Part shown: positions 1-64,000 of the stretch, piece by piece
Position numbering within the stretch: position 1 is the stretch's first letter
How the letters are laid out: each line of letters begins with the position of its first letter
Assembly: GCF_039654945.1 (NCBI RefSeq)
Contig: NW_027361679.1
Location: forward strand, 37,758,001-37,822,000
DNA length: 64,000 nucleotides
Source: Dendrobates tinctorius
Taxonomy: Eukaryota
Direction of reading: 5' to 3'
Program-made: the position numbers and the translations under genes
Notes under the pieces: model-generated
Databases searched by the model: none
Seen by the model: only the letters and a program-made list of their open reading frames with translations
Told to the model about the DNA's origin: nothing

Positions 1-365
1 TGATGGTGGGGAGAGGCAATGATGGAGGTAATGGGTGATGATTGGTGGGGGAGGCAATGATGGAGGTGATGGGCAATGATGGAGGTGGGGAGAGGCAATG
101 ATGGAGGTGGAGGAAGCAATAATGGAGGTGATGGGCAATGATGGTGGTGGGGAGAGGCAATGATGGTGATGGGGGAGGCAATGATGGAGGTGATGGCAAT
201 GATGGTGGTGGGGAAGGCAATGATGGAGGTGATGAAATGGACAATGATGGGGAGGAGGCAATGATTGAGGTGGTGGAGGGGCAGTGATGGGGTGGTGTGG
301 GAGAATGATAGAGGTGGTGGGGGAAAAGGCAATGATGGAGGTGGTGATGATGACAATGATGGGGG
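1..365. repeat. G-rich degenerate tandem repeat (GGCAATGATGGAGGTG-like units)
   Basis: Repeated tgatggaggtg/ggcaatgatgg units. Confidence 0.85.
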
Positions 366-369
366 TGGA

Positions 370-1009
370 GAGGGGCTGCATTATACTTTATGAGGGGGCT
401 ACATTATATTCTGTGGGGGACTGCATTATTCTCGGGACTACATTATATTCTGGGGGGGCTACATCATACTATATGAGGGGGCTGAATTATATTCTGTGGT
501 GGGGCTGCATTAATCTCTCAGGGGACTACATTATATTCTTGGGGCTACATCATACTATATGAGGGGGGCAGCATTATGCCCTATTAGGGGGCTACAGTAT
601 ACTCTATTGGGGGGTTGCATTATATTCTGTGGTGGTGCTGCATTATACTATATGAGAGGGGCTGCATTATACCCTATGAGGGTGATGCATTATATTCTAT
701 GGTGGGGACTGCGTTATACCTTATGAGGTGGTTGCATTATATTTTGTGGGGTGCTGCATTATACCCTATGAGGGAGGCTGCATTATATTTTATGAGGGAG
801 GCTGCAGTATATTCTATGAGGTGGCTACCCCTCTATGATTCTACCCCAACCCCTGCTACATAATTAAGACGTGTACTACCTTATATTATGCCCTGATATT
901 AGCGTGTTTTACCGCACAATTGGTGGTTTTGTTTATTTCTATGTAGCTATATAGTGGGCCCCAAGAATGATTTTCTCTGGTGGACCCAAGGTGCTGCAGT
1001 CCGACGCTG
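370..1009. repeat. ~20-bp minisatellite (GGGGGCTGCATTATAYTCTRTG) ending at a probable non-autonomous DNA transposon terminus
   Basis: About 20 tandem units to ~830; CAGTCCGACGCTG at ~997-1009 resembles a hAT-like TIR. Confidence 0.65.
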
Positions 1010-1199
1010 CTTCCAGGCACCACATGACCTGGAGCCTGGAAGAAATCATTAGCATACAGAAAGAATAAAACTTTTCTCAACAAGCCCACTAATATGAGGC
1101 AATTAGGCATACAGGTAGGACTAGTTTAACATTTCTATTACCTGTATTCCCATATTAATAGGTCATATATTTCTCAGGGGGTGACAGATTCCATTTAAA

Positions 1200-1832
1200 G
1201 AAGAACAAGAAGTCCTGACAGTGATGATATAACCCCCACACAGCCCTGATCTCAACATCATATAGTCTACAATGGATTACATGAAAAGGCAGAAGGATTT
1301 ACGCAGGCTTACATCCACAGAAGATCTGTGGTTAGTTCTTTCAGATGAGCGGAAAAACCTCCCTTTCGAGATCTTTCAAAAACTGTGTGCAAGTGTACCT
1401 ACAAGAACTGATGTTGTTTTGAAAGTAAAGTCTTGCAATGATCTATGATGTTCGTATGACACATATATTTTTTTTTCTCATCCAGTTTTAATCTTCCTAC
1501 ATAGCTTTTTCTGTTTCATTTAATGACTGTATTTCAAGTCACATATAAAAATGATGATCGTTATGACCTGGTTGGTATAATTGGTTACTCATATACCTGA
1601 CTATAATATTGTAAAATCCCTAAGTTCGTGCAAATATACCTAGAAGAATTGTTGCTGTGTTGAAGACAAAACAGTGATTACACCAAATATCAATATAATT
1701 TTTTGTCTTTTGTTTATTCACTTTGTATTTTGTTAATTGAAAAAAATAAACTAATAACACTTCTATTTTTTAAAGCATTTTTACTTTGCAGAATTTTTCT
1801 ACATCAGCCTAAAACTTTTGGGCAGCGCTGTA
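1200..1832 (+). mobile_element. Tc1-like transposon 3' remnant
   Basis: Decayed SPDLNII...DYMKRQKD...LQKLCASVP transposase C-terminus; TIR-like CCTAAAACTTTTGGGCAGCGCTG followed by TA. Confidence 0.7.
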
Positions 1833-3727
1833 TAATTTTTTATTTATATGTTGCATTCTTTTCCTTAACCACGACATGATGCATATGTACATCATATGTT
1901 GTGTCTCTGCCTCTGACGCGGGCATGGCGTGTTGTCCTGTGATGTTCTGTGGAATGATGCAGCTTTCAGGTCTCAGTTTCACCGAGGCCTTTTGGATACT
2001 CTCAAGGACACTCTGGCTCTCCATACGTCACCCAGTATACTGAGGGAGATCATGACTCAGGCCATTCGAATGGATTGCAGAATTCGAGCGAGAAGTGATG
2101 AACGACAAGGGGTTTCAGTCATCCTGCCCAAGTCTGTTCACTTGCCAGAAACAGAACTAAGGGAGGTTGGAGCAGCCCAGTTTCGGATCAGGGAGTTGTC
2201 GGTTTGATCTCGGACTCTGCATACTCCACCCTTTTTCTTGGGGAGGTCATGTCTCAGCCCACTTTCGGGTCATGGAGGGGAGGCGTCGAGGTGATCTCAG
2301 CCTCCGCTTTTATTGTGGTCATGCCAGACATTTTCTCAAAGACTGCTCGATACACCCTCAAGCCAGAAAGTCATCGGGGAACATCTTAAGTCTGGGTGAT
2401 GTTCGAGGAGGTCACCCAGACTTCCAGGTACCCTTTTACGTTGCAGATAAAGTATTGCTGAACATGGAACCTTGCTTTCAGAACCTTGGGTTATCTGCTC
2501 TTTCTTTTAATGACTGTGGGTCTGCTGTCAATTTGATATTGGACTGGTACTTAAATTAGGATTAGGGACAGTTAGATTGGAAAGACCCATTCAAATTGTT
2601 GCTATTGACAGGACACTGTTACTTGAGAACTTTGTCCAGCTGGTAATGGTGGAATTCACACTTAGAGTGGGATCTCTTCACTCGGAGTCCATCTCCTGCT
2701 ATGTTTTGGATAATTTACCTGATGAGTTGGTGTTGGGATATTCATGGCTACGTATCCATGATCCTGTTATTGATTGGGGTCGGAAGGATATTGTTAAATG
2801 GAGTTCCCACTGTCATAAGAATTGTCTTAGTTCTGTACGAATTTCCTCCGCTAGCCTGGAACATCTGCCGGCGTACCTGAAAGACTTTAGAGATGTGTTC
2901 TCGGAGAAAGAGGCAGAGATACTACCTCCCCATCATCCTTATGATTGTGCTATAAATCTGTTCATAATATCAAACTGCCAAAAGCTTGACTGTATAATTT
3001 GTCAGGACCTGAACGGACAGCTATAAAACAATATGTAAACAAAAGTTTACAGAAGAGTCATGTCCATCCTTCCTCCTCGCTTGTAGTTGTGTTGTTCTTT
3101 TTTGTGAAAGAGAAAGATTGTGGCCTCCGTCCTTTCCTCGATTTCCGTAAACTAAACAAAATTATGGTTAAGAATACTTTCCCGATTCCACTCTTCCCCG
3201 ACCTATATAATCAGCTTACGGGGGCTAAATGGTTTTCTAAACTTGACATTAGAGGGGCATCTGATCCATATCCGAGAGGGTGATGAGTGGAAAACAGCGT
3301 TTTTTATGTTGGAGGGTTTATTTGAAAATCTTGCCATGCCTTTTGGGTTAACCAATGCACCTGCAGTCTTTCAGAACTTTATGAATGACAACTTTCTGAC
3401 ATTATTGGAAGGTTTATTGTGGTATACCTTGATAATTCTAATTTTTTCAACTGATCTGGAGTCACACTACAAGCACGTTTGATTTGTTTTACAGAAACTC
3501 AGGGAAATTTTTTGCTAAATTGGAAAAATGTATTTTTTCTGTTCAGGAAATATCATTCTTGGGGTTTATTGTATCAGCTGAAGAGTTCAAGATGGACCCT
3601 GGGAAGGTGCAGGCTATAATTGATTGGGCTCAACCTCATGATCTGAAAGCATTGCAATGATTTCTAGGATTCGCTAATTACTGTAGAAAATTTATTAGGT
3701 GTTTTTTGCAGATCGTTAAACCACTTA

Positions 3728-4170
3728 GGCTAGTTTCACACTAGCGCTTTTGAGTGCAGCGACGGCCTGCGCACGGCCGCCGCTAAGCCCCGCCCCCTGC
3801 CACGCCTCCGCCGGTAGCTCCGCCTACCGGCGCATGACGCTGCATGCGTCCTGCGTCCCCTATCTTTATCACTGGGGGCACAGTCTGCGTTTGGCAGCGC
3901 ATGCGTCCTTTTGACGGTGCGCCGAGCGCAACCAAACTGCAGCAGGTTGCGTTTGGCGCAGGTCGGCGCACCGTCAAAAGGACGCATGCGCTGCCAAACG
4001 CAGACTGCGCACGGCCTGCGCCCCAGTGATAAAGATAGGGGACGCAGGACGCATGCAGCGTCTTGCGCCGGTAGGCGGAGCTACCGGCGAAGGTGCAGCA
4101 GGGGGCGGGGCTTAGTGGCGGCCGTGCGCAGGCAGTCGCTGCGCTCAAAAGCGCTAGTGTGAAACTAGCC
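3728..4170. mobile_element. Palindromic PIF/Harbinger-type MITE
   Basis: TIR GGCTAGTTTCACACTAGCGC and its reverse complement; TTA TSD; removing it restores the Gypsy codons KPLTDLT. Confidence 0.9.
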
Positions 4171-4530
4171 TTACTGACCTCACACATAAGGGAGCGAATC
4201 TTAAGGTTTGGTAGTTGGATGCTGTTGACTTCTTTGATAAATTAAAGGAGTGCTTCATGTCTGCTCCAGTTTTGATTCAACCCAATCTCCAGAAACCATT
4301 TATCGTAGAGGTAGATGCCTCACAGGTTGGGGTAAGGGCTGTTTTGTCTTAAGGTTCCAAAACTCTAACCAACTTGCGACCATGTGCATTTTTCTGTAGG
4401 AAATTTTCGTCTCGTGAGAGAAATTATGATGCTGGGAATTGTGAGCTGTGAGCTGCGAGCTGTTATGCCAGCGTTTGAAGAATGAGGACTTTTTTGGAGG
4501 GAGCTATTCATCCGGTTACTGTGGTAACAG

Positions 4531-5298
4531 TGTAGGGAAGGTGACCGGACGGACTAGTCAGAGTGAAGAAGGAAAGGTTTGCACAGTGTAGGTAGGTGTC
4601 AGTTATTACAGTGGGGAAACGGCTAGGAAAGTGTATGTAGTGGACGTGCAGTACCTTGGGTTGACCATTAGATGGCAGGGAGGAGTGTGAGCAAAGGACT
4701 TGACAACAGCTTAGGGCTTTAGAAACAGTTGGTCATGGGGGGCGGGTTTACAGTGACAGGGGACCGGGAGAGCTATAAATACTGAGGGAGGGTTCCAGAA
4801 GGTTCCAGTCCCCAGGGGGAGCTCCAGTGACAGGAGGACTGCGACAGTCTGTGCGCTGTGAGGAGAAACTAAACAAGGGGGACTGAGGAGAGAGAACGTC
4901 AGGGGGGTGGTCCTGACAGGAAGAACCGCTGAAGGGACGAGGCATTGGGTGTGAGACACCGTATTTGACACGACGACTGATCAGAGGAAGCGCTGTTGGT
5001 TTAAGGGCCTAAGGCGGCCACAGTGACGGACCTGTCAGGAGCGTCGACGAGTGAAGAGGGGACGGTGTACGCATACACGTCCCCAGTGTAACGTGCGGTG
5101 TGTAAGAAGCGGCCCTGGAAACGGAGGGCCGTGAGGTAAAGGAAGTGCGGTGTGCTTCTGAGGCCGTCAGGCGAACGGCAAGTGAGAAATAAACTTGGAC
5201 TTGTTGCACCCAGAATCTGCCTCCATCGTGTCTCTGTTTTTATCTCTGCGTGGTAAGAAGAGGGACCACCCCCCCAGCTCGGCCCACCCACCTCTACA
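4531..5298 (+). mobile_element. Solo LTR
   Basis: TGTAG...CTACA ends; ACAG TSD; TATAAATA at ~4774; AATAAA at ~5188; removing it restores VTVVTDHK. Confidence 0.9.
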
Positions 5299-5756
5299 AC
5301 AGATCATAAAAAATTAGCTTATACTGAATCTGCTAAACGTTTAACCCCTGGACAGGCCAGATGGTCCTTATTTTTTTCTAGAATAAATTTTTCCATCACA
5401 CTCAGACCCGGTGCCCCGGTTGGGGCTGACGCAGTGTCCCGCAGCCTTGATTCCATTTTTCAGAGAGAATCTCTATTCTCTATTCTTCCCCAAGGAATTA
5501 TTTCAATGATATCCTCAGAATTGGAAACTGAAATTCATGAGGTCCAGTCGTTGGCCCCATCCGCTGCTCCTGACTCTAAATTATTTGTGCCTTTGTATCT
5601 ATTAGCAGAAGTTTCATTATTCCTTCTTAATTGGTCATCCGGGGGTCACTGCTGCACAGAAAGCTGTTGCTAGACTTTTTTGGCAACCATGCTTAACAAT
5701 CTTAATGATTTTGTATCCGCTTGTTAGGTTTGTGCACGTGCTAAAGTTTGTCATAC

Positions 5757-6085
5757 TGCAAAAGGGGAAGGGTGGGGGGAGGGGAAGCGGAGAGGGATGG
5801 GGGGAGGTGGATGGGGCGGATTTGTAGGGAGATGGGGGTTTTCATGCTGTTTGACCAGGTATGATTGGGACCACAATGTAATGATGTTACTTGATGATGA
5901 TGGATTGTTCTTTCTAATGCACAATGAGTAACCGTACTGTTCGGATGTTAAGTTGGAATGTACGTGGTATATCTGATAAGGTTAAGAGGGCGGCTGTTCT
6001 GAATCATATCAAATCCTGTGAACCTATGATCGCGTGCTTGCAGGAGACACATCTCACTAGAGACACTATGCACTGGTTGTCAAGA
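5757..6085 (+). mobile_element. Internal fragment of an L1-clade LINE (G-rich inter-ORF spacer plus the first ~54 codons of the ORF2 endonuclease)
   Basis: MSNRTVRMLSWNVRG...ACLQETHL are APE endonuclease motifs I and II. Confidence 0.8.
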
Positions 6086-7000
6086 TTCACAGATTTACCA
6101 GTGGAAAAGCCAAACTTCACATGCCACAAATGCAAGCTTGTGTCCCTGTTGGAGGAAAAGTTGCAAAATCTCGAAGAGAGGTTAGCTACGTTGAAGATCA
6201 TTAAGGAAGGTGAAGAGTTCTTGGACAGAGCAGAATTATCTCTTCATGTTACAGAAAGAGAAGAAATTCGAAGTGCACCTGAAGAAACAGAGGAATGGAG
6301 ACATGTGACCCAGAGAAGCAGGAGGATCAGGAGGCAGTCAGCACCCATACTGCTCAGGAACCAGTACCAGGCTCTCACGCAGGAAAACGATGAAGAAATA
6401 CATCAGGATAAGACTTTGCCAACAAACAGCAACCTTGTACGCCCTCAGAGTCATCCTGGATGGAGAAAGAAAAATGTTGTGAAGAAGAAACGGAGAGTGG
6501 TGGTCATGGGGGATTCCCTGCTGAGAGGAACAGAGGCCGCTATCTGCAGACCGGATATAACTACAAGAGAAATGTGCTGTCTTCCAGGTGCAAAAATTAA
6601 AGATGTGTCTGACAGGATATCAGGACTCTTCAGACCTACAGATGACTACCCATTCCTGCTACTACATGTGGGGACAAATGACACCGCAAGAAACGACCTG
6701 GAAATCATCTGCAGAGACTTTGAAGACTTAGGCAAGAAAGTGAAAGAACTGGGAGCGCAGGTGGTCTTCTCTTCCATCCTCCCAGTGGATGGCCATGGAA
6801 CAAGGAGGTGGAATAAGATTCTGCAGGTGAACAACTGGCTACGTCGATGGTGCCGTCAGCAATGATTTGGATTTCTGGATCACGGAGTGAACTACTTATA
6901 CGATGGACTACTTGCTAGAGATGGGGTGCACCTTACGAAGACTGGAAAGCATGTATTTGGAAGTCGCCTTGCTACACTTGTAAGGAGAGCTTTAAACTAG
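5924..7000 (+). pseudogene. Chimeric L1-EN/CR1 ORF1 (partial zinc finger, coiled coil, SGNH esterase) with one premature TGA at 6863-6865
   Basis: CHKC, a leucine-zipper stretch, GDSLLRG, HVGTND; after the TGA the frame continues to DGVHL...RRALN* at 7000. Confidence 0.85.
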
Positions 7001-9998
7001 AACAACATGGGAAGGGAAGCAAAAGACCAGAAAAAGCCATACACCTGACAAATGCTATTGAGAACTCTGCTATTAGAAGTGGAAAGGAAGAACAAAGACG
7101 AAAGAATCTAATTAATAAAAATATTGGAGAAAGAGAAACCAATCACAAACTAAAATGTTTCTATACTAATGCACAAAGCATGGGCAACAAACAAGGAGAA
7201 TTGGAACTACTAACACAGGAACAGAAATATGATGTAATTGGAATCACTGAAACTTGGTGGGACAATACACATGATTGGAATACAAGACTAGAAGGATACA
7301 ACTTATTTGCAAGAAACAGACTTGATAAACGAGGAGGGGGTGTCGCATTGTATGTTCGAAACGCGTATATCTGCACAGAGATTGAAGCTTCAGAGACTGG
7401 GAGTTCTGTGGAAACTGTTTGGGTAAGAATACAAGGACAGAACAATGGAAAGGACACCATTGTAGGCATTTACTACAGGCCGCCTGTGCAAGCCGAAGAT
7501 ATAGATGAACTCTTTATGCATCAGATGGCCAAGTTCTCCAAAAAATATGACATAGTTGTCATGGGAGATTTCAACTATCCAGACATTTGTTGGGAATCTC
7601 TCTCAGGCAAAACTAACAGGTCAAGGAAATTCTTATCCTCTCTTGCTGACAACTTTATCTTCCAAAAGGTAAGGGAGAAAACAAGGGGAACTGCTACCTT
7701 GGATCTAATCCTTATAAACAGGGAGGAAATGGTTGAGGAGGTAAAAGTGGCTGGGACCCTAGGAGGTAGCGACCATGCTATTTTAGAATTTTGGATTACT
7801 AGAGGTGGAAGACCTGTGAAGACTCAGACGTCAAGGTTAGATTTCAGAAAGGCAGATTTTAAGCGATTCAGAAAGAGAATTGGAGGGATCCAATGGCTGG
7901 ATATCCTTAAAGACAAAAATGTCCAGGAAGGATGGGAAATTTTGAAAAATGAAATTCTCAAAGCACAGTTGTTAACAATTCCGAAAAGAGGGAAGAATAG
8001 GAAGCATTTAAGGAAACCAGGATGGATGAACACAGAACTTAAGCACATGCTAAAAAGGAAGAAAAAAATGTTTATAAAATGGAAAGAGGGAGGCATATCT
8101 AAAGAAGAATATAATGCTGTCTGCAGAACCTGCAGGGCACAAATCAGATTAGCTAAAGCTGAAAATGAACTGAGGCTTGCAAGAGATGTCAAAAGCAATA
8201 ATAAAGGATTTTGGGGATATGTCAAAAGTAAAAGAAAAGTCAAAGATGCTATAGGATATTTACAGGATGAAAATGATGAAATGGTAAGACAGGATGTTGA
8301 AAAGGCTGAACTTTTAAATTCCTATTTTGCATCTGTTTTCTCTCAGAAAGGAAATGCAACATCAACTGTTATTCACTGTCCTATTAAGGGAATAGAAGAA
8401 TCCAGGATATCTATAAACAGAAAGATAGTGAGGAAACACTTAGCTAACCTAAATGAATTCAAGTCTCCAGGTCCAGATGAATTACACCCCAGAGTACTGA
8501 AGGAGATAGCAGAAGAAATTTTTGAACCCCTCTCCATAATCTTTGAAAATTCTTGGAGAACAGGAGAAGTGCCAGAAGACTGGAGAAGAGCAAATGTTGT
8601 TCCTATCTTCAAAAAGGGGAAGAAGGTGGACCCAGGCAACTATAGGCCGGTGAGTCTGACTTCCATACCAGGAAAGATCTTTGAACAAATTATTAAACAA
8701 CATGTATGTCAATACCTGGATAATAATGAAGTGATTAAACAGAGTCAGCATGGGTTTGTAACTAATAAGTCATGTCAGACTAACTTAATTTCCTTCTATG
8801 ACTGTATCACTGATTGGGTGGATCAAGGAAATGCTGTAGATATAGTATATCTTGACTTCAGCAAAGCATTTGACAAAGTCTCTCATACAATCCTTATTGA
8901 AAAAATGACTAAGTATGGAATGGACAAGGCAACTGTTAGGTGGATTCATAACTGGCTTAGTGATCAGACCCAAAGAGTGGTCGTAAATGGCTGCACATCC
9001 AGTTGGAAGAATGTCTCAAGTGGGGTACCACAGGGCTCTGTCCTGGGCCCTGTATTGTTCAACATCTTTATCAACGATTTAGATGAAGGAATTGAGGGTA
9101 AACTGATTAAATTTGCTGATGACACAAAGCTAGGAGGGATAGCTAATACTAGAGAAGAGAGAGAGAGGATTCAAAAAGATTTAAATAAACTGGAGAAGTG
9201 GGCAGCAACTAACAGAATGGTTTTTAACAGGGAGAAATGCAAAGTACTACATCTGGGCAATAAAAATGAAAAAAGCATATATAGAATGGGAGGAATAGGG
9301 CTAAGTGACAGCACATGTGAAAAAGACTTGGGTATACTAATAGATCACAGACTGAATATGAGTCAACAGTGTGATGCAGCAGCAAAAAAGGCAAATGCAA
9401 TTCTAGGATGTATTAACAGAAGCATACAGTCTAGATCACGTGAAGTCATTATTTCCCTCTACTCCTCTTTGGTCAGACCTCATCTGGAATATTGTGTCCA
9501 GTTTTGGGCACCACATTTTAAAAAAGACATCAACAAACTGGAGCAAGTTCAGAAAAGAGCGACCAGAATGGTGACCGGTCTGCAAACCCTGTCTTATGAG
9601 GAAAGGTTGCAGGATTTGGGAATGTTTAGTTTGCAAAAGAGAAGACTGAGAGGTGACTTAATAGCTGTCTACAAATATCTAAAGGGCTGTCACATTGTAG
9701 AAGGATCAACTTTATTCTCAATTGCACAAGGAAAGACTAGAAGCAATGGGATGAAACTGAATGGGAAGAGACACAGATTAGATATTAGAAAAAACTTTTT
9801 GACAGTTAGAGTGATCAATGAGTGGAACAGGCTGCCACGAGAAGTGGTGAGTTCTCCTTCAATGGAAGTCTTCAAACAGAGGCTGGACAGACATCTGACT
9901 GGGATGATTTAGCGAATCCTGCTTTGAGCAGGGGGTTGGACCAGATGGCCCAGGAGGTCCCTTCCAACTCTACGATTCTATGATTCTATGATTCTATG
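6086..9998 (+). mobile_element. Young, slightly 5'-truncated CR1 LINE
   Basis: ORF1 plus intact ORF2; short 3' UTR; terminal (ATTCTATG)x3 at 9975-9998. Confidence 0.95.
6991..9912 (+). CDS. CR1 ORF2 (APE endonuclease plus reverse transcriptase), uninterrupted
   Basis: Frame open from ~6919; YTNAQS, ITETWW, GDFN, SDH, DFSKAFD, VPQGSVLGP, FADD. Confidence 0.93.
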   Translation, partial: FKLEQHGKGSKRPEKAIHLTNAIENSAIRSGKEEQRRKNLINKNIGERETNHKLKCFYTNAQSMGNKQGELELLTQEQKYDVIGITETWWDNTHDWNTRLEGYNLFARNRLDKRGGGVALYVRNAYICTEIEASETGSSVETVWVRIQGQNNGKDTIVGIYYRPPVQAEDIDELFMHQMAKFSKKYDIVVMGDFNYPDICWESLSGKTNRSRKFLSSLADNFIFQKVREKTRGTATLDLILINREEMVEEVKVAGTLGGSDHAILEFWITRGGRPVKTQTSRLDFRKADFKRFRKRIGGIQWLDILKDKNVQEGWEILKNEILKAQLLTIPKRGKNRKHLRKPGWMNTELKHMLKRKKKMFIKWKEGGISKEEYNAVCRTCRAQIRLAKAENELRLARDVKSNNKGFWGYVKSKRKVKDAIGYLQDENDEMVRQDVEKAELLNSYFASVFSQKGNATSTVIHCPIKGIEESRISINRKIVRKHLANLNEFKSPGPDELHPRVLKEIAEEIFEPLSIIFENSWRTGEVPEDWRRANVVPIFKKGKKVDPGNYRPVSLTSIPGKIFEQIIKQHVCQYLDNNEVIKQSQHGFVTNKSCQTNLISFYDCITDWVDQGNAVDIVYLDFSKAFDKVSHTILIEKMTKYGMDKATVRWIHNWLSDQTQRVVVNGCTSSWKNVSSGVPQGSVLGPVLFNIFINDLDEGIEGKLIKFADDTKLGGIANTREERERIQKDLNKLEKWAATNRMVFNREKCKVLHLGNKNEKSIYRMGGIGLSDSTCEKDLGILIDHRLNMSQQCDAAAKKANAILGCINRSIQSRSREVIISLYSSLVRPHLEYCVQFWAPHFKKDINKLEQVQKRATRMVTGLQTLSYEERLQDLGMFSLQKRRLRGDLIAVYKYLKGCHIVEGSTLFSIAQGKTRSNGMKLNGKRHRLDIRKNFLTVRVINEWNRLPREVVSSPSMEVFKQRLDRHLTGMI

Positions 9999-12900
9999 AC
10001 CGGGCCAATTTTTACAATTCTGACCACTGTCCCTTTATGAGGTAATAACTCTGAAACGCTTCCATGGATCCCGGTGATTCTGACAGTTTTCTCATGACAT
10101 ATTGTACTTCATGTTAGTGGTAAAATTTCATTCAAATAACTTGCGTTTATTTGTGAAAAAAACGGAAATTTGGTGAAAATTTTGAAAATTTTGCAATTTT
10201 CCAACTTTGAATTTTTATGCCCTTAAATCACAGAGATACAGCATACAAAAAACTTGATAAGTAACATTTCCCACATGTTTACTTTACATCAGCACAATTT
10301 TGGAACCAAAATTTTTTTTTGTTAGGAAGTTATAAGGGTTAAAAGTTGACCAGCGATCTCTCATTTTTGCAACACCATTTTATTTTTACGGACCACATCA
10401 CATTTGAAGCCACTTTGCGGGGTCTATATGATAGAAAATACCCAAAAGTGACACCATTCTAAAAACTGCACCCCTTAAGGTGCTCAAAACCACATTCAAG
10501 AAGTTTATTAACCCTTTAGGTGCGTCACAGGAATTTTTTGAATATTTAAAAAAAAAAATGAACATTTAACTTTTTTTCACAAAAAAAATACTTCAGGTTC
10601 AATTTTTTTTATTTTACCAAGGGTAACAGGAGAAATTGGACTGCAAAAGTTAATGTGCAATTTGTCCTGAGTATGCTAATACCTGATATGTGGGGGGGAA
10701 CCACTGTTTCGGCGCATGGCAGAGCTCAGAAGGGAAGGAGCGCCGTTTGACTTTTTCAATGCAAAATTGGCTGGAATTCAGATCAGACGCCATATCGCAT
10801 TTGGAGAGCCCCTGATGTAACTAAACAGTGGAAACCCCCCACAAGTGACACCATTTTGGAAACTAGACCCTCCAAGGAACTTATCTAGATATGTGGTGAG
10901 AACTTTGAACCCCCAAGGGCTTCACAGAAGTTTATAACATACAGCCGTACAATTAAAAAATCATATTTTTTCCACAAAAATGATCTTTTCACCCTCAATT
11001 CTTATTTTCCCAAGGGTAACAGGACCCTAAAAGTTATTGTGCAATTTTCCCTGAGTACGCTGATACCCCACATGTGGGGGTAAACCACTATTTGGGCGCA
11101 TGGTAGAGCTCGGAAGGGAAGCAGCGCCATTTGAAGGTTTTGGCTGGAATTGAGATCGGACACCATGTTGCGTTTGGAAAGCCCCTGATGTACCAAAACA
11201 GTGGAAACCCCCACAAATGACACCATTTTGGAAACTAGACCCCCCAAGGAACTTATCTATATGTGTGGTGAGAACTTTGAACCCCCCAGTGCTTCACAGA
11301 AGTTTATAATGTCTGGGCGTGAAAATAAAAAAATCGTATTTTTTCCACAAACATGATCTTTTAGTCACCAATTTTTTTATTTTCCCAAGGGTACCAGGAG
11401 AAATTGGACCCCAAAAGTTGTTGTCCAATTTGTCCTGAGTACAATGATGCCTCATATGTGGGAGAAAACTACTGTATGGGCACACGTCGGGACTCGGAAG
11501 GGAAGTAGTGACGCTTTGGAATGCAGACTTTGATGGAATGGTCTGCGGGTGTCATGTTGCTTTTGGAGAGCCCCTGATGTGCCTAAACAGTGGAAACCCC
11601 CCACAAGTGACCCCATTTTGGAAACTAGACCCCCTAAGGAACTTATCTAGATGTGTGGTGAGCACTTTGAACCCCCAAGTGATTCACAGAAGTTTATAAC
11701 GCCCGGGCGTGAAAATAAAAAAATCATTTTTTTCCACAAAAATGATATTTTTGCCCCCAATTTTTTTATTTTCCTAAGGGTAATAGGAGAAATTGGACCC
11801 CAAAAGTTGTTTTGCAATTTGTCCTGAGTAGGCGGATACCCTATATGTGGGGGTAAAACACTGTTTGGGCGCATGGCAGAGCTTGGAAGGGAAGGAGCAC
11901 CATTTGACTTTTTCAACGCAGAATTGTCTGGAATTGAGATCAGATGCCATGTTGCGTTTGGAGAGCACCTGATGTGCCCAAACAGTGGAAACCCCCCAAT
12001 TCTAACTCCAACCCTCACCCCAACACACCCCTAACCCTAATCTCAGCCCTAATCCTAACCCTAACCCTAATGGGAAAATGGAAACAAATACATTTTCTTT
12101 TTATTTTATTATTTTTCCCTAACTAAGGTGGTGATAACGGGGGGTTTGAGTTACTATTTATAGCGGGTTTTTATGTTTGGCAGCTGTCGCACGCTAAAAG
12201 ACGCTTTTATTGTAAAAATAGTTTTTGCATCACCACATATTGAGAGCTATAATTTTTCCATATTTTGACCCACTGAGTCATGTGGGGTCTTATTTTTTGC
12301 GGGACGAGTTGACGTTTTTATTGATGCCATTTTCGGGCACGTGACATTTTTTGATCGCTTTTTATTCTGATTTTTGGGACGCAGAATGAATAAAAACCAG
12401 CGTTTCATGAATTTCTTTTGGGGGGTGCATTTACACCGTTCCACGTGCTAAATTGATAAAGCGGTTTTATTCTTCGGATCAGTACGGTTACAGCGATACC
12501 TCATTTATGTTGTTTTTTTATGTTTTGGTGGTTTTATGCAATGAAAACTATTTTATATCAAAAATAATTATTTTTGCATCGCTTTATTCTGTGAGATATA
12601 ACTTTTTTATTTTTTCACTGATGATGCTGTAAGGCAGCTCATTTTTTGCGGGACAAGATGACGTTTTCAGCGGTACCATGGATATTTATATGCGTCTTTT
12701 TGATCGCGCGTTATTGCACTTTGTTTTTTGCTTCGTTTTTTATTTTTATTTTTTAAGGGGTTCGCTAAAGGGGTTAACTAATGGGACAGTTTTATAGGGC
12801 AGGTCGTTATAGACGCGGCGATACCAAATATGTGTACTTCTATTGTTTTTTTTCTTTTTTTCTTTCCAAAAAATGAATTTATTGGGAAATATTTTTTTTT

Positions 12901-13505
12901 TCTAATTTATTTAGCGATTTTTTAAAAATTATTTTTACACTTTTTTTTTTTTAACTTTATTAGGTTGTCCCAGGGGGGACATCACTGTCCTGTGACAGAT
13001 AGCTGATCTGTCACATCACAGATCACTGTGACAGATCAGCGATCTGTCACAGGCATAGACACAGACTTCATCATGCCTGCGCTTTGCAGGCACTGAGGAA
13101 GTCTGCTCCCTACAGGCCCCCGAAGGTCCCCGTCGCCATCTTGGATCCGGGGACCTGTAGGGAAAGAGACCCCCGCAGCAGCGCTGCACATTACGCTGCG
13201 GTGGGAGGCTCAGGGAAGCACGGAGGGAGCCCCCTCCCTGCCGATGCTTCCCTTTAACTCCCGGTACACCGCGATCGTGTTTGATTGCGGTGTGCAAGGG
13301 GTTAACTTGTCGGGGGTGGTCCGTGACCCCGCCCCTGACACATTGTGCCAGGTGTCAGCTGTGATAATTAGCTGACACCTGGCCGCGATCAGCGGCGCTC
13401 ACCACGTGGGCGCCGCTGATCGCTGTGACGTACTATCCCGTCCCCGGGAATTAAGTCCCAGGGCACATGGATGGGATAGTACGTCACATGGGATTAAGGG
13501 GTTAA
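9999..13505 (+). mobile_element. Large non-autonomous TTAA-type (Kolobok/T2-like) DNA transposon, left tip missing; internal ~360-420-bp tandem units and a CCCTAA-like tract
   Basis: Right end GGGATTAAGGGG followed by TTAA; homologous to the copies at ~45770 and ~51740. Confidence 0.75.
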
Positions 13506-14287
13506 GGATACCATTTACATGCAGATACAATCTTTTGATCACCCGTTCTTGCATTTTAATGCAATGTTGCGGCGACCAATAAAACGCAATTCTGGCGTTT
13601 TGATTTTTTTCCCCGCTACGTTTAGCGATGGGGTTAATCCTTTTTTTCATTGATAGATCGGGTTATTCTGAATGCGGCGATACCTAATATGTGTATCTGT
13701 GATTTTTTTATTTTATTTTGAATGGGGCAAAAGGGGGGTGATTTAAACTTTTATTTTTTTAAATTTTTTCCATATTTTTTAAAACTTTTTTTTTAAATTT
13801 TGGCATGCTTCAATAGCCTCCATAAGAGGCTAGAAGCATCCATTACTTGATCGGCTCTGCTACATATAGGCGATGAACAGATCGCCTATATGTAGCAGAA
13901 TTACAGCATTGCTATGAGCGCCGACCACCGGCGGCACTCATAGCAATGCCTCCTCAACAACCATAGAGGTTTCTAGGAGACCTCAGGTTGTTATGGCAAT
14001 GCATCGCTGACCCCCGGTCAAGTGATGGGGGTCGGCGATGCGCATATTTCTGGCCCGGCGAATGGAAGCGCTGGTTAAATCCCACTGTCAGAGTTTGATA
14101 GCGGGATTTAATTAGTTAATAGGCACGGGTGGATCACGCTTCCACATGTGCCTATTGCGGGCACATGTCAGCTGTAGAAAACAGCTGACATGTCCTGGCT
14201 TTGATGCAGGCTCACCGGAGACCTCATCAAAGCGAGGATACTGCCATTGGACGTACTATTGCGTCCAATGGCAGTAAGCGATTTAAA
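13506..14287 (+). mobile_element. Right part of an older Kolobok/T2-like MITE
   Basis: Similar to 15750-17325; subterminal hairpin GGACGTACTATTGCGTCC and a decayed AAGGGGTTAA-like end. Confidence 0.55.
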
Positions 14288-15749
14288 CATTGTATCAATG
14301 TTACAATTTGTCTCTAAATTCTGGAGGGCGTTTTGTAGGAAATTGGGGATTGATTTGTTGTTTTCCTCTGCTTTACTGCCCTGAAACTAACTCTCAGACA
14401 GAGAGGATGAATCAAGTTTTAAGATGATTTGTGGTGGCTCACCTGAAGGTCTGGTCCTCATTTTTGCCTCTTGCTGAGTTCGCCTTTAACAGTTGGGTCA
14501 ATCAGTCCACTGGAACCTCGCCTTTCTTTTGTAACTATGGTTTTCATCCTCATTTTGGTGAATTTTCTAGGATGAGCTTTGGATGTCTCGAAGTAGATTC
14601 GACTAATCAGAAACTTGGGGATGTTTGTAGGGAGGTTCAGAGGAATATTGAGGTGGCTCAATTTCATTAAAAACGTAAGGCCAATAGGAAACGTTTGGTG
14701 GGTTCCACTTTCAAAGTTGGTCATAAAGTTTGGTTACCATCCAAGAATATTAGGCTAAAAGTACCTTCGGTGAAGTTGGGTCCTAAATTTATTGGCCCAT
14801 GCGTGATTCTAGAGGTAGTCAAACGAGTTGCCCTTAGATAAAATCTTCTGCAGTCCCTTCGTGTCGCCCCAATGTTTTTCACAAATCCCAGTATCGTGGA
14901 TTCTCAGTGAGTCTGAAATTCCCTCCAATATCTTGTTCATTGGAGGGGATATGGACCCAAGGAGGGATTCTGGGTTCCATATCGATCAGTGAAGGCTGAT
15001 CGTTTGGTCAGAGCTTTTCACTGTAGGTTTCCTGAGAAACCTGGGAGTCAGGTGCCCCTCTCTATAAGAGGGGGTACTGTCACAATTCCTCCGCCCAGAG
15101 TGTCTGAGACTTGGTGATGGGCAGCTCTGTCATTCTATCCTATGCAGGGGCTTGTTGAGCTGTTGGTGCCTTGATTGACAGCTCAGTTCACCTGTCTGAG
15201 ACTTAGAGGTTCAGAGATATTTCCAGGTGGTCCCTGTTCTTAGTAATTTCCCTGCTATTTAGGTGAGCTGTCTGGTCCAGATCACTGCCAGATAAAAGCT
15301 TATACTCTCTGGTGTGTGTTTGTCTAATTCCTGTGCTGTGAGTTCTGAACTACTTCTTCCTGACCTTTGGACCGTGTTCTAACAACCCATTTGTTATTTC
15401 CCCTTTGCTTATCAATTATTTCTCTGGTATTCTGACCCTAGACTGTGATCTGACTTATGCCTTTATCTTTTCCCTCAGTTTACTACGTGCTCTCTTGGTA
15501 CTGATCAAAGGAACGTCTGACTTCTCTACCTTACGGCCTGTGTGTGAGTTGTGACTAGTGTCCCATTTGACTAGCATCAGACATGTTACGGAAAGGAGAA
15601 CAAATTTAGAAAATGTATTCCAATTGTCCTTTGCAGTTATAAAAAAAAAAAAAACATCTGTGAAAAACACTATTTATTTTCCCAGTATTGGCAAAAAAAA
15701 ATTAAAAAATATTACGCCCCAAATATCATGAAAAAAAGGATGAATAAAG

Positions 15750-17325
15750 TATAACCCTTTCATAACCTTACGATTTTCCATTTTTACTCTTTCGTTTTTT
15801 CCTTCCCTTCTTCGAAGAGCCACATAGTTTTTTTTGCAGGACGAGTTGTACTTTTGAATGACATCATTGATTTTACAATGTAGTGTACTGGAAAATTCCA
15901 CAATTATGTTTTTTTTTATTTACTATGTTCACTATATGGTAAAACTGACCTGGCTAAATGATTTTACTTATGTCATCATTTTCCAAGACCTGGAGTATTT
16001 TCATTTTTCATGGGATCTGGTGCTGGATGAAGACTTATTTTTTGCAGCTTGACCTGACATTTTTATTGATACCATTTTGGGGTAGATATGATGTTTTTAT
16101 CCCTTCTTATTGCATTTTATTGCAGTGTCGCTGCCGACCAAAAATAACATAATTCTGGCATTTTGATTTGTTTTCTTGTTACGCCATTAATTGTTCTTAT
16201 ATTTTGATAGATTAGACATTTCTGAATGCAGCGAATATGTGTACTTTTATACTGCCCCCTGTGGGCGGGATTTGTGATATGCTTCCAGCTGGCACATGTT
16301 AAATCCTGCTGTCTGTGATTGACAGCGGGATTTGACAGGTTAACAGTTGTGGTTGTTAAAGGCACTTGATGGTCAATCAGTAATCAAGTGCGGGGAAAGA
16401 TACAGGTGTGACGACACAGTGTCAAACTGGCCACTGATGCGTGGTGAATTATTATTAATTATGTTCCTTTGTTTAGTAGGTCAAGGGACATTAGCCATTG
16501 TTTCATGTGAGACTGTTGGATGACCCTTTTCGTATGCTAATTTGCAGAATTCCTGCTGATTATGTATTGCATCAACCCCCTGGGGTGTACTAGTCTGCAC
16601 AACTTGGAGGACAAATATGCAGTCTAATTGAACAATTGAACAATGAGGAGGGATTTCCTACCTCCACCTTCCCTCAATCCTGTGGCACAGTGCCCTGAAA
16701 TGAGAGCTGTTTGATATAAAAGGGCCCTGCTTCTGTCACCGGTGTGACTTTACAGGTCGTCAGCCCAAAAACCACGTATTCAGCTAGTGGAATACAGATC
16801 TGCTCCACTGCCCATCACTGAGCCAACAAAATTGTTTGGAGAACCCAGTTTGGGACAATCGTGTCACTAGGCCACAAAATTCGCTGTGCTCCGTCAGCTG
16901 CCTAAGCTTGCAACAACTTCTCTGTGGGTGCCCGCCAAAAGCGGGGTACTACTGGTTGGGGTAGTTGAGCTTTGATGCTCCAAAGTTAGGGATGTTCTAA
17001 TCCCCAGAGAGCCAGGGGAAGAGTGAGACTGTCATTTGATCAATCTTGTGTATTTACTGGGAATGTACAATATTTTGTTGACTGTTGTTGATCCAATAAA
17101 GTCTTACCAGAGTGTGGAAACCTCACCTTGTGTTATCTGAGTAGTGTCCTGCCCACGGGAAAGGAGTACGGGCCATGGCCCGTTCGGTCTTTCTAAAGAC
17201 AGCCAGGCCAGCGGAGAAGAGCACCCACTGACCCTCATAAGTCTTCACAGCGAGCTCAGTGTCGGAGCCCGCATCAAAGGCAGGAACACGAACATGAATA
17301 AACAGCCTGGTCTGTAACTGGTTAC
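15750..17325 (+). mobile_element. Kolobok/T2-like MITE interrupted by a solo LTR
   Basis: TAACCCTTT left end; internal similarity to 13506-14287. Confidence 0.55.
16407..17249 (+). mobile_element. Solo LTR
   Basis: TGTGA...TCACA ends; TATAAAA at ~16715; AATAAA at ~17095; TSD decayed (ACAGG/GCGAG). Confidence 0.7.
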
Positions 17326-17392
17326 TTAATCAATTCTTGCTGTAAAAATCTAAAGGTGAAAACGTTGATCACACGCTGATATTTCCTCACAG

Positions 17393-17559
17393 AATGGTCT
17401 CCCATCACCAGAGAAGCCTTACATTTTTAATGGGGACTTCGTAGACCGAGGGAAACAATCGGTAGAGATCTTGATGATCCTTTTCGCATTCTTACTGGTT
17501 TACCCTAAGGATGTTCATTTGAACAGAGGAAATCATGAAGACTATCTGGTTAATTTAAG
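17393..17559 (+). CDS. ppef2: ppef2 exon ([20 protein letters not shown]...[12 protein letters not shown])
   Basis: cag acceptor, gtaag donor, 167 nt; PPP catalytic motifs. Confidence 0.95.
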
Positions 17560-20500
17560 GTAAGATTTGTGAAAGCAAACATGTATTAAAGTTTGTGTTT
17601 TCAACAGTTATTTAAACTTATTTTTGTTTTTCTGCTTGAGATATGGATTCACCAAGGAAATAATGAAAAAATACAAGGTATGTCTACTGAAATGCCGCTC
17701 TTATGAAGCAAGTCAATTATCTAAAAACGAAAGATGTATGGCAAAAGTTTACAATCTGAAATGACAAGCTTTGTTTCAGTACTTTACTCACTAGTAAAAT
17801 TTAAATGTATTAAAGGGCTTTAGTTCTACAATAAGAATGTAAAAAATAAATGTTTGAGATTGTAATCCTGTGCTGAAATCTTAAAGCTTGAAGTGACAGG
17901 CCCAATTCTGTATGCCTCATAGATGTGATGTCATGCATTAACTTCTGTCAGACTAAAGGGGGTTTTACACTAAGCGATATCGCTAGCAATATCGCTAAAA
18001 CGTCACTGGTTTTGTGACGTTATAGCGATATTGCTAGTGATATCGCTATGTGTGATACTTACCAGCGACCGGCTCCCCCGCTGTCCATCGCTGATCGCGC
18101 GAGAATGTCCGGCTCCATTTCTCGTCGGGCGCTTCCTGCTGAGACTTCCTGCTGTGACGACGAGCGACGCGTGGAGGCGGGCGGGAGGACGCAGGATCGC
18201 TGTGTGTGAATGGTAAGTATCGTGCGCTGCGTCGCTGCTGCATCGCTGTGAGATCTTTCTGTATGAAAGCTCACTAGCGATCATTTAGCGATGCACCAGC
18301 GATCCTGACCGGGTCGGATCGCTGGTTGGATCGCTGGTGCATCGCTAAATGTAAAAGGGCCTTAAGTTTTATCAAAAACTGTTGATTTAAGCATCTTTAT
18401 TATCTACTTTATACCAAAACTTAAATAGAAACAGGTATATATAGGTATATGTGGTCATTGAGGGTAGGTGGTGTTTCAATGAACCAAATAATATAATAGT
18501 GCCTCCTCGAGTTCTTCACCTGTAAATATAAGCATACAATTCCAAAATTTCCCGTATTATTTTTTTTTTAAAGATGTTTAACGAGGTTATAACTATTGTA
18601 CTAGTACAGTGCCTTGCAAAAGTATTCAGCCCCCTGGAACTTTTAAACCTTTTCCCACATATCATGCTTCAAACATAAAAATACCAAATGTAAATTTTTG
18701 TTGAAGAATCAACAACAAGTGGAACACAGTTGTGAAGTTGAATGAAATTTATTGGTTATTTTAAATTTTTGTGGAAATTCAAAAACTGAAAAGTGGGGCG
18801 TGCAATATTATTCGGCCCCTTTAACTTAATACTTTGATGCGCCACCTTTCGCTGCAATTACAGCTGTATTTAAAACTTTAAAATAACCAATAAATTTCGC
18901 TCATCTTCACAATTGTGTTCCACTTGTTGATTCTTCACCAAAAATTTACATTTGGTATCTTTATGTTTGAAGCATGATATGTGGGAAAAGGTTGAAAAGT
19001 TCCAGGGGGCCGAATACTTTCGCAAGGCACTGTATGCATAGAAAGTAGAACAATAAATTTAATTTGAGGAAACCAGTTATCTTTCGCAAAAATTGTCTAG
19101 TTCATAAAATTCTAAGAGTTTAGATGTTATGTTGAACAAATGACCTTGGTTTCCATCTTAGAAATCTTAAAATTGATTCACAATGCAAATAAGACAGTGT
19201 GTATAGATAAGGTATAGATCCTGCAAATAATGCATCACACTCTACTTAATCAAATATGTATTATTTATTAGAAATACTAAAGACATATTGCATCATGTTA
19301 GAGTATATGTGTACCATGAAAATACAATACTTGATCATGTAGTCAACATATTACAATCTATGTAAGATAGTAGATTTATCTTAGAATAAGTTAATATCAT
19401 GCATATGCAATAGTGTGCATTATACATGGTAGTATGTTAAATAAAGCATGAGCCATATTATGAATGATAGTTACCCGAATCTAACAATATATGACCACAC
19501 CCCGACGCGCGATTCTCAAGGGGATTTCTTAGTGTGCCGTCATCCTTACCCCAAACTAGATTGTAATCACATGTATTGTTTAGAATACTACCGTGTTTGA
19601 TGATGTCATCGCACTGCGCACCCTATGCCGTGTCGGCATATAGGAAGTGTATAACTCTACGTTCCACGGTAAGGCCACACATGACTGCGCACAGTACATA
19701 GCACATGTCACGTGCCCGCTTAAGTGAAATCAGTTTAACCATTAATATTCCGCTATTGTATTGATTTATGGAGTTACAGAAACTGACTACATAAAGATAA
19801 AATAAATATAAGTGGTATAATAGATTGCAAATAAGTGTATTGGGACCAAAATAATGTTTACATATATACAAGAGTGCAAAGAAACCACATATCCTATGTT
19901 GCATAAGATATATTACGGTAGATATCCTGGAAATCTTCTAACAGAATATTCTTGTTTTGTGACCGTAAAGTTTCATGGGAAAAAAATTCTGAAAATGCTA
20001 CAAAATGTTTTTAGTTGGCTTCCATTGGCTACAGTAATAGATCAAAAAGTACTGGTTACACATGGAGGAGTGTCTGACTCTACAAATTTGGAGATTTTAT
20101 CAAAGATTGAACGACACAAGGTGAGACATTTCTTAATAATCCCCAAGATATCTTCCTTGCAGTATTTTTCCATCTTTTGTCTATATCCATTATGATATAT
20201 ATAGTTATTTCTGATCACTATATTTGCCTAATAACACATGTAGGGCTAGAGCTTTTCAAGCACCACACTTCAAACGTTAAATGCATATTCGGGGGCTTCA
20301 CCTCATACAAGGACGTACTGTCACTTTTTTCTGATGGATATAGCGTACCAATACCATTTCTAGTCCCTGAAGAACCGTAACCCAGATGGGAAAATCATGT
20401 AGCAACAGCATGTATGTGGGTCGCCCTCCCAGGGCTGTGGGATATTCGGTACCGGGCCGGCATCGGCGGGATGTGTCACTGCAGCGGTGACCCGGTCCGT

Positions 20501-23500
20501 GGCCCTGGGCGCCCAAGTATTAGAGGAGATTGAAGGGTGGAATGTAGTTAATGGAATAGTTCGTGACGCCACCTGTGGTGTTCGGCAAGTGAGATGTTAA
20601 GCCGTCGCTGCATGCAGATCCAATGGGACTGATAGTATGGTGCAGAAAAGATGTAAAAGCTCCCCACAGGTGAAGCTGTAGTCCCAGGGCAGTGTAGATG
20701 TGGTTGGTACGGGGATGTAGCAGTGCCGGAAGGGTAGGAAGCAGACAAAGACACAGCAGGGTGCAATTTCTGTACCTTTACTTGATAAATGCAGTCCAGG
20801 GTCCTGATTACAGATGGTACCGGAGCAGGCTAACCTGGAAGCAGCTCAGGGATTCTCTCTCAGCAGATGGGCTGTGCAGTCTCCTTCTTAGCGCCTTTAA
20901 GGGTGAAGTACTCCTAGTACTGAGTTACACTGAAGTTCCTCCTAATTCTCTTCTACTAGCACTCCTCGTATGGCAGACAGCTGTAGCCGCTATTCCTCTC
21001 TTGGCTCACTCCGTGCTGTTGTGCCTCCGAGTCTTAGATGGGAGTAGGGCATTTACAGCCTCCTACTCCTCTGGTGTCTGTTGCAGGACCATTAGTATCC
21101 GTACAACCTTGGAGACCAGGCTCCAGTTCATGCGCTCTCACTGTGAGGGAGCTCTCCTTCCTCAGCTCAACCTCCAGCTTCTCTCCACTCGTCTGCATAC
21201 GTGGACCTCCTCACACTAACTGACCACTCCTTCCTCTTGGCCCTCAGAGAGCACTCCTCCCCTCAATTCTGGTTCAGAGTCCCCCCTGCTGGCCTGGAGT
21301 GGAACTGTGTTGCATGTATAGGTTAACTGCGAGAGAGACCCTTCACTGCTTCCAAGCATGACATCACCCTCCCTGGAGGAAGGCAAAGTCACTGTGGCGG
21401 CCATACTCCTGGGGGCACCACATTCCCCCCTAGTGCAAGTCAGCACTCCTGGGCTGAGCAAAACATGAAAAACATATAAACAATTAGACAATGTGAACAA
21501 TTATAATTGTACAAGATTTGTAAAAAGGGAAAAATTTACAAAAACCAAGAGCTCCAAAAATAGTCCTATGATGGCAAGTCCAAGCATCAATGTCCATGGT
21601 CCTTTCCTGGGCAAATGGTGAGCTATATACAAGTTGGTGACCACACAAGTCCTGTGGTAAAAACAAAACTGGCAAATTCAAAGGAAACTCTTACAGGTTA
21701 CCTGTAGGCACAAAACTTGAAAAACAGTTACACATATACACAATTTCAACATTCACATAAACTTTAGCTATATACGATATCTGATGGGTGGTATACCTTG
21801 TGTAGTACGGGTAGACCTGCGTAATACTGGTGTAGTGTGTAATGTACTGGATACACTACTGGTGGTTCTACATGGCACAGGGATACTAGACTGTCTGTGA
21901 ACTCTTAGACTCACCATGGGCATAACAGGTTCACCACTGGCAGGGCGAGGGTTCCCTGGCTCCACTGCTGGTGTGGCTTCTGCTGCCTGATTTTCCTGAT
22001 CTTCAGGATTTTCTTGAGTCACTTCTTCCTGTGCTACCAATTGGGGAAATGTCAACACTGGCACCACTATTGCATCATTTACTTTAGTCCAATTTGCAGG
22101 GAATTCTCCAAGTATGGTGCTGACCTTTTCTTCTTCTGTGGGTTGGATGTTATCTTGTTCTTCCATTCTTTCCTTTAACTGATCAGAGCATAATTTCAAA
22201 TGATCTCTTGATATTGCTGTTGAGGTTTCTCCTCCATCTTTACTAATAAGGCACACCTTGGTATTGTCAAAGTTTGAGGGTAGAATGGTGTAGGGTTCAG
22301 CTTCCCATTGATCATCCAGCTTATGCAGTCTTCTTTTCCTCTTGAGGACTTGCTCTCCTGGTGAAAAGGAAACTGCAGGTGCATGCTGATTGTAGTGCCC
22401 TTCTTGGCTTTTTCTTGCCTGGGCTAAACTCTTTTCCACACATTCTTGTACTCTTCTGTACTGTTGCTGCCTCTCTGTGTCCCAGTCAGCATCTGGTGAC
22501 GTCACTTCAAGTGTAAGGACTCCCATGTCCAAATCAATAGGCAGTTTACCAGGCCTCGCTCTCATTAGGTAGGCTGGAGTGCAGTTGGTGGAATTCACAG
22601 GGATGTGGTTGTAGAGGTCTACCAGATCTGGCAACTTTTCTGGCCACAGATTCCTCTCCTCCAAAGGCAAGGTCTTCAGTAGGATAATCACTACCTGGTT
22701 CATCTTCTCACACATGCTATTGGTCTATGGGTGATACGGTGTTGTCCGGATCTTTTTACAACCATACAAGTTACAGATTTCCTGGAACACTTCTGCCACA
22801 AAAGCGGGACCTTGATCTGTAAGCCCTTGCTCAGGATATCCATGTGGTCTACAGAAGTGCTGTTGGAATGCTCTGGCTGCTGTCCTGGCTGTTTGATCTT
22901 TCACAGGCACAACTACCAGGAATCTTGAGTAGTGGTCCACAATGGTAAGAGCATAGATGTAGCCTGACCGGCTTGGAACCAGCTTCACATGGTCCAGGGC
23001 TACCAACTCAAGTGGCTGTTTGGTTATGATTGGCTGCAGAGGAGCTCTCTGGCTGTCTCGATCCTTTCTGCGCAGGTTACATTGTCCACACTCCCGGCAC
23101 CACCTCTCAATGGCTTTCCTCATACCAGCCCAGTAGAACCTCTCCCGGAGCAATGCTTCCAACTTCTTCCATCCGAAGTGTCCAGCTCCATTGTGGTATG
23201 CTTCCAGGACCATTGATGCTTCTCTCTTTGGGACTATCACCTGCCAAACCAGCTCATGAGTGCGGGCATTGATACTCCTCCGACACAGCTTTCCTTCATA
23301 AATGAACAGCCGACCTCTTTCCTTCCACAACTGCTGGGTTTCTTCAGGAGCATTTGACTCTGGGCGTGAGTCAGCTTGTGACAGTAGCTGCTTCACCAGG
23401 CGGACTGCAGGGTCATTATCCTGAGTTTCTGCCCAGTCGAGATGGGGCAATGGATTTAGGGTGACCTCTTTCAAGCCAGACCGTCTGTTTCTCACTCCTT

Positions 23501-26500
23501 GGGCACACTGGGCCGCAAGTGGCCGGTGGAAGGGAGGTAACTCTATTTCTTCAAGAGCCTCGGGGTCTTCTCCTGCCTCTGGCAGATTAGGCATCCTGGA
23601 CAGCGCATCAGCTTTGGCATTCTTGTGCCCTGCCCGGTACTTGATGGTAAACTCATAGTTAGACAGCTGAGCCATTCATCGCTGTTCCAGTGCACCTAGT
23701 TTTGCAGTGTCCAAGTGAGTCAACGGGTTGTTGTCCGTGAAGACGGTGAACTTGGCTGAAGCTAGGTAATGCTTTAATCTTTCAGTCACAGCCCAGACTA
23801 TGGCGAGGAACTCCAGCTTGAAGGAACTGTAGTTGTCAGAGTTCCTTTCAGTGGGACGAAGCTTCCTGCTGGCGTAGGATATCACTCTTTCTTTGCCATT
23901 CTGTACCTGTGACAGTACTGCTCCAGTCCCACATTGCTGACATCAGTATACAACACAAAGGGCTTGGCATAATCTGGGTAGGCCAGAACTTCATCTCCTG
24001 TGAGAGCCATCTTCAGTCGGGTGAAGGACCTCTCCAACTCCTCAGTCCATTCAAATGTGGAATTCCTCTGTTTGGCTTTCTTGGACTGTCCCACCAAGAG
24101 ATTTTGCATCGGAGTGGCTATTTCAGTGAAGCCCTTGATGAACCTTCGGTAGTAGCCTACCAGTCCAAGGAATTGGCGTACTTCATGGAGGTTGCTGGGC
24201 TTCGGCCAGTCCCGGATGACTGTGACTTTGTCCGGATCTGGTGCCACACCTTTTGCACTCACCACATGTCCGAGGTACTGTAACTTGGGCTTCAGGAGGT
24301 GGCATTTGGAAGGCTTCACCTTTAGGCCAAAGTTGGACAAGGCTTCAAACACCTCAGCCAGGTGCTCCAGATGGTCTCCATAAGTCTTGGAGAAAACAAT
24401 GACATCATCAAGGTACAACAGGACTGTCTCAAAGTTCATGTGTCCCCACTCCATCAGCCGTTGAAATGTTCCGGGGGCAGTGCAGAGCCCGAATGGCATA
24501 TAGGTGAACTCACAGAGACCCATTGGAGTAGTAAAAGCTGTTTTCTCCTTGTCTGCCTCTGCCACGGGAACCTGCCAATACCTACTAGTGAGATCCAAGG
24601 TGGAAAAGTAGTTAGCAGTTTTAAGTGCAGCCAATGACTCTTCAATTCTGGGTAATGGGAAGGCATCTTTATGTGTAATGCTGTTAATTTTCCTGTAATC
24701 AACACACATTCTCATGGTACCATCCTTTTTCTTTACAAAAACTATTGGGGCTGTCCAGGGGCTACAACTGTCTCTGATAACCCCTGCTTCCTTCATCTCT
24801 CTCAACATCCCTTTTGCACATTGGTATTGTGTTGGGGGTATAGGCCAGTACCTTTCTTTAATGGGTGGATGATCCCCAGTGGGGATATGATCTTGAACCC
24901 CTTTTGCCTGCCCAAAATCTAGTGGGTGCTTACTGAATACCCGCTCATATTCTTGTGTCACTCTGTAAACCCCATTTTTCTGGTATGAAGGTGTAGAGTG
25001 AGTTCCCACCTGCAGTTGCTGGCACCACTCTTCCATCTGCTTCACAGAGCCATTGTCCTCCACCTGATCGGATGACACCAAGGGCTCTGCTGCCTGCAAA
25101 GAGTTGTTATTAACAGTGAGCAGCTTAGCAACTGTGACATACCGAGGTATTGTGGCCTCCTCCTCCCCACAATTCAAAAGGCATACAGGTACTCTCCCTT
25201 TACGTACATCAACCACCCCTCTGTCTGACAGGACAGTGGGCCTGCTATTAGAGTATACTGCCTCTACCAATGCCTGGTAATCTTTCCCTCTGAGGCCTAT
25301 GGCTGCCCGACACCAAATCAACATTTCACATCTGGGGGGTATTGCAATGGGGAAAGCATCACTCACTCTGACGCTGCCAATTTCTCCACCAGAGAGTTCT
25401 ACCTGTTGTCTTTGCATCAGGGCCTTGATCTCCTTCTGCAGGATTCGTTGTTCCCTGGAACCAGCAGTCTCAGCCACCTGTTGCAACAAGACAATAACCT
25501 CGGAAAGACAGTTTTCAATTACATTTGTACCAAGAGTCATCATGGGATTACATTCACGTCGATCGATATCCACAACTGTCAGACCTTGAGATTTTAGCTC
25601 TTCCCGACCCACTTTAACAGTAATTTCTTTACATCCTATCTGCGGCAAAGACTGACCATTACTGGCAACTACTGTTAGTTCATCAGTTGGGCCACGGGTG
25701 AGTTCAGAATCAGCCCAATACCGCTTGTAGAGGATATAGGGCATAGTGGTCACCTGGGAGCCAGTGTCCAGCAAAACGTTCATGGGGATGCCGTCAATCA
25801 CCACACAAAGGATCGGTCTCCCTCCCACATACTTGGCTCTCCAGTTCCTTGGGCCTTGTGGTCCTATTCCTGGGGGGTTGGCCCTCTGCCCCAGGGGTTG
25901 CTCGTTTAAAGGACAAAATCTTGTAAGATGACCTGCCTTGTAGCAGCGACGACAGATGGGACATCCGTCCTGGTCATAGCGGTCGTTGTTCCTTCCTCGG
26001 AGTAGCGGGGCTCTCCTCCTCCGGAGCGACGGGACATCTTCTGGACTGGAAGCAAGCTGGATCTTCTCTTTGGAGGACACCTGCAGGGACTGCACGGTTT
26101 TAGTAAGTGCAGCCATACCCCTGGTCAACTCCTGGACCTGAAGACGCAGCTCTTCTGTAGGATCTTTATCCAGAGTCTGTGCATCAGCTTCCACAGGGAT
26201 GGAAGGGAAAGATGTTGCTTCCTGGTGGTAGGTGATTGCTGGGCGCCTAGGGGGTGCTGGACGGCTGTCAGTTGATTCCTGCAGGACCCGAATAGCCCTG
26301 TCCTTAAAATCAGCAAAGTCTAGATCAGGGTTTTGCAGGGTTATGATGCGCAACTGCCCCTTGTGGGTACTGGACAGGAGTCCTTCAATGAACTGTTCCT
26401 TTAACAGTTTATCTTCCTCCTTCACACTGTCAGGATCAACTTGCTTAACTGCTCGCAGCGCCTCCTGCAGATTAAGAGCATAGTCCCTTATACTGTCCTG

Positions 26501-29500
26501 CGTTCTCTGCTTACATCCAAATAATCGCATCATGATTTCCGCTGCAGGGCGAGTGTCAAAGGTGCTTCTCAGCTTGGCTAGAATCTTTTTAACAGTCTCT
26601 TTGTCAGTGTCCTGCCAGGCTTTCACCTCTCTCTGCTGCACCCATTAGCTGTCCAATGAGGATGTTCACTTTCTGGCTTTCAGACAGAGGGTATACTTTA
26701 AACAAACTGCACAGTTTCTTTTTAAATTCACTCAGGGTATGTGACGCACCCGAGTACTGCGGTAGCCAGGCCGCTCCCGTAAGGTAGGGCATAGACAGCG
26801 GCATTATGGGGACCGCTGCGGCGGGCGCTACTCCTTGCGGCGCTGAGGGGTTGGCAACGGCGTCCGCCGCTGCATTGTTGCTCGGCACAGACATTCTCTT
26901 CCCCCCCTAGTTAACGTTAGCCAGGGCCGGGGGTTATGCAAGCTTACCGGCGGCCGCTTCGCAGGCCCGATGCTCCGGGCTGTAGGCCTGAGCTCCTCCC
27001 ACTTCTCACGCGCTGTCCTCTCTTCCCGCGCGGCACTTCACTTCTTCGCGCTCTGCGGCAGGCTCTGCCCACGAAGGCCCGCCCCTTTTTCTTCCCACGC
27101 GCGCCAAGCAGCATGGCAATGGCGGCAATTGGCGCCAAATTCACACACAGTCTTTTACACAAACACAGTCTATGGCACACAGGACCCGGGGGGTACCGGG
27201 CTCCGTAATCCTGTTCGTGATGACAAATTGGGTCGCCCTCCCAGGGCTGTGGGATACTCAGTACCGGGCCGGTATGTGTCACAGCAGCGGTGACCCGGTC
27301 CATGGCCCTGGGCGCCCAAGTAATGTAGTTAATGGAATAGTTCGTGACGCCACCTGTGGTGTTCGGCAAGTGAGATGTTAAGCCGACGCTGCATGTAGAT
27401 CCACTGGGACTGATAGTATGGTGCAGCAAAGATGTAAAAGCTCTCCACAGGTGAAGCTGTAGTCCCAGGGCAGTGTAGATGTGGTTGGTACGGGGATGTA
27501 GCAGTGCCGGAAGGGTAGGAAGCAGCCAAAAACACAGCAGGGTGCAATTTCTGTACCTTTACTTGATAAATGCAGTCCAGGGTCCCGATTACAGATGGTA
27601 CCGGAGCAGGCTAACCTGGAAGCAGCTCAGGGATTCTCTCTCAGCAGATGGGCTGTGCAGTCTCCTTCTTAGCGCCTTTAAGGGTGAAGTACTCCTAGTA
27701 CTGAGTTACACTGAAGTTCCTCCTAATTCTCTTCTACTAGCACTCCTCGTATGGCAGACAGCTGTAGCCGCTATTACTCTCTTGGCTCACTCCGTGCTAT
27801 TGTGCCTTCGAGTCTTAGATGGGAGTAGTGAGAAAATGGAAACGCTCCTAAGACCATTTCCATTTTCTCATTGCTCCTATCCTCCATTGGAGGTTTTCGG
27901 CTGGAGCTGCGGTGGAGTCCTGACATTTTTGTCTGCCCCTGGGTTGCTTCCTAAGCACTCCTCTATGACCGCTTATCACTGACTCTTAGATGGGAGTAGG
28001 GCATTTACAGCCCTGGGGGTGCCACATATGGACCAGGAACTTTTTTCAGAAGGCATATATCTGAAGGTCTGATTTTTTTGTTACTCTGTTATCTTACAAT
28101 GAAAGATCGTCAATGCAGTAATCATTTACTTGCTGGATATTACCTTCCAGTTTGTGCTTCCAATTTATTCTGAATTGCATTAGTACATAATAGTTATATA
28201 TGAAGATAAATATAACTCTCAAATTTCATATGCTGACTTTATCTGTTCTTCTGAGTACACCTAGTGGTATTGTTGTCTTTTGCTGTTCATTATAGGGGTT
28301 CCTTGGGCAAACTGATATCTGGGCTGTATTTGATTTTTAAGTTTGGGAATTGTTATCTTTAAAAGGGAGCCAACCTCCCCCATTAGGTAAGGATGGATAT
28401 ATAGGATTTCATTATATGTAACCTCAATAAAAAAAAAGTTGAGTAGCTGTGTAAAATATAAAGAAAATAAGAATGTAATGATTGGGAAATGTCTTACAGT
28501 CATACAGCTGGAAGGTCAATTTTCACCTGACTCTGTGTATTAAAAGGGCATGTTAGAGAGACAGAGTCTCTCAGAAGAAAAGATGGTCAGAGGTTCATCA
28601 ATCTGAAGAACTGGATCTAAAAATTTAGAAAAATGTTAATCAATGTAAAATTTTAAAGATTTTGAACATCTCACCATATACAGTACATAATATAATCATT
28701 ATGGAGAAATCTATGTGCACAAGGGGCAAGGTCATCGGTTAATACTGGATGCTCGTGATCTATGGGCCCTCAGACAACAATACACAAACAAATACTACGT
28801 TGGCTTAGGAATACTTCCAGAAAATATTGTCTGTTTACACATTTCACTGTGTAATCCACAAATGCAAGTTACAGCTCTATCATTCAAAGAGGAAAGTTAT
28901 ATATCAACACAATCCAGAAACACTGCCATCTTCTCTGCTTTCTACCCTGGGCCAAAGATCATTTAAAATGGATTGAGACAAAATGGAAAACTGTTACGTG
29001 GGTCAGATGAATCAAAATGTGAACTTCTTTATGTAAACTGCACATGATGTGTCCTGATGAATCAAGAGGACCAGGACAATCCAGCTTATTATCAAAGCAC
29101 AGTTCAAAAGCCTGCATCTATGATGGTATAGGGTTACATTAGTGGCCATGCCATGGGCAGCTTACACCTCTTTAAGGTACTATTAATGCTGAGACTTACA
29201 CAGAGGTTTTAGAACTACATATCCTACCATACAGACAATGTCTATCGCAGGGAAAACCTTGCATATTTCCGCAGTACAGTGTTAAACCACATACTGCAAC
29301 CATCACTACAGCATGGCTTTGCAGAAGAAGAGCGTAAGAAAAAGAAGGGATGCTACACATTGGTAGACATGGACCTACCCCAACATTTTAGACATGTGTT
29401 GCTGCCATAATTTTCTAAATGAGCTAATTTTTTTCAAATTAAATGTAAAAATTTCTAACTTTCACCTTTTTATATGTGTTCTGTGTGCTGTTGTGAATAA

Positions 29501-32500
29501 AATATGTCTAAGAGATTTCCAAATAATTATTGTTTTCTCCCATCACCCTGCGTGCCAGCACAACATGACGTTGCCTCCCTGCCCTAATAGGGACAGGAAA
29601 CACAAAAAGGTTAACTAGTCCCTCCCCACCTTCTATCCTCAGTGTTTTTCTTTTCACTAAGAATATGAAGAGGTCATGCTGGTGCACTGTCACGGGCAGC
29701 AGACACTGGTGCGAAAATATCTGGATTCACTGGGCAGTGAGGTCGATTGCGCTGCCTTACTCTTCTATCAACTGCTTCCATGTCCATGATTATCGGGACC
29801 TCTCTGTTCATCCTCCAAGCAATGCTGAATGGATTTAGGTTAAGGTTCTCCTGTAGCTCCCCAGACTCTCTCCTCCTTCCTTTCCATGCAGGCATGCAGT
29901 GAGTGCACACTGGAACTGACGTGGGACGTCGGTTTCCTTCAGCTGACGCCACTTCACTTGACGCACGAAGGTTTCGAGCCCTTCAGGCAGGAAAACAGTG
30001 AATTGGCATGAAAATAACACCAATGATCTGCGGGCATTCCTCAGCCTGGGCATCCTACAGGAAAGGGAAGAGTTGCATCTGAGGGATGCTGCCTCACAGG
30101 GTCATGGTCACTTCGCTGTAAGTGACCCTGACAGAAGACACCCTAAGGTAGGACCGATCCTTTATATCCATAGATGGTGCATCTTCTCTTCGCTCAACAA
30201 CTGCTGAGCCCAGCGCGAACACAGGCACACTGGTAGACCCCACTTTAAGGAGTAGGATATAGTTATTACCACCTTCTTCCCTTTTTACGGGGGGCAAAGA
30301 TAGTACACCAAAAGCTAGAGCTAAATCTACGGGTCATAAATGTGCCATTTGTAATAAGCAGCTTCCATCCCCCCATAAAAAATAATTACAATATGTCAGG
30401 AGTACACAGAAAAGATTGTGAGGGATGGAAAGCCAGAGTTAACGGGGATGGTATGTTAGGAAATTTAGACTTCCCTAGTCCCTTCCCTTGTCTGACCCCC
30501 ACCTGTGACCAAAAAAGAGTAAAGGTACTGTCACACTTAGCGATGTACCAGCGATCCCGACCAGCGATATGACGCTGTCAGGATCGCTGGTGCATCGCTA
30601 AGTGGTCGCTAGTGAGCTGCCACACAGGCAGATCTCACCAGCGACATCGCAGGGGTTGGGGGTCGCTACTTACGTGTCAGACGAGGCGATCCTGACGTCC
30701 TCCCGCCCGCGTCCACGCGTCGCTCGTCGTCACAGCAGGAAGCTGACAACGAGAAACAGTCCAGGACGTTCTCGCGCGATCAGCGATAACCAGCGAGGGA
30801 GCGGTCGGAGGTAAGTATCAGACATAGCGATATCACTATCGATATTGCTATAACGTCACAAAAACCAGTGACGTTATAGCGATATTGCTAGCGATATCGC
30901 TTAGTGTGACAGGCCCTTAAGATCAGTTTAGTTTAGAACTCAGACACAGATGAAACCCATGCATCAATACCTGAAGATTGGCTGGAGGAAGAAAAATTTG
31001 CCCAGACCATAAGGCCAAAAAATATTTTTTTCTTCTGAGGACATGGAGGAACTCCGTACAGCAGTAAGAAATACAATGGAAGTTGAGGAAGAAAACATGA
31101 CCCGAACAGTCCAAGATTAAATGTTTGAGGGATTGAGGTAAAAAAAGAAGATGGTGTTCCCGATTCATGACAATATTCAGAGTTTTATTTTGGATGAATG
31201 GGAGTTACTAGAGAAACGTTTGGGTATTCTAGGCAAAATGAAAGGAAAATTTCAGCTAGAAGAAGAGATAGCTAATGCTTGGTCTGAAATTCCAAAAATT
31301 GACATTCAGGGCATTAAGGAGGCTAGGAAAGCAACTCTGCCATTTGATGATTCTTCACAAATTAAAAACTGAATGGATCAGAAGATTTGTAGCCTTTTGA
31401 AAAAAGCATGGTAAGCATTGGCAGTATCATTAACATCAAATGTAGTGTCCACCTGTGTGGCAAGGTCTATGTTCCAATAGTTGAATCAACTTGAGGCTCA
31501 TCTGAGCATGGGAACTCCCAAAGAAGCTTTCTTACCTCTACTTCAGAAGGCTATGGGGTTTCTAGTAGATGCCTCACCAGAGTCAGTCAGAGCAGCTGCT
31601 AAGTTCTCTGTGTTATCAAACGCAACAAGACGAGGACTTGGTTGAAGATGTGGAATCGAGATATCATATCCAAAGCCAAACTTTGCTCCATTCCCTTCTA
31701 AGGCGAACTACTACAAAAAGCATCTGAAAGCAGGTTGAGGGATGCAGTGACAGACAGAAGGCAGAGCAAGAGTTTACAAATTTGACAGTTTTAATATAAA
31801 CAGGAGGTTAACTCCTCGCAGGGAGATGAAGGGTTAACTGTGAGAATAACAGTCCAATTATAAAGGATATGGAGAGTTAATAAACAAAGTGACAACAGTC
31901 CTTTGGTGCCCTTATCGTGTCAGGAATCCTTCAGACTGCTGGCACTACTTGGGGGTTGATAGCACCGGCAACGGCTGGCGCGATGTTTGTCCATGGAGGT
32001 TCTGTGGGCAACGACGATCTGTCTTCTGGCAGCAGCGGTCAGTCTCCGGAACCTTCGGCTGAGCCCCTAGTCCATGAGCATATGCGGCCAACACAAACAA
32101 GACTGCAGCACTATCAGGGTCCACCGTGGGCAGGCAGGGGCCGCAGATGTCTATCCAGCACCTGGTTCTCTGTGACACGTGCGCTTCTCCCTCTGTAGTC
32201 CCCGGTGGTGATGACGGGAATACCAAGACGCAGGCCGGCGCAGTCCTGTTGCTCAAGGGATGGAGTGCACCTGTTTCTCTGCAGCGCGCTGCCTGCTTCG
32301 GCCAAGACTGCTTCTGCGCGCGCTGTCCCTGAACTCCCTAAGCCACACCCCCTGCTTCCGAGTGCAAAGGTCCATCCGGTTTCTTACTCCTTCCCCCGGA
32401 CAACAGGGGAGACAGCCTCGACAGTTCCGGGCCCGACACAGGACAGGTACCCATGGCCCGATTCTCCTCCTTCCACAACCAATAAAAAGTCACTACCTGA

Positions 32501-35500
32501 GCCAAAAGTCATCAGGTGAAGATCCTTTCATCCATCACAGACCCTACCTCCACAGTACAGAGGGAAGGGGAAGAAGGGATGCTGGAGCTACCCCAAAAGG
32601 GAGAAGGGGTAGGAACATTTTTTAAAGCCAGTGCCAGGAAAGACAATGATGCCAGGAATTTAGGGGCAGAATCTCAGTTGTTTTCCCAGGGGCAGAATCT
32701 CAGTTGTTTTCCCAGTGGCAGATCATTTCCTCAGACAAAAGGATTCTGGAATCCATCAGAGGGGTGGTAATTGAGTTCTCCTCCTACCTTGCAGAAAGCC
32801 TAAGAATAACCTTCCTTAAATCTTGAAAGCAGATTCTGATGTCAGGGCTAAAGATCTGCAGACGTCAGGGGTTATCTCACCAATTCCAGAAGTAGAGCAA
32901 AGCAGAGTTCATTATTTTCACCTATTTCTTTTAAAGAAACCAAGTGGAGCCTACAGTGTAATTGTAAATCTAAAGCCCCTAAATCAATATATAATCTACA
33001 GAAGATTCATGACGTAATCCATAAGATACAGTCGCTCTTTGTTATGGCAACTGTTGATTTGCAAGACGCCTATTACCATATTCCCATACATCCAGCGCAT
33101 CAAAAAATGTTAAGATTCGTGATCATTCAGTTGAATTCATCAGGAAATAGAATGTACAGTATGCATCATTCCTTATCTCGAAGATTTCATAATTATTGCT
33201 CCTTCTATACCAATTCTCAGATAACACATACATATAACGTTTCAGATACTGACACCCCTGGGATGGTTGGTGAATCTTTAGAAGTCAGACTTAAATCCAT
33301 TTACCAGGATAAATTTCCTGAGATTCCGTCTGGATCTTCAAGAATAGGCAACTTTTTTTTACCAAGAGACAAGCAAATACAGATAAGATCCAGAATCTCT
33401 GTTCTGTTTGTAATGTCTGTCCTAGGATCCATGATATCATGTATCCAAGCGGTACACTGGTCCCAGGCTCATACAAGAATTCTTCAAACTTATATTCTGT
33501 CCTGCTGGAACATATCCCCTCTAAACAGAAGAATTAATTTTCCCGTTCACGTTAAATCGTCCCTGGACTGGTGGCTCAATCCAGGAAATCAAGGAAAAGG
33601 AGTATCTTGGATTGAATTCCCACTTACAACTATAATGACAGATGCCAGCAAAAGTGGATGAGGAGCAATGGTCTCCTGAGACTCCTTTCAAGGGGTCTGG
33701 CCACAAAAGATAACCAGTCATTCAATTTCAGAGAGCTGAAAGTGGTAGAAGAGATCCTCAAGACTGCAGTATCATTACTTCAGGGAACGCATGTTGGGAT
33801 TTATTATGACAACAGTGGCTCACCTTTGTCATCATGTAAGTACAAAATACAGCAATCTGAAGTCAATCCCAAGAATAATCTTCTCTTGGGCAGAGTAGCA
33901 TCTTCTGTCCCCATCAGTACTTCATCTAAGCGGCTCCGTCAAAACCCACAAGAGGACTTCCTGAGCAGGAAAGACATATTCGGGTGAGTGGAGTCTGAAG
34001 ACCAAGATTTTTAAAATGATAACCAGGAAATAGGACCATTCAGAGGTAGACTTATTTGTGAGCCGTCAAAATGCAAAAGTAGGTCACTACTCCCTAAATC
34101 CTGTGAGGCAGTGAACACATTCACCTATCCTCGGGAATTCAAATTGGCCTAAGTCCCCCCCCCTGCCAATTCCCATCTTTCCAAGAGTAGTGCAGAAGAT
34201 CAGGACAGAGGGAGTCTATACAATCCTTATAGTATCCTTCTGGCCAAAAAGAAGCTGAGTCCGGACATTAAACAGCCTGAAGTTGGAGGACCTACTTATC
34301 CTCCCTCTGGTCCACGATCTTCTACAATAAAGTCCAATTAGACATCCAGTTGAACAAAATCTGTGTCTGGTTGGTTGGCTTCTGAAGCCGAAATCTTAAA
34401 GGCAAAAGGTCAGACCCTGTCAGACAGGGTCATAGGTACCCTTCAGAAGAGCAGAAAACAGATAAATAATGCCATCTATGGAAAAATATGGAAGACCTTT
34501 ATTTTATGGTATGGCACTGTTTCTCTGGATCCGTTTCATCCTGACATAGCCAGAATCCTAGATTTCCTACAGGATAGTCTGGGAAGAGGCTTAAAACCTA
34601 GTACCCCTAATGTCCAAATGACAGCCTTAAGTTCATTTTTCGTGCAAGATCTGGCAAGTCCTTGGTGGACAAGAAGATTCATGACCACAGCTTCCTGGGT
34701 ACACACAAGAATCCCACCTCGGGACCTAACTATTGTCCTCAAGGGACTAACTCTGCCTTCTTTTGAGCCAATAGCTGCATTGGTTTTAAATAAACTGTCC
34801 TGGAAGGCCGCTCTCCTAGTAGCCATAACAACAGGGAAGTCAGCTAGTGAACTGCAGGCTCTATTGATTAGGGAATCATATCTAAAGATCCTAGAAGACA
34901 GAATTGTATTCAGTCTGGACCCATCTTTCTTGCTAAAGGTGACATCAGAATTCCTCATGCATCAGGAGATAGTCCTCCCGTCTTTTTGCCAGGATCCAAC
35001 AAAGGAACTTCATTTGTTAGATGTATGGAGAACCATTCTTCACTATCTTCAGCAGAGTCCTGGAGGAAGAACCAGAATCTCTTTGTACAATATTGTGGAC
35101 AAAACTAGAAAAAAGACTTTGAAGCATATCTAGCAGTATTGCAGAGTCGCTACCTGGTCCTCGGTCCATACCTGTCATGTCGGACGCTGTTCACACCACA
35201 GCATCCGGCAGGCAGAGGTAGTTCCACCTCCAGCCACTATAGCCTCAGTGGCGCCGGCCTGATCTTCAGGCTCTCGGGGGTTAATCCTGCTGGAGACCAG
35301 GTTGGATGGTTAGTCACGCCCACGGTCTTTAAATAGTCATGCTGGCCTATGGGCGTCGCCGATTATAGCTTGTGTTTCATACCAAGTGGTTCCGGTCTGG
35401 AGTGGAGGTGTTCAAGAGAGAGAGATTCATATCTGGTGTCGTATGATCCGTCGTTATCCTTTCTCCTTCCCATATTTGTGTTTAGTTGTGCCCTGTTCAC

Positions 35501-38500
35501 ATTACTGTTTATTCCTGTGTGTGTGCGGCGCAGTGCAGTTTAAGTTCTCCCTGTCTGTCATTATTTGTGTGGGAGCTTTGGTGGTGACTTCTCACTGGGT
35601 GGAGGGTGGAGGGTTAAGTGCAGGGCTGAGCAGGAGATAAGGAAAGGTCGGAGGCTCAGGCATTTGCACCTTCAGCAAAAACCCTGGGTTGAGGGTCAGA
35701 CAGGGTTTCCCCTAGTAAAGGGACACCACAGGGGCCCCGGGTCTTGCAGCCTTAGTTGAACTTAGCCCCCGTGACATTATAATCGGCCCACATTTTTCAG
35801 GAGTCCATGGATCCATTAGATTCCATAACCCGCCAGTTGGCGGCGCTGTCCATACAGGTCTCCGAGTTGAATGGGGCAGTTCAGCAGCAGGGCCTGGTAG
35901 TAGCAAAGGTGCAAACGGCATCTGCAGGTATCGGTGCAGAGCCGAAGTTTCCGCTGCCAGAACGATTTTCAGGCGATCGCAGCAAATTTGTCGTATTTCG
36001 GGAGGCCTGCAAATTATACTTCCGCATGCGGCCAATATCCTCAGGTAATGAGGCCCAGCGAGTAGGGCTGGTGTTGTCATTACTGAGTGGTGACCCCCAA
36101 GCATGGGCATTTTCCTTACCACCTGACTCTGCTACATTTCATTCGGTCGATAATGTTTTTTCTGCCCTCGGGCTCATTTACGATGACCCTGACCGACTGG
36201 CTCTAGCGGAATCTAAAATCCGCGCCCTCCGCCAGGGGGAGCGCTTGGCAGAAGACTATTGTTCGGAATTTCGCCGCTGGGCTGTAGACACACAGTGGAA
36301 TGACCCAGCACTGCGGAGCCAGTTTATTCATGGGGTATCAGGGAGGGTGAAACAAGCCCTCCTGATGTATGAGACTCCGGCATCATTGGAGTCTGCCATG
36401 AGTTTGGTGATACGTATTGATCGCCGTTTTCGTCAGGGGGCACAGGAGACGCTACCTCTGGGGGAAAACAGAGGTGCAGGTGTGGTTGAAGTAGATGAGT
36501 CCCCTGAACCTATGCAGATTGCTGGCGTGGCACAGGTTCGGCCTCGCGCTCCGGGAGTCCGGAAGTCCGGAGCATGTTTCTACTGTGGTAAAGGTGGTCA
36601 TTATGTTAACGTTTGCCCGGTACTACCTAAGAGGGTCACACCGGCGGAAAACTGTTAAGCTCAGAGGGTATGGAGGAGACCCAACTGAGCGTATGCATAT
36701 CCTCCATGATGGTATCTCAATGTATGCTCCCTGCCAAGGTTATTGTCGCCGGCAGAGAGCTACCTATATCAGTGTTTGTGGATAGCGGTTCCGCCACCAA
36801 TCTCATAGATGAGGAGTTTGCACACACCGCCGGGTTTAAGATTGAAAAACTTCCTCACCCCATACAGGTGGTGACCATTAATGCTGTTCCCCTCCCTCAA
36901 GGGGAGATTACTGAGTTTGTGGCAGAGGTGAAACTCCACATTGGGGTCCTACATTCTGAGTCGGTTACATGTAGGGTCCTCCGTAATCTCCCAGCTCAAA
37001 TGGTCCTGGGTTTTCCATGGCTGTCCAGGCACAACCCGGTAATTGATTGGAAAACTCAGGACATAGTACAATGGAGTGGTTTCTGCCAAGACAATTGCTT
37101 GGCCACATGTGTGTCCGCCGTGACGCCCAGCCTGCCGGAGGCTTTGCAGGATTTCGCGGATGTTTTCTCTGAGAAGGGTTGCTCAGAACTGCCTCCACAT
37201 AGAGCCTATGACTGTGCTATTAGGCTAAAACCCGGGGCCAAATTACCTAAGGCCAGGATGTTTAATATTTCTGGTCCTGAGAGACAAGCTCTGAAAGACT
37301 ACATCGCGGAGAGTCTGAGCAAAGGTCACATCCGGCCTTCGTCCTCGCCTGTAGCCGCGGGGTTTTTCTTCATTAAGAAGAAAGATGGGGGGTTACGCCC
37401 GTGTCTGGATTTCCGAGAGTTAAACCAGATTACTATCCGTGATCCCTACCCAATGCCGTTGATCCCGGATTTGTTCAACCAGGTAGCGGGGGCAAAATGG
37501 TTTTCCAAGCTGGACCTCAGGGGGGCGTATAACCTCATAAGGGTCCGTCAGGGGGATGAGTGGAAGACGGCGTTTAACACTCCTGAGGGTCATTTTGAGA
37601 GTCTGGTTATGCCGTTTGGGTTGACCACCGCGCCTGCCGTTTTCCAACATTTTATTAATGATGTCTTTGCTCATGTCCTGGGGAGATTTGTGATTGTATA
37701 CCTGGATGATATCCTCATTTATTCTAGCGATCGGGACACTCATTTGCAGCATGTTAGGCAGGTGTTACAGTTGCTCCGGGAGAACCAGCTCTATGCTAAG
37801 CTGGAAAAATGTTTATTTTTTGTCCAGGAGTTGCCCTTTTTGGGATATATTGTGTCCGCAGCTGGTTTTAAAATGGACACCGCTAAGGTGCAAGCGGTGT
37901 TGCAATGGGAGAGGCCGGAGAGTCTGAAAGCACTCCAGCGGTTCCTGGGGTTTGCGAATTATTATAGGAAATTTATAAAACACTTTTCGACTGTCGCCAA
38001 ACCGCTCACGGACATGACAAAAAAGGGTGCCGATCTGGCGAACTGGCCTGAGGTGGCTATACGTGCATTTGAGCGTCTGAAGAATAGTTTTGCTTCAGCC
38101 CCCATTCTGGTGCAACCAGACGTGTCTAAACCTTTTGTGGTAGAGGTTGATGCGTCGGAGGTGGGAGTGGGGGCAGTACTGTCTCAAGGCTCGTCCTTGA
38201 GCGAGATGCATCCATGCGCCTACTTCTCCAAGAAGTTGTCGCCGGCCGAACGGAATTATGATATCGGCAACAGGGAGTTGTTGGCCATCAAACTGGCTTT
38301 TGAGGAATGGCGACACTTCTTGGAGGGGGCGGCTCACCAGGTCACAGTTATCACCGACCATAAGAATCTGCTCTACCTGGAGTCGGCCAAGCGTCTGTCT
38401 CCTAGGCAGGCTCGCTGGGCATTGTTTTTTACTCGTTTCAATTTTCTTGTGACGTACCGTCCCGGGGCTAAAAACACCAAGGCGGATGCTTTGTCTAGGT

Positions 38501-41500
38501 GTTTTCCGGGGGGAGAACCTCGGGAAGAGCCGGTACCCATCCTCCAGAAAGGGGTAGTGGTCTCGGCTCTCACGACTGAGGTAGAGGCGGAGATTGCCGA
38601 GGCCCAAGAGGAGGTACCACCAGGACTTCCCGCCAACAAATCATTTGTACCCCTGCATCTTCGGCCTAAGGTGTTGAAGGAACACCACGATTCGGTACTG
38701 GCTGGTCACCCAGGGGTGAAGGGCACCTTAGAGCTGGTATCGCGTCGTTTCTGGTGGCCCAAAATCCGGCAGGACGTGGTCTCGTACGTGGCAGCTTGCA
38801 TCACGTGCGCTAGGGCTAAGTCACCCCGAACCCGTCCTGCTGGCACGCTACAGCCTCTGGGGGTACCCAATAGGCCATGGACAGAAATCTCCATGGATTT
38901 TATCACTGACTTGCCAGCCTCGGCAGGGAACACGGTCATCCTGGTGGTGGTTGACCGTTTTTCAAAGATGGCGCATTTTGTGGCGTTGTCCTCTTTGCCC
39001 AATGCTAAGACGTTGGCTCAGGTATTTGTGAAGGAGGTGGTCAGACTCCACGGAATACCGTCTGACATAGTATCTGATAGGGGTACGCAATTTGTGGCGA
39101 GGTTTTGGAAAGCTTTTTGCTCAAGGTTGGGGATCAAGTTGTCACATTCATCGGCGTTTCATCCACAGTCTAATGGACAAACTGAGCGCATGAACCAAAA
39201 TCTTGAACAGTATTTACGATGCTTTGTGTCCGACAACCAGGAGGAGTGGTCTACTTTCCTTCCTCTGGCCGAATTCGCATTAAATAATCACCGCCAAGAG
39301 TCATCAGGAGAGTCTCCATTCTTTTGTGTGTACGGTCAACATCCTCAGTTTTGTACCTTACGTCAGGGTGACTCCGGGGGTGTCCCGGAGGAGGATCAGC
39401 TAGGAGCCCAATTGTCATCAGTCTGGAGGCGGGTGAAACAGCGTTTGTTGAGCATGAGTGCCAGGTACAAACGGGTGGCTGACAGTAGACGCGTGCCAGG
39501 TCCGGACCTGTGTGTGGGTGAATGGGTGTGGTTAGCTACGAAGAACATAAAACTCAAAATCCCTTCTTTAAAACTGGGTCCAAGGTTTATTGGGCCTTTT
39601 AGGATTTCTGCCATCATTAACCCAGTGGCTTATCGGTTGGAACTTCCCGCAGTGTACAAGATACACAACGTGTTTCACAGGGCTTTATTGAAAAAGGTGG
39701 TAGGCTCTGTGGACACAACGCCGATGCCACCTCCAGTCATGGTGGATGGCGAGTTAGAGTTCGAGGTCGCCAAGGTAGTGGACTCTCGAGTAGTACGCCG
39801 TACTCTTCAGTATTTGGTGCACTGGCGGGGGTATGGTCCAGAGGAGAGGTCTTGGGTTCCAGCCTCAGACATACATGCGGATCGGCTGGTCAGTTCTTTT
39901 CACCGTCGTCATCCGGACAAGCCGGGTCCTATGAGTCTTGAGGGCCCTGGGGTCCCTCGTAGAAGACGGGGTACTGTCATGTCGGACGCTGTTCACACCA
40001 CAGCATCCGGCAGGCAGAGGTAGTTCCACCTCCAGCCACTATAGCCTCAGTGGCGCCGGCCTGATCTTCAGGCTCTCGGGGGTTAATCCTGCTGGAGACC
40101 AGGTTGGATGGTTAGTCACGCCCACGGTCTTTAAATAGTCATGCTGGCCTATGGGCGTCGCCGATTATAGCTTGTGTTTCATACCAAGTGGTTCCGGTCT
40201 GGAGTGGAGGTGTTCAAGAGAGAGAGATTCATATCTGGTGTCGTATGATCCGTCGTTATCCTTTCTCCTTCCCATATTTGTGTTTAGTTGTGCCCTGTTC
40301 ACATTACTGTTTATTCCTGTGTGTGTGCGGCGCAGTGCAGTTTAAGTTCTCCCTGTCTGTCATTATTTGTGTGGGAGCTTTGGTGGTGACTTCTCACTGG
40401 GTGGAGGGTGGAGGGTTAAGTGCAGGGCTGAGCAGGAGATAAGGAAAGGTCGGAGGCTCAGGCATTTGCACCTTCAGCAAAAACCCTGGGTTGAGGGTCA
40501 GACAGGGTTTCCCCTAGTAAAGGGACACCACAGGGGCCCCGGGTCTTGCAGCCTTAGTTGAACTTAGCCCCCGTGACAATACCTTCTCTAAGCATTACCG
40601 ATTAGATTTAATGTCTAATAAAAATTTAGTCTTTGGGAGAGAAGTCCTGTAGGCAATCATCCCTGTATGATAATATTCTCTGGTATTCTTCCTGCTGTGC
40701 AGTTTTGGAGGGTGCTGGGAGAAAATGGAATTAGACTTACTGATAACTCCTTTTCTAGGAATCCTTCATGACAGCACTGGTAATTCCCACCCTTCTGTTC
40801 AATATGTATTCCTTGGTGTTAAATAAACATTTAGAGCATTCATACTGGTGTGGTCCTTTAAATAAACACTGAGGATAGGAGATGGGGAGGGACTATTTAA
40901 CCCCTTTGTGTTTCCCATCCCTACTTGGACGGGGAGGTAACATCCTGTTGTGCTGTCATGGAGAGCTTCTAGGGAAGGAATTATCTGCAAATCTAATTCC
41001 ATTTTCCCTACATTTCACAAAGTGTCCCAACTTCTTTGGAATTGAGGTTGAATATATTATAAATGTAAAAAGTTTTTTTTTTCTTTACATTATTTTCCCT
41101 ACACCCCTCTCACTCCCCTGATTGCACACCAGCAGGGATATTATTGCCGTAATTTTTTTCAATTTTTGCTTTATTGTTTTTTTTTTTGTGTGTTTTACAT
41201 CATACTTCAATAAACTGTATTTAGGTTTTAACATTAAGAGAAACTTTTCTATGTGATGTCATGTTTTGGATTTTCCCATGCAGATATATTTTTTGAGTTG
41301 TAACTTTGTAAACTAAGTGATATATCGTTGGAATCAGGGTTTCTTTTCCTGTTCTCAGATGAGAAAAACTGGTGACAGATTCCCTTTAAGATTAGACTGA
41401 ATAAGAGTTATGCTTTCCATTTGAGGTGATTCCATAACACATGTATTTTGTGTCTTTAGTTTACATCTACCTTACGTCCTCGAAAAAAAAAGGAAAAGGC

Positions 41501-44500
41501 TAACAAAACAGAGGGGATAGAGGACCTGCCTTGTCAGGAAACAAATGAAGACAACACATTATCAAATTGTCCCCCACAACCAAGATTTGGTTCATTCTCA
41601 TACAGTGCCACTCCCACTCTCTTGCCTGTCTATAAGGGCAAACGATCTGCAAGCAGCCCAACTACCATATCAATTGATAGAAGGGAGATTTCGAAACGAG
41701 TCCGGGAATCTGTGGATAAAGAGCTGGTTAAATGTCGCAGAAAAGTGGGTTTCACAGATACCTATTTAGAACCTAATACTCCAATATCTGTGTCTGAGTT
41801 GAAATCTGATACTGGAGGAACACAGGACTATGACATGGAAGATGAAGAAAGGAAACAGGTATTCAAAACAAGAGACTACGTTCTGTAAAGGGGTCCAATC
41901 AGTTGGACAGCCAGAAAGTTATCATCTATCCACAGGATAGCCTTTTATGGTAGACCAACGCCTGTAAAAATAGTGTGGCAACTTTACATTTTTAGAAACT
42001 GCACAGAACATTGAAAAATAATTACCGTACCTCATTGTTTTCCATCACTCCTGTTCCAGCTCTTCTCGGTTCCCAGACAGTTTCTAAACTTCTTCTTACA
42101 GACAGGTGACAGCTGCAGCCAATCTAACTGTAGGGATGATGTGTTGTTCACTGCTATAATACCGCTGTTATAGAGTGAGATATGGACCACACTGCCAGGC
42201 TCTTGTTATAGGAGGAGGTCCAGACTACACAACCAGACTGCTGATATGGGGCAGCCGTGCTGGTGTTATAGGGGTGGAGCAGATTCAGATTACACAGTTA
42301 GACTGCTTATAAAGAAGGAGGTCCAGACTACACAGCCTGACTGTTGTTATAGCTATTATAGAGGAATCCAGTATATACAGACTGTCTGTTATAGGGCAAA
42401 GTCCAGACTACATAGCTGGAGTGCAGTCATAAACTTGATAGATAATAGTAGGGTACTAGAATTGACCACAGTAAAGAGAAAAGTAGACATGTCATGACAC
42501 AGATTAGCAGGGAACTCAGACAAAAATAAAAAGAACCAGATCAGAATATAATTTCTAACCCAGGCAGTCAAGCAGAGAACTATGACATAATATGATGCAT
42601 TCCTTAGGTAGTGATGCAGTATTTAAAATATAATAGTCTCAACAGCACAATAAGTTTCGGTGCTCAGAGGCCCCTATATCAAGTGTACAGGGACTGAATG
42701 TGAAACAGACTAAGACTTTAAGCATATATGCACAATAATGACACCAAATCAAATGAAAGGAACATACCAGGTTGATAAAATATAACAACCTGTATTTTAT
42801 AAGAAAAAACATCAAGATGCTACCATAAATGTGCATTATAAGGGAATCGTGACCCATTACTGAGAAAATGTTACTGATATCATACAGCTAGATTGATTTC
42901 AAACAGACTCAACCAGACTGCTCTTATAGGAAACAGTCCAGACTACCAAACCATTGATGTTATGGGAGGAGGTGTAGATGAACTTCTGTTAAGGATGAAG
43001 TTCCAGATTAAATAGCTAGATTGACATTCAGACTACACTGCCAGACTGTTATTACAGGGGGTTGTCCAGACCACAGTCAGATAACTTTTATTTTATTATT
43101 TATTTCTGCACTTGATATTTTTGCAATGTACCTCTGTGTAAACCATTTCTTAAAGCAATACAAATACATAACTAGTTTTTACAATCTCTATTTTCCGCAG
43201 ATTGTCGATATTCTTTGGAGCGACCCCATGCCTCAAGAAGGGTGTAAGTCAAACAATGTTCGCGGTGGTGGGTGTTACTTTGGTCCAGATGTCACAGAAA
43301 AAATCCTTCAAAAACATGGGCTGAAAATGTTAATCAGATCTCATGAGTGTAAGCAAGAAGGATATGAGTTTTGCCATAATGGAAAGGTATACAAACCTGC
43401 AATTGCTTTTTAAAGTAAATATGTAAAATCAATCAAAGGTTAAATATCGACATTTAATTTAATTAACATAATGTATGCAAATCATTACTAATTAGAGATG
43501 GGTGGATCAATGCCAGTCAATTAGCCAGATTAATAGTCTCTGGCCACTGGACTGGGGACTTGTGATTCTCTTACCTTCTTTTGATTAGCCAGGGCTTGCA
43601 TTATGTAGCTATGATGACCATCAAATCAAAAGCCGCATCAGGGATCCTGGAAGGTAGGAGATTCACAGGCCTCCCATCCAACAGCCAGAGACTACTAACT
43701 TAGCCACTGGATCACAGTCCCACGAATCGGTCTGCCCATTTCTATCACTAATAATTTTATTTCAAACTGAAAGAAGAGATAAAATAATAAGTGCTCTTGT
43801 CATTTACCAATCTCTTCTATGTCTGGCTAAGACCCGTATTACAATGCCGTTGGAGATTTACTTTGACTGGTGCTATATTGGCTGTTACAATGGGAGAAAG
43901 CATATTAGACTAAGTTCACACTCATACATTCTCCACTGAGCACTATTGGGGTTCCCATCAGAATCCTGTTTTTTAGGCATTCCAATATAAACCCCAACCT
44001 AGTGGTCTGTGGAGAGCATGAGTTTGACATTAGCTTTACCTAAAAACAGAGATGGCAAACATGGTATGCTAAGCTCTGGCCATCAGCTGCACAAGTAATA
44101 GGTTAAAATGTAAAATAATTTGCAGTAAAGTACTGTGAAATCTATACATTTTTCCCAATGCAAACTTTTTGTATTGTTTTATAGAACAGTATCAAAAGAT
44201 ATAATCAGCACCAGTGATAAAGGTGCAAAGATATTAGCACAAAGGCCCACTGTCCCAGTTGAAGACCATTCCATTTTCCAGAGTTGACCGCACAACACAA
44301 TAATAAAGAACAGATGCCAAGCAATATTTATTTGAAGGATGATACATGGGTTTACTTGTAGCCATGTGAGGGTTGTTGGTAGGTATTGTCCATAAGGATT
44401 ATGACAGTAAAGTGGGTCAGTAAGAAGGGAACAGGGCACAGTCAGAGACCCTCACTAGAACGGAATTCATGGAAGAGAGGTGGGGGCAAGAGTACTGCGG

Positions 44501-47500
44501 AGAGAAGACCATGGAAGTCGGAAAAAGGATTGCAGGAAAGGGGATGTAAAAAGTTAGCTGTAGTGTGATGGGTTAGGACAGACTGAAGGGTGGACCAATT
44601 GATTCAGGTATTATTGTACAAGTTTGATTCATTTGCAAATCAATTGCTCCCCGCATTGGATGTAGGCCACTTCATATAAGGAGGTTCTGTAGAATTCTGT
44701 AGAATTCCAGTGCCTGAAGATAACAGTTTTAAAGCTTGTAGGTGGCTATAATTTAAAACAACACAGTAGAAGAGAACGTAAAGTCATGTAAGTGTGCTGC
44801 AGAGAGAACAATGCTATAACTATGAAACACATTTCACCTGCTTTCTTTTGCATTTGATTTTCATAGGTCCTTACAATATTTTCAGCTTCAAATTATTATG
44901 AAATTGGCAGTAATAAAGGGGCATATGTAAAGCTGGGTCCTGATCTGGTCCCTCATTTTGTGCAGTACCAAGCAAACAAGTCTACAAACACTCTTACTTT
45001 AAGGCAAAGGTACTGTTCTGTGGACACATAGTATTAATCTTTACCAATATGGGGTCCAGGTTTCTTAGTCTTTGTATGTATTTTGTGTTCCAGAGTAAGT
45101 ACAGTAGAAGCTTCTGCACTCAGGGCCTTAAGGGAGAAGCTATTTGCTCATAAATCAGATCTCATCCAGGAATTCAACAGATATGACAAGAATAAGTCTG
45201 GTAAATCAAATAGCGCTTGACCTTCACAGAAGAAATCTTTATCTAATATGTAGAAGTCCATAGTCAATCTTGAGGTTTGCATGCTAGAGTCTATTTTGTG
45301 ATAAGCATCTTAAATCGTATAGCATTTGGTTTACCTATACAGGACATATTACACTACATGACTGGGCAACTGCACTAGAATCCATCCTTAATCTCGGCCT
45401 GCCCTGGAGAATGCTTAGGCCACAGCTTGTCCGAAATGCAACAGATGGACTGTTAAGATACAAAGAATGGTTTGATGAACTTGCTGTGTGCCAATCAGTA
45501 AGAGAGGTAAAAATGATTTGGGGGGTTTGGTGGTTTAGTTGAATTCTTTCAATATAAGGTGCTTGTTAGACGACTACATTGCTTGAATTGAGGCTGGGGG
45601 GGTACATTATCTGTGAGTGTGAATGGGTTTATACTTTTGTGTTTGAAGCCAAACTGTAATGGCAACATTATATTCTGACTTTGATCCAAGTACTTAAAAG
45701 AAGATGTCTCCTGTTAAATGCGATTGTACTTCGGACTCTTCCTTGTTATCACCCTGTTCTATGTGGACTTCACCCCCACCAAGCCCATTTTCACCTTAAT
45801 GACCAGGCTATATTTTACAATTCAGACCAGTGTCACTTTATGATGTAATAACTCAGAACTCTTCAACGGATCTCAGTGATTCTGAGCCTGTTTTCTTGTG
45901 ACATATTGTACATTATGATCGTGGTAAAATTTGCTTGATACGACTTGCGTTTATTTGAGAAAGTATTGGAAATTTGGGGAAAATTTTGCAATTTCAAGCT
46001 TTTGAATTTTTATGCCCTTAAACCAGATAATTACAGTGGGGAAAATAAATATTTGATACACTGACAATTTTGCAAGTTTTCCCACCTGCAACAAATGGAG
46101 AGGTCTTTAATTTTTATTGTAGGTACACTTTAACTGCAAGAGACAGAATCTTAAAAAAATCTAGAAAATCACATTATATCATTTTTACATAATTAATTTG
46201 CATTTTATTGCATGAAATAAGTATGTGATACAATAGAAAAACAGAACTTAATATTTGATAAAGAAATGTTTGTTTGCAATTACAGAGGCCAGACGTTTGC
46301 TGTAGTTATTGACCAAGTTTGTCCACACTGCAGCAGGGATTTTTGCCCACTCCTCCATACAGATCTTCTCCAGATCTTTCAGGTTTTGAGGCTGTCCCTG
46401 GGCAACATTGAGTTTCAGCTCCCTCCAAAGATTTTCTATTGGGTTCAGGTTTGGAGACTGATTAGGCCACTCCAGGACCTTAGAGACACTCCTTAGTATC
46501 CCTGGCTCTGTTTTTCGGGTCATTGGCATGCTGGAAGACCCAGCCCCGACCCATCTTCAATGCTCTTACAGAGGAAAGGATGTTGTTGTCCAAAATCTCG
46601 CGATACATGATCCCATCCATCCTCCTTTCAATGCAATGAAGTCATCCTGTCCCCTTTCCAGAAAAGCACCCCCAAAGTATTGTTTCCTCCATAATGCTTC
46701 ACGATTGGGACAGTGTTCTTGGGGTTGTACTCATCATTCTTCTTCCTCCAAACACAGCGAGTAGAGTGGATACCAAAAAGTTCTATTTTGGTCTCATCTA
46801 ACCATATTACCTTCTCCCATGTCTCCTATGGATCATCCAGATGGTCATTGATGAACTTCAAACGGGCCTCAACATGTGCTCTCATGAGCAGGGGGACCGT
46901 GCTTATCCTACAGAATTTTAACCCTTTAATGATAGCCAATACATCTTTTTACTGATCTGAGATATAAGAGACTAGCATCCCCATACAGGTGACAATTCAG
47001 CAGCTATTGGCTGTCCGCTATAACTGACAACTTGCTGCATCATCCACGGTTAGTGTTGGCACCGTCCTCATCTGTTTAACCCCTTAGATGCTGCTGTCAA
47101 TAGTGACTGCTTCATATAAATGGTTAGCAGAGTGTGGGGGCTTCCTCTTTAACCCCATCGGCACCCTGAGATCATGATTGTGTGGCCCTGATGTTTGCCA
47201 TGGCAATTCACAGCCAAATAGCGGCCTTAGAGTCTTCCGGCTACAGTGGCCTGTTCAGAAGTTAGTGACATTTAAGTGGTAAAAATACATTTTTTCATTC
47301 CTGTCATGCCAATTTGCATTCATTCCTTAACATCACCTGAAGGGTTAATAAAATACCTGACCGCAGTTTTCAATGTCAAAGGTTGCTATTTTAAAATGGT
47401 ATCACTTTTGGAGGTTTTACAATATATAGGACCCCAAAAGTCACTTCAAACCTGGATAGGTCCTTCAAAAAATAAGTTTTGCAAATTTCCTTGAAAAAAT

Positions 47501-50500
47501 TAAAAATGACTGCTACATTTGTAAAACTCCTAAAAGGCTAACAAAATAAAAGAACATTTTACAAATGGTGCTGATGTAAAGCCGACATGTGGGAAATGTT
47601 ATTTATCAATGCTTTTGTGTGGTATGACTATCTGGATTAAAGGGATAATCATTCCAAGTTTGAAAATTGCAATTTTGTTTTACATTTTTGTCAAATTTCT
47701 GATATTTTTTATAAATAAACACAAAACATATAGAAATAAATTTACATTAACAAAGTACAACATGTCACTAAAAACAATCTCAAAATCATTGGGATCTGTT
47801 GAACCATTCCAGAGTTATTACATCATAAAGGGACACTGGTCAAATTTCTAAAATTTGGCCCTATCACTAAGGCACCGTCAAGCTACGCTGTTATCCGTGA
47901 CAGCGTGACAGCATAGCGTGTTACTAAAGGTAATGTTTGAGACTGTGGTCTCAATTCTCTTCAGGTCATTGACCAGGAACTCCCATGCAGTTCTGGGCTT
48001 GTTCCTGACCTTTCCCAGAATTGGTGGAGATGTTGGAGTGTGACTGAGTGTGTGGACAGGTGTTTTTTTACAGGTAACGAGTTCAAACAGGTGCAGTTAA
48101 TACAGGTAATGAGTGCAGCGTAAAAGGGTTTCTTAAAGAAAACTAACGGGTCTGCGAGAGCCAGAATTCTTGCTGGTGATCAAATACTTATTTCATGCAA
48201 TAAAATGCAATTTAATTAAGTAAAAATCATTCAACGTGATTTTCTGGATTTTTTTTCAAATTCTGTCTCTCACAATAGAAGTGAAAAAATTACAGACCTC
48301 TGCATTTTTGTAGGTGGGAAACTTGCAAAATTGGCAGTGTATCAAATACTTATTTTCACCACTGTATGTCACACAAAATAGTTAATAAATAACATCTACC
48401 ACATGTCTACATCTGTATCATTTTTTAAACTTTTTTTTTGGAAGTTAAAAGGGTTAAATTTTGATCAGCAATGTCTCATATTTCCATCAAAATTTACAAA
48501 ACCTTTTTTTAGAGCCACATCAAAATTTAAGTGGCTTTGGGGGCCTATATGATAGAAAATACCAAAAGTAATACCATTCAAAAAACTGCACCCCTGAAAG
48601 TCCCCAAAACCACATTCAATAAGTTTATAAACCCTTCAGGTGTTTCACAGGAATAAATGGAATGTGGAAGGGAAAGAAAATACATTGTGCTTTTTTTTCA
48701 CAAAAATTTTTCTTTAGCTCAAAACTTTTTATTTTCACAAGGGTAATAGGAGAAAATGCACCATACAGTTTGTTGTGCAATTTCTCCTGAGTACGCCAAT
48801 ACCTAATATGTGGAGTAAAACTACTGTTTGGGCGCACAGTAGAGCTCGGAAGGGAAGGAGCACCATTTAACTTTTTGAATGCAAAATTTGCTGAAATCAT
48901 TAGCGGACACCATGTCGCGTTTGGAAAGCCCCTGTTGTGCCTAAATAGTGGAAATCCCCCACAAGTGACCCCATTTTATAACTAGACCCCTCAATGAATG
49001 TATCTAGATGTGTGATGAGCACTTTGAACCCCAAGGTGATTCACAGAGTTTTATAATGTAGAGCAGTGAAAAATGTTCGTTTTGACTCAATTTTTTTATT
49101 TTAACAAGGATAATAGGAGAAAATGGAACTCAAAATTTGTTGTGCAATTTTTCCAGAGTTCGCAGATGCCACATCTGTGGGGGAAAACTACTGTTTGGGA
49201 GCACAGCAGGACTTAGAAAGGAAGAAGTGACGTTTTGGAATGCAGACTTTGGTGGAATGTCTGTGAGCGTCATGTCATGTTTGGAGAGCCCCTAATGTGC
49301 CTAAACAGTGAAACCACCCCACAATTACCCAGTTTTAGAAACTAGACCCTGATGGACCTGAGTGAGGACTTGCATGTTTTGTGGCTTGAGTTGAAGCATT
49401 TGTTGGGAACATTTTACATAACATTTTGGATCACATTTATCTGGCGCTCTACACTGAGCACTTACTTTGGGGTTTCCATCTAAATCTTAGAATGATGTGA
49501 TTCAGATGAAACCCTGAGGGATCCATTCACTATAATGAGACAGCAGAGTTTCTCTGGACTCTGTCTGGCCTCTGTTCAACAGTCTCCTTTTCAGAGGTGC
49601 ACAAAACTGAGGTTGACTATATTTTTATGCATGCCTAAAAAGAGGGACACCGCCAGATCATAGGCCAAGCAGCGTCAACTCTGTCCCCACCTGCCTCATT
49701 ATAGGGAATCTTCTGGCAGGGGCTTTCTGAATCACGTATTCCAGAGATTTACACTGAAACCGTGGTGTAAGCACTCAGCGTAGACCACAGGATAAATGTG
49801 AGCCGAGGCTTACCACAATCTTTGCAAGGCAGAATGAAAAAGTCAGCAGCAGGTGAAGAATTTTTATGATTTATTTATTTTTTTCTTTAAATCAAAATAA
49901 AGCTTTTTTTTAACAAAAAAAGTCATAGAAAGTTATATTCCACTTCCATGGTGCTATGTAGTATAACAGAAATATAATAATGTGGTATAATATAAAGCAA
50001 ATAGAGCAGGCTGTAGGCTGACATATATTAAAAACTCGTTCATACGTGTCCCTTCTCTGTCACTGTTCTCCTGCCATAAAGTGATTGTTCACTTATGAAC
50101 ACCATTTGAGACTTAATATAGTTATAGGGCTCACATGACAACTTTTTTCTTTTAAATTAAAATATGCAAATAAACATTTTTATGACAAGTACAAATCTAA
50201 AAAAAGAGAAAATCAAAAGGTATAAGTGACATATTAAAGTGCACACAGCAAGTAGTAGAGGATGGACCCATAAAAGTCCCAGAGTTCTGCCTCAGAACTT
50301 CTTCTTAGTATTTCAGATTGAGGTGTTTAGGCATTTCAGAGCGCGAACAGCATTCTTTCTACTGGTAATCATTATGTAAGAACACATCAGTTGTGCTACT
50401 GGTATTGTGCAGGACACTTACTTTGTGCAGTGTCCAATGAAAAGGTCACACTTACCAGAATTGACAAACAGAAAAAATATTAATTCTATATAATTATAAT

Positions 50501-53500
50501 TCAATATAATTTCTATATATATAATTACCCATTATTTTTGCTACCCATAAACCATTTCCTGCTGTTACATGCTGGTATGTATGTGTGTTGCAAAGAGTCT
50601 CCTTTTTTCTATTTCCATGAGCTTTGTTATCCATATTCTGTAAGCATATTCTCACACACTTCATGGCATATCATTTTTATCATTTGCAGAACTTACATTC
50701 CAGTCTGCTTGAGGTTCTCTATAGAAACAGATCAGACCTGGAAACAATATTTCGGATTATTGATAGTGACAGCTCAGGTGAGTATGAGTGTTGCATCTAT
50801 CAATAACAGGTATGCATTATGCTAATATTTTTATTTGTAGTGGTGCCGATAGACCTCTGCTGTACTAACAGTTCTACTGGAAAAAAAATCAGAAGAAACT
50901 TGGATGTAATATTTGGCTAAAAAGGAGTACTAAAGTATTCATGCTTCATATTGGATGATACACTTCCTGTGGCTCTCAGGATGCTCAGGCTGTAGGATGG
51001 TTTTGTAGGCTATGTTCACATCATGTTTTAGCCACTGAAAAACAGGATTCAGGCATATCCACCAACAAGGCCAGTGACTTTAATAAAGCAGATTGATAGA
51101 CTTTGTGCTCTGTCTGACACCCTTTTCCAGATGGGTACAAAAAAAGTGGTTGACTGCATTTTTTTGACCAGGGCCGGTACAAAGTACTTTGGTGCCCGAG
51201 GCATATGAAACCAAAGGCACGCTCCCAACCCACCACAAAGCAAAGGAATGGCTCAGAGACAACGGTAACAGAAACACTAATTCTAATCCCCCTTCCCCTC
51301 TGAAGGGTTAGGTAGAAAACTCTGATGATCACTTCCACTAGTATTGTTACTTTTTTCACAATTTTTTTTTAATCAAAAGTAAAAAAATGTGGTGTACTTT
51401 ATGGATGTGAGTTTACAGGGAGTGCAATTTCAAAGTTAGATACAGATATTCATCCCTGAAAGCCTATATTTTAAATGTAGAACCCAAAGATAGTTATGGA
51501 AGATAATAAAGAGTAACTATAATTGGGGTATTTTGGTTTCAATTAAGGTGTTCAGCAAATACTCTAATGGAAAATGAGCAAACCCCCATTATAAATAAAA
51601 TGGATACGTATAATGGTTTTTGCATCTGTCATGCAACAAATACAGCTTGTACACTGATGGTAGTTCTGGTGATATATTCATGTGGCGATTGTTGTTTTGG
51701 TGCTGTATTCATGTACGGTTGATGATTCTGGTGATATGTTAACCCCTTAGTGAAACCCTTTTTGCAGCTTAATGACCAGGCCAATTTTTACAATTCTGAC
51801 CACGGTCACTTTATGAGGCTATAACTCTGGAACTCTATAACGGATCCCGCTGATTCTGAGATTGTTTTTCTCGTGACATATTGCACTTCATGCTAGTGGT
51901 AACAATTCTTCGATATGACTTGTGTTTATTTATGAAAAAAACGGAAATATGGCAAAAACATTTAACATTTTGCAATTTTCAAACTTTAAATTTTTATGCC
52001 CTTAAATCAGAGAGATATGTCACATAAATTACTTAATAAATAACATTTCCCACATGTCTACTTTACATCAGCACAATTTTGGAAACAATTTTTTTTTTTA
52101 ATTAGGAAGTTATAAGGGTTAAAAGTTGACCAGTGATTTCTCTTTTTTACAACAAAACTTAGAAAACCATTTTTTTAGGGACCACATCACATTTAAAGTC
52201 ACCTTGAGGGGTGTACATGACAGAAAATATGCAAAAGTGACACCATTCTAAAAACTGGACCCCTCAAGGTGCTCAAAACCACATTCAAGAAGTTAATTAA
52301 CCCTTTATGTGCTTCACAGGAACTGAAGTAATGTGGAAGGAAAAAATTAACAATTAACTTTTTTTCCCCAAAAATTTACTTCAGAACCAATTTTTTTTAT
52401 TTTCACAAGTGTTGAAAGAGAAAATGAACCCCAAAAGCTGTTGTGCAATTTGTCCTGAGTATGCCAATACCACATATGTGAGGGTAAACCTATGTTTGGG
52501 TGCACGGCAGAGCTCGGAAGGGAAGAAGCGCTGGTTTGACTTTTTCAATGCAGAACTGGCTGGAATTGAGATCGGATGCCATGTTGCCTTTGGAGAGCCC
52601 CTGATGTGCCTAAACAGTGGAAACCCCACAAGTGACACCAATTTGGAAACTAGACCCCCTACTGAACTTATCTAAATGTGTGGTGAGCACTTTGAACCCC
52701 CAAGGGCTTCACAGAAGTTTATAAAGTAGAGCCGTGAAAAAATATATATATTTTTCCCACAAAAATGATCTTTTCGCACCAAAATTTTTATTTTCACAAG
52801 GGTAACAGGAGAAAATAGACCACAAAAGTTGTTGTGCAATTTATTCTGAGTACGCCAATACCCCATATGTGGAGGCAAACCACTGTTTGCGTGCACGGTA
52901 GAGCTCAGAAGGGAAAGAGTTCCGTTTTGGAATTTAGACTTTGATGGAATGGTCTGCGGGCATCATGTTGAGTTTGCAGAGCCCCTGATGTGCCTAAACA
53001 GTAGAAACCCCCACCAAGTGACCCCATTTTGGAAACTAGACCCCCCAAGGAACTTATCTAGATGTGTTGTGAGAACTTTTAACCCCCAAATATTTCACTA
53101 AAGGTCATAACGCAGAGCTGTGAAAATAAAAAATCATATTTTTTTCCCACAAAAATGATTTTTTAGCCCGCAATTTTTTATTTTCACAAGGGTAACAGGA
53201 GAAATTGGACCCCAAAACTTGTTTTCCAAATTGTCCTGAGTACGCTGGTACCCCATATGCGGGGCGGGGGGGACCACTTTTTTTTAAGCACACGTCGGAG
53301 CTCGAAAGGGAAGTAGTGACTTTTGGAATGCAGACTTTGATTAAATGGTCTGTGGACATCATGTTGCATTTGGAGAGCCCCTGATGTGCCTAAACAGTAG
53401 AAACCCCCCCACAAGTGACCCTATTTTGGAAACTAGACCAACCAAGGAGCTTATCTAGATGTGTGGTGAGCTCTTTGAACCCCCTAGTGTTTCTCAGAAG

Positions 53501-56500
53501 TTTTTAATGCAGAGCCGTTAAAATGAAAAATCTTTTTTTTTTTAGCCCCCAATTTCTTATTTTCTAGACCCCCTAAGTTGTTGTGCAATTTGCCCTCAGT
53601 ACGCTGATGCCCCATATGTGGGGGAAACCACTGTTTGGGCGCACGGCAGAGCTCAGAAGGAAGGGAGCACTGTTTGATTTTTTTGAGCGCAAAATTGGCT
53701 GGAATCAATGGTGGCGCCATGTTGCGTTTGGAGACCCCCTGATGTACCTAAACAGTGGAAACCCCTCAATTCTAACTCCAACCCTAACCCCAACACATCC
53801 CTAACCCTAATCCCAACCATAACCCTAACTCCAACACAGCCCTAACCCTAATCCCAACCCTAACCATAACCCTACTCACAACCCTAACCCCAACCCACTC
53901 CTAACCCTAATCCCAACCCTAAGGGTATGTTTCCACTCTGCGTGCTGGCAGTGCTTTGGACGCAGCGGATACTCGGCTCCGCTCAAAGAGCTTCCAACTT
54001 TTGTACGCGCGGTGATTCCAGATGTATTCATTGAACACATCCGGAATCACCGCATCCTATCCATAGACTGGGTTATTTATCTTGCAGAAGGAGTGTCTCC
54101 GCAAGATAAATAGACATGCTGCGGTCTTGAAAAAAAATATATAAAGTGCTCTCAGTGAGAGAAACTAAATAGGAATCTTGTGGGTATGATACCTTTTAAT
54201 GGCTAACAAATAATAGTGAATGATGTTACAAAGCAAACTTTCGAGACAACTTATGTCTCTTCATCAGGCTGATATAACAAAATATTTGAAGAAACCTTAT
54301 TTATATACAGTGGAGAGTACATGCATGGTGTGATACATGGACATTTCAATAAACAAACACTGAGCTTGAAGAGAGAATCCTTAATTAGGTAAGATTAGAT
54401 AAGTGGTGTGAAAGTTCTGTAAGATCAATGGGCTATTTGGAGGAAATAGCTCAGATATAGTAATAAAACCTCCTGACAGATTGGGCCCTGTGTGAATAGA
54501 ATCAAAGATTGTAATGAATTTGTGTTCCCACACCCTGCGATGTTTCTGTGATTTAAAATTGCCTTTTAAAATGACAACTTTCATATTGTCTATGTTGTGT
54601 CCTGGACCACAGAAATGTTTGGCCACAGGTAAATGCGTTTTTTTGTCTGTTATTGTATGACGATGAGACCTCATCCTTGCTCTCAGTCTCTGTTCTGTTT
54701 CTCCAACATAGAGGCCACCAACAGGACATATATTGCATAGAATTAAATACACAACATTCGAAGAGGAACATGTGAATGTCCCAGGGATCTTATAGCCCTG
54801 CTGTGTGTTGGGGATTTGGATTTTGTCTTTGGTCTCTATATGAATGCAGGTTTTGCATCTTCTCCCATTGCAAGGATATGTTCCTCTTGGTGAATCTGAG
54901 GGCATTGAACATAGGATAATGATAATGATGTTTATTAGATTGGGAGGTTGCCTGTAACAGCAAGGGGGGGTCTTTGAATAGTATTTTAACCAGTCATCCT
55001 TGTGTAGGATATGGTGAAGTTTTTTAGCCATTTTTCTCAGTATTTCAAGCAGTGGGTTGGGTTGTAGATCACTACCAGAGGTACACGATGATTTTCCTCT
55101 TTTTTTCTGTATTGAAGTACTTGACTTCTAGGGATCCTTGTTGCCCTAACGATCTGATCATCAATGGAGGTGGGATGGTAACCTTGATTTAAAAATGACA
55201 TTTTAAGCTGGTGTGTTCTTGAAAGACCTGCAGCATGTCTATTTTCGGGTGTGACACCCGCGCCCCTGCACACATAGTGGAGACTGGATTTCATAAAATT
55301 CCCTCCACTATGCTGTATCATCTGGACTCTGCAGATTGAACACTACGTGGAAACATATCCTAATTCCAACCCTAACTTTAGCCCAATTGTAACCCTAATG
55401 GAAAAATGGAAATATATATTTTTTATTTTATTATTTTTCCCTAACTAAGGGGGTGATAAAGGGGGGTTTTATTTACTTTTTTATTTTGATCACTGTGATA
55501 GGGTTTATCACAGTGATCAAAATGTACCTGGAATGAATCAATGGAATCTGCTGGGTGCCGGCCATGCGCATGCGCCCGCCATTATCTTTACAGGGAGAAG
55601 ATGCCGGGAGCCGTGGGAGGACCGGGGGTGGGGACACCGGGAAGTAGGGGGGACAGATCGGGGGACCCAGGGACTCCCTTTCTCTCCCCTCTGATGTGCG
55701 ATCACATCAAAGGAGAAAATAAATGCGAAATTGCGGCTTTTTTGTTGCGGTCGCCATTGCACGGTTAATAACGGCGATCGCAACACCGGGGTCGGTAAAT
55801 ACCGACCCGAATCATGTTCTCTGGGGTCTCGGCTACCCCCGGCAGCCAAGACCCCGGAGAAATTCCAACTCTGGTGGGCACTATTTACTTTTTCCATCAT
55901 CAGTTCATGAATATGAAGCCAAAATCATCATCAGTATATAATTAGCGCACCAGAGCCATCAATAGTATATGAATAAGGCACCAGAAACAACATCAGTAAA
56001 TAAATACATCACCAGAACCAACGTGAGTACTTGAATGTCACCAAAACCACCATCAGTAGATGAATATGTCACCAGAACCACCATTAGTACATGACTGCAT
56101 CACTAGATCCATCATCAGTACATGAACACATCAACAGACCCATCATCAGTACTTTACTAAGTCACCAGCACCATCATCAGTACAATAATATGTCACCAGA
56201 ACCACCATAAGTATAAGAATACATGACCAGAACCAAGAGCACTTGAATAAAAGAACCAAGCTTAGTACAAAGATCAATTGTAACATCAAGACAGTCCCAT
56301 AAACAATTGTATCACATGAACTCACAACCCTACAACTCCCATTATGTCCTTAACAATTGTAAAGAGATACTGGAAGTTTTTATTAACAGCCATCATCAGA
56401 TTGTGGGCAATACATAAAGCACAGTATTGATGAGAATTAGTCAGTATCACAAATAAACATTTACATCCAAGTACCTTATACCAGTGTTGTGCAAATTAAT

Positions 56501-59500
56501 TGGGACAAAGCATTTTTTTAAGTAAAATCGTCAGTTGGTTACCAGTCAGTGATTCAAACCAGTTTTAACTGCTTTAAACAGGTGTGAGTGTAGATTACCT
56601 CTTTTCTGGAGTCATCTTTTTCTTTTCATCTCCATCTTGTCTAGATGCCATGATGAGTTTTCACATCCACAGCTTTTCTCTGCAGACCTCCCGCTTCTCC
56701 AATCTTTTGCAGCACATCCCAACACAGTGAGCTTGCAAACAGTGTTATTAAAATGCCCTCTGCATAAAAATATGTCCACATTATTATTACAATAAATCTC
56801 CTATAGTATATGGCCTCCACACTGTCTACCATTATCAGCTATAACCGCCACACCATCTGCCCTTATGAGCCATATCCTATATCCATGGCTGTCCCCTCTC
56901 TAATTTTCTATTACACTTTCTATATCTCCACACTGTCCTCCTCCATGCTAACCCCTCTCCATATTGTGCCTCTATTTCATGCTGTCCCCTCTCCATATCC
57001 ATTCTGTGCCCCTTTTCATACTATGCCTTCATACTGCCCACCACGCTGCCCTCTTCATACTGTAACCACTCCTCACACTCACCCTACACAGTATGATGGC
57101 CACGCATACCGTATGATATCCACAATCCCCCCCAATATATGATATGGTCTCCACCACAGACCCCCCCCCATAAATAGTATGATGTCCAATACAGCCTCCA
57201 TGTATACTATGATGGTCCCCACAACATCTCAGAGTATTATGGCCCATAAATAACACCCCAAACAGTATGATATTCACCACAGCTCCCAATACAGTATGGT
57301 TTCTACAGCTCCTTGTATACTTTGCTGTCCCCCCCTTCACAGCTCATTTCATGGGCCTGTTTATTCCCCCCATCAGCACAGCCCCTTAGTTTATTGCCCC
57401 ATATACACAACAGCACATTTTATCTCCCCTCTGCACATCTCCTCAGTTTATTACCCCATTTATAATAATAATAATTTTATTTCTATAGTGCCATCATATT
57501 CTGCAGCACTTTACATTTTAGAGGGGACTTGTACAGACAATAGACATTACAGCATAACAATAAATATGGTAAGCACAATAACCAAGCCCATTATCCTTCA
57601 AAGGAGCGGGCTACACTCTCAATGCACAAATATATCACAAAGGTTATGTCACTGTCAGGTGACCCAATAACCAAGAGTGTCACTCATTTCATAAAATACA
57701 TGTTTTATTAAACATTAATTGACAAACAACCATAAAACCATTGCCTCAAACCAACAGTTATAGGAAGGAGAAACAGCAAAAGGATACAAATTCAATTATA
57801 TAATGAGTCAAAATTTAAAGAAAATGACTACAGTATCCTGAATAATATAATATGCCCAACAATATACTTAGTATTTATTGATTAGATACATTTTTAATAA
57901 AACTATAGAAAATTGCATGCAAAAAACCTGCATAGGTGTGAATAAAATTTACTGCCTTAATTTGAATAGAATCTAACACACAATTCACACCATTGAAAAA
58001 CTATTCATTAATCAGCTGTTCCTGCTGCTACACCACCATAGCATGGCTGTAGAAAATTGCATGCAAAAACCTGCATAGATGTGAATAAAATTTACTGCCT
58101 TAATGTGACCCCCAGGAAGAAGCACGGGCGAAACGCGCGCTGGGGTGCGGGGAAGCAGCATCCTACTCTATGCCTAACTCCACTGTGCACACTGCTTAGG
58201 TAATATGTATTTGGCCATTCATTCATCACATTTATTTTCATGCTTTGGGTCATTTTAGCCTGCATACATGAGAGGCTGTGGTAGCGCTGTAGCAGCAATG
58301 GCTGCATATATTGCATATTGTGGGTGATTAGAATCCACATATGTGTAAGGCTATGGTGGTGTAGCAGCAGCAATAGCTGATTAATGAATAGTTATTTAAT
58401 GGTGTGAATTGTGTGTTAGATTATATTCAAACCAAGGCAGTATATTTTATTCACATCTATGCAGGTTTTTGCATGCAATTTTCTACAGCCATTTAGCCCT
58501 GTTGTATCTAATTAAAGATACTAAGTATATTGTGGGGCATATTATATGTGTAAAGCTATGGTGGTGTAGCAGCAGCAACAGCTGATTAATGGTGTGAATT
58601 ATGTGTTAGATTCTATTCACATTAAGGCAGTAAATTTTATTCACATCTATTCAGGTTTTTGCATGCAATTTTCTGCAGCCATGTGTAAGGCTATGGCGGT
58701 GTAGCAGCAGCAACAGCTGATTAATGAATAGTCATTCAATGGTGTGAATTATGTGTTAGATTCTATTCACATTAAGGCAGTAAATTTTATTCACATCTAT
58801 GCAGGTTTTTGCATGCAATTTTCTGCAGCCATGTGTTAGGCTATGGCGGTGTAGCAGCAGCAACAGCTGATTAATGAATAGTTATTCAATGGTGTGAATT
58901 ATGTGTTAGATTCTATTCAATTTAAGGCAGTAAATTTTATTCACGCCTATGCAGGTTTTTTGCATGCAATTTTCTATAGTTTTATTAAAAATGTATCTAA
59001 TCAATAAATACTAAGTATATTGTTGGGCATATTATATTATTCAGGATACTGTAGTCACTTTCTTTAAATTTTGACTCATTATATAATTGAATTTGTATCC
59101 TTTTGCTGTTTCTCCTTCCTATAACTGTTGGTTTGAGGCAATGGTTTTATGGTTGTTTGTCAATTAATGTTTAATAAAACATGTATTTTATGAAATGAGT
59201 GACACTCTTGGTTATTGGGTCACCTGACAGTGACATAACCTTTGTGATATATTTGTGCATTGAGAGTGTAGCCCGCTCCTTTGAAGGATAATGGGCTTGG
59301 GTATTGTGCTTACCATATTTATTGTTATGCTGTAATGTCTATTGTCTGTACAAGTCCCCTCTAAAATGTAAAGTGCTGCAGAATATGATGGCACTATAGA
59401 AATAAAATTATTATTATTATTATAAATGGGGTAATAAACTGAGGAGCTGTGCAGAGGGGAGATAAAATGTGCTGTTGTGTATATGGGACAATAAACTGAG

Positions 59501-62500
59501 GGGCTGTGCTGATGGGGGGAATAAACAGGCCCATGAAATGAGCTGTGAAGGGGGGGACAGCAAAGTATACAAGGAGCTGTAGAAACCATACTGTATTGGG
59601 AGCTGTGGTGAATATCATACTGTTTGGGGTGTTATTTATGGGCCATAATACTCTGAGATGTTGTGGGGACCATCATAGTATACATGGAGGCTGTATTGGA
59701 CATCATACTATTTATGGGGGGGGTCTGTGGTGGAGACCATATCATATATTGGGGGGGATTGTGGATATCATACGGTATGCGTGGCCATCATACTGTGTAG
59801 GGTGAGTGTGAGGAGTGGTTACAGTATGAAGAGGGCAGCGTGGTGGGCAGTATGAAGGCATAGTATGAAAAGGGGCACAGAATGGATATGGAGAGGGGAC
59901 AGCATGAAATAGAGGCACAATATGGAGAGGGGTTAGCATGGAGGAGGACAGTGTGGAGATATAGAAAGTGTAATAGAAAATTAGAGAGGGGACAGCCATG
60001 GATATAGGAAATGGCTCATAAGGGCAGATGGTGTGGCGGTTATAGCCTGACAGTGACATAACCTTTGTGATATAACAATAAATATATAGATCAAAACAGA
60101 TACCAAGAGGAATGAGGGCCCTGCTCGCAAGCTTACAATCTATGAAGAAGGGGAGACACGAAAGGTGGATGGTAACAATTGCTTTCATTGTTCGGACCAG
60201 CCATAGTGTAAGAATCAGGTGTTCATGTAATGCTGCATGAACTGGTTATCAGCCAAAGTATCTAACAATACAGACACAGAGGGCTATTAAATGCATAAAG
60301 CATGTGAGAACATGATACGAGGAACCTGGTTACGGTAAAAATTTTGAATGGGCAACACAGGGATAGTTAAGTTAATGCGTTGAGGCGGTAGGCCAGTCTG
60401 AACAAATGCGTATTTAGGGCATGCTTAAAACTGTGGGGATTGGGGATTAATCGTATTAACCTGGGTAGTGCATTCCAAAGAATTGGCACAGCACATGAAA
60501 AGTCTTGGAGACGGGAGTGGGAGGTTCTGATTTATTGAGGATGCTAACCTCAGGTCATTAGCAGAACAGAGGGCACGGGTAGGCTGAGACGAGGGTGGAG
60601 ATGTAGGGTGGTGCTGAGCCATGGAGAGCTTTGTGGGTGAGAGTGATGTTTGTATTGGACATTGGAGTGGTTGGCTAACCAGTGTAATGACTGGCATTTG
60701 CACAGCCTATCATTTTATTCCCCCATCTGCACAGCCCCTCATTTTATTACCCCATCTGCACAGCCCCTCATTTAATTTCCCCATTTGCCCAACCCCTCAT
60801 TTTATACACCCCTGTGCGCAGGTCCTCAGTTTAACCCCATGTACACAGCTCATCATTTTTCCCACCTTCCCCCATCAACACAGACCTTCAGTTTATAACT
60901 CTCCTCTGAAACAGCCCCTCAGTTTATTCCCCCCATCAGCACAGTCCCTTGCCTGTTTTCCCCCCCATCAGCAGTCTCTCACCTCAATTTAATCCCCCAT
61001 CAGCACACCCCCTCATTTTATTCTCACTTTCCCCTCATCAGCACAGCCCTTCAGTTTATTCCCCCCATCAGCACAGTCCCTTGCTCCAGTTTATTCCCCC
61101 ATCAAGTCTCTCACCCCATTTTAATCCCCCATCAGCATGGCCCCTCATTTTTATTCTCCTCTTCCCCTCATCAGCACAACTCCTCAGTTTATTCCCCAAT
61201 CTGCAGTCCCTCACCTCATTTTATTCCCCCATCAGCAATCTCTCAATTCATTTTAATCCCCCATCAGCACAACCCCTCATTTTATTATCCCCTTCCCCTC
61301 ATCAGCACAACTCCCTTTTATTCCCATGAGCACAGTCCCTCACCTAATTTTAATCGCTATATCAGCCAGCCCATTTTATTCTCCCCTTGCCATCATCAGA
61401 ACTGCCCCTCAGTTTATAACCCATCAGCACAGCCCCTCACCTCATTTTATCTCTATCTGCTCAGCCCCTCCCCTTAGCTGTCCACATAATCTCAGCGCAA
61501 TGACATCACTGCACTGCACCATCCAACATCTCCTATGTGCGCCTTCTCCAACAAGGCACAGACCTGAAGTGGGCCCTCGTCTTGCTGGATATTCCGGCGG
61601 AGCAGGGGACCTGACAGCTCCTGTCACAGCCGGCACACAGACGAGAATGCAATTGAGAGCAGGGAGGTAGCAACAGCTGGGGCACAGGAGAGGGGTGAGC
61701 GGTGTCAGCGACTCACCTGCAAGCCTGCGCCCCAGCAGTAACCATGCTGAATGTGTGCGGCCACGGGATGTTGGTGACTGCAGACATTCAGCAATTTTTT
61801 TTCACAATGTGCCCCCCTCACATTGGTAGGAGGTGGCGCCCTGTTTGTGCCCACCTGAGAAAGGCGGACACTTCAGAAATTTACATTAGACAGAGCCCAA
61901 AGTAACTCCATCTGCTTCACTAACGTGAATGGTCTTTTTGGCAGATATACCTGAATCCTGTTTTTCAGCAGACCCTTAGGCAAGTCATCCTCTATTCCTT
62001 GGGGTATAGGCCGGTGTTCCTCTACAATGGGTAATTTATTCTTTGGTTAATGTTTCATGATTTTTCTGGGGGTGGTGCAGTGAAGCCTCTTTTTTACAAG
62101 GAAATTTTTCCAACATTGCTTTATTAGAGGCTTTTTCTGCTCCCCTTCATACGGGATAAGAAAAGTGTCCAAAATATCAACATAAACTTGTGCATTTATT
62201 GAAGATGTAATGAAATGACAGCCATCTCCCAAGTGCCTTTACCTGACATGCAGCCCCATATCATCAATGACTGTGGAAATTTACACGTTCTCTTCAGACA
62301 TTCATCTTTAGAAAATCTCATTGGAACGGCACCAAACAAAAGTTCCAGCATCATCACTTTGTCCAACGCAGATTCGCGATTCATAACTGAATATGACTTT
62401 CATCCAATCATCCACAGTCCATGATTGCTTTTCCTTAGCCCACTGTAACCTTGTTTTATTCTGTTTAGGTGTTAATGATGGCTTTCGTTTAGCTTTTCTG

Positions 62501-63908
62501 TATGTAAATCCCATTTCCTTTAGGCGGTTTCTTACAGTTCGGTCACAGACGTTGACTCGTTTCCTCACATTCGTTCCTCATTTGTTTTGTTGTGAATTTC
62601 CTGTTTTGGAGACGTATTGCTTTAAGTTTCCGGTCTTGATGCTTTGATATTGACCTTGGTCTAACAGTATGTTTGCCTTTAACAACCATCCCATGTTGTT
62701 TGTATTTGGTCCAGATTTTAGACACAGCTGACTCTGAACAACCAACATCTTTTGCAACATTGCATGATGATTTACCCTCTTTTAAGAGTTTGATAATCCT
62801 CTCCTTTGTTTTAATTGACATCTCTCATGTTGGAGCCATGATTCATGTCAGTCCACTTGGTACAACAGCTCTCCAAGGTGTGATCACTCCTTTTCAGATG
62901 CAGACTAACGAGCAGATCTAATCTGATGCAGGTGTTAGTTTTGGGAATGAAAATTTACAGGGCGATTCCATAATTTTTTCCTTCAGAATTGAGTGATTCC
63001 ATAATTTTTTCCCTATGCTTGGATAAAAAAAGTAACCATTACTGACTACCACATTTTTTGTTCTTGATTTCTTTTAGTGTTTCTTAAAGCCAGAAAGTTA
63101 CCATTTGAAATGACTTTAGTTTTGTGCCATGTCTGTGATCTGCTTTTTTTTCTACAAAATTAAACAACTGAATGAACATCCTCCAAGGCCGGTGGTTCCA
63201 TAATTTTTGCCAGGGGTTGTACTTTGGCTGCTACAGCTTGTAGAAGTCTCATGGGTAGTAATGCTTATGTGACATTTCTAAAAGCGTATATTATTGTGTT
63301 GAGGCATCAGTAATGCTTGTACTGGTGATATTGTGACCTCTGGTGTAATTATTGCAACATGTAATATACGGCTGTGTTCCCCACAGTAGGGGTCATTGTT
63401 CTATGGAGTATTATATGGCATGCGGCCATTGGGAGGAGTTATGAATTGCTTGCATTTACTAGAAAAAGAGCTACTTTTACCAAGCCATTTTCCTTTCTGG
63501 CTCACAGAAGGGGTTACTGCCACTAATCCGTGACCCAGTTGGGCATGTGACAAGTGGTTGTCCTGGAGAGAGCATTTCAATGATCATTGCCAGGACTGTG
63601 GCCTTGCTAAAACGCAGATAAGATTACATGTACTGCTCATTCTCAAATTCCTTTTTCTTCACTATTTTGTAAATTTACCTTTAAAGTTTAACTGGAATTT
63701 TGTTTCAGGACATATTTCATTTGAGGAATTCAAACACACATGGAAACTGCTGAGCTCACACTTAAAAATAGATGTCAGCGATGAAGCCATCTGTAACATG
63801 GCTAAGAGCATGGACTTCAATAAGGATGGTAATATAGACATCAATGAATTCCTGGAGGCTTTCCGACTGGCTGACAGACCTAATATTGAAGACAGAGAGG
63901 ATTTTTGA
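17393..63908 (+). CDS. ppef2: Ser/Thr protein phosphatase with EF-hands 2 (PPEF2/rdgC family), 5'-partial, 10 exons in window
   Basis: Ten GT-AG exons splice in phase into one ORF. It carries the PPP motifs GDFVDRG, RGNHE, HGG, DILWSDP, IRSHE and SASNY, a long catalytic-domain insert typical of PPEF2, and C-terminal EF-hands ([26 protein letters not shown]). Confidence 0.93.
17641..17677 (+). CDS. ppef2: ppef2 short exon ([12 protein letters not shown])
   Basis: 37 nt, gag acceptor, gtatgt donor; restores phase; YGF motif follows RGNHE in PPP phosphatases. Confidence 0.9.
17958..18361. mobile_element. Palindromic Harbinger-like MITE (same family as 30524-30916, opposite orientation)
   Basis: Imperfect TIRs, TAA/TTA flanks, internal GCGATATCGC palindromes. 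Confidence 0.75.
18607..19032. mobile_element. Tc1-derived MITE consisting almost entirely of long TIRs
   Basis: CAGTGCCTTGCAAAAGTATTC...GAATACTTTCGCAAGGCACTG; TA TSD. Confidence 0.9.
19971..20120 (+). CDS. ppef2: ppef2 exon (FHGKKILK...WLPLATVID...HGGVS...ERHK)
   Basis: 150 nt, aag acceptor, gtgaga donor; LPLA and HGG motifs. Confidence 0.93.
20417..28026 (-). mobile_element. Full-length but mutated Ty3/Gypsy LTR retrotransposon
   Basis: LTRs at 27229-28026 and 20417-21422; TATG TSD; PBS relic next to 27228; PPT at 21423-21433; gag, CCHC-like knuckle, protease (LLDTGS), RT (YLDD), RNase H and integrase broken by stops and frameshifts. Confidence 0.93.
21768..26894 (-). pseudogene. Disrupted gag-pol of the - strand Gypsy element
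   Basis: ORF pieces 26604-26894, 23882-26641, 23676-23885, 22725-23675 and 21768-22715 are colinear Gag-PR-RT-RH-IN. Confidence 0.9.
28500..29530 (+). mobile_element. Decayed Tc1-like transposon
   Basis: Relics [33 protein letters not shown] and [12 protein letters not shown] across broken frames. Confidence 0.7.
30524..30916. mobile_element. Palindromic Harbinger-like MITE
   Basis: GGTACTGTCACACTTAGCG...CGCTTAGTGTGACAGGCCC ends; reverse-complement homologue of 17958-18361. Confidence 0.75.
31743..32497. mobile_element. Probable solo LTR or similar GC-rich insertion in the DIRS gag region
   Basis: TGCAGTGAC...GTCACTAC inverted ends interrupt DIRS-like coding relics; no clear TSD. Confidence 0.45.
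35778..35787 (+). promoter_or_regulatory. Self-priming primer-binding site
   Basis: TATAATCGGC is complementary to GCCGATTATA at 35358-35367 in the LTR; there is no TGG tRNA-type PBS. Confidence 0.8.
35807..36658 (+). CDS. gag: Gag (capsid plus CCHC knuckle)
   Basis: [33 protein letters not shown]. Confidence 0.95.
   Translation: MDPLDSITRQLAALSIQVSELNGAVQQQGLVVAKVQTASAGIGAEPKFPLPERFSGDRSKFVVFREACKLYFRMRPISSGNEAQRVGLVLSLLSGDPQAWAFSLPPDSATFHSVDNVFSALGLIYDDPDRLALAESKIRALRQGERLAEDYCSEFRRWAVDTQWNDPALRSQFIHGVSGRVKQALLMYETPASLESAMSLVIRIDRRFRQGAQETLPLGENRGAGVVEVDESPEPMQIAGVAQVRPRAPGVRKSGACFYCGKGGHYVNVCPVLPKRVTPAENC
36646..36707 (+). promoter_or_regulatory. -1 ribosomal frameshift signal (G_GAA_AAC plus H-type pseudoknot)
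   Basis: Stem 1 GCTCAG-A-GGGT pairs with ACCC-AA-CTGAGC; loop ATGGAGG pairs with CCTCCAT at 36701-36707. Confidence 0.8.
36646..40023 (+). CDS. pol: Pol (protease, RT, RNase H, integrase, chromodomain) in the -1 frame relative to gag
   Basis: VDSGS, YLDD, VEVDAS, HHCC and DDE integrase motifs, GPF, chromodomain ([16 protein letters not shown]). Confidence 0.95.
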   Translation, partial: GKLLSSEGMEETQLSVCISSMMVSQCMLPAKVIVAGRELPISVFVDSGSATNLIDEEFAHTAGFKIEKLPHPIQVVTINAVPLPQGEITEFVAEVKLHIGVLHSESVTCRVLRNLPAQMVLGFPWLSRHNPVIDWKTQDIVQWSGFCQDNCLATCVSAVTPSLPEALQDFADVFSEKGCSELPPHRAYDCAIRLKPGAKLPKARMFNISGPERQALKDYIAESLSKGHIRPSSSPVAAGFFFIKKKDGGLRPCLDFRELNQITIRDPYPMPLIPDLFNQVAGAKWFSKLDLRGAYNLIRVRQGDEWKTAFNTPEGHFESLVMPFGLTTAPAVFQHFINDVFAHVLGRFVIVYLDDILIYSSDRDTHLQHVRQVLQLLRENQLYAKLEKCLFFVQELPFLGYIVSAAGFKMDTAKVQAVLQWERPESLKALQRFLGFANYYRKFIKHFSTVAKPLTDMTKKGADLANWPEVAIRAFERLKNSFASAPILVQPDVSKPFVVEVDASEVGVGAVLSQGSSLSEMHPCAYFSKKLSPAERNYDIGNRELLAIKLAFEEWRHFLEGAAHQVTVITDHKNLLYLESAKRLSPRQARWALFFTRFNFLVTYRPGAKNTKADALSRCFPGGEPREEPVPILQKGVVVSALTTEVEAEIAEAQEEVPPGLPANKSFVPLHLRPKVLKEHHDSVLAGHPGVKGTLELVSRRFWWPKIRQDVVSYVAACITCARAKSPRTRPAGTLQPLGVPNRPWTEISMDFITDLPASAGNTVILVVVDRFSKMAHFVALSSLPNAKTLAQVFVKEVVRLHGIPSDIVSDRGTQFVARFWKAFCSRLGIKLSHSSAFHPQSNGQTERMNQNLEQYLRCFVSDNQEEWSTFLPLAEFALNNHRQESSGESPFFCVYGQHPQFCTLRQGDSGGVPEEDQLGAQLSSVWRRVKQRLLSMSARYKRVADSRRVPGPDLCVGEWVWLATKNIKLKIPSLKLGPRFIGPFRISAIINPVAYRLELPAVYKIHNVFHRALLKKVVGSVDTTPMPPPVMVDGELEFEVAKVVDSRVVRRTLQYLVHWRGYGPEERSWVPASDIHADRLVSSFHRRHPDKPGPMSLEGPGVPRRRRGTVMSDAVHTTASGRQR
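41460..41858 (+). CDS. ppef2: ppef2 exon encoding the catalytic-domain insert (FTSTLRPRK...DEERKQ)
   Basis: 399-nt open frame between a tag acceptor and a gtattc donor, phase 0/0; its position matches the PPEF2 insert. Confidence 0.85.
43201..43386 (+). CDS. ppef2: ppef2 exon (IVDILWSDP...RGGGCYFG...IRSHE...HNGK)
   Basis: 186 nt, cag/gt boundaries, PPP motifs. Confidence 0.95.
43493..43744. mobile_element. hAT-like palindromic MITE
   Basis: TAGAGATGGG...CCCATTTCTA ends; 8-bp TSD TTACTAAT/TCACTAAT. Confidence 0.7.
44867..45009 (+). CDS. ppef2: ppef2 exon ([12 protein letters not shown]...TLRQ)
   Basis: 143 nt, tag/gt boundaries, SASNY motif. Confidence 0.95.
45094..45200 (+). CDS. ppef2: ppef2 exon ([19 protein letters not shown]...DKNKS)
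   Basis: 107 nt, cag/gt boundaries, in phase. Confidence 0.93.
45343..45506 (+). CDS. ppef2: ppef2 exon (HITLHDW...[12 protein letters not shown]...VRE)
   Basis: 164 nt, cag/gt boundaries, LPWR motif of the PPEF family. Confidence 0.93.
46034..48364 (-). mobile_element. Tc1-like transposon with a deleted transposase, itself interrupted at ~46918-47870
   Basis: TIRs CAGTGGGGAAAATAA...TTATTTTCACCACTG; TA TSD; [15 protein letters not shown] motif on the - strand. Confidence 0.88.
46918..47870 (-). mobile_element. Kolobok/T2-like element in reverse orientation inside the Tc1
   Basis: TTAACCCTTT end; 47300-47870 is reverse-complementary to the family's left arm. Confidence 0.6.
49428..49810. 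mobile_element. Palindromic Harbinger-like MITE
   Basis: TCACATTTATC...CTGAGCACTTAC pairs with GTAAGCACTCAG...GATAAATGTGA. Confidence 0.6.
50690..50777 (+). CDS. ppef2: ppef2 exon ([29 protein letters not shown])
   Basis: 88 nt, cag acceptor, gtgagt donor; start of an EF-hand. Confidence 0.93.
53771..53922 (+). repeat. Degenerate (CCCTAA)n telomere-like tract; continues at 55361-55400, with a homologous tract at 12001-12070
   Basis: ccctaa, cccaac and ccataa hexamers. Confidence 0.85.
54133..55216 (-). mobile_element. 5'-truncated Penelope-like retroelement (RT tail, GIY-YIG endonuclease, pLTR region)
   Basis: [17 protein letters not shown]...YVGET...R.RSH, HF...H; flanked by a TCTTGAAA duplication (54125-54132 and 55217-55224). 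Confidence 0.9.
54228..54275 (-). ncRNA. Minimal hammerhead-ribozyme-like motif of the Penelope pLTR
   Basis: - strand reads GC CTGATGA A GAGAC ataagtt GTCTC GAAA GTTTGC: intact core boxes and a 5-bp stem II; stem III is degenerate. Confidence 0.7.
55895..56260. repeat. ~32-bp degenerate tandem repeat (ACCAGAACCACCATCAGTACATGAATATGTC)
   Basis: About 11 units; reverse-complement units at ~51650-51738. Confidence 0.7.
56838..60046. repeat. Long near-perfect inverted repeat (arms ~56838-58020 and ~58850-60046)
   Basis: The arms are reverse complements with few mismatches; the ORF track shows mirrored translations. Confidence 0.95.
57462..60695 (-). mobile_element. L2-clade LINE 3' fragment split into 60072-60695 and 57462-57567
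   Basis: RT C-terminal relics ([22 protein letters not shown]); 3' UTR TAGATTGTAAGCTTGCGAGCAGGGCCCTC...TGTAAAGTGCTGCAGAATATGATGGCACTATAGAAATAAA followed by (ATT)n. Confidence 0.8.
57568..59314. mobile_element. Non-coding palindromic element with ~150-bp tandem units and a hammerhead-like motif (putative Penelope-dependent, retrozyme-like element)
   Basis: Ends GGTAAGCAC...GTGCTTACC; it interrupts an L2 3' UTR; units start at 58349, 58554, 58689 and 58839; motif at 58107-58147. Confidence 0.6.
60696..61480. repeat. ~30-bp C-rich minisatellite (CAGCACAGCCCCTCAGTTTATTCCCCCAT), continuing the array at ~57340-57461
   Basis: More than 20 degenerate units. Confidence 0.85.
62145..63219 (-). mobile_element. 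Tc1-like transposon, 5' part with a frameshifted transposase
   Basis: TIR CAACCCCTGGCAAAAATTATGG next to TA; HTH region [10 protein letters not shown]...; DDWMKVIFS(D>Y)ESR; [13 protein letters not shown]. Confidence 0.88.
63709..63908 (+). CDS. ppef2: ppef2 last coding exon (EF-hands, TGA stop)
   Basis: cag acceptor; HISFEEF and [17 protein letters not shown]; TGA at 63906-63908. Confidence 0.94.
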
Positions 63909-64000
63909 TGGAAACCAGACATTCTGAAGAGATACAGACCCGACGGTCATGGTCTGTGACAAGTACACAGACGAGTCCCTGAAGAAATGTGTTAGGGGCG

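What the first reader, a model, noticed from the sequence alone, without database searches (positions are those of the whole stretch)
5757..6200. In-frame chimera of two LINE clades: L1 endonuclease N-terminus fused to CR1 ORF1
Seen: ORF 5924-6865 begins with an L1-type endonuclease start (SWNVRG...LQETHL), preceded by a G-rich spacer. At ~6085 it switches without a frame break to CR1 ORF1 (FTDLP...CHKC), which has lost its first CxxC. Established: retrotransposed LINE copies keep their 3' ends, so an isolated internal L1 piece is abnormal. Inference: the CR1 reverse transcriptase switched template onto an L1 RNA, or repair captured L1 cDNA, giving the truncated CR1 a new ATG.
Basis: partly seen in the sequence, partly recalled or inferred. 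Interest (0 to 1): 0.7.

Follow-up and report, generated by a model that had tools for sequence, protein, structure and literature searches.

The report
One-off L1 piece fused to CR1
In a poison-frog genome, a 331-base internal piece of a young L1 jumping gene is joined head-to-tail and in frame to a nearly full-length CR1 jumping gene; it is most likely a single dead-on-arrival copying accident of a known kind, and I found no sign that it has spread.

Summary
Window 5755-6085 is an internal piece of a young, multi-copy L1-type element. It covers 169 nt upstream of ORF2 plus ORF2 codons 1-54. Window 6086-~9999 is a CR1 that lacks its 5'UTR and its first 16 codons. A full-length sister copy from Dendrobates tinctorius (L001, 98.7% identical) starts MEEARSHLVSCISCYM|FTDLP. 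In the window those 16 residues are replaced by 54 L1 endonuclease residues, in frame.

Contigs from other sequencing runs carry the same 331 nt with 2-3 differences and continue as L1 on both sides. Neither L1 continuation occurs anywhere in the 64-kb window. The two halves have similar loads of private changes (about 0.6-0.7%).

The best reading (about 0.55) is one insertion event. The CR1 reverse transcriptase, or an RNA or cDNA joining step, continued from CR1 RNA onto L1 RNA. Three rivals remain open:
- A pre-existing L1 was partly deleted when the CR1 inserted.
- The copy descends from an L1-driven nested CR1 source locus.
- The junction is a misassembly.

The "new ATG" has no shown function. 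The copy has no promoter and its ORF1 carries a nonsense mutation. I found no second copy, but the genome itself could not be searched. This is a new member of a known kind and of modest interest.

The parts
5504..5754 (.). Upstream flank U: a non-coding, moderately repeated sequence that is interrupted at 5755. Other copies in a related frog continue with ACCGGCCGG...
   Evidence: depth about 200-400 against about 2.5-5 for unique contigs. Contigs X5 rec17 and X17 rec9 end their match at 5755, and 16 X5 contigs continue with an unlike consensus. No Pfam or Rfam hit. No other copy in the window.
5755..6085 (+). Internal piece of a young multi-copy L1-type LINE, 331 nt, cut at both ends.
   Evidence: a 2798-nt contig (X5) and a 3750-nt contig (X8) match 5755-6084/6085 with 3 and 2 differences and continue on both sides. 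The sequence behind 6085 reads AWMLKTYHST in the ORF2 frame. Both L1 continuations are absent from the window.
5755..5931 (+). G-rich stretch of the L1 piece. One frame is open throughout and ends at TAA 5929-5931, overlapping the ORF2 ATG (ATGAGTAA). It is either the tail of L1 ORF1 or an inter-ORF spacer.
   Evidence: frame 0 has no stop. No Pfam family.
5924..6085 (+). L1 ORF2 codons 1-54, the N-terminus of the APE-type endonuclease (SWNVRG...CLQETHL).
   Evidence: human L1 ORF2p EN residues 4-52, E 3e-7. (Exo_endo_phos profile positions 1-51, E 0.0016). (51-59% identity to EN fragments).
6085..6086 (+). L1/CR1 junction: blunt, with no filler and no microhomology. L1 would continue with G; CR1 is preceded by ...CTACATG.
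   Evidence: loose ends at 6085 behind and 6086 before.
6086..9999 (+). CR1 LINE lacking the about 337-nt monomer-repeat 5'UTR and ORF1 codons 1-16. It ends in (GATTCTAT)x3.
   Evidence: 98.7% to L001:6049-9955. (L001 5'UTR and start codon). (tail).
6086..7000 (+). CR1 ORF1 remainder (zinc knuckle, coiled coil, SGNH esterase), with a CGA>TGA nonsense at 6863-6865. The natural stop is TAG 6998-7000.
7180..9912 (+). CR1 ORF2 (APE endonuclease plus reverse transcriptase), 910 aa from the first ATG. It is intact and differs at 19 residues from the L001 copy.
9996..12065 (+). Downstream flank D: a different repeat family with copies at 51772-53835, 45799-46036 and 47861-47334(-). It starts about 20 nt inside the family's 5' end.

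Best explanation
This is a single, non-propagating retrotransposition accident. A CR1 RNA was reverse-transcribed from its 3' octamer tail at a nick near window 9996. About 385 nt short of the CR1 5' end, synthesis continued on an L1 RNA at ORF2 codon 54. That step could have been a template jump by the reverse transcriptase, prior ligation of two broken RNAs, or capture of an L1 cDNA during repair. Synthesis ran 331 nt towards the L1 5' end. The cDNA end was then joined to the upstream chromosome at 5754/5755 through 1 nt of overlap, probably with loss of some target DNA. The in-frame L1-EN/CR1-ORF1 reading frame is a by-product with no function. Shown: the anatomy, the exact breakpoints, the multi-copy young L1 and CR1 parents, and the absence of the rest of the L1 from the window. 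Inferred: that both pieces arrived in one event, and the template-switch step itself.
For: The breakpoint is exact. CR1 homology to the full-length sister L001 starts at 6086, and the canonical start MEEARSHLVSCISCYM is replaced. The L1 piece is internal: long contigs in two other runs carry 5755-6085 with 2-3 differences and continue as L1 on both sides. The two pieces share orientation and abut with no filler. Neither L1 continuation (30-mers, up to 3 mismatches) is in the 64 kb, and tblastn finds no further L1 endonuclease. So simple nesting is excluded in this allele. The ages match: the L1 piece has 2 private changes in 331 nt (5811, 5857), and CR1 6086-6800 has at least 5 in 715 nt where the family majority agrees with L001 (table 3). 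Both parent families are young and abundant in the same genome (depths; 98.7% between CR1 copies), so both RNAs could be present together. The U/L1 junction is carried by a contig at single-copy depth (2.5) from the probable source sample (X1 rec1). LINE reverse transcriptases are known to produce head-to-tail chimeras of this kind (PMC2104539, PMC4476161), and RNA ligation before reverse transcription is a documented alternative route (PMC6789731).
Against: No target-site duplication of 9 nt or more brackets the L1+CR1 block. The sequence that follows U in other copies is not found after the CR1 tail or anywhere else in the window. The downstream repeat D lacks its first ~20 nt. So some target DNA was lost, and the limits of the event cannot be proven. 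The acceptor point on the L1 RNA is internal rather than a natural RNA 3' end, which end-to-end template jumping would favour. There is no microhomology at the L1/CR1 junction. No read or contig was shown to span 6085/6086. Single-copy status rests on weak negatives only: no such protein on record, L1 contigs that run unbroken through the junction, and no other note in this scan.
Confidence: 0.55

Rival explanations
1. There were two events with a deletion. A 5'-truncated young L1 (from the 5755 position to its 3' end) was already sitting in repeat U. The CR1 then inserted downstream, and either its 5' end was joined back inside the L1 at ORF2 codon 54, deleting the L1 3' part and adjoining DNA, or a later deletion ended at the CR1 tail.
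For: The U/L1 junction at 5755 with 1 nt of overlap looks like an ordinary 5'-truncated LINE junction. Target DNA seems to be missing in any case: the U continuation is absent and D lacks about 20 nt of its 5' end. No target-site duplication was found. Large target deletions at LINE insertions are established for mammalian L1 (from my own knowledge, not checked here). Insertion of a 5'-truncated LINE into another LINE is the route to hybrids proposed in PMC4120745 and inferred for the cattle L1-BovB element (PMC6036668).
Against: It needs two independent recent insertions of young elements within a few kb of each other in a roughly 6-Gb genome. It also needs a deletion whose edges coincide with the CR1 5' end and, for a later deletion, with the last base of the CR1 tail. 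The L1 piece is no older than the CR1 (about 0.6% against 0.7% private changes). No trace of an L1 3' part or poly(A) lies next to the CR1 tail.
Confidence: 0.17
2. The window copy is a daughter of a chimeric source locus elsewhere. There, a 5'-truncated CR1 sits in sense orientation inside a full-length L1 at ORF2 codon 54. A transcript driven by the L1 promoter was retrotransposed by CR1 proteins through the CR1 3' tail and 5'-truncated at 5755. The in-frame L1 ATG would allow translation of the shortened ORF1 and, through the UUUAAAC -1 frameshift site, of ORF2.
For: The fusion is in frame. The slippery heptamer plus stop is intact at 6991-7000, and the ORF2 frame is open from there to 7180. 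ORF2 is intact. The 5' end at 5755 looks like a normal 5' truncation joined with 1 nt of overlap. This route needs no unusual enzymatic step.
Against: No second copy was seen. No chimeric protein is on record among 77 relatives. L1 contigs in three runs pass through position 6085 without a break, and every loose end listed in front of 6086 (the best-supported rows only; 773 further rows not shown) is the canonical CR1 5' sequence. Being in frame has a 1 in 3 chance anyway. The expected number of such source loci is small.
Confidence: 0.12
3. The junction is an assembly artefact. The 6085/6086 join comes from a chimeric read or a mis-join between an L1 copy in U and a CR1 copy located elsewhere.
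For: Both elements are young, high-copy repeats, which are hard to assemble. No read or contig crossing 6085/6086 was listed.
Against: Assemblers mis-join through shared repeats, not at a point where two unrelated sequences meet bluntly. The neighbouring U/L1 junction is confirmed by a single-copy-depth contig. The probable source runs hold 83-86% of the sampled words of 5500-6400.
Confidence: 0.06

Closest known systems
Bipartite and tripartite chimeric retrocopies made by LINE reverse transcriptase template jumps (human U6-L1 and mRNA-L1 chimeras; MGL LINE chimeras of Magnaporthe, PMC2104539; U6 pseudogene survey, PMC4476161)
   Same: Two different transcripts are copied head-to-tail in the same orientation. 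The 3' part is a 5'-truncated LINE with its own intact 3' end, and there is no filler at the junction.
   Different: Here the 5' partner is an internal fragment of another autonomous LINE from a different clade, not a small RNA or an mRNA 3' end. The driver is CR1, not L1. No flanking target-site duplication could be shown.
U6/L1 chimeric RNA made by RtcB ligation before retrotransposition (PMC6789731)
   Same: This gives an RNA-level route to the same DNA product. It would explain a blunt junction at internal (broken) RNA ends without microhomology.
   Different: It has been shown only for U6 with its 2',3'-cyclic phosphate end. Nothing here tests for ligation.
Chimeric L1-BovB element of cattle (PMC6036668)
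   Same: It is a hybrid of two LINE clades that are active at the same time in one genome. Both parts are 97-98% identical to their active families, and it was found as an isolated curiosity.
   Different: The cattle element was interpreted as an L1 inserted into a BovB, and it keeps two RT domains. The frog case keeps only 331 nt of L1, with neither L1 end.
Hybrid LINEs and reticulate ORF1 evolution in CR1 and L2 (PMC4120745)
   Same: A 5'-truncated CR1-group element acquires foreign 5' coding sequence from another LINE. That is the proposed raw material for ORF1 shuffling.
   Different: Those are established families with functional new ORF1s. This copy gains a non-functional 54-residue endonuclease stub and shows no sign of spread.

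Membership tests
L1-clade LINE (the 5755-6085 piece) | ORF2 begins with an APE-type endonuclease whose N-terminus is closest to L1 ORF2p | tested here: met
   residues 2-50 align to human L1 ORF2p EN residues 4-52 (E 3e-7); APE1/ExoIII come next at E 0.008 or worse. Exo_endo_phos profile positions 1-51, below the cut-off; 51-59% identity to EN-domain fragments.
L1-clade LINE (the 5755-6085 piece) | The piece is colinear with a longer multi-copy element that continues as endonuclease | tested here: met
   contigs of 2798 and 3750 nt hold the piece with 3 and 2 differences. The continuation behind 6085 stays open in the ORF2 frame.
L1-clade LINE (the 5755-6085 piece) | The reverse transcriptase domain groups with the L1 clade | not testable with these tools
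   The piece has no RT, and the parent contigs seen cannot be fetched as sequence.
L1-clade LINE (the 5755-6085 piece) | Own 3' end (3'UTR and A-rich tail), as retrotransposed copies keep | tested here: not met
   The piece stops at ORF2 codon 54. The L1 continuation is absent from the window. This is the anomaly itself, and it marks a fragment rather than an L1 insertion.
CR1-clade LINE (6086-9999) | ORF1 of the esterase (SGNH) type behind an N-terminal cysteine motif | tested here: met
   98% to P0001, and 45-66% to turtle, lizard, bird and crocodilian proteins that carry PF13472. This copy scores below the Pfam cut-off because of its premature stop. [quoted passage not shown]
CR1-clade LINE (6086-9999) | ORF2 with an APE endonuclease plus reverse transcriptase | tested here: met
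   RVT_1 E 2.4e-36; Exo_endo_phos E 4e-16.
CR1-clade LINE (6086-9999) | 3' end made of an octamer microsatellite instead of poly(A) | tested here: met
   (GATTCTAT)x3 at 9973-9996. L001 has the same unit twice. That the octamer is a CR1 hallmark comes from my own knowledge. PMC13343379 says poly(A) occurs only in Zenon among CR1-group elements.
CR1-clade LINE (6086-9999) | Complete 5' end (monomer-repeat 5'UTR and the ORF1 start codon) | tested here: not met
   the about 337-nt 5'UTR and codons 1-16 present in L001 are missing. This is a 5'-truncated copy.
Template-switch chimeric retrocopy | Two unrelated transcripts fused head-to-tail in the same orientation, with a 5'-truncated LINE carrying its own 3' end as the 3' part | tested here: met
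Template-switch chimeric retrocopy | One target-site duplication bracketing the whole chimera (a single integration) | tested here: inconclusive
   no direct repeat of 9 nt or more between 5700-5760 and 9990-10030. The flanks belong to unrelated repeats, which suggests loss of target DNA.
Template-switch chimeric retrocopy | An empty orthologous site lacking both parts | not testable with these tools
   No frog genome collection can be searched by DNA, and the single reads call was already used.

The most novel reading that the evidence does not exclude
The copy belongs to a small, still mobile hybrid lineage. A CR1 that lost its own promoter and start codon is transcribed from an L1 promoter and translated from the L1 ORF2 ATG. 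The in-frame fusion feeds ribosomes through the shortened ORF1 to the UUUAAAC -1 frameshift site and so into ORF2. One LINE clade would then be parasitising the 5' control region of another.
Probability: 0.1. Interest if true: 0.65.

Novelty: new member of a known kind. Interest (0 to 1): 0.3.

Why it matters
Chimeras between two autonomous LINE clades are rarely documented. They are the proposed raw material for the shuffled, reticulate 5' ends and ORF1s seen in CR1 and L2 evolution. This is a cleanly resolved, young example: both parent families are still recognisable at about 99% identity and the breakpoints are known to the base. If an empty site confirms a single event, it would be direct genomic evidence that a CR1 reverse transcriptase (or an RNA or cDNA joining step) can continue onto another LINE's RNA in a vertebrate germ line. 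As a single, promoterless copy with a nonsense mutation in ORF1, it has no expected biological effect on the host.

Tried and rejected
- Normal CR1 consensus: the idea that 5924-6085 is part of it is rejected. The full-length sister L001 and seven other CR1 ORF1 proteins start differently.
- Simple nesting, with the L1 remainder after the CR1 tail, is rejected for this allele. The downstream DNA is another repeat family. The L1 continuation 30-mers are absent, and tblastn with an L1-type endonuclease found nothing more.
- U and D as two halves of one repeat that would define an empty site: not supported. The U continuation 20-mer is absent. The shared CTTAATGA 8-mer is no better than shuffled controls. 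U has no other copy in the window or in L001.
- Target-site duplication search: nothing of 9 nt or more at either candidate boundary.
- Upstream flank as L1 ORF1 or another known element: no Pfam or Rfam hit.
- Fetching the parent L1 through proteins: the word search limited to residues 1-56 gave only 51-59% identical short Logan fragments.
- The large HMMER search was not run. The operators called it costly, and the claim does not rest on it.
- Exact-protein look-up of this copy's ORF2: not on record.
- Phage collection search of 5700-6200: no match, as expected, and uninformative.
- Earlier notes of this scan by words and by sequence: nothing on a second chimera.
- Two paper-reading runs and one other failed on term syntax.

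Full report
**What is there**

The window comes from a dendrobatid frog. The best protein match of the ORF is a Dendrobates tinctorius protein at 98% identity, and notes from this scan name the dyeing poison frog.

ORF 5924-6865 (313 aa) exists as described. Its first 54 residues (MSNRTVRMLSWNVRGISDKVKRAAVLNHIKSCEPMIACLQETHLTRDTMHWLSR) match the start of the Pfam endonuclease/exonuclease/phosphatase profile, positions 1-51, below the curated cut-off. Among solved structures they align best to residues 4-52 of human LINE-1 ORF2p endonuclease (E 3e-7). APE1-type nucleases follow at E 0.008 or worse.

From residue 55 the ORF is a CR1 esterase-type ORF1. P0001 of D. tinctorius aligns at 95-98% identity. 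Its own start is MEEARSHLVSCISCYM|FTDLPVEKPNFTCHKCKL, so the first CxxC is replaced and the second is kept.

**Exact breakpoints**

The genomic locus of P0001 (L001, GCA_039654945.1) holds a full-length CR1 with these parts:
- a 5'UTR of about 337 nt built from about 125-nt tandem units;
- ORF1 of 320 aa;
- ORF2 of 910 aa;
- a (GATTCTAT)n tail.

L001:6049-9955 aligns to window 6086-9992 without gaps at 98.7% identity, and the alignment starts exactly at window 6086. The window CR1 therefore lacks the 5'UTR and codons 1-16. It has an intact 910-aa ORF2 and a CGA>TGA nonsense at 6863-6865 in ORF1.

**The L1 piece**

Contigs from four public runs were laid on 5300-6800. Window 5755-6085 is contained in a 2798-nt contig of a related organism (3 differences) and in a 3750-nt contig of another run of the same organism (2 differences).

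Both contigs continue with sequence unlike the window:
- Before 5755 they read ...GGGGAGAGAGTGACA.
- Behind 6085 they read GCCTGGATGCTAAAGACATATCATTCTACT, which stays open in the ORF2 frame (AWMLKTYHST).

Their contig depths (245 and 83, and about 520 in the probable source run against about 2.5 for unique contigs) indicate a multi-copy young family. The G-rich "spacer" is therefore L1 sequence upstream of ORF2. One frame is open across it and ends at TAA 5929-5931, overlapping the ORF2 ATG. It has no Pfam match.

The piece is internal and cut at both ends. Neither L1 continuation occurs anywhere in the 64 kb, and tblastn with an L1-type endonuclease finds nothing more.

**Flanks**

Upstream of 5755 lies a non-coding repeat (U). 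Its other copies run on past 5755 with ACCGGCCGG..., and that continuation is not in the window.

Downstream of the CR1 tail lies a different repeat family (D), with three other copies in the window. The copy here starts about 20 nt inside the family's 5' end.

U and D are unrelated. No direct repeat of 9 nt or more brackets either the L1+CR1 block or the CR1 alone. Some target DNA was probably lost, and the empty site cannot be reconstructed from this window.

**Junctions**

- L1/CR1 (6085/6086): blunt, with no filler and no shared base.
- U/L1 (5754/5755): one shared A.
- A 413-nt contig at single-copy depth in the probable source sample spans 5372-5784, so the U/L1 junction is real and single-copy there.
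- No listed contig spans 6085/6086. The run's contigs are expected to break at such repeat boundaries.

**Ages**

The L1 piece differs from all laid L1 contigs at 2 of 331 positions (5811, 5857). In CR1 6086-6800, at least 5 of 715 positions (6444, 6453, 6521, 6563, 6705) are private to this copy, because the family majority agrees with L001 (table 3). The loads are about 0.6% and 0.7%, which fits one arrival time. The counts are small, so the test has little power.

**Interpretation**

Simple nesting is excluded in this allele, and "part of the normal CR1" is excluded outright.

The most economical account is a single CR1 integration whose cDNA continued from CR1 RNA onto L1 RNA. That step could have been a template jump, ligation of broken RNAs before reverse transcription, or capture of L1 cDNA at the repair step. 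Such chimeras are known for LINE reverse transcriptases (PMC2104539, PMC4476161), and an RNA-ligation route is documented (PMC6789731).

Rough frequency arguments favour this reading over the main rival. That rival needs a young L1 already within a few kb, plus a deletion ending exactly at the CR1 5' end. These arguments are my estimates, not measurements. I give the single-event reading 0.55.

The rivals are:
- a pre-existing L1 with insertion-mediated deletion (0.17);
- a daughter of an L1-driven nested CR1 source locus (0.12);
- misassembly (0.06).

The remainder is unassigned.

**The "new ATG"**

Being in frame has a 1 in 3 chance. The copy has no promoter, and the 54-residue endonuclease stub cannot fold into an active domain. 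ORF1 is cut by a stop before the end of the esterase domain (alignment to P0001).

The frame matters only under the source-locus rival. This copy keeps the UUUAAAC-plus-stop motif at 6991-7000, and the ORF2 frame is open from there to 7180. Other agents of this scan proposed that motif as a -1 frameshift site. An upstream in-frame ATG could then in principle restore ORF2 translation.

**Is it a family?**

I found no second copy:
- The 64-kb window holds no second CR1 copy and no further L1 endonuclease.
- No chimeric protein appears among 77 relatives or in the N-terminal word search.
- This copy's ORF2 is not on record as a protein.
- L1 contigs in three runs run unbroken through position 6085.
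- Every loose end listed in front of 6086 is the canonical CR1 5' sequence; only the best-supported rows were listed, with 773 more not shown.
- There is no other note in this scan.

These are weak negatives, because the frog genome itself could not be searched by DNA with the tools at hand.

**Comparison with what is known**

Hybrids of two LINE clades have been reported, for example the cattle L1-BovB element (PMC6036668). Insertion of 5'-truncated elements into other LINEs has been proposed as the source of ORF1 shuffling in CR1 and L2 (PMC4120745). This is a new, cleanly resolved example of a known kind.

**Limits**

The parent L1 could not be fetched as sequence. No orthologous or alternative-haplotype locus could be examined.

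Noticed in passing
window 6991-7180: The CR1 ORF1 ends in an in-phase U_UUA_AAC heptamer followed directly by TAG (6991-7000). The ORF2 frame (-1) is open from the heptamer to the first ATG at 7180. This fits the programmed -1 frameshift that other agents of this scan proposed for frog CR1.
   Followed up: partly
L001:5664-6000: The full-length sister CR1 has a 5'UTR made of about 2.7 tandem units of about 125 nt. It sits inside a roughly 37-nt tandem array (CACATCCTTCTCCGGGGCCGGTAC...), so its apparent long target duplication is ambiguous.
   Followed up: partly
window 9996-12065, 45799-46036, 47334-47861(-), 51772-53835: An unclassified repeat family (D) of at least 2 kb has internal tandem units of about 375-400 nt (10555-12000). 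The family's 5' end is near ...CTTAATGACCAGGCCAATTTTTAC. No coding signal was examined.
   Followed up: no
window ~1900-3500: Broken ORFs on the + strand look by eye like Ty3/gypsy protease and reverse transcriptase (e.g. YVLDNLPDELVLGYSWL, FRKLNK, LDIRG). They suggest a degraded LTR retroelement upstream of the finding. No family scan was run on them.
   Followed up: no
window 5300-5400: A short stretch has very high contig depth (about 2900-4800, against about 200 for neighbouring repeats) in two frog runs. It is probably a very abundant small repeat.
   Followed up: no

What the first reader, a model, noticed from the sequence alone, without database searches (positions are those of the whole stretch)
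56838..60085. Fold-back insertion: a non-coding element duplicated ~730 bp of flanking DNA in inverted orientation and left a templated junction
Seen: the original locus is an L2 3' UTR that reads continuously if 57567 is joined to 60086. ATAACAATAAATAT occurs at both 57554-57567 and 60072-60085, like a 14-bp TSD. Between them lie (a) a palindromic element at 57568-59314, (b) an inverted copy at 59315-60046 of the upstream flank 56838-57567, and (c) a 29-nt patch at 60046-60074 copied from inside the element (59223-59251) and joined through ATA microhomology. Inference: synthesis folded back, ran through the element end into host DNA, jumped templates twice and rejoined the target. This fits hairpin or template-jump priming by Penelope-like elements and would be a route by which such elements build host-DNA palindromes.
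Basis: partly seen in the sequence, partly recalled or inferred. Interest (0 to 1): 0.82.

Follow-up and report, generated by a model that had tools for sequence, protein, structure and literature searches.

The report
Fold-back copy of flank beside repeat
A non-coding repeat inserted into another repeat carries next to it a 1.1-kb back-to-front copy of its own end plus 730 bp of neighbouring DNA, sealed by a short copied patch: a clear natural case of a DNA end folding back and copying its own strand, which is a known repair route, so it is instructive rather than new.

Summary
The inverted-repeat arms are 56838-58108 and 58767-60046. ATAACAATAAATAT occurs only at 57554-57567 and 60072-60085, plus once reversed at 59315. 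The 29-nt patch 60046-60074 equals 59223-59251 and overlaps the 14-mer by ATA.

New here: the young inverted copy does not start at the element's end. It starts inside a 150-bp tandem unit at 58902-58919. From there to 60046 the arms differ by about 0.7%, equally in element and flank. Further in they differ by about 4% plus a 7-nt indel.

Best reading: a 3' end in the right-hand unit array annealed to the inverted units on the left of the same strand and copied about 1.1 kb. It snapped back once more for 29 nt and was captured through ATA by the other target end, probably during integration.

The element family is multi-copy in this species and absent from a relative. Other copies of the host repeat read straight across the insertion point.

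Not supported: a hammerhead, and any demonstrated Penelope link. "L2" was not tested. The junction was found only in the sample that probably gave the assembly.

It is a kilobase-scale natural example of hairpin-primed fold-back insertion. The same scan also noted the element separately (s1-364553).

The parts
56838..57567 (+). Left flank A, the template of the inverted copy. It is a 29-31-bp satellite-like repeat followed by the last ~105 bp (57462-57567) of a very high-copy repeat that ends in (ATT)n on the minus strand.
   Evidence: One search gives depth of 1e5 from 57387 on, and loose ends at the microsatellite (59423).
57554..57567 (+). Left copy of the 14-bp direct repeat ATAACAATAAATAT, the target-site duplication. 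Given the ATA overlap, 11-14 bp are actually duplicated.
   Evidence: only two direct copies in the window. joints show the family carries it once.
57568..57906 (+). Outer (terminal) region of the inserted non-coding element, left side. It is AT-rich (31% GC).
   Evidence: One X20 contig matches 59204-59315 and then runs on for 64 unlike letters, so another copy ends at the same terminus (table 8, record 20).
57907..58108 (-). About 1.4 copies of the 150-bp unit in inverted orientation. This is the landing pad for the fold-back.
58109..58340 (+). Unpaired core of the element (48% GC). Its GC-rich start belongs to a wider repeat also present in organism B. No hammerhead was found.
   Evidence: no Rfam match; depth 84.7 in X5 at 58092-58232, and C>T at 58140 in all other contigs.
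58341..58919 (+). Right-hand array of 150-bp units in direct orientation, pre-dating the event. It includes an older decayed 'unit plus about 55 nt of inverted outer arm' at 58341-58547.
   Evidence: An X1 contig 58455-58577 has depth 307 and 0 differences.
58902..58919 (+). Interval that holds the start of the young inverted copy tract. Sequence is neighbour-unit-like up to 58901 and left-arm-like from 58920.
   Evidence: three-way comparison., Fisher p = 0.0006 for outer against inner divergence.
58920..59314 (-). Inverted copy of the element's own left part (57568-57962), including the whole right outer arm.
   Evidence: 4 substitutions, the same rate as in the flank copy.
59315..60046 (-). 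Inverted copy of left flank A, including the reversed 14-mer at 59315-59328.
   Evidence: 4 substitutions and 2 repeat-length indels in 730 bp.
60046..60074 (+). 29-nt templated patch, identical to 59223-59251 and to the reverse complement of 57631-57659. It overlaps the flank copy by 1 nt (C) and the 14-mer by 3 nt (ATA).
60072..60085 (+). Right copy of the 14-bp direct repeat.
60086..60700 (+). Right flank B, the continuation of the interrupted high-copy repeat. A 29-32-bp satellite follows it.
   Evidence: (joints, depth 1e5).

Best explanation
This is a real, one-off rearrangement made by hairpin-primed (fold-back) DNA synthesis at a broken target site, most likely while the non-coding element was being integrated.

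1. The element (57568 to about 58910) entered an AT-rich site in a high-copy repeat. Its fixed terminus joined cleanly to the left target end.
2. The growing top strand ended inside the right-hand array of 150-bp units.
3. Those units are complementary to the 1.4 inverted units at 57907-58108 on the same strand. The 3' end folded back, annealed there, and was extended along its own strand.
4. Extension first copied the element's outer region (now 58920-59314), then the 14-mer and 730 nt of left flank (now 59315-60046).
5. The new strand came off and snapped back once more on the same template at 57659-57631 through one C, copying 29 nt.
6. Its terminal ATA paired with the last three bases of the 14-nt overhang of the other target end. 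Fill-in and ligation restored the chromosome and left the 11-14-bp duplication.

Shown: the anatomy, the junction microhomologies, the position where the copy starts, the equal divergence of element arm and flank, and the family's copy number and terminus. Inferred: the order of events, the timing (at integration), and which polymerase (element-borrowed RT or host) did the copying.
For: - The arms, the 14-mer and the patch are exact at the stated places.
- Divergence is 4/730 in the flank and 2/369 in the element outer arm (p = 1). It is 7/172 plus a 7-nt indel in the inner units (p = 0.0006).
- The right terminal unit matches its tandem neighbour up to 58901 and the left arm from 58920 on. 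One tract therefore covers element arm plus flank and begins in a unit.
- The right junction sits exactly on the first bases of the second 14-mer, as expected if that end was the unprocessed target overhang.
- The left junction is clean and the right junction is composite, which is the polarity of target-primed insertion.
- The element family is multi-copy in organism A: summed depth is 600-1900 against 5-18 for contigs that match the flanks without differences. It is absent in organism B. One contig shows another copy ending at the same terminus.
- Other copies of the host repeat are continuous across the site (table 5).
- An older, family-wide junction of the same type (a unit followed by inverted outer arm, then a jump back to a unit start) lies at 58341-58547. 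It is 86.6% identical to 58831-59037, and a contig over it has depth 307.
- The strand 57568-58915 is strongly self-complementary, with MFE of -306 kcal/mol.
- Mechanistic precedents exist: a hairpin-primed copy unwound and captured by the other break end (PMC11724301); sequential hairpins (PMC7467729); cDNA self-annealing fold-backs at L1 sites (PMC11702581).
Against: - No other full copy of the element could be fetched, so its native structure (one arm or two) and its mode of transposition are unknown.
- Arm-to-arm gene conversion could have equalised divergence.
- Tandem units may simply evolve faster than unique sequence.
- In the MFE fold of a strand cut at 58915, the left units pair with the penultimate register, not the terminal one.
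- The junction words were found only in X1, the probable source sample, and not in two other runs of that sample. There is no independent confirmation.
- A 730-nt copy of duplex flank needs long 5' resection or bubble migration, which is unproven here.
Confidence: 0.45

Rival explanations
1. Post-insertion repair. A complete two-armed (foldback-type) element already sat here between two 14-mers. A later break at or near its right end, such as one-ended transposase cleavage or an aborted excision, was resected.
For: - The element has long inverted arms built partly of tandem subrepeats, like foldback transposons (Galileo/Foldback descriptions in PMC3573991).
- The older internal 'unit plus inverted outer arm' piece shows that a two-armed layout existed earlier in the family.
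- Outer-arm depth is about 2.4 times core depth.
- The hairpin-then-capture chemistry is the same as in PMC11724301 and PMC7467729.
Against: - It needs a break exactly at the element/14-mer boundary, or loss of exactly the remaining element DNA.
- An 11-14-bp duplication is longer than I know for cut-and-paste superfamilies (own knowledge).
- The young tract starts in the array rather than at 59314/59315. The outer arms would therefore have had to be identical beforehand.
Confidence: 0.28
2. Replication U-turn. A fork passing a pre-existing palindromic element switched template at the inverted repeat and copied back into already-replicated flank. It then returned by microhomology template switches (FoSTeS/MMBIR type) without a two-ended break.
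For: The layout flank, element, inverted flank is what template exchange at inverted repeats yields. The 1-nt and 3-nt microhomologies and the 29-nt patch fit serial template switching.
Against: Nothing in this model makes the return land on the first base of the second 14-mer, with neither loss nor gain of element or target DNA. It also needs a pre-existing right arm that was identical to the left one.
Confidence: 0.08
3. Assembly or read artefact. This would be a false inverted duplication, for example the second haplotype folded in, or a chimeric palindromic long read.
For: - Arm divergence of 0.55% lies in the range of heterozygosity.
- Palindromes are hard to assemble.
- Junction words were found only in one run of the probable source sample.
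- No listed contig spans the structure.
Against: - There are no Ns in the window.
- The path returns to the right flank through a 29-nt templated patch with 1-nt and 3-nt overlaps. Overlap-based assembly or a missed adapter would not create that.
- All five sampled junction words are present in the contigs of a read set.
- The differences between arms are mostly substitutions.
- The chromovirus LTRs in the same window are 100% identical over 605 bp, so the base accuracy is high.
Confidence: 0.08
4. The whole palindrome 56838-60046 is itself a mobile foldback element with 1.27-kb terminal inverted repeats.
For: It has long near-identical inverted arms.
Against: The right flank continues the host repeat exactly from 57567, a point inside the left arm, and other family copies read straight through. 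There is no duplication at 56838/60046, and no second copy in the window.
Confidence: 0.02

Closest known systems
Local templated fold-back inversions at double-strand breaks (yeast; PMC11724301), and hairpin-mediated foldback inversions (PMC7467729)
   Same: One end folds back on an inverted repeat near the break and primes synthesis on its own strand. [quoted passage not shown] Two successive hairpins have been seen.
   Different: Here the primer stem is an imperfect repeat of about 140-200 nt with a loop of about 660 nt, not a 4-15-nt stem. The copy is about 1.1 kb, not 2-150 bp. The event is germline, in a vertebrate-type genome, at a transposable-element junction that keeps a target duplication.
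L1-associated foldback junctions and twin priming or template-switch insertions (PMC11702581)
   Same: A target-primed 3' end self-anneals and gives an inverted junction beside an insertion. The 5' junction shows microhomology, templated pieces and 12-18-bp duplications.
   Different: The L1 cases are unresolved chromosome-scale foldbacks or inversions of the inserted cDNA only. Here the fold-back was resolved in cis to the reciprocal target end and duplicated host flank. There is no poly(A) and no L1.
Penelope-like element insertions with inverted 5'-truncated copies, proposed self-priming and a 30-40-bp 'tail' (PMC8557442, PMC3846280)
   Same: The insert has an inverted-repeat layout and a short extra piece of about 30 nt at one end. 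The target is AT-rich and next to a microsatellite, and the duplication has variable length. Self-priming and template jumps have been proposed for these elements, as has capture of host DNA.
   Different: - There is no RT/GIY-YIG ORF and no hammerhead.
- There is no similarity to the Penelope-like fragment in the window.
- The 29-nt patch is an internal segment, not an extension of the terminal repeat.
- The papers I read do not describe an inverted copy of target flank.
Foldback-type DNA transposons (Drosophila Foldback, Galileo, Tetris; PMC3573991, PMC4079207)
   Same: They have long terminal inverted repeats containing tandem subrepeats around a non-repeated core. They are non-coding and give rise to satellite-like arrays.
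   Different: The duplication here is 11-14 bp, against 7-9 bp by my recollection. No transposase relative is known. At least the outer right arm here looks like a product of the event rather than a native end.

Membership tests
Hairpin-primed fold-back insertion at a two-ended break | An inverted repeat able to form a stem on the strand that ends 3' at the break | tested here: met
   57907-58108 is complementary to units 58617-58975 at 92-96%. Strand MFE is -306 kcal/mol.
Hairpin-primed fold-back insertion at a two-ended break | The inverted copy is colinear with the template strand outward from the stem, as one continuous tract | tested here: met
   58920-60046 mirrors 57962-56838 with 8 substitutions and 2 repeat-length indels.
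Hairpin-primed fold-back insertion at a two-ended break | Capture by the other end through 0-5 nt of microhomology, optionally with templated patches | tested here: met
   A 1-nt C at 60046, the ATA at 60072-60074, and the 29-nt patch.
Penelope-like element, or a non-autonomous element mobilised by one | An RT plus GIY-YIG ORF, or a 3' end shared with an autonomous Penelope-like element | tested here: not met
   There is no ORF over 93 aa in 57568-59314. There is no similarity to the rest of the window, including the GIY-YIG-like ORF at 54384-55031. A genome-wide comparison was not possible.
Penelope-like element, or a non-autonomous element mobilised by one | A hammerhead ribozyme in the pseudo-LTR (canonical EN+ clades) | tested here: not met
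   Rfam gives no hammerhead at E<=5 over 56000-61600, none at E<=10 over 58040-58360, and nothing at gathering score in the window.
Penelope-like element, or a non-autonomous element mobilised by one | Partial tandem or inverted 5'-truncated copies and a 30-40-bp tail | tested here: inconclusive
   Inverted and tandem 150-bp units and a 29-nt end patch exist. However, the patch is an internal segment and the inverted arm carries host flank.
   Reading 58100-58150 by eye finds GAAAC but no CUGAUGA box on either strand.
Foldback-type DNA transposon | Long terminal inverted repeats with internal tandem subrepeats | tested here: met
Foldback-type DNA transposon | A short duplication of fixed length (7-10 bp) and both arms present in independent copies | tested here: inconclusive
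   The duplication here is 11-14 bp. Other copies could not be fetched. Only one contig shows a shared terminus.
L2 LINE 3' UTR (the host repeat) | Continuity with an L2-clade RT ORF, or a match to an L2 consensus | not testable with these tools
   No repeat library is available and no other copy lies in the window. What fits: very high copy number, and a 3' (ATT)n tail on the minus strand where other copies diverge (loose end at 59423).

The most novel reading that the evidence does not exclude
Hairpin self-priming on its own inverted 150-bp units is the regular way this non-coding family makes its second arm or second strand during target-primed integration, perhaps using a Penelope-like RT. 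Occasional overshoot into single-stranded target DNA would then be a recurrent, element-driven route that builds kilobase palindromes out of host sequence. The older family-wide 'unit plus inverted arm, then jump' junction at 58341-58547 would be a fossil of the same process.
Probability: 0.15. Interest if true: 0.75.

Novelty: new member of a known kind. Interest (0 to 1): 0.45.

Why it matters
Fold-back inverted duplications are mostly known from yeast assays, tumours and large human copy-number variants, where the junctions are short or the outcome is a broken chromosome. This locus preserves a kilobase-scale event at base-pair resolution. The priming stem, the start of synthesis, a second snap-back and the capture by the reciprocal end can all be read. 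Such palindromes are themselves fragile and can give double-stranded RNA when transcribed. If the same pattern recurs at other copies of the family, it would give a testable handle on the poorly understood origin of inverted structures at Penelope-type insertions.

Tried and rejected
1. **Hammerhead or retrozyme reading of the core.** Rfam found nothing on either strand.
2. **Other copies of the element in the window.** None.
3. **Other copies through the scan's notes by sequence.** Blank, which means nothing here.
4. **Other copies through a protein 'handle'.** The 93-aa chance ORF of the core gave no candidates, so the look-up of encoding contigs could not be used.
5. **Independent confirmation of the junction.** A search with 60017-60104, in which every 31-mer spans a junction, found it only in X1 of the probable source sample (after two busy errors). 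The single read-laying run was dominated by the high-copy repeat, and none of the few contig pieces it listed bridges the junction.
6. **Empty allele.** Contigs with the form 57553->60072 exist in all four runs, including a relative. They cannot be told from paralogous copies of the host repeat.
7. **Pfam on the upstream GIY-YIG-like ORF.** No hit even at E<=10. Only the Atlas feature search points to GIY-YIG/RT clusters.
8. **Whole palindrome as a mobile element.** Rejected because the host repeat continues from inside the left arm.
9. **The 29-nt patch as a remnant of an original right arm.** Rejected as needing two extra events.
10. **DNA fold of 57568-58915.** The strand is strongly self-complementary, but the best fold uses the penultimate register, so it does not pin down the primer position.


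Full report
**1. What is in the sequence**

The region was read directly and compared with itself and with the whole window. The window holds one large young inverted repeat, 56835-58108 against 60050-58767, at 98.05% over 1285 aligned columns. No second copy of the inner sequence 57568-59314 lies elsewhere in the 64 kb.

- ATAACAATAAATAT occurs at 57554 and 60072, and once reverse-complemented at 59315, and nowhere else in the window.
- The 29-mer 60046-60074 equals 59223-59251 and the reverse complement of 57631-57659, and occurs nowhere else.
- The patch shares its first C with the last base of the inverted flank and its last ATA with the first three bases of the 14-mer.

Joining 57567 to 60086 gives one continuous sequence.

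**2. Continuity of the host repeat**

Reads support that continuity at the family level. Logan contigs of four runs were laid on 56400-60600. The stretches 57387-57567 and 60066-60600 have summed word depths of about 1e5. Many contigs skip from 5755x-5756x to 6007x-6009x, for example 57553->60072 with 10-13 ambiguous letters, or 57564->60088 with CAC between. Other genomic copies of this repeat are therefore uninterrupted at this point and carry the 14-mer region once.

Other copies diverge at the (ATT)n run (loose end at 59423). The family thus ends there on the minus strand of the original locus. That is what a CR1/L2-type LINE tail looks like (my own knowledge). The name 'L2' could not be tested.

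**3. The inserted element**

The element is non-coding; its longest chance ORF is 93 aa. Its layout is:

| Coordinates | Part |
|---|---|
| 57568-57906 | Outer region, 339 bp, 31% GC |
| 57907-58108 | 1.4 inverted copies of a 150-bp unit |
| 58109-58340 | Unpaired core, 232 bp, 48% GC |
| 58341-58975 | About 4.2 direct copies of the unit |
| 58976-59314 | Outer region again, inverted |

In run X1 the interior has a summed depth of 600-1900. Contigs that match the flanks without differences have depths of 5-18. The interior is also present in two other samples of the same species (X18, X20). It is absent from organism B (X5), except for the GC-rich start of the core. The element is therefore a multi-copy, lineage-restricted family.

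One X20 contig matches 59204-59315 and then continues for 64 unlike letters. At least one other copy therefore ends at the same terminus, which supports 57568/59314 as a true family end.

Rfam finds no hammerhead or any other family here, in three searches:
- at E<=5 on 5.6 kb;
- at E<=10 on the 321-bp core;
- at gathering score on the whole window.

**4. Where the young copy begins**

| Segment (left-arm coordinates) | Substitutions | Other differences |
|---|---|---|
| Flank, 730 bp | 4 | 2 repeat-length indels |
| Element outer arm to 57936, 369 bp | 2 | none |
| Inner unit region 57937-58108, 172 bp | 7 | 7-nt indel |

Flank against outer arm gives p = 1.0. Outer against inner gives p = 0.0006.

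I then compared three sequences: the right terminal unit, its tandem neighbour 150 bp upstream, and the left arm.
- Up to 58901 the terminal unit agrees with its neighbour at every site where the left arm differs: 58825, the 7-nt block 58833-58839, 58847, 58861, 58884 and 58901.
- From 58920 onward it agrees with the left arm at every site where the neighbour differs: 58920, 58946, the extra T at 58956, and everything beyond.

The young inverted tract therefore starts between 58902 and 58919, inside a unit. It runs without a break through the right outer arm, the reversed 14-mer and the flank copy to 60046. That is about 1.13 kb with 8 substitutions.

The step in divergence is not at the element/flank boundary. 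The simplest reading is that the right outer arm and the inverted flank were made together.

**5. Mechanism**

The anatomy fits a single strand copying itself.
1. A top-strand 3' end lying in the right-hand array is complementary to the inverted units at 57907-58108 of the same strand.
2. Annealing there and extension give, in order, exactly what is found from 58920 to 60046.
3. The 29-nt patch is the complement of 57659-57631 on that same strand. It is most simply a second snap-back on the same single-stranded template after the nascent end came off at 56838, using 1 nt of homology.
4. The final ATA overlap lies on the first three bases of the second 14-mer. If the target was opened by nicks 14 nt apart, those bases are the 3'-terminal bases of the overhang of the reciprocal end. 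Annealing, fill-in and ligation would give the observed 11-14-bp duplication.

The left junction is clean and at the family terminus. The right junction is composite and microhomology-mediated. This is the polarity of target-primed insertion. It is my reason to prefer an event coupled to integration over a later break, because a later break would have to fall exactly at the element/14-mer boundary.

The strand 57568-58915 is strongly self-complementary when folded as DNA (-306 kcal/mol). The best fold of that truncated strand uses the penultimate register, so the fold does not fix the primer position.

**6. Evidence that such switching recurs in the family**

Inside the array, 58341-58547 is an older copy (86.6%) of 58831-59037. 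It is a unit followed by the first 55 nt or so of the inverted outer arm, after which the sequence jumps back to a unit start. An X1 contig covering exactly this junction (58455-58577) has depth 307 and no differences. The junction is therefore carried by many copies and belongs to the family's master sequence.

Either the family is natively two-armed, or fold-back copying has happened before in its history. This keeps the post-insertion rival and the novel reading open.

**7. Is it real?**

Arguments against an artefact:
- The window has no Ns.
- The arms differ mainly by substitutions.
- The LTRs of the chromovirus in the same window are 100% identical over 605 bp, so the consensus is accurate.
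- The way back to the right flank goes through a 29-nt templated patch with 1-nt and 3-nt overlaps. Neither overlap assembly nor a missed hairpin adapter would produce that.

I also searched public runs with 60017-60104, in which every 31-mer crosses one of the two junctions. All 5 sampled words are in X1, and none are in X3 or X25 of the same sample.
- X1 is probably the source of the assembly, so this is not independent support.
- In the first search each of these runs held only about half of the region's words. That fits low coverage per run.
- Absence from the other runs is therefore uninformative.

I put the artefact at about 8%.

**8. Comparison with what is known**

- **Yeast local fold-back insertions.** The chemistry is that described at double-strand breaks. 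One end folds back on inverted microhomology and a polymerase extends it. [quoted passage not shown] In that study the copies were 2-150 bp.
- **Yeast hairpin foldback inversions.** Hairpin-mediated foldback inversions with two successive hairpins are documented (PMC7467729).
- **L1 sites.** Self-annealing of the extended 3' end and template switching give foldback junctions and composite insertions with 12-18-bp duplications (PMC11702581).
- **Penelope-like elements.** Inverted 5'-truncated copies, a 30-40-bp 'tail', host-DNA capture and proposed self-priming are described (PMC8557442, PMC3846280).

The present case differs in four ways:
- scale, about 1.1 kb;
- use of a long imperfect inverted repeat supplied by the element;
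- inclusion of host flank;
- clean resolution to the reciprocal target end in the germline.

It is a new example of a known kind, not a new kind.

**9. The Penelope attribution**

A Penelope-like fragment does lie 2.5 kb upstream. The ORF 54384-55031 on the minus strand has the VVY...YVGET motif. Its Atlas feature score is 0.97 to GIY-YIG/HTH_animal/RVT_1 clusters, though Pfam itself gives nothing. Earlier notes of this scan report Penelope and hammerhead repeats elsewhere in the genome.

The element shares no sequence with that fragment. It has no hammerhead, and no autonomous partner could be sought. The link is a lead, not a finding.

**10. Limits**

- Other copies of the family could not be collected.
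- The single read-laying run was used on the whole region. Its listed output was dominated by the high-copy repeat.
- The empty allele, the frequency of flank inversions at other copies and the native structure of the element therefore remain open. They are the decisive tests.

Noticed in passing
window 54381-55321, minus strand: This looks like a 5'-truncated Penelope-like element. The 216-aa ORF carries a CCHH-like motif and VVY...YVGET (GIY-YIG-like), and a 94-aa ORF lies upstream. Pfam finds nothing even at E<=10. The Atlas feature search scores 0.97 to GIY-YIG/HTH_animal/RVT_1 clusters.
   Followed up: partly
window 58092-58232: The GC-rich start of the element's core belongs to a wider repeat. 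It is the only part of the element with depth in organism B (84.7), and it is raised in X18 (275). All other contigs read T instead of C at 58140. It is not a hammerhead by Rfam, and its nature is unknown.
   Followed up: partly
window 58341-58547: This is an older decayed copy (86.6%) of 'unit plus the first ~55 nt of inverted outer arm', followed by a jump back to a unit start. A contig over it has depth 307 with no differences, so it is a family-wide fossil of an earlier fold-back or template switch.
   Followed up: partly
window 62308-62821, minus strand: Two adjacent ORFs carry Tc1/mariner-type transposase HTH domains (HTH_Tnp_Tc3_2 at E 4e-13; HTH_23 and Sleeping Beauty HTH). This is a decayed Tc1-like transposon just right of the satellite.
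   Followed up: partly
window 3727-4171: A 445-bp stretch is its own reverse complement at 89%, an older perfect-centre palindrome of unknown origin.
   Followed up: no
window 35172-35776 and 39974-40578: A direct repeat pair is 100% identical over 605 bp. These are the LTRs of the chromovirus noted earlier (s1-364600). The identity shows that insertion is very young and that the assembly's base accuracy is high.
   Followed up: partly
window 57349-57460 and 60700-61470; also 55894-56235: The same 29-32-bp satellite (CCCCATCAGCACAGCCCCTCATTTTATT-like) lies on both sides of the interrupted high-copy repeat, so that repeat may be part of a larger composite unit. A separate 31-bp array lies at 55894-56235.
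   Followed up: no
window 9996-11999, 48365-49349, 51772-53829: Dispersed and tandem copies of a repeat of about 390 bp periodicity, at 75-83% identity, occupy several kb. They carry short ORFs of similar sequence on both strands.
   Followed up: no
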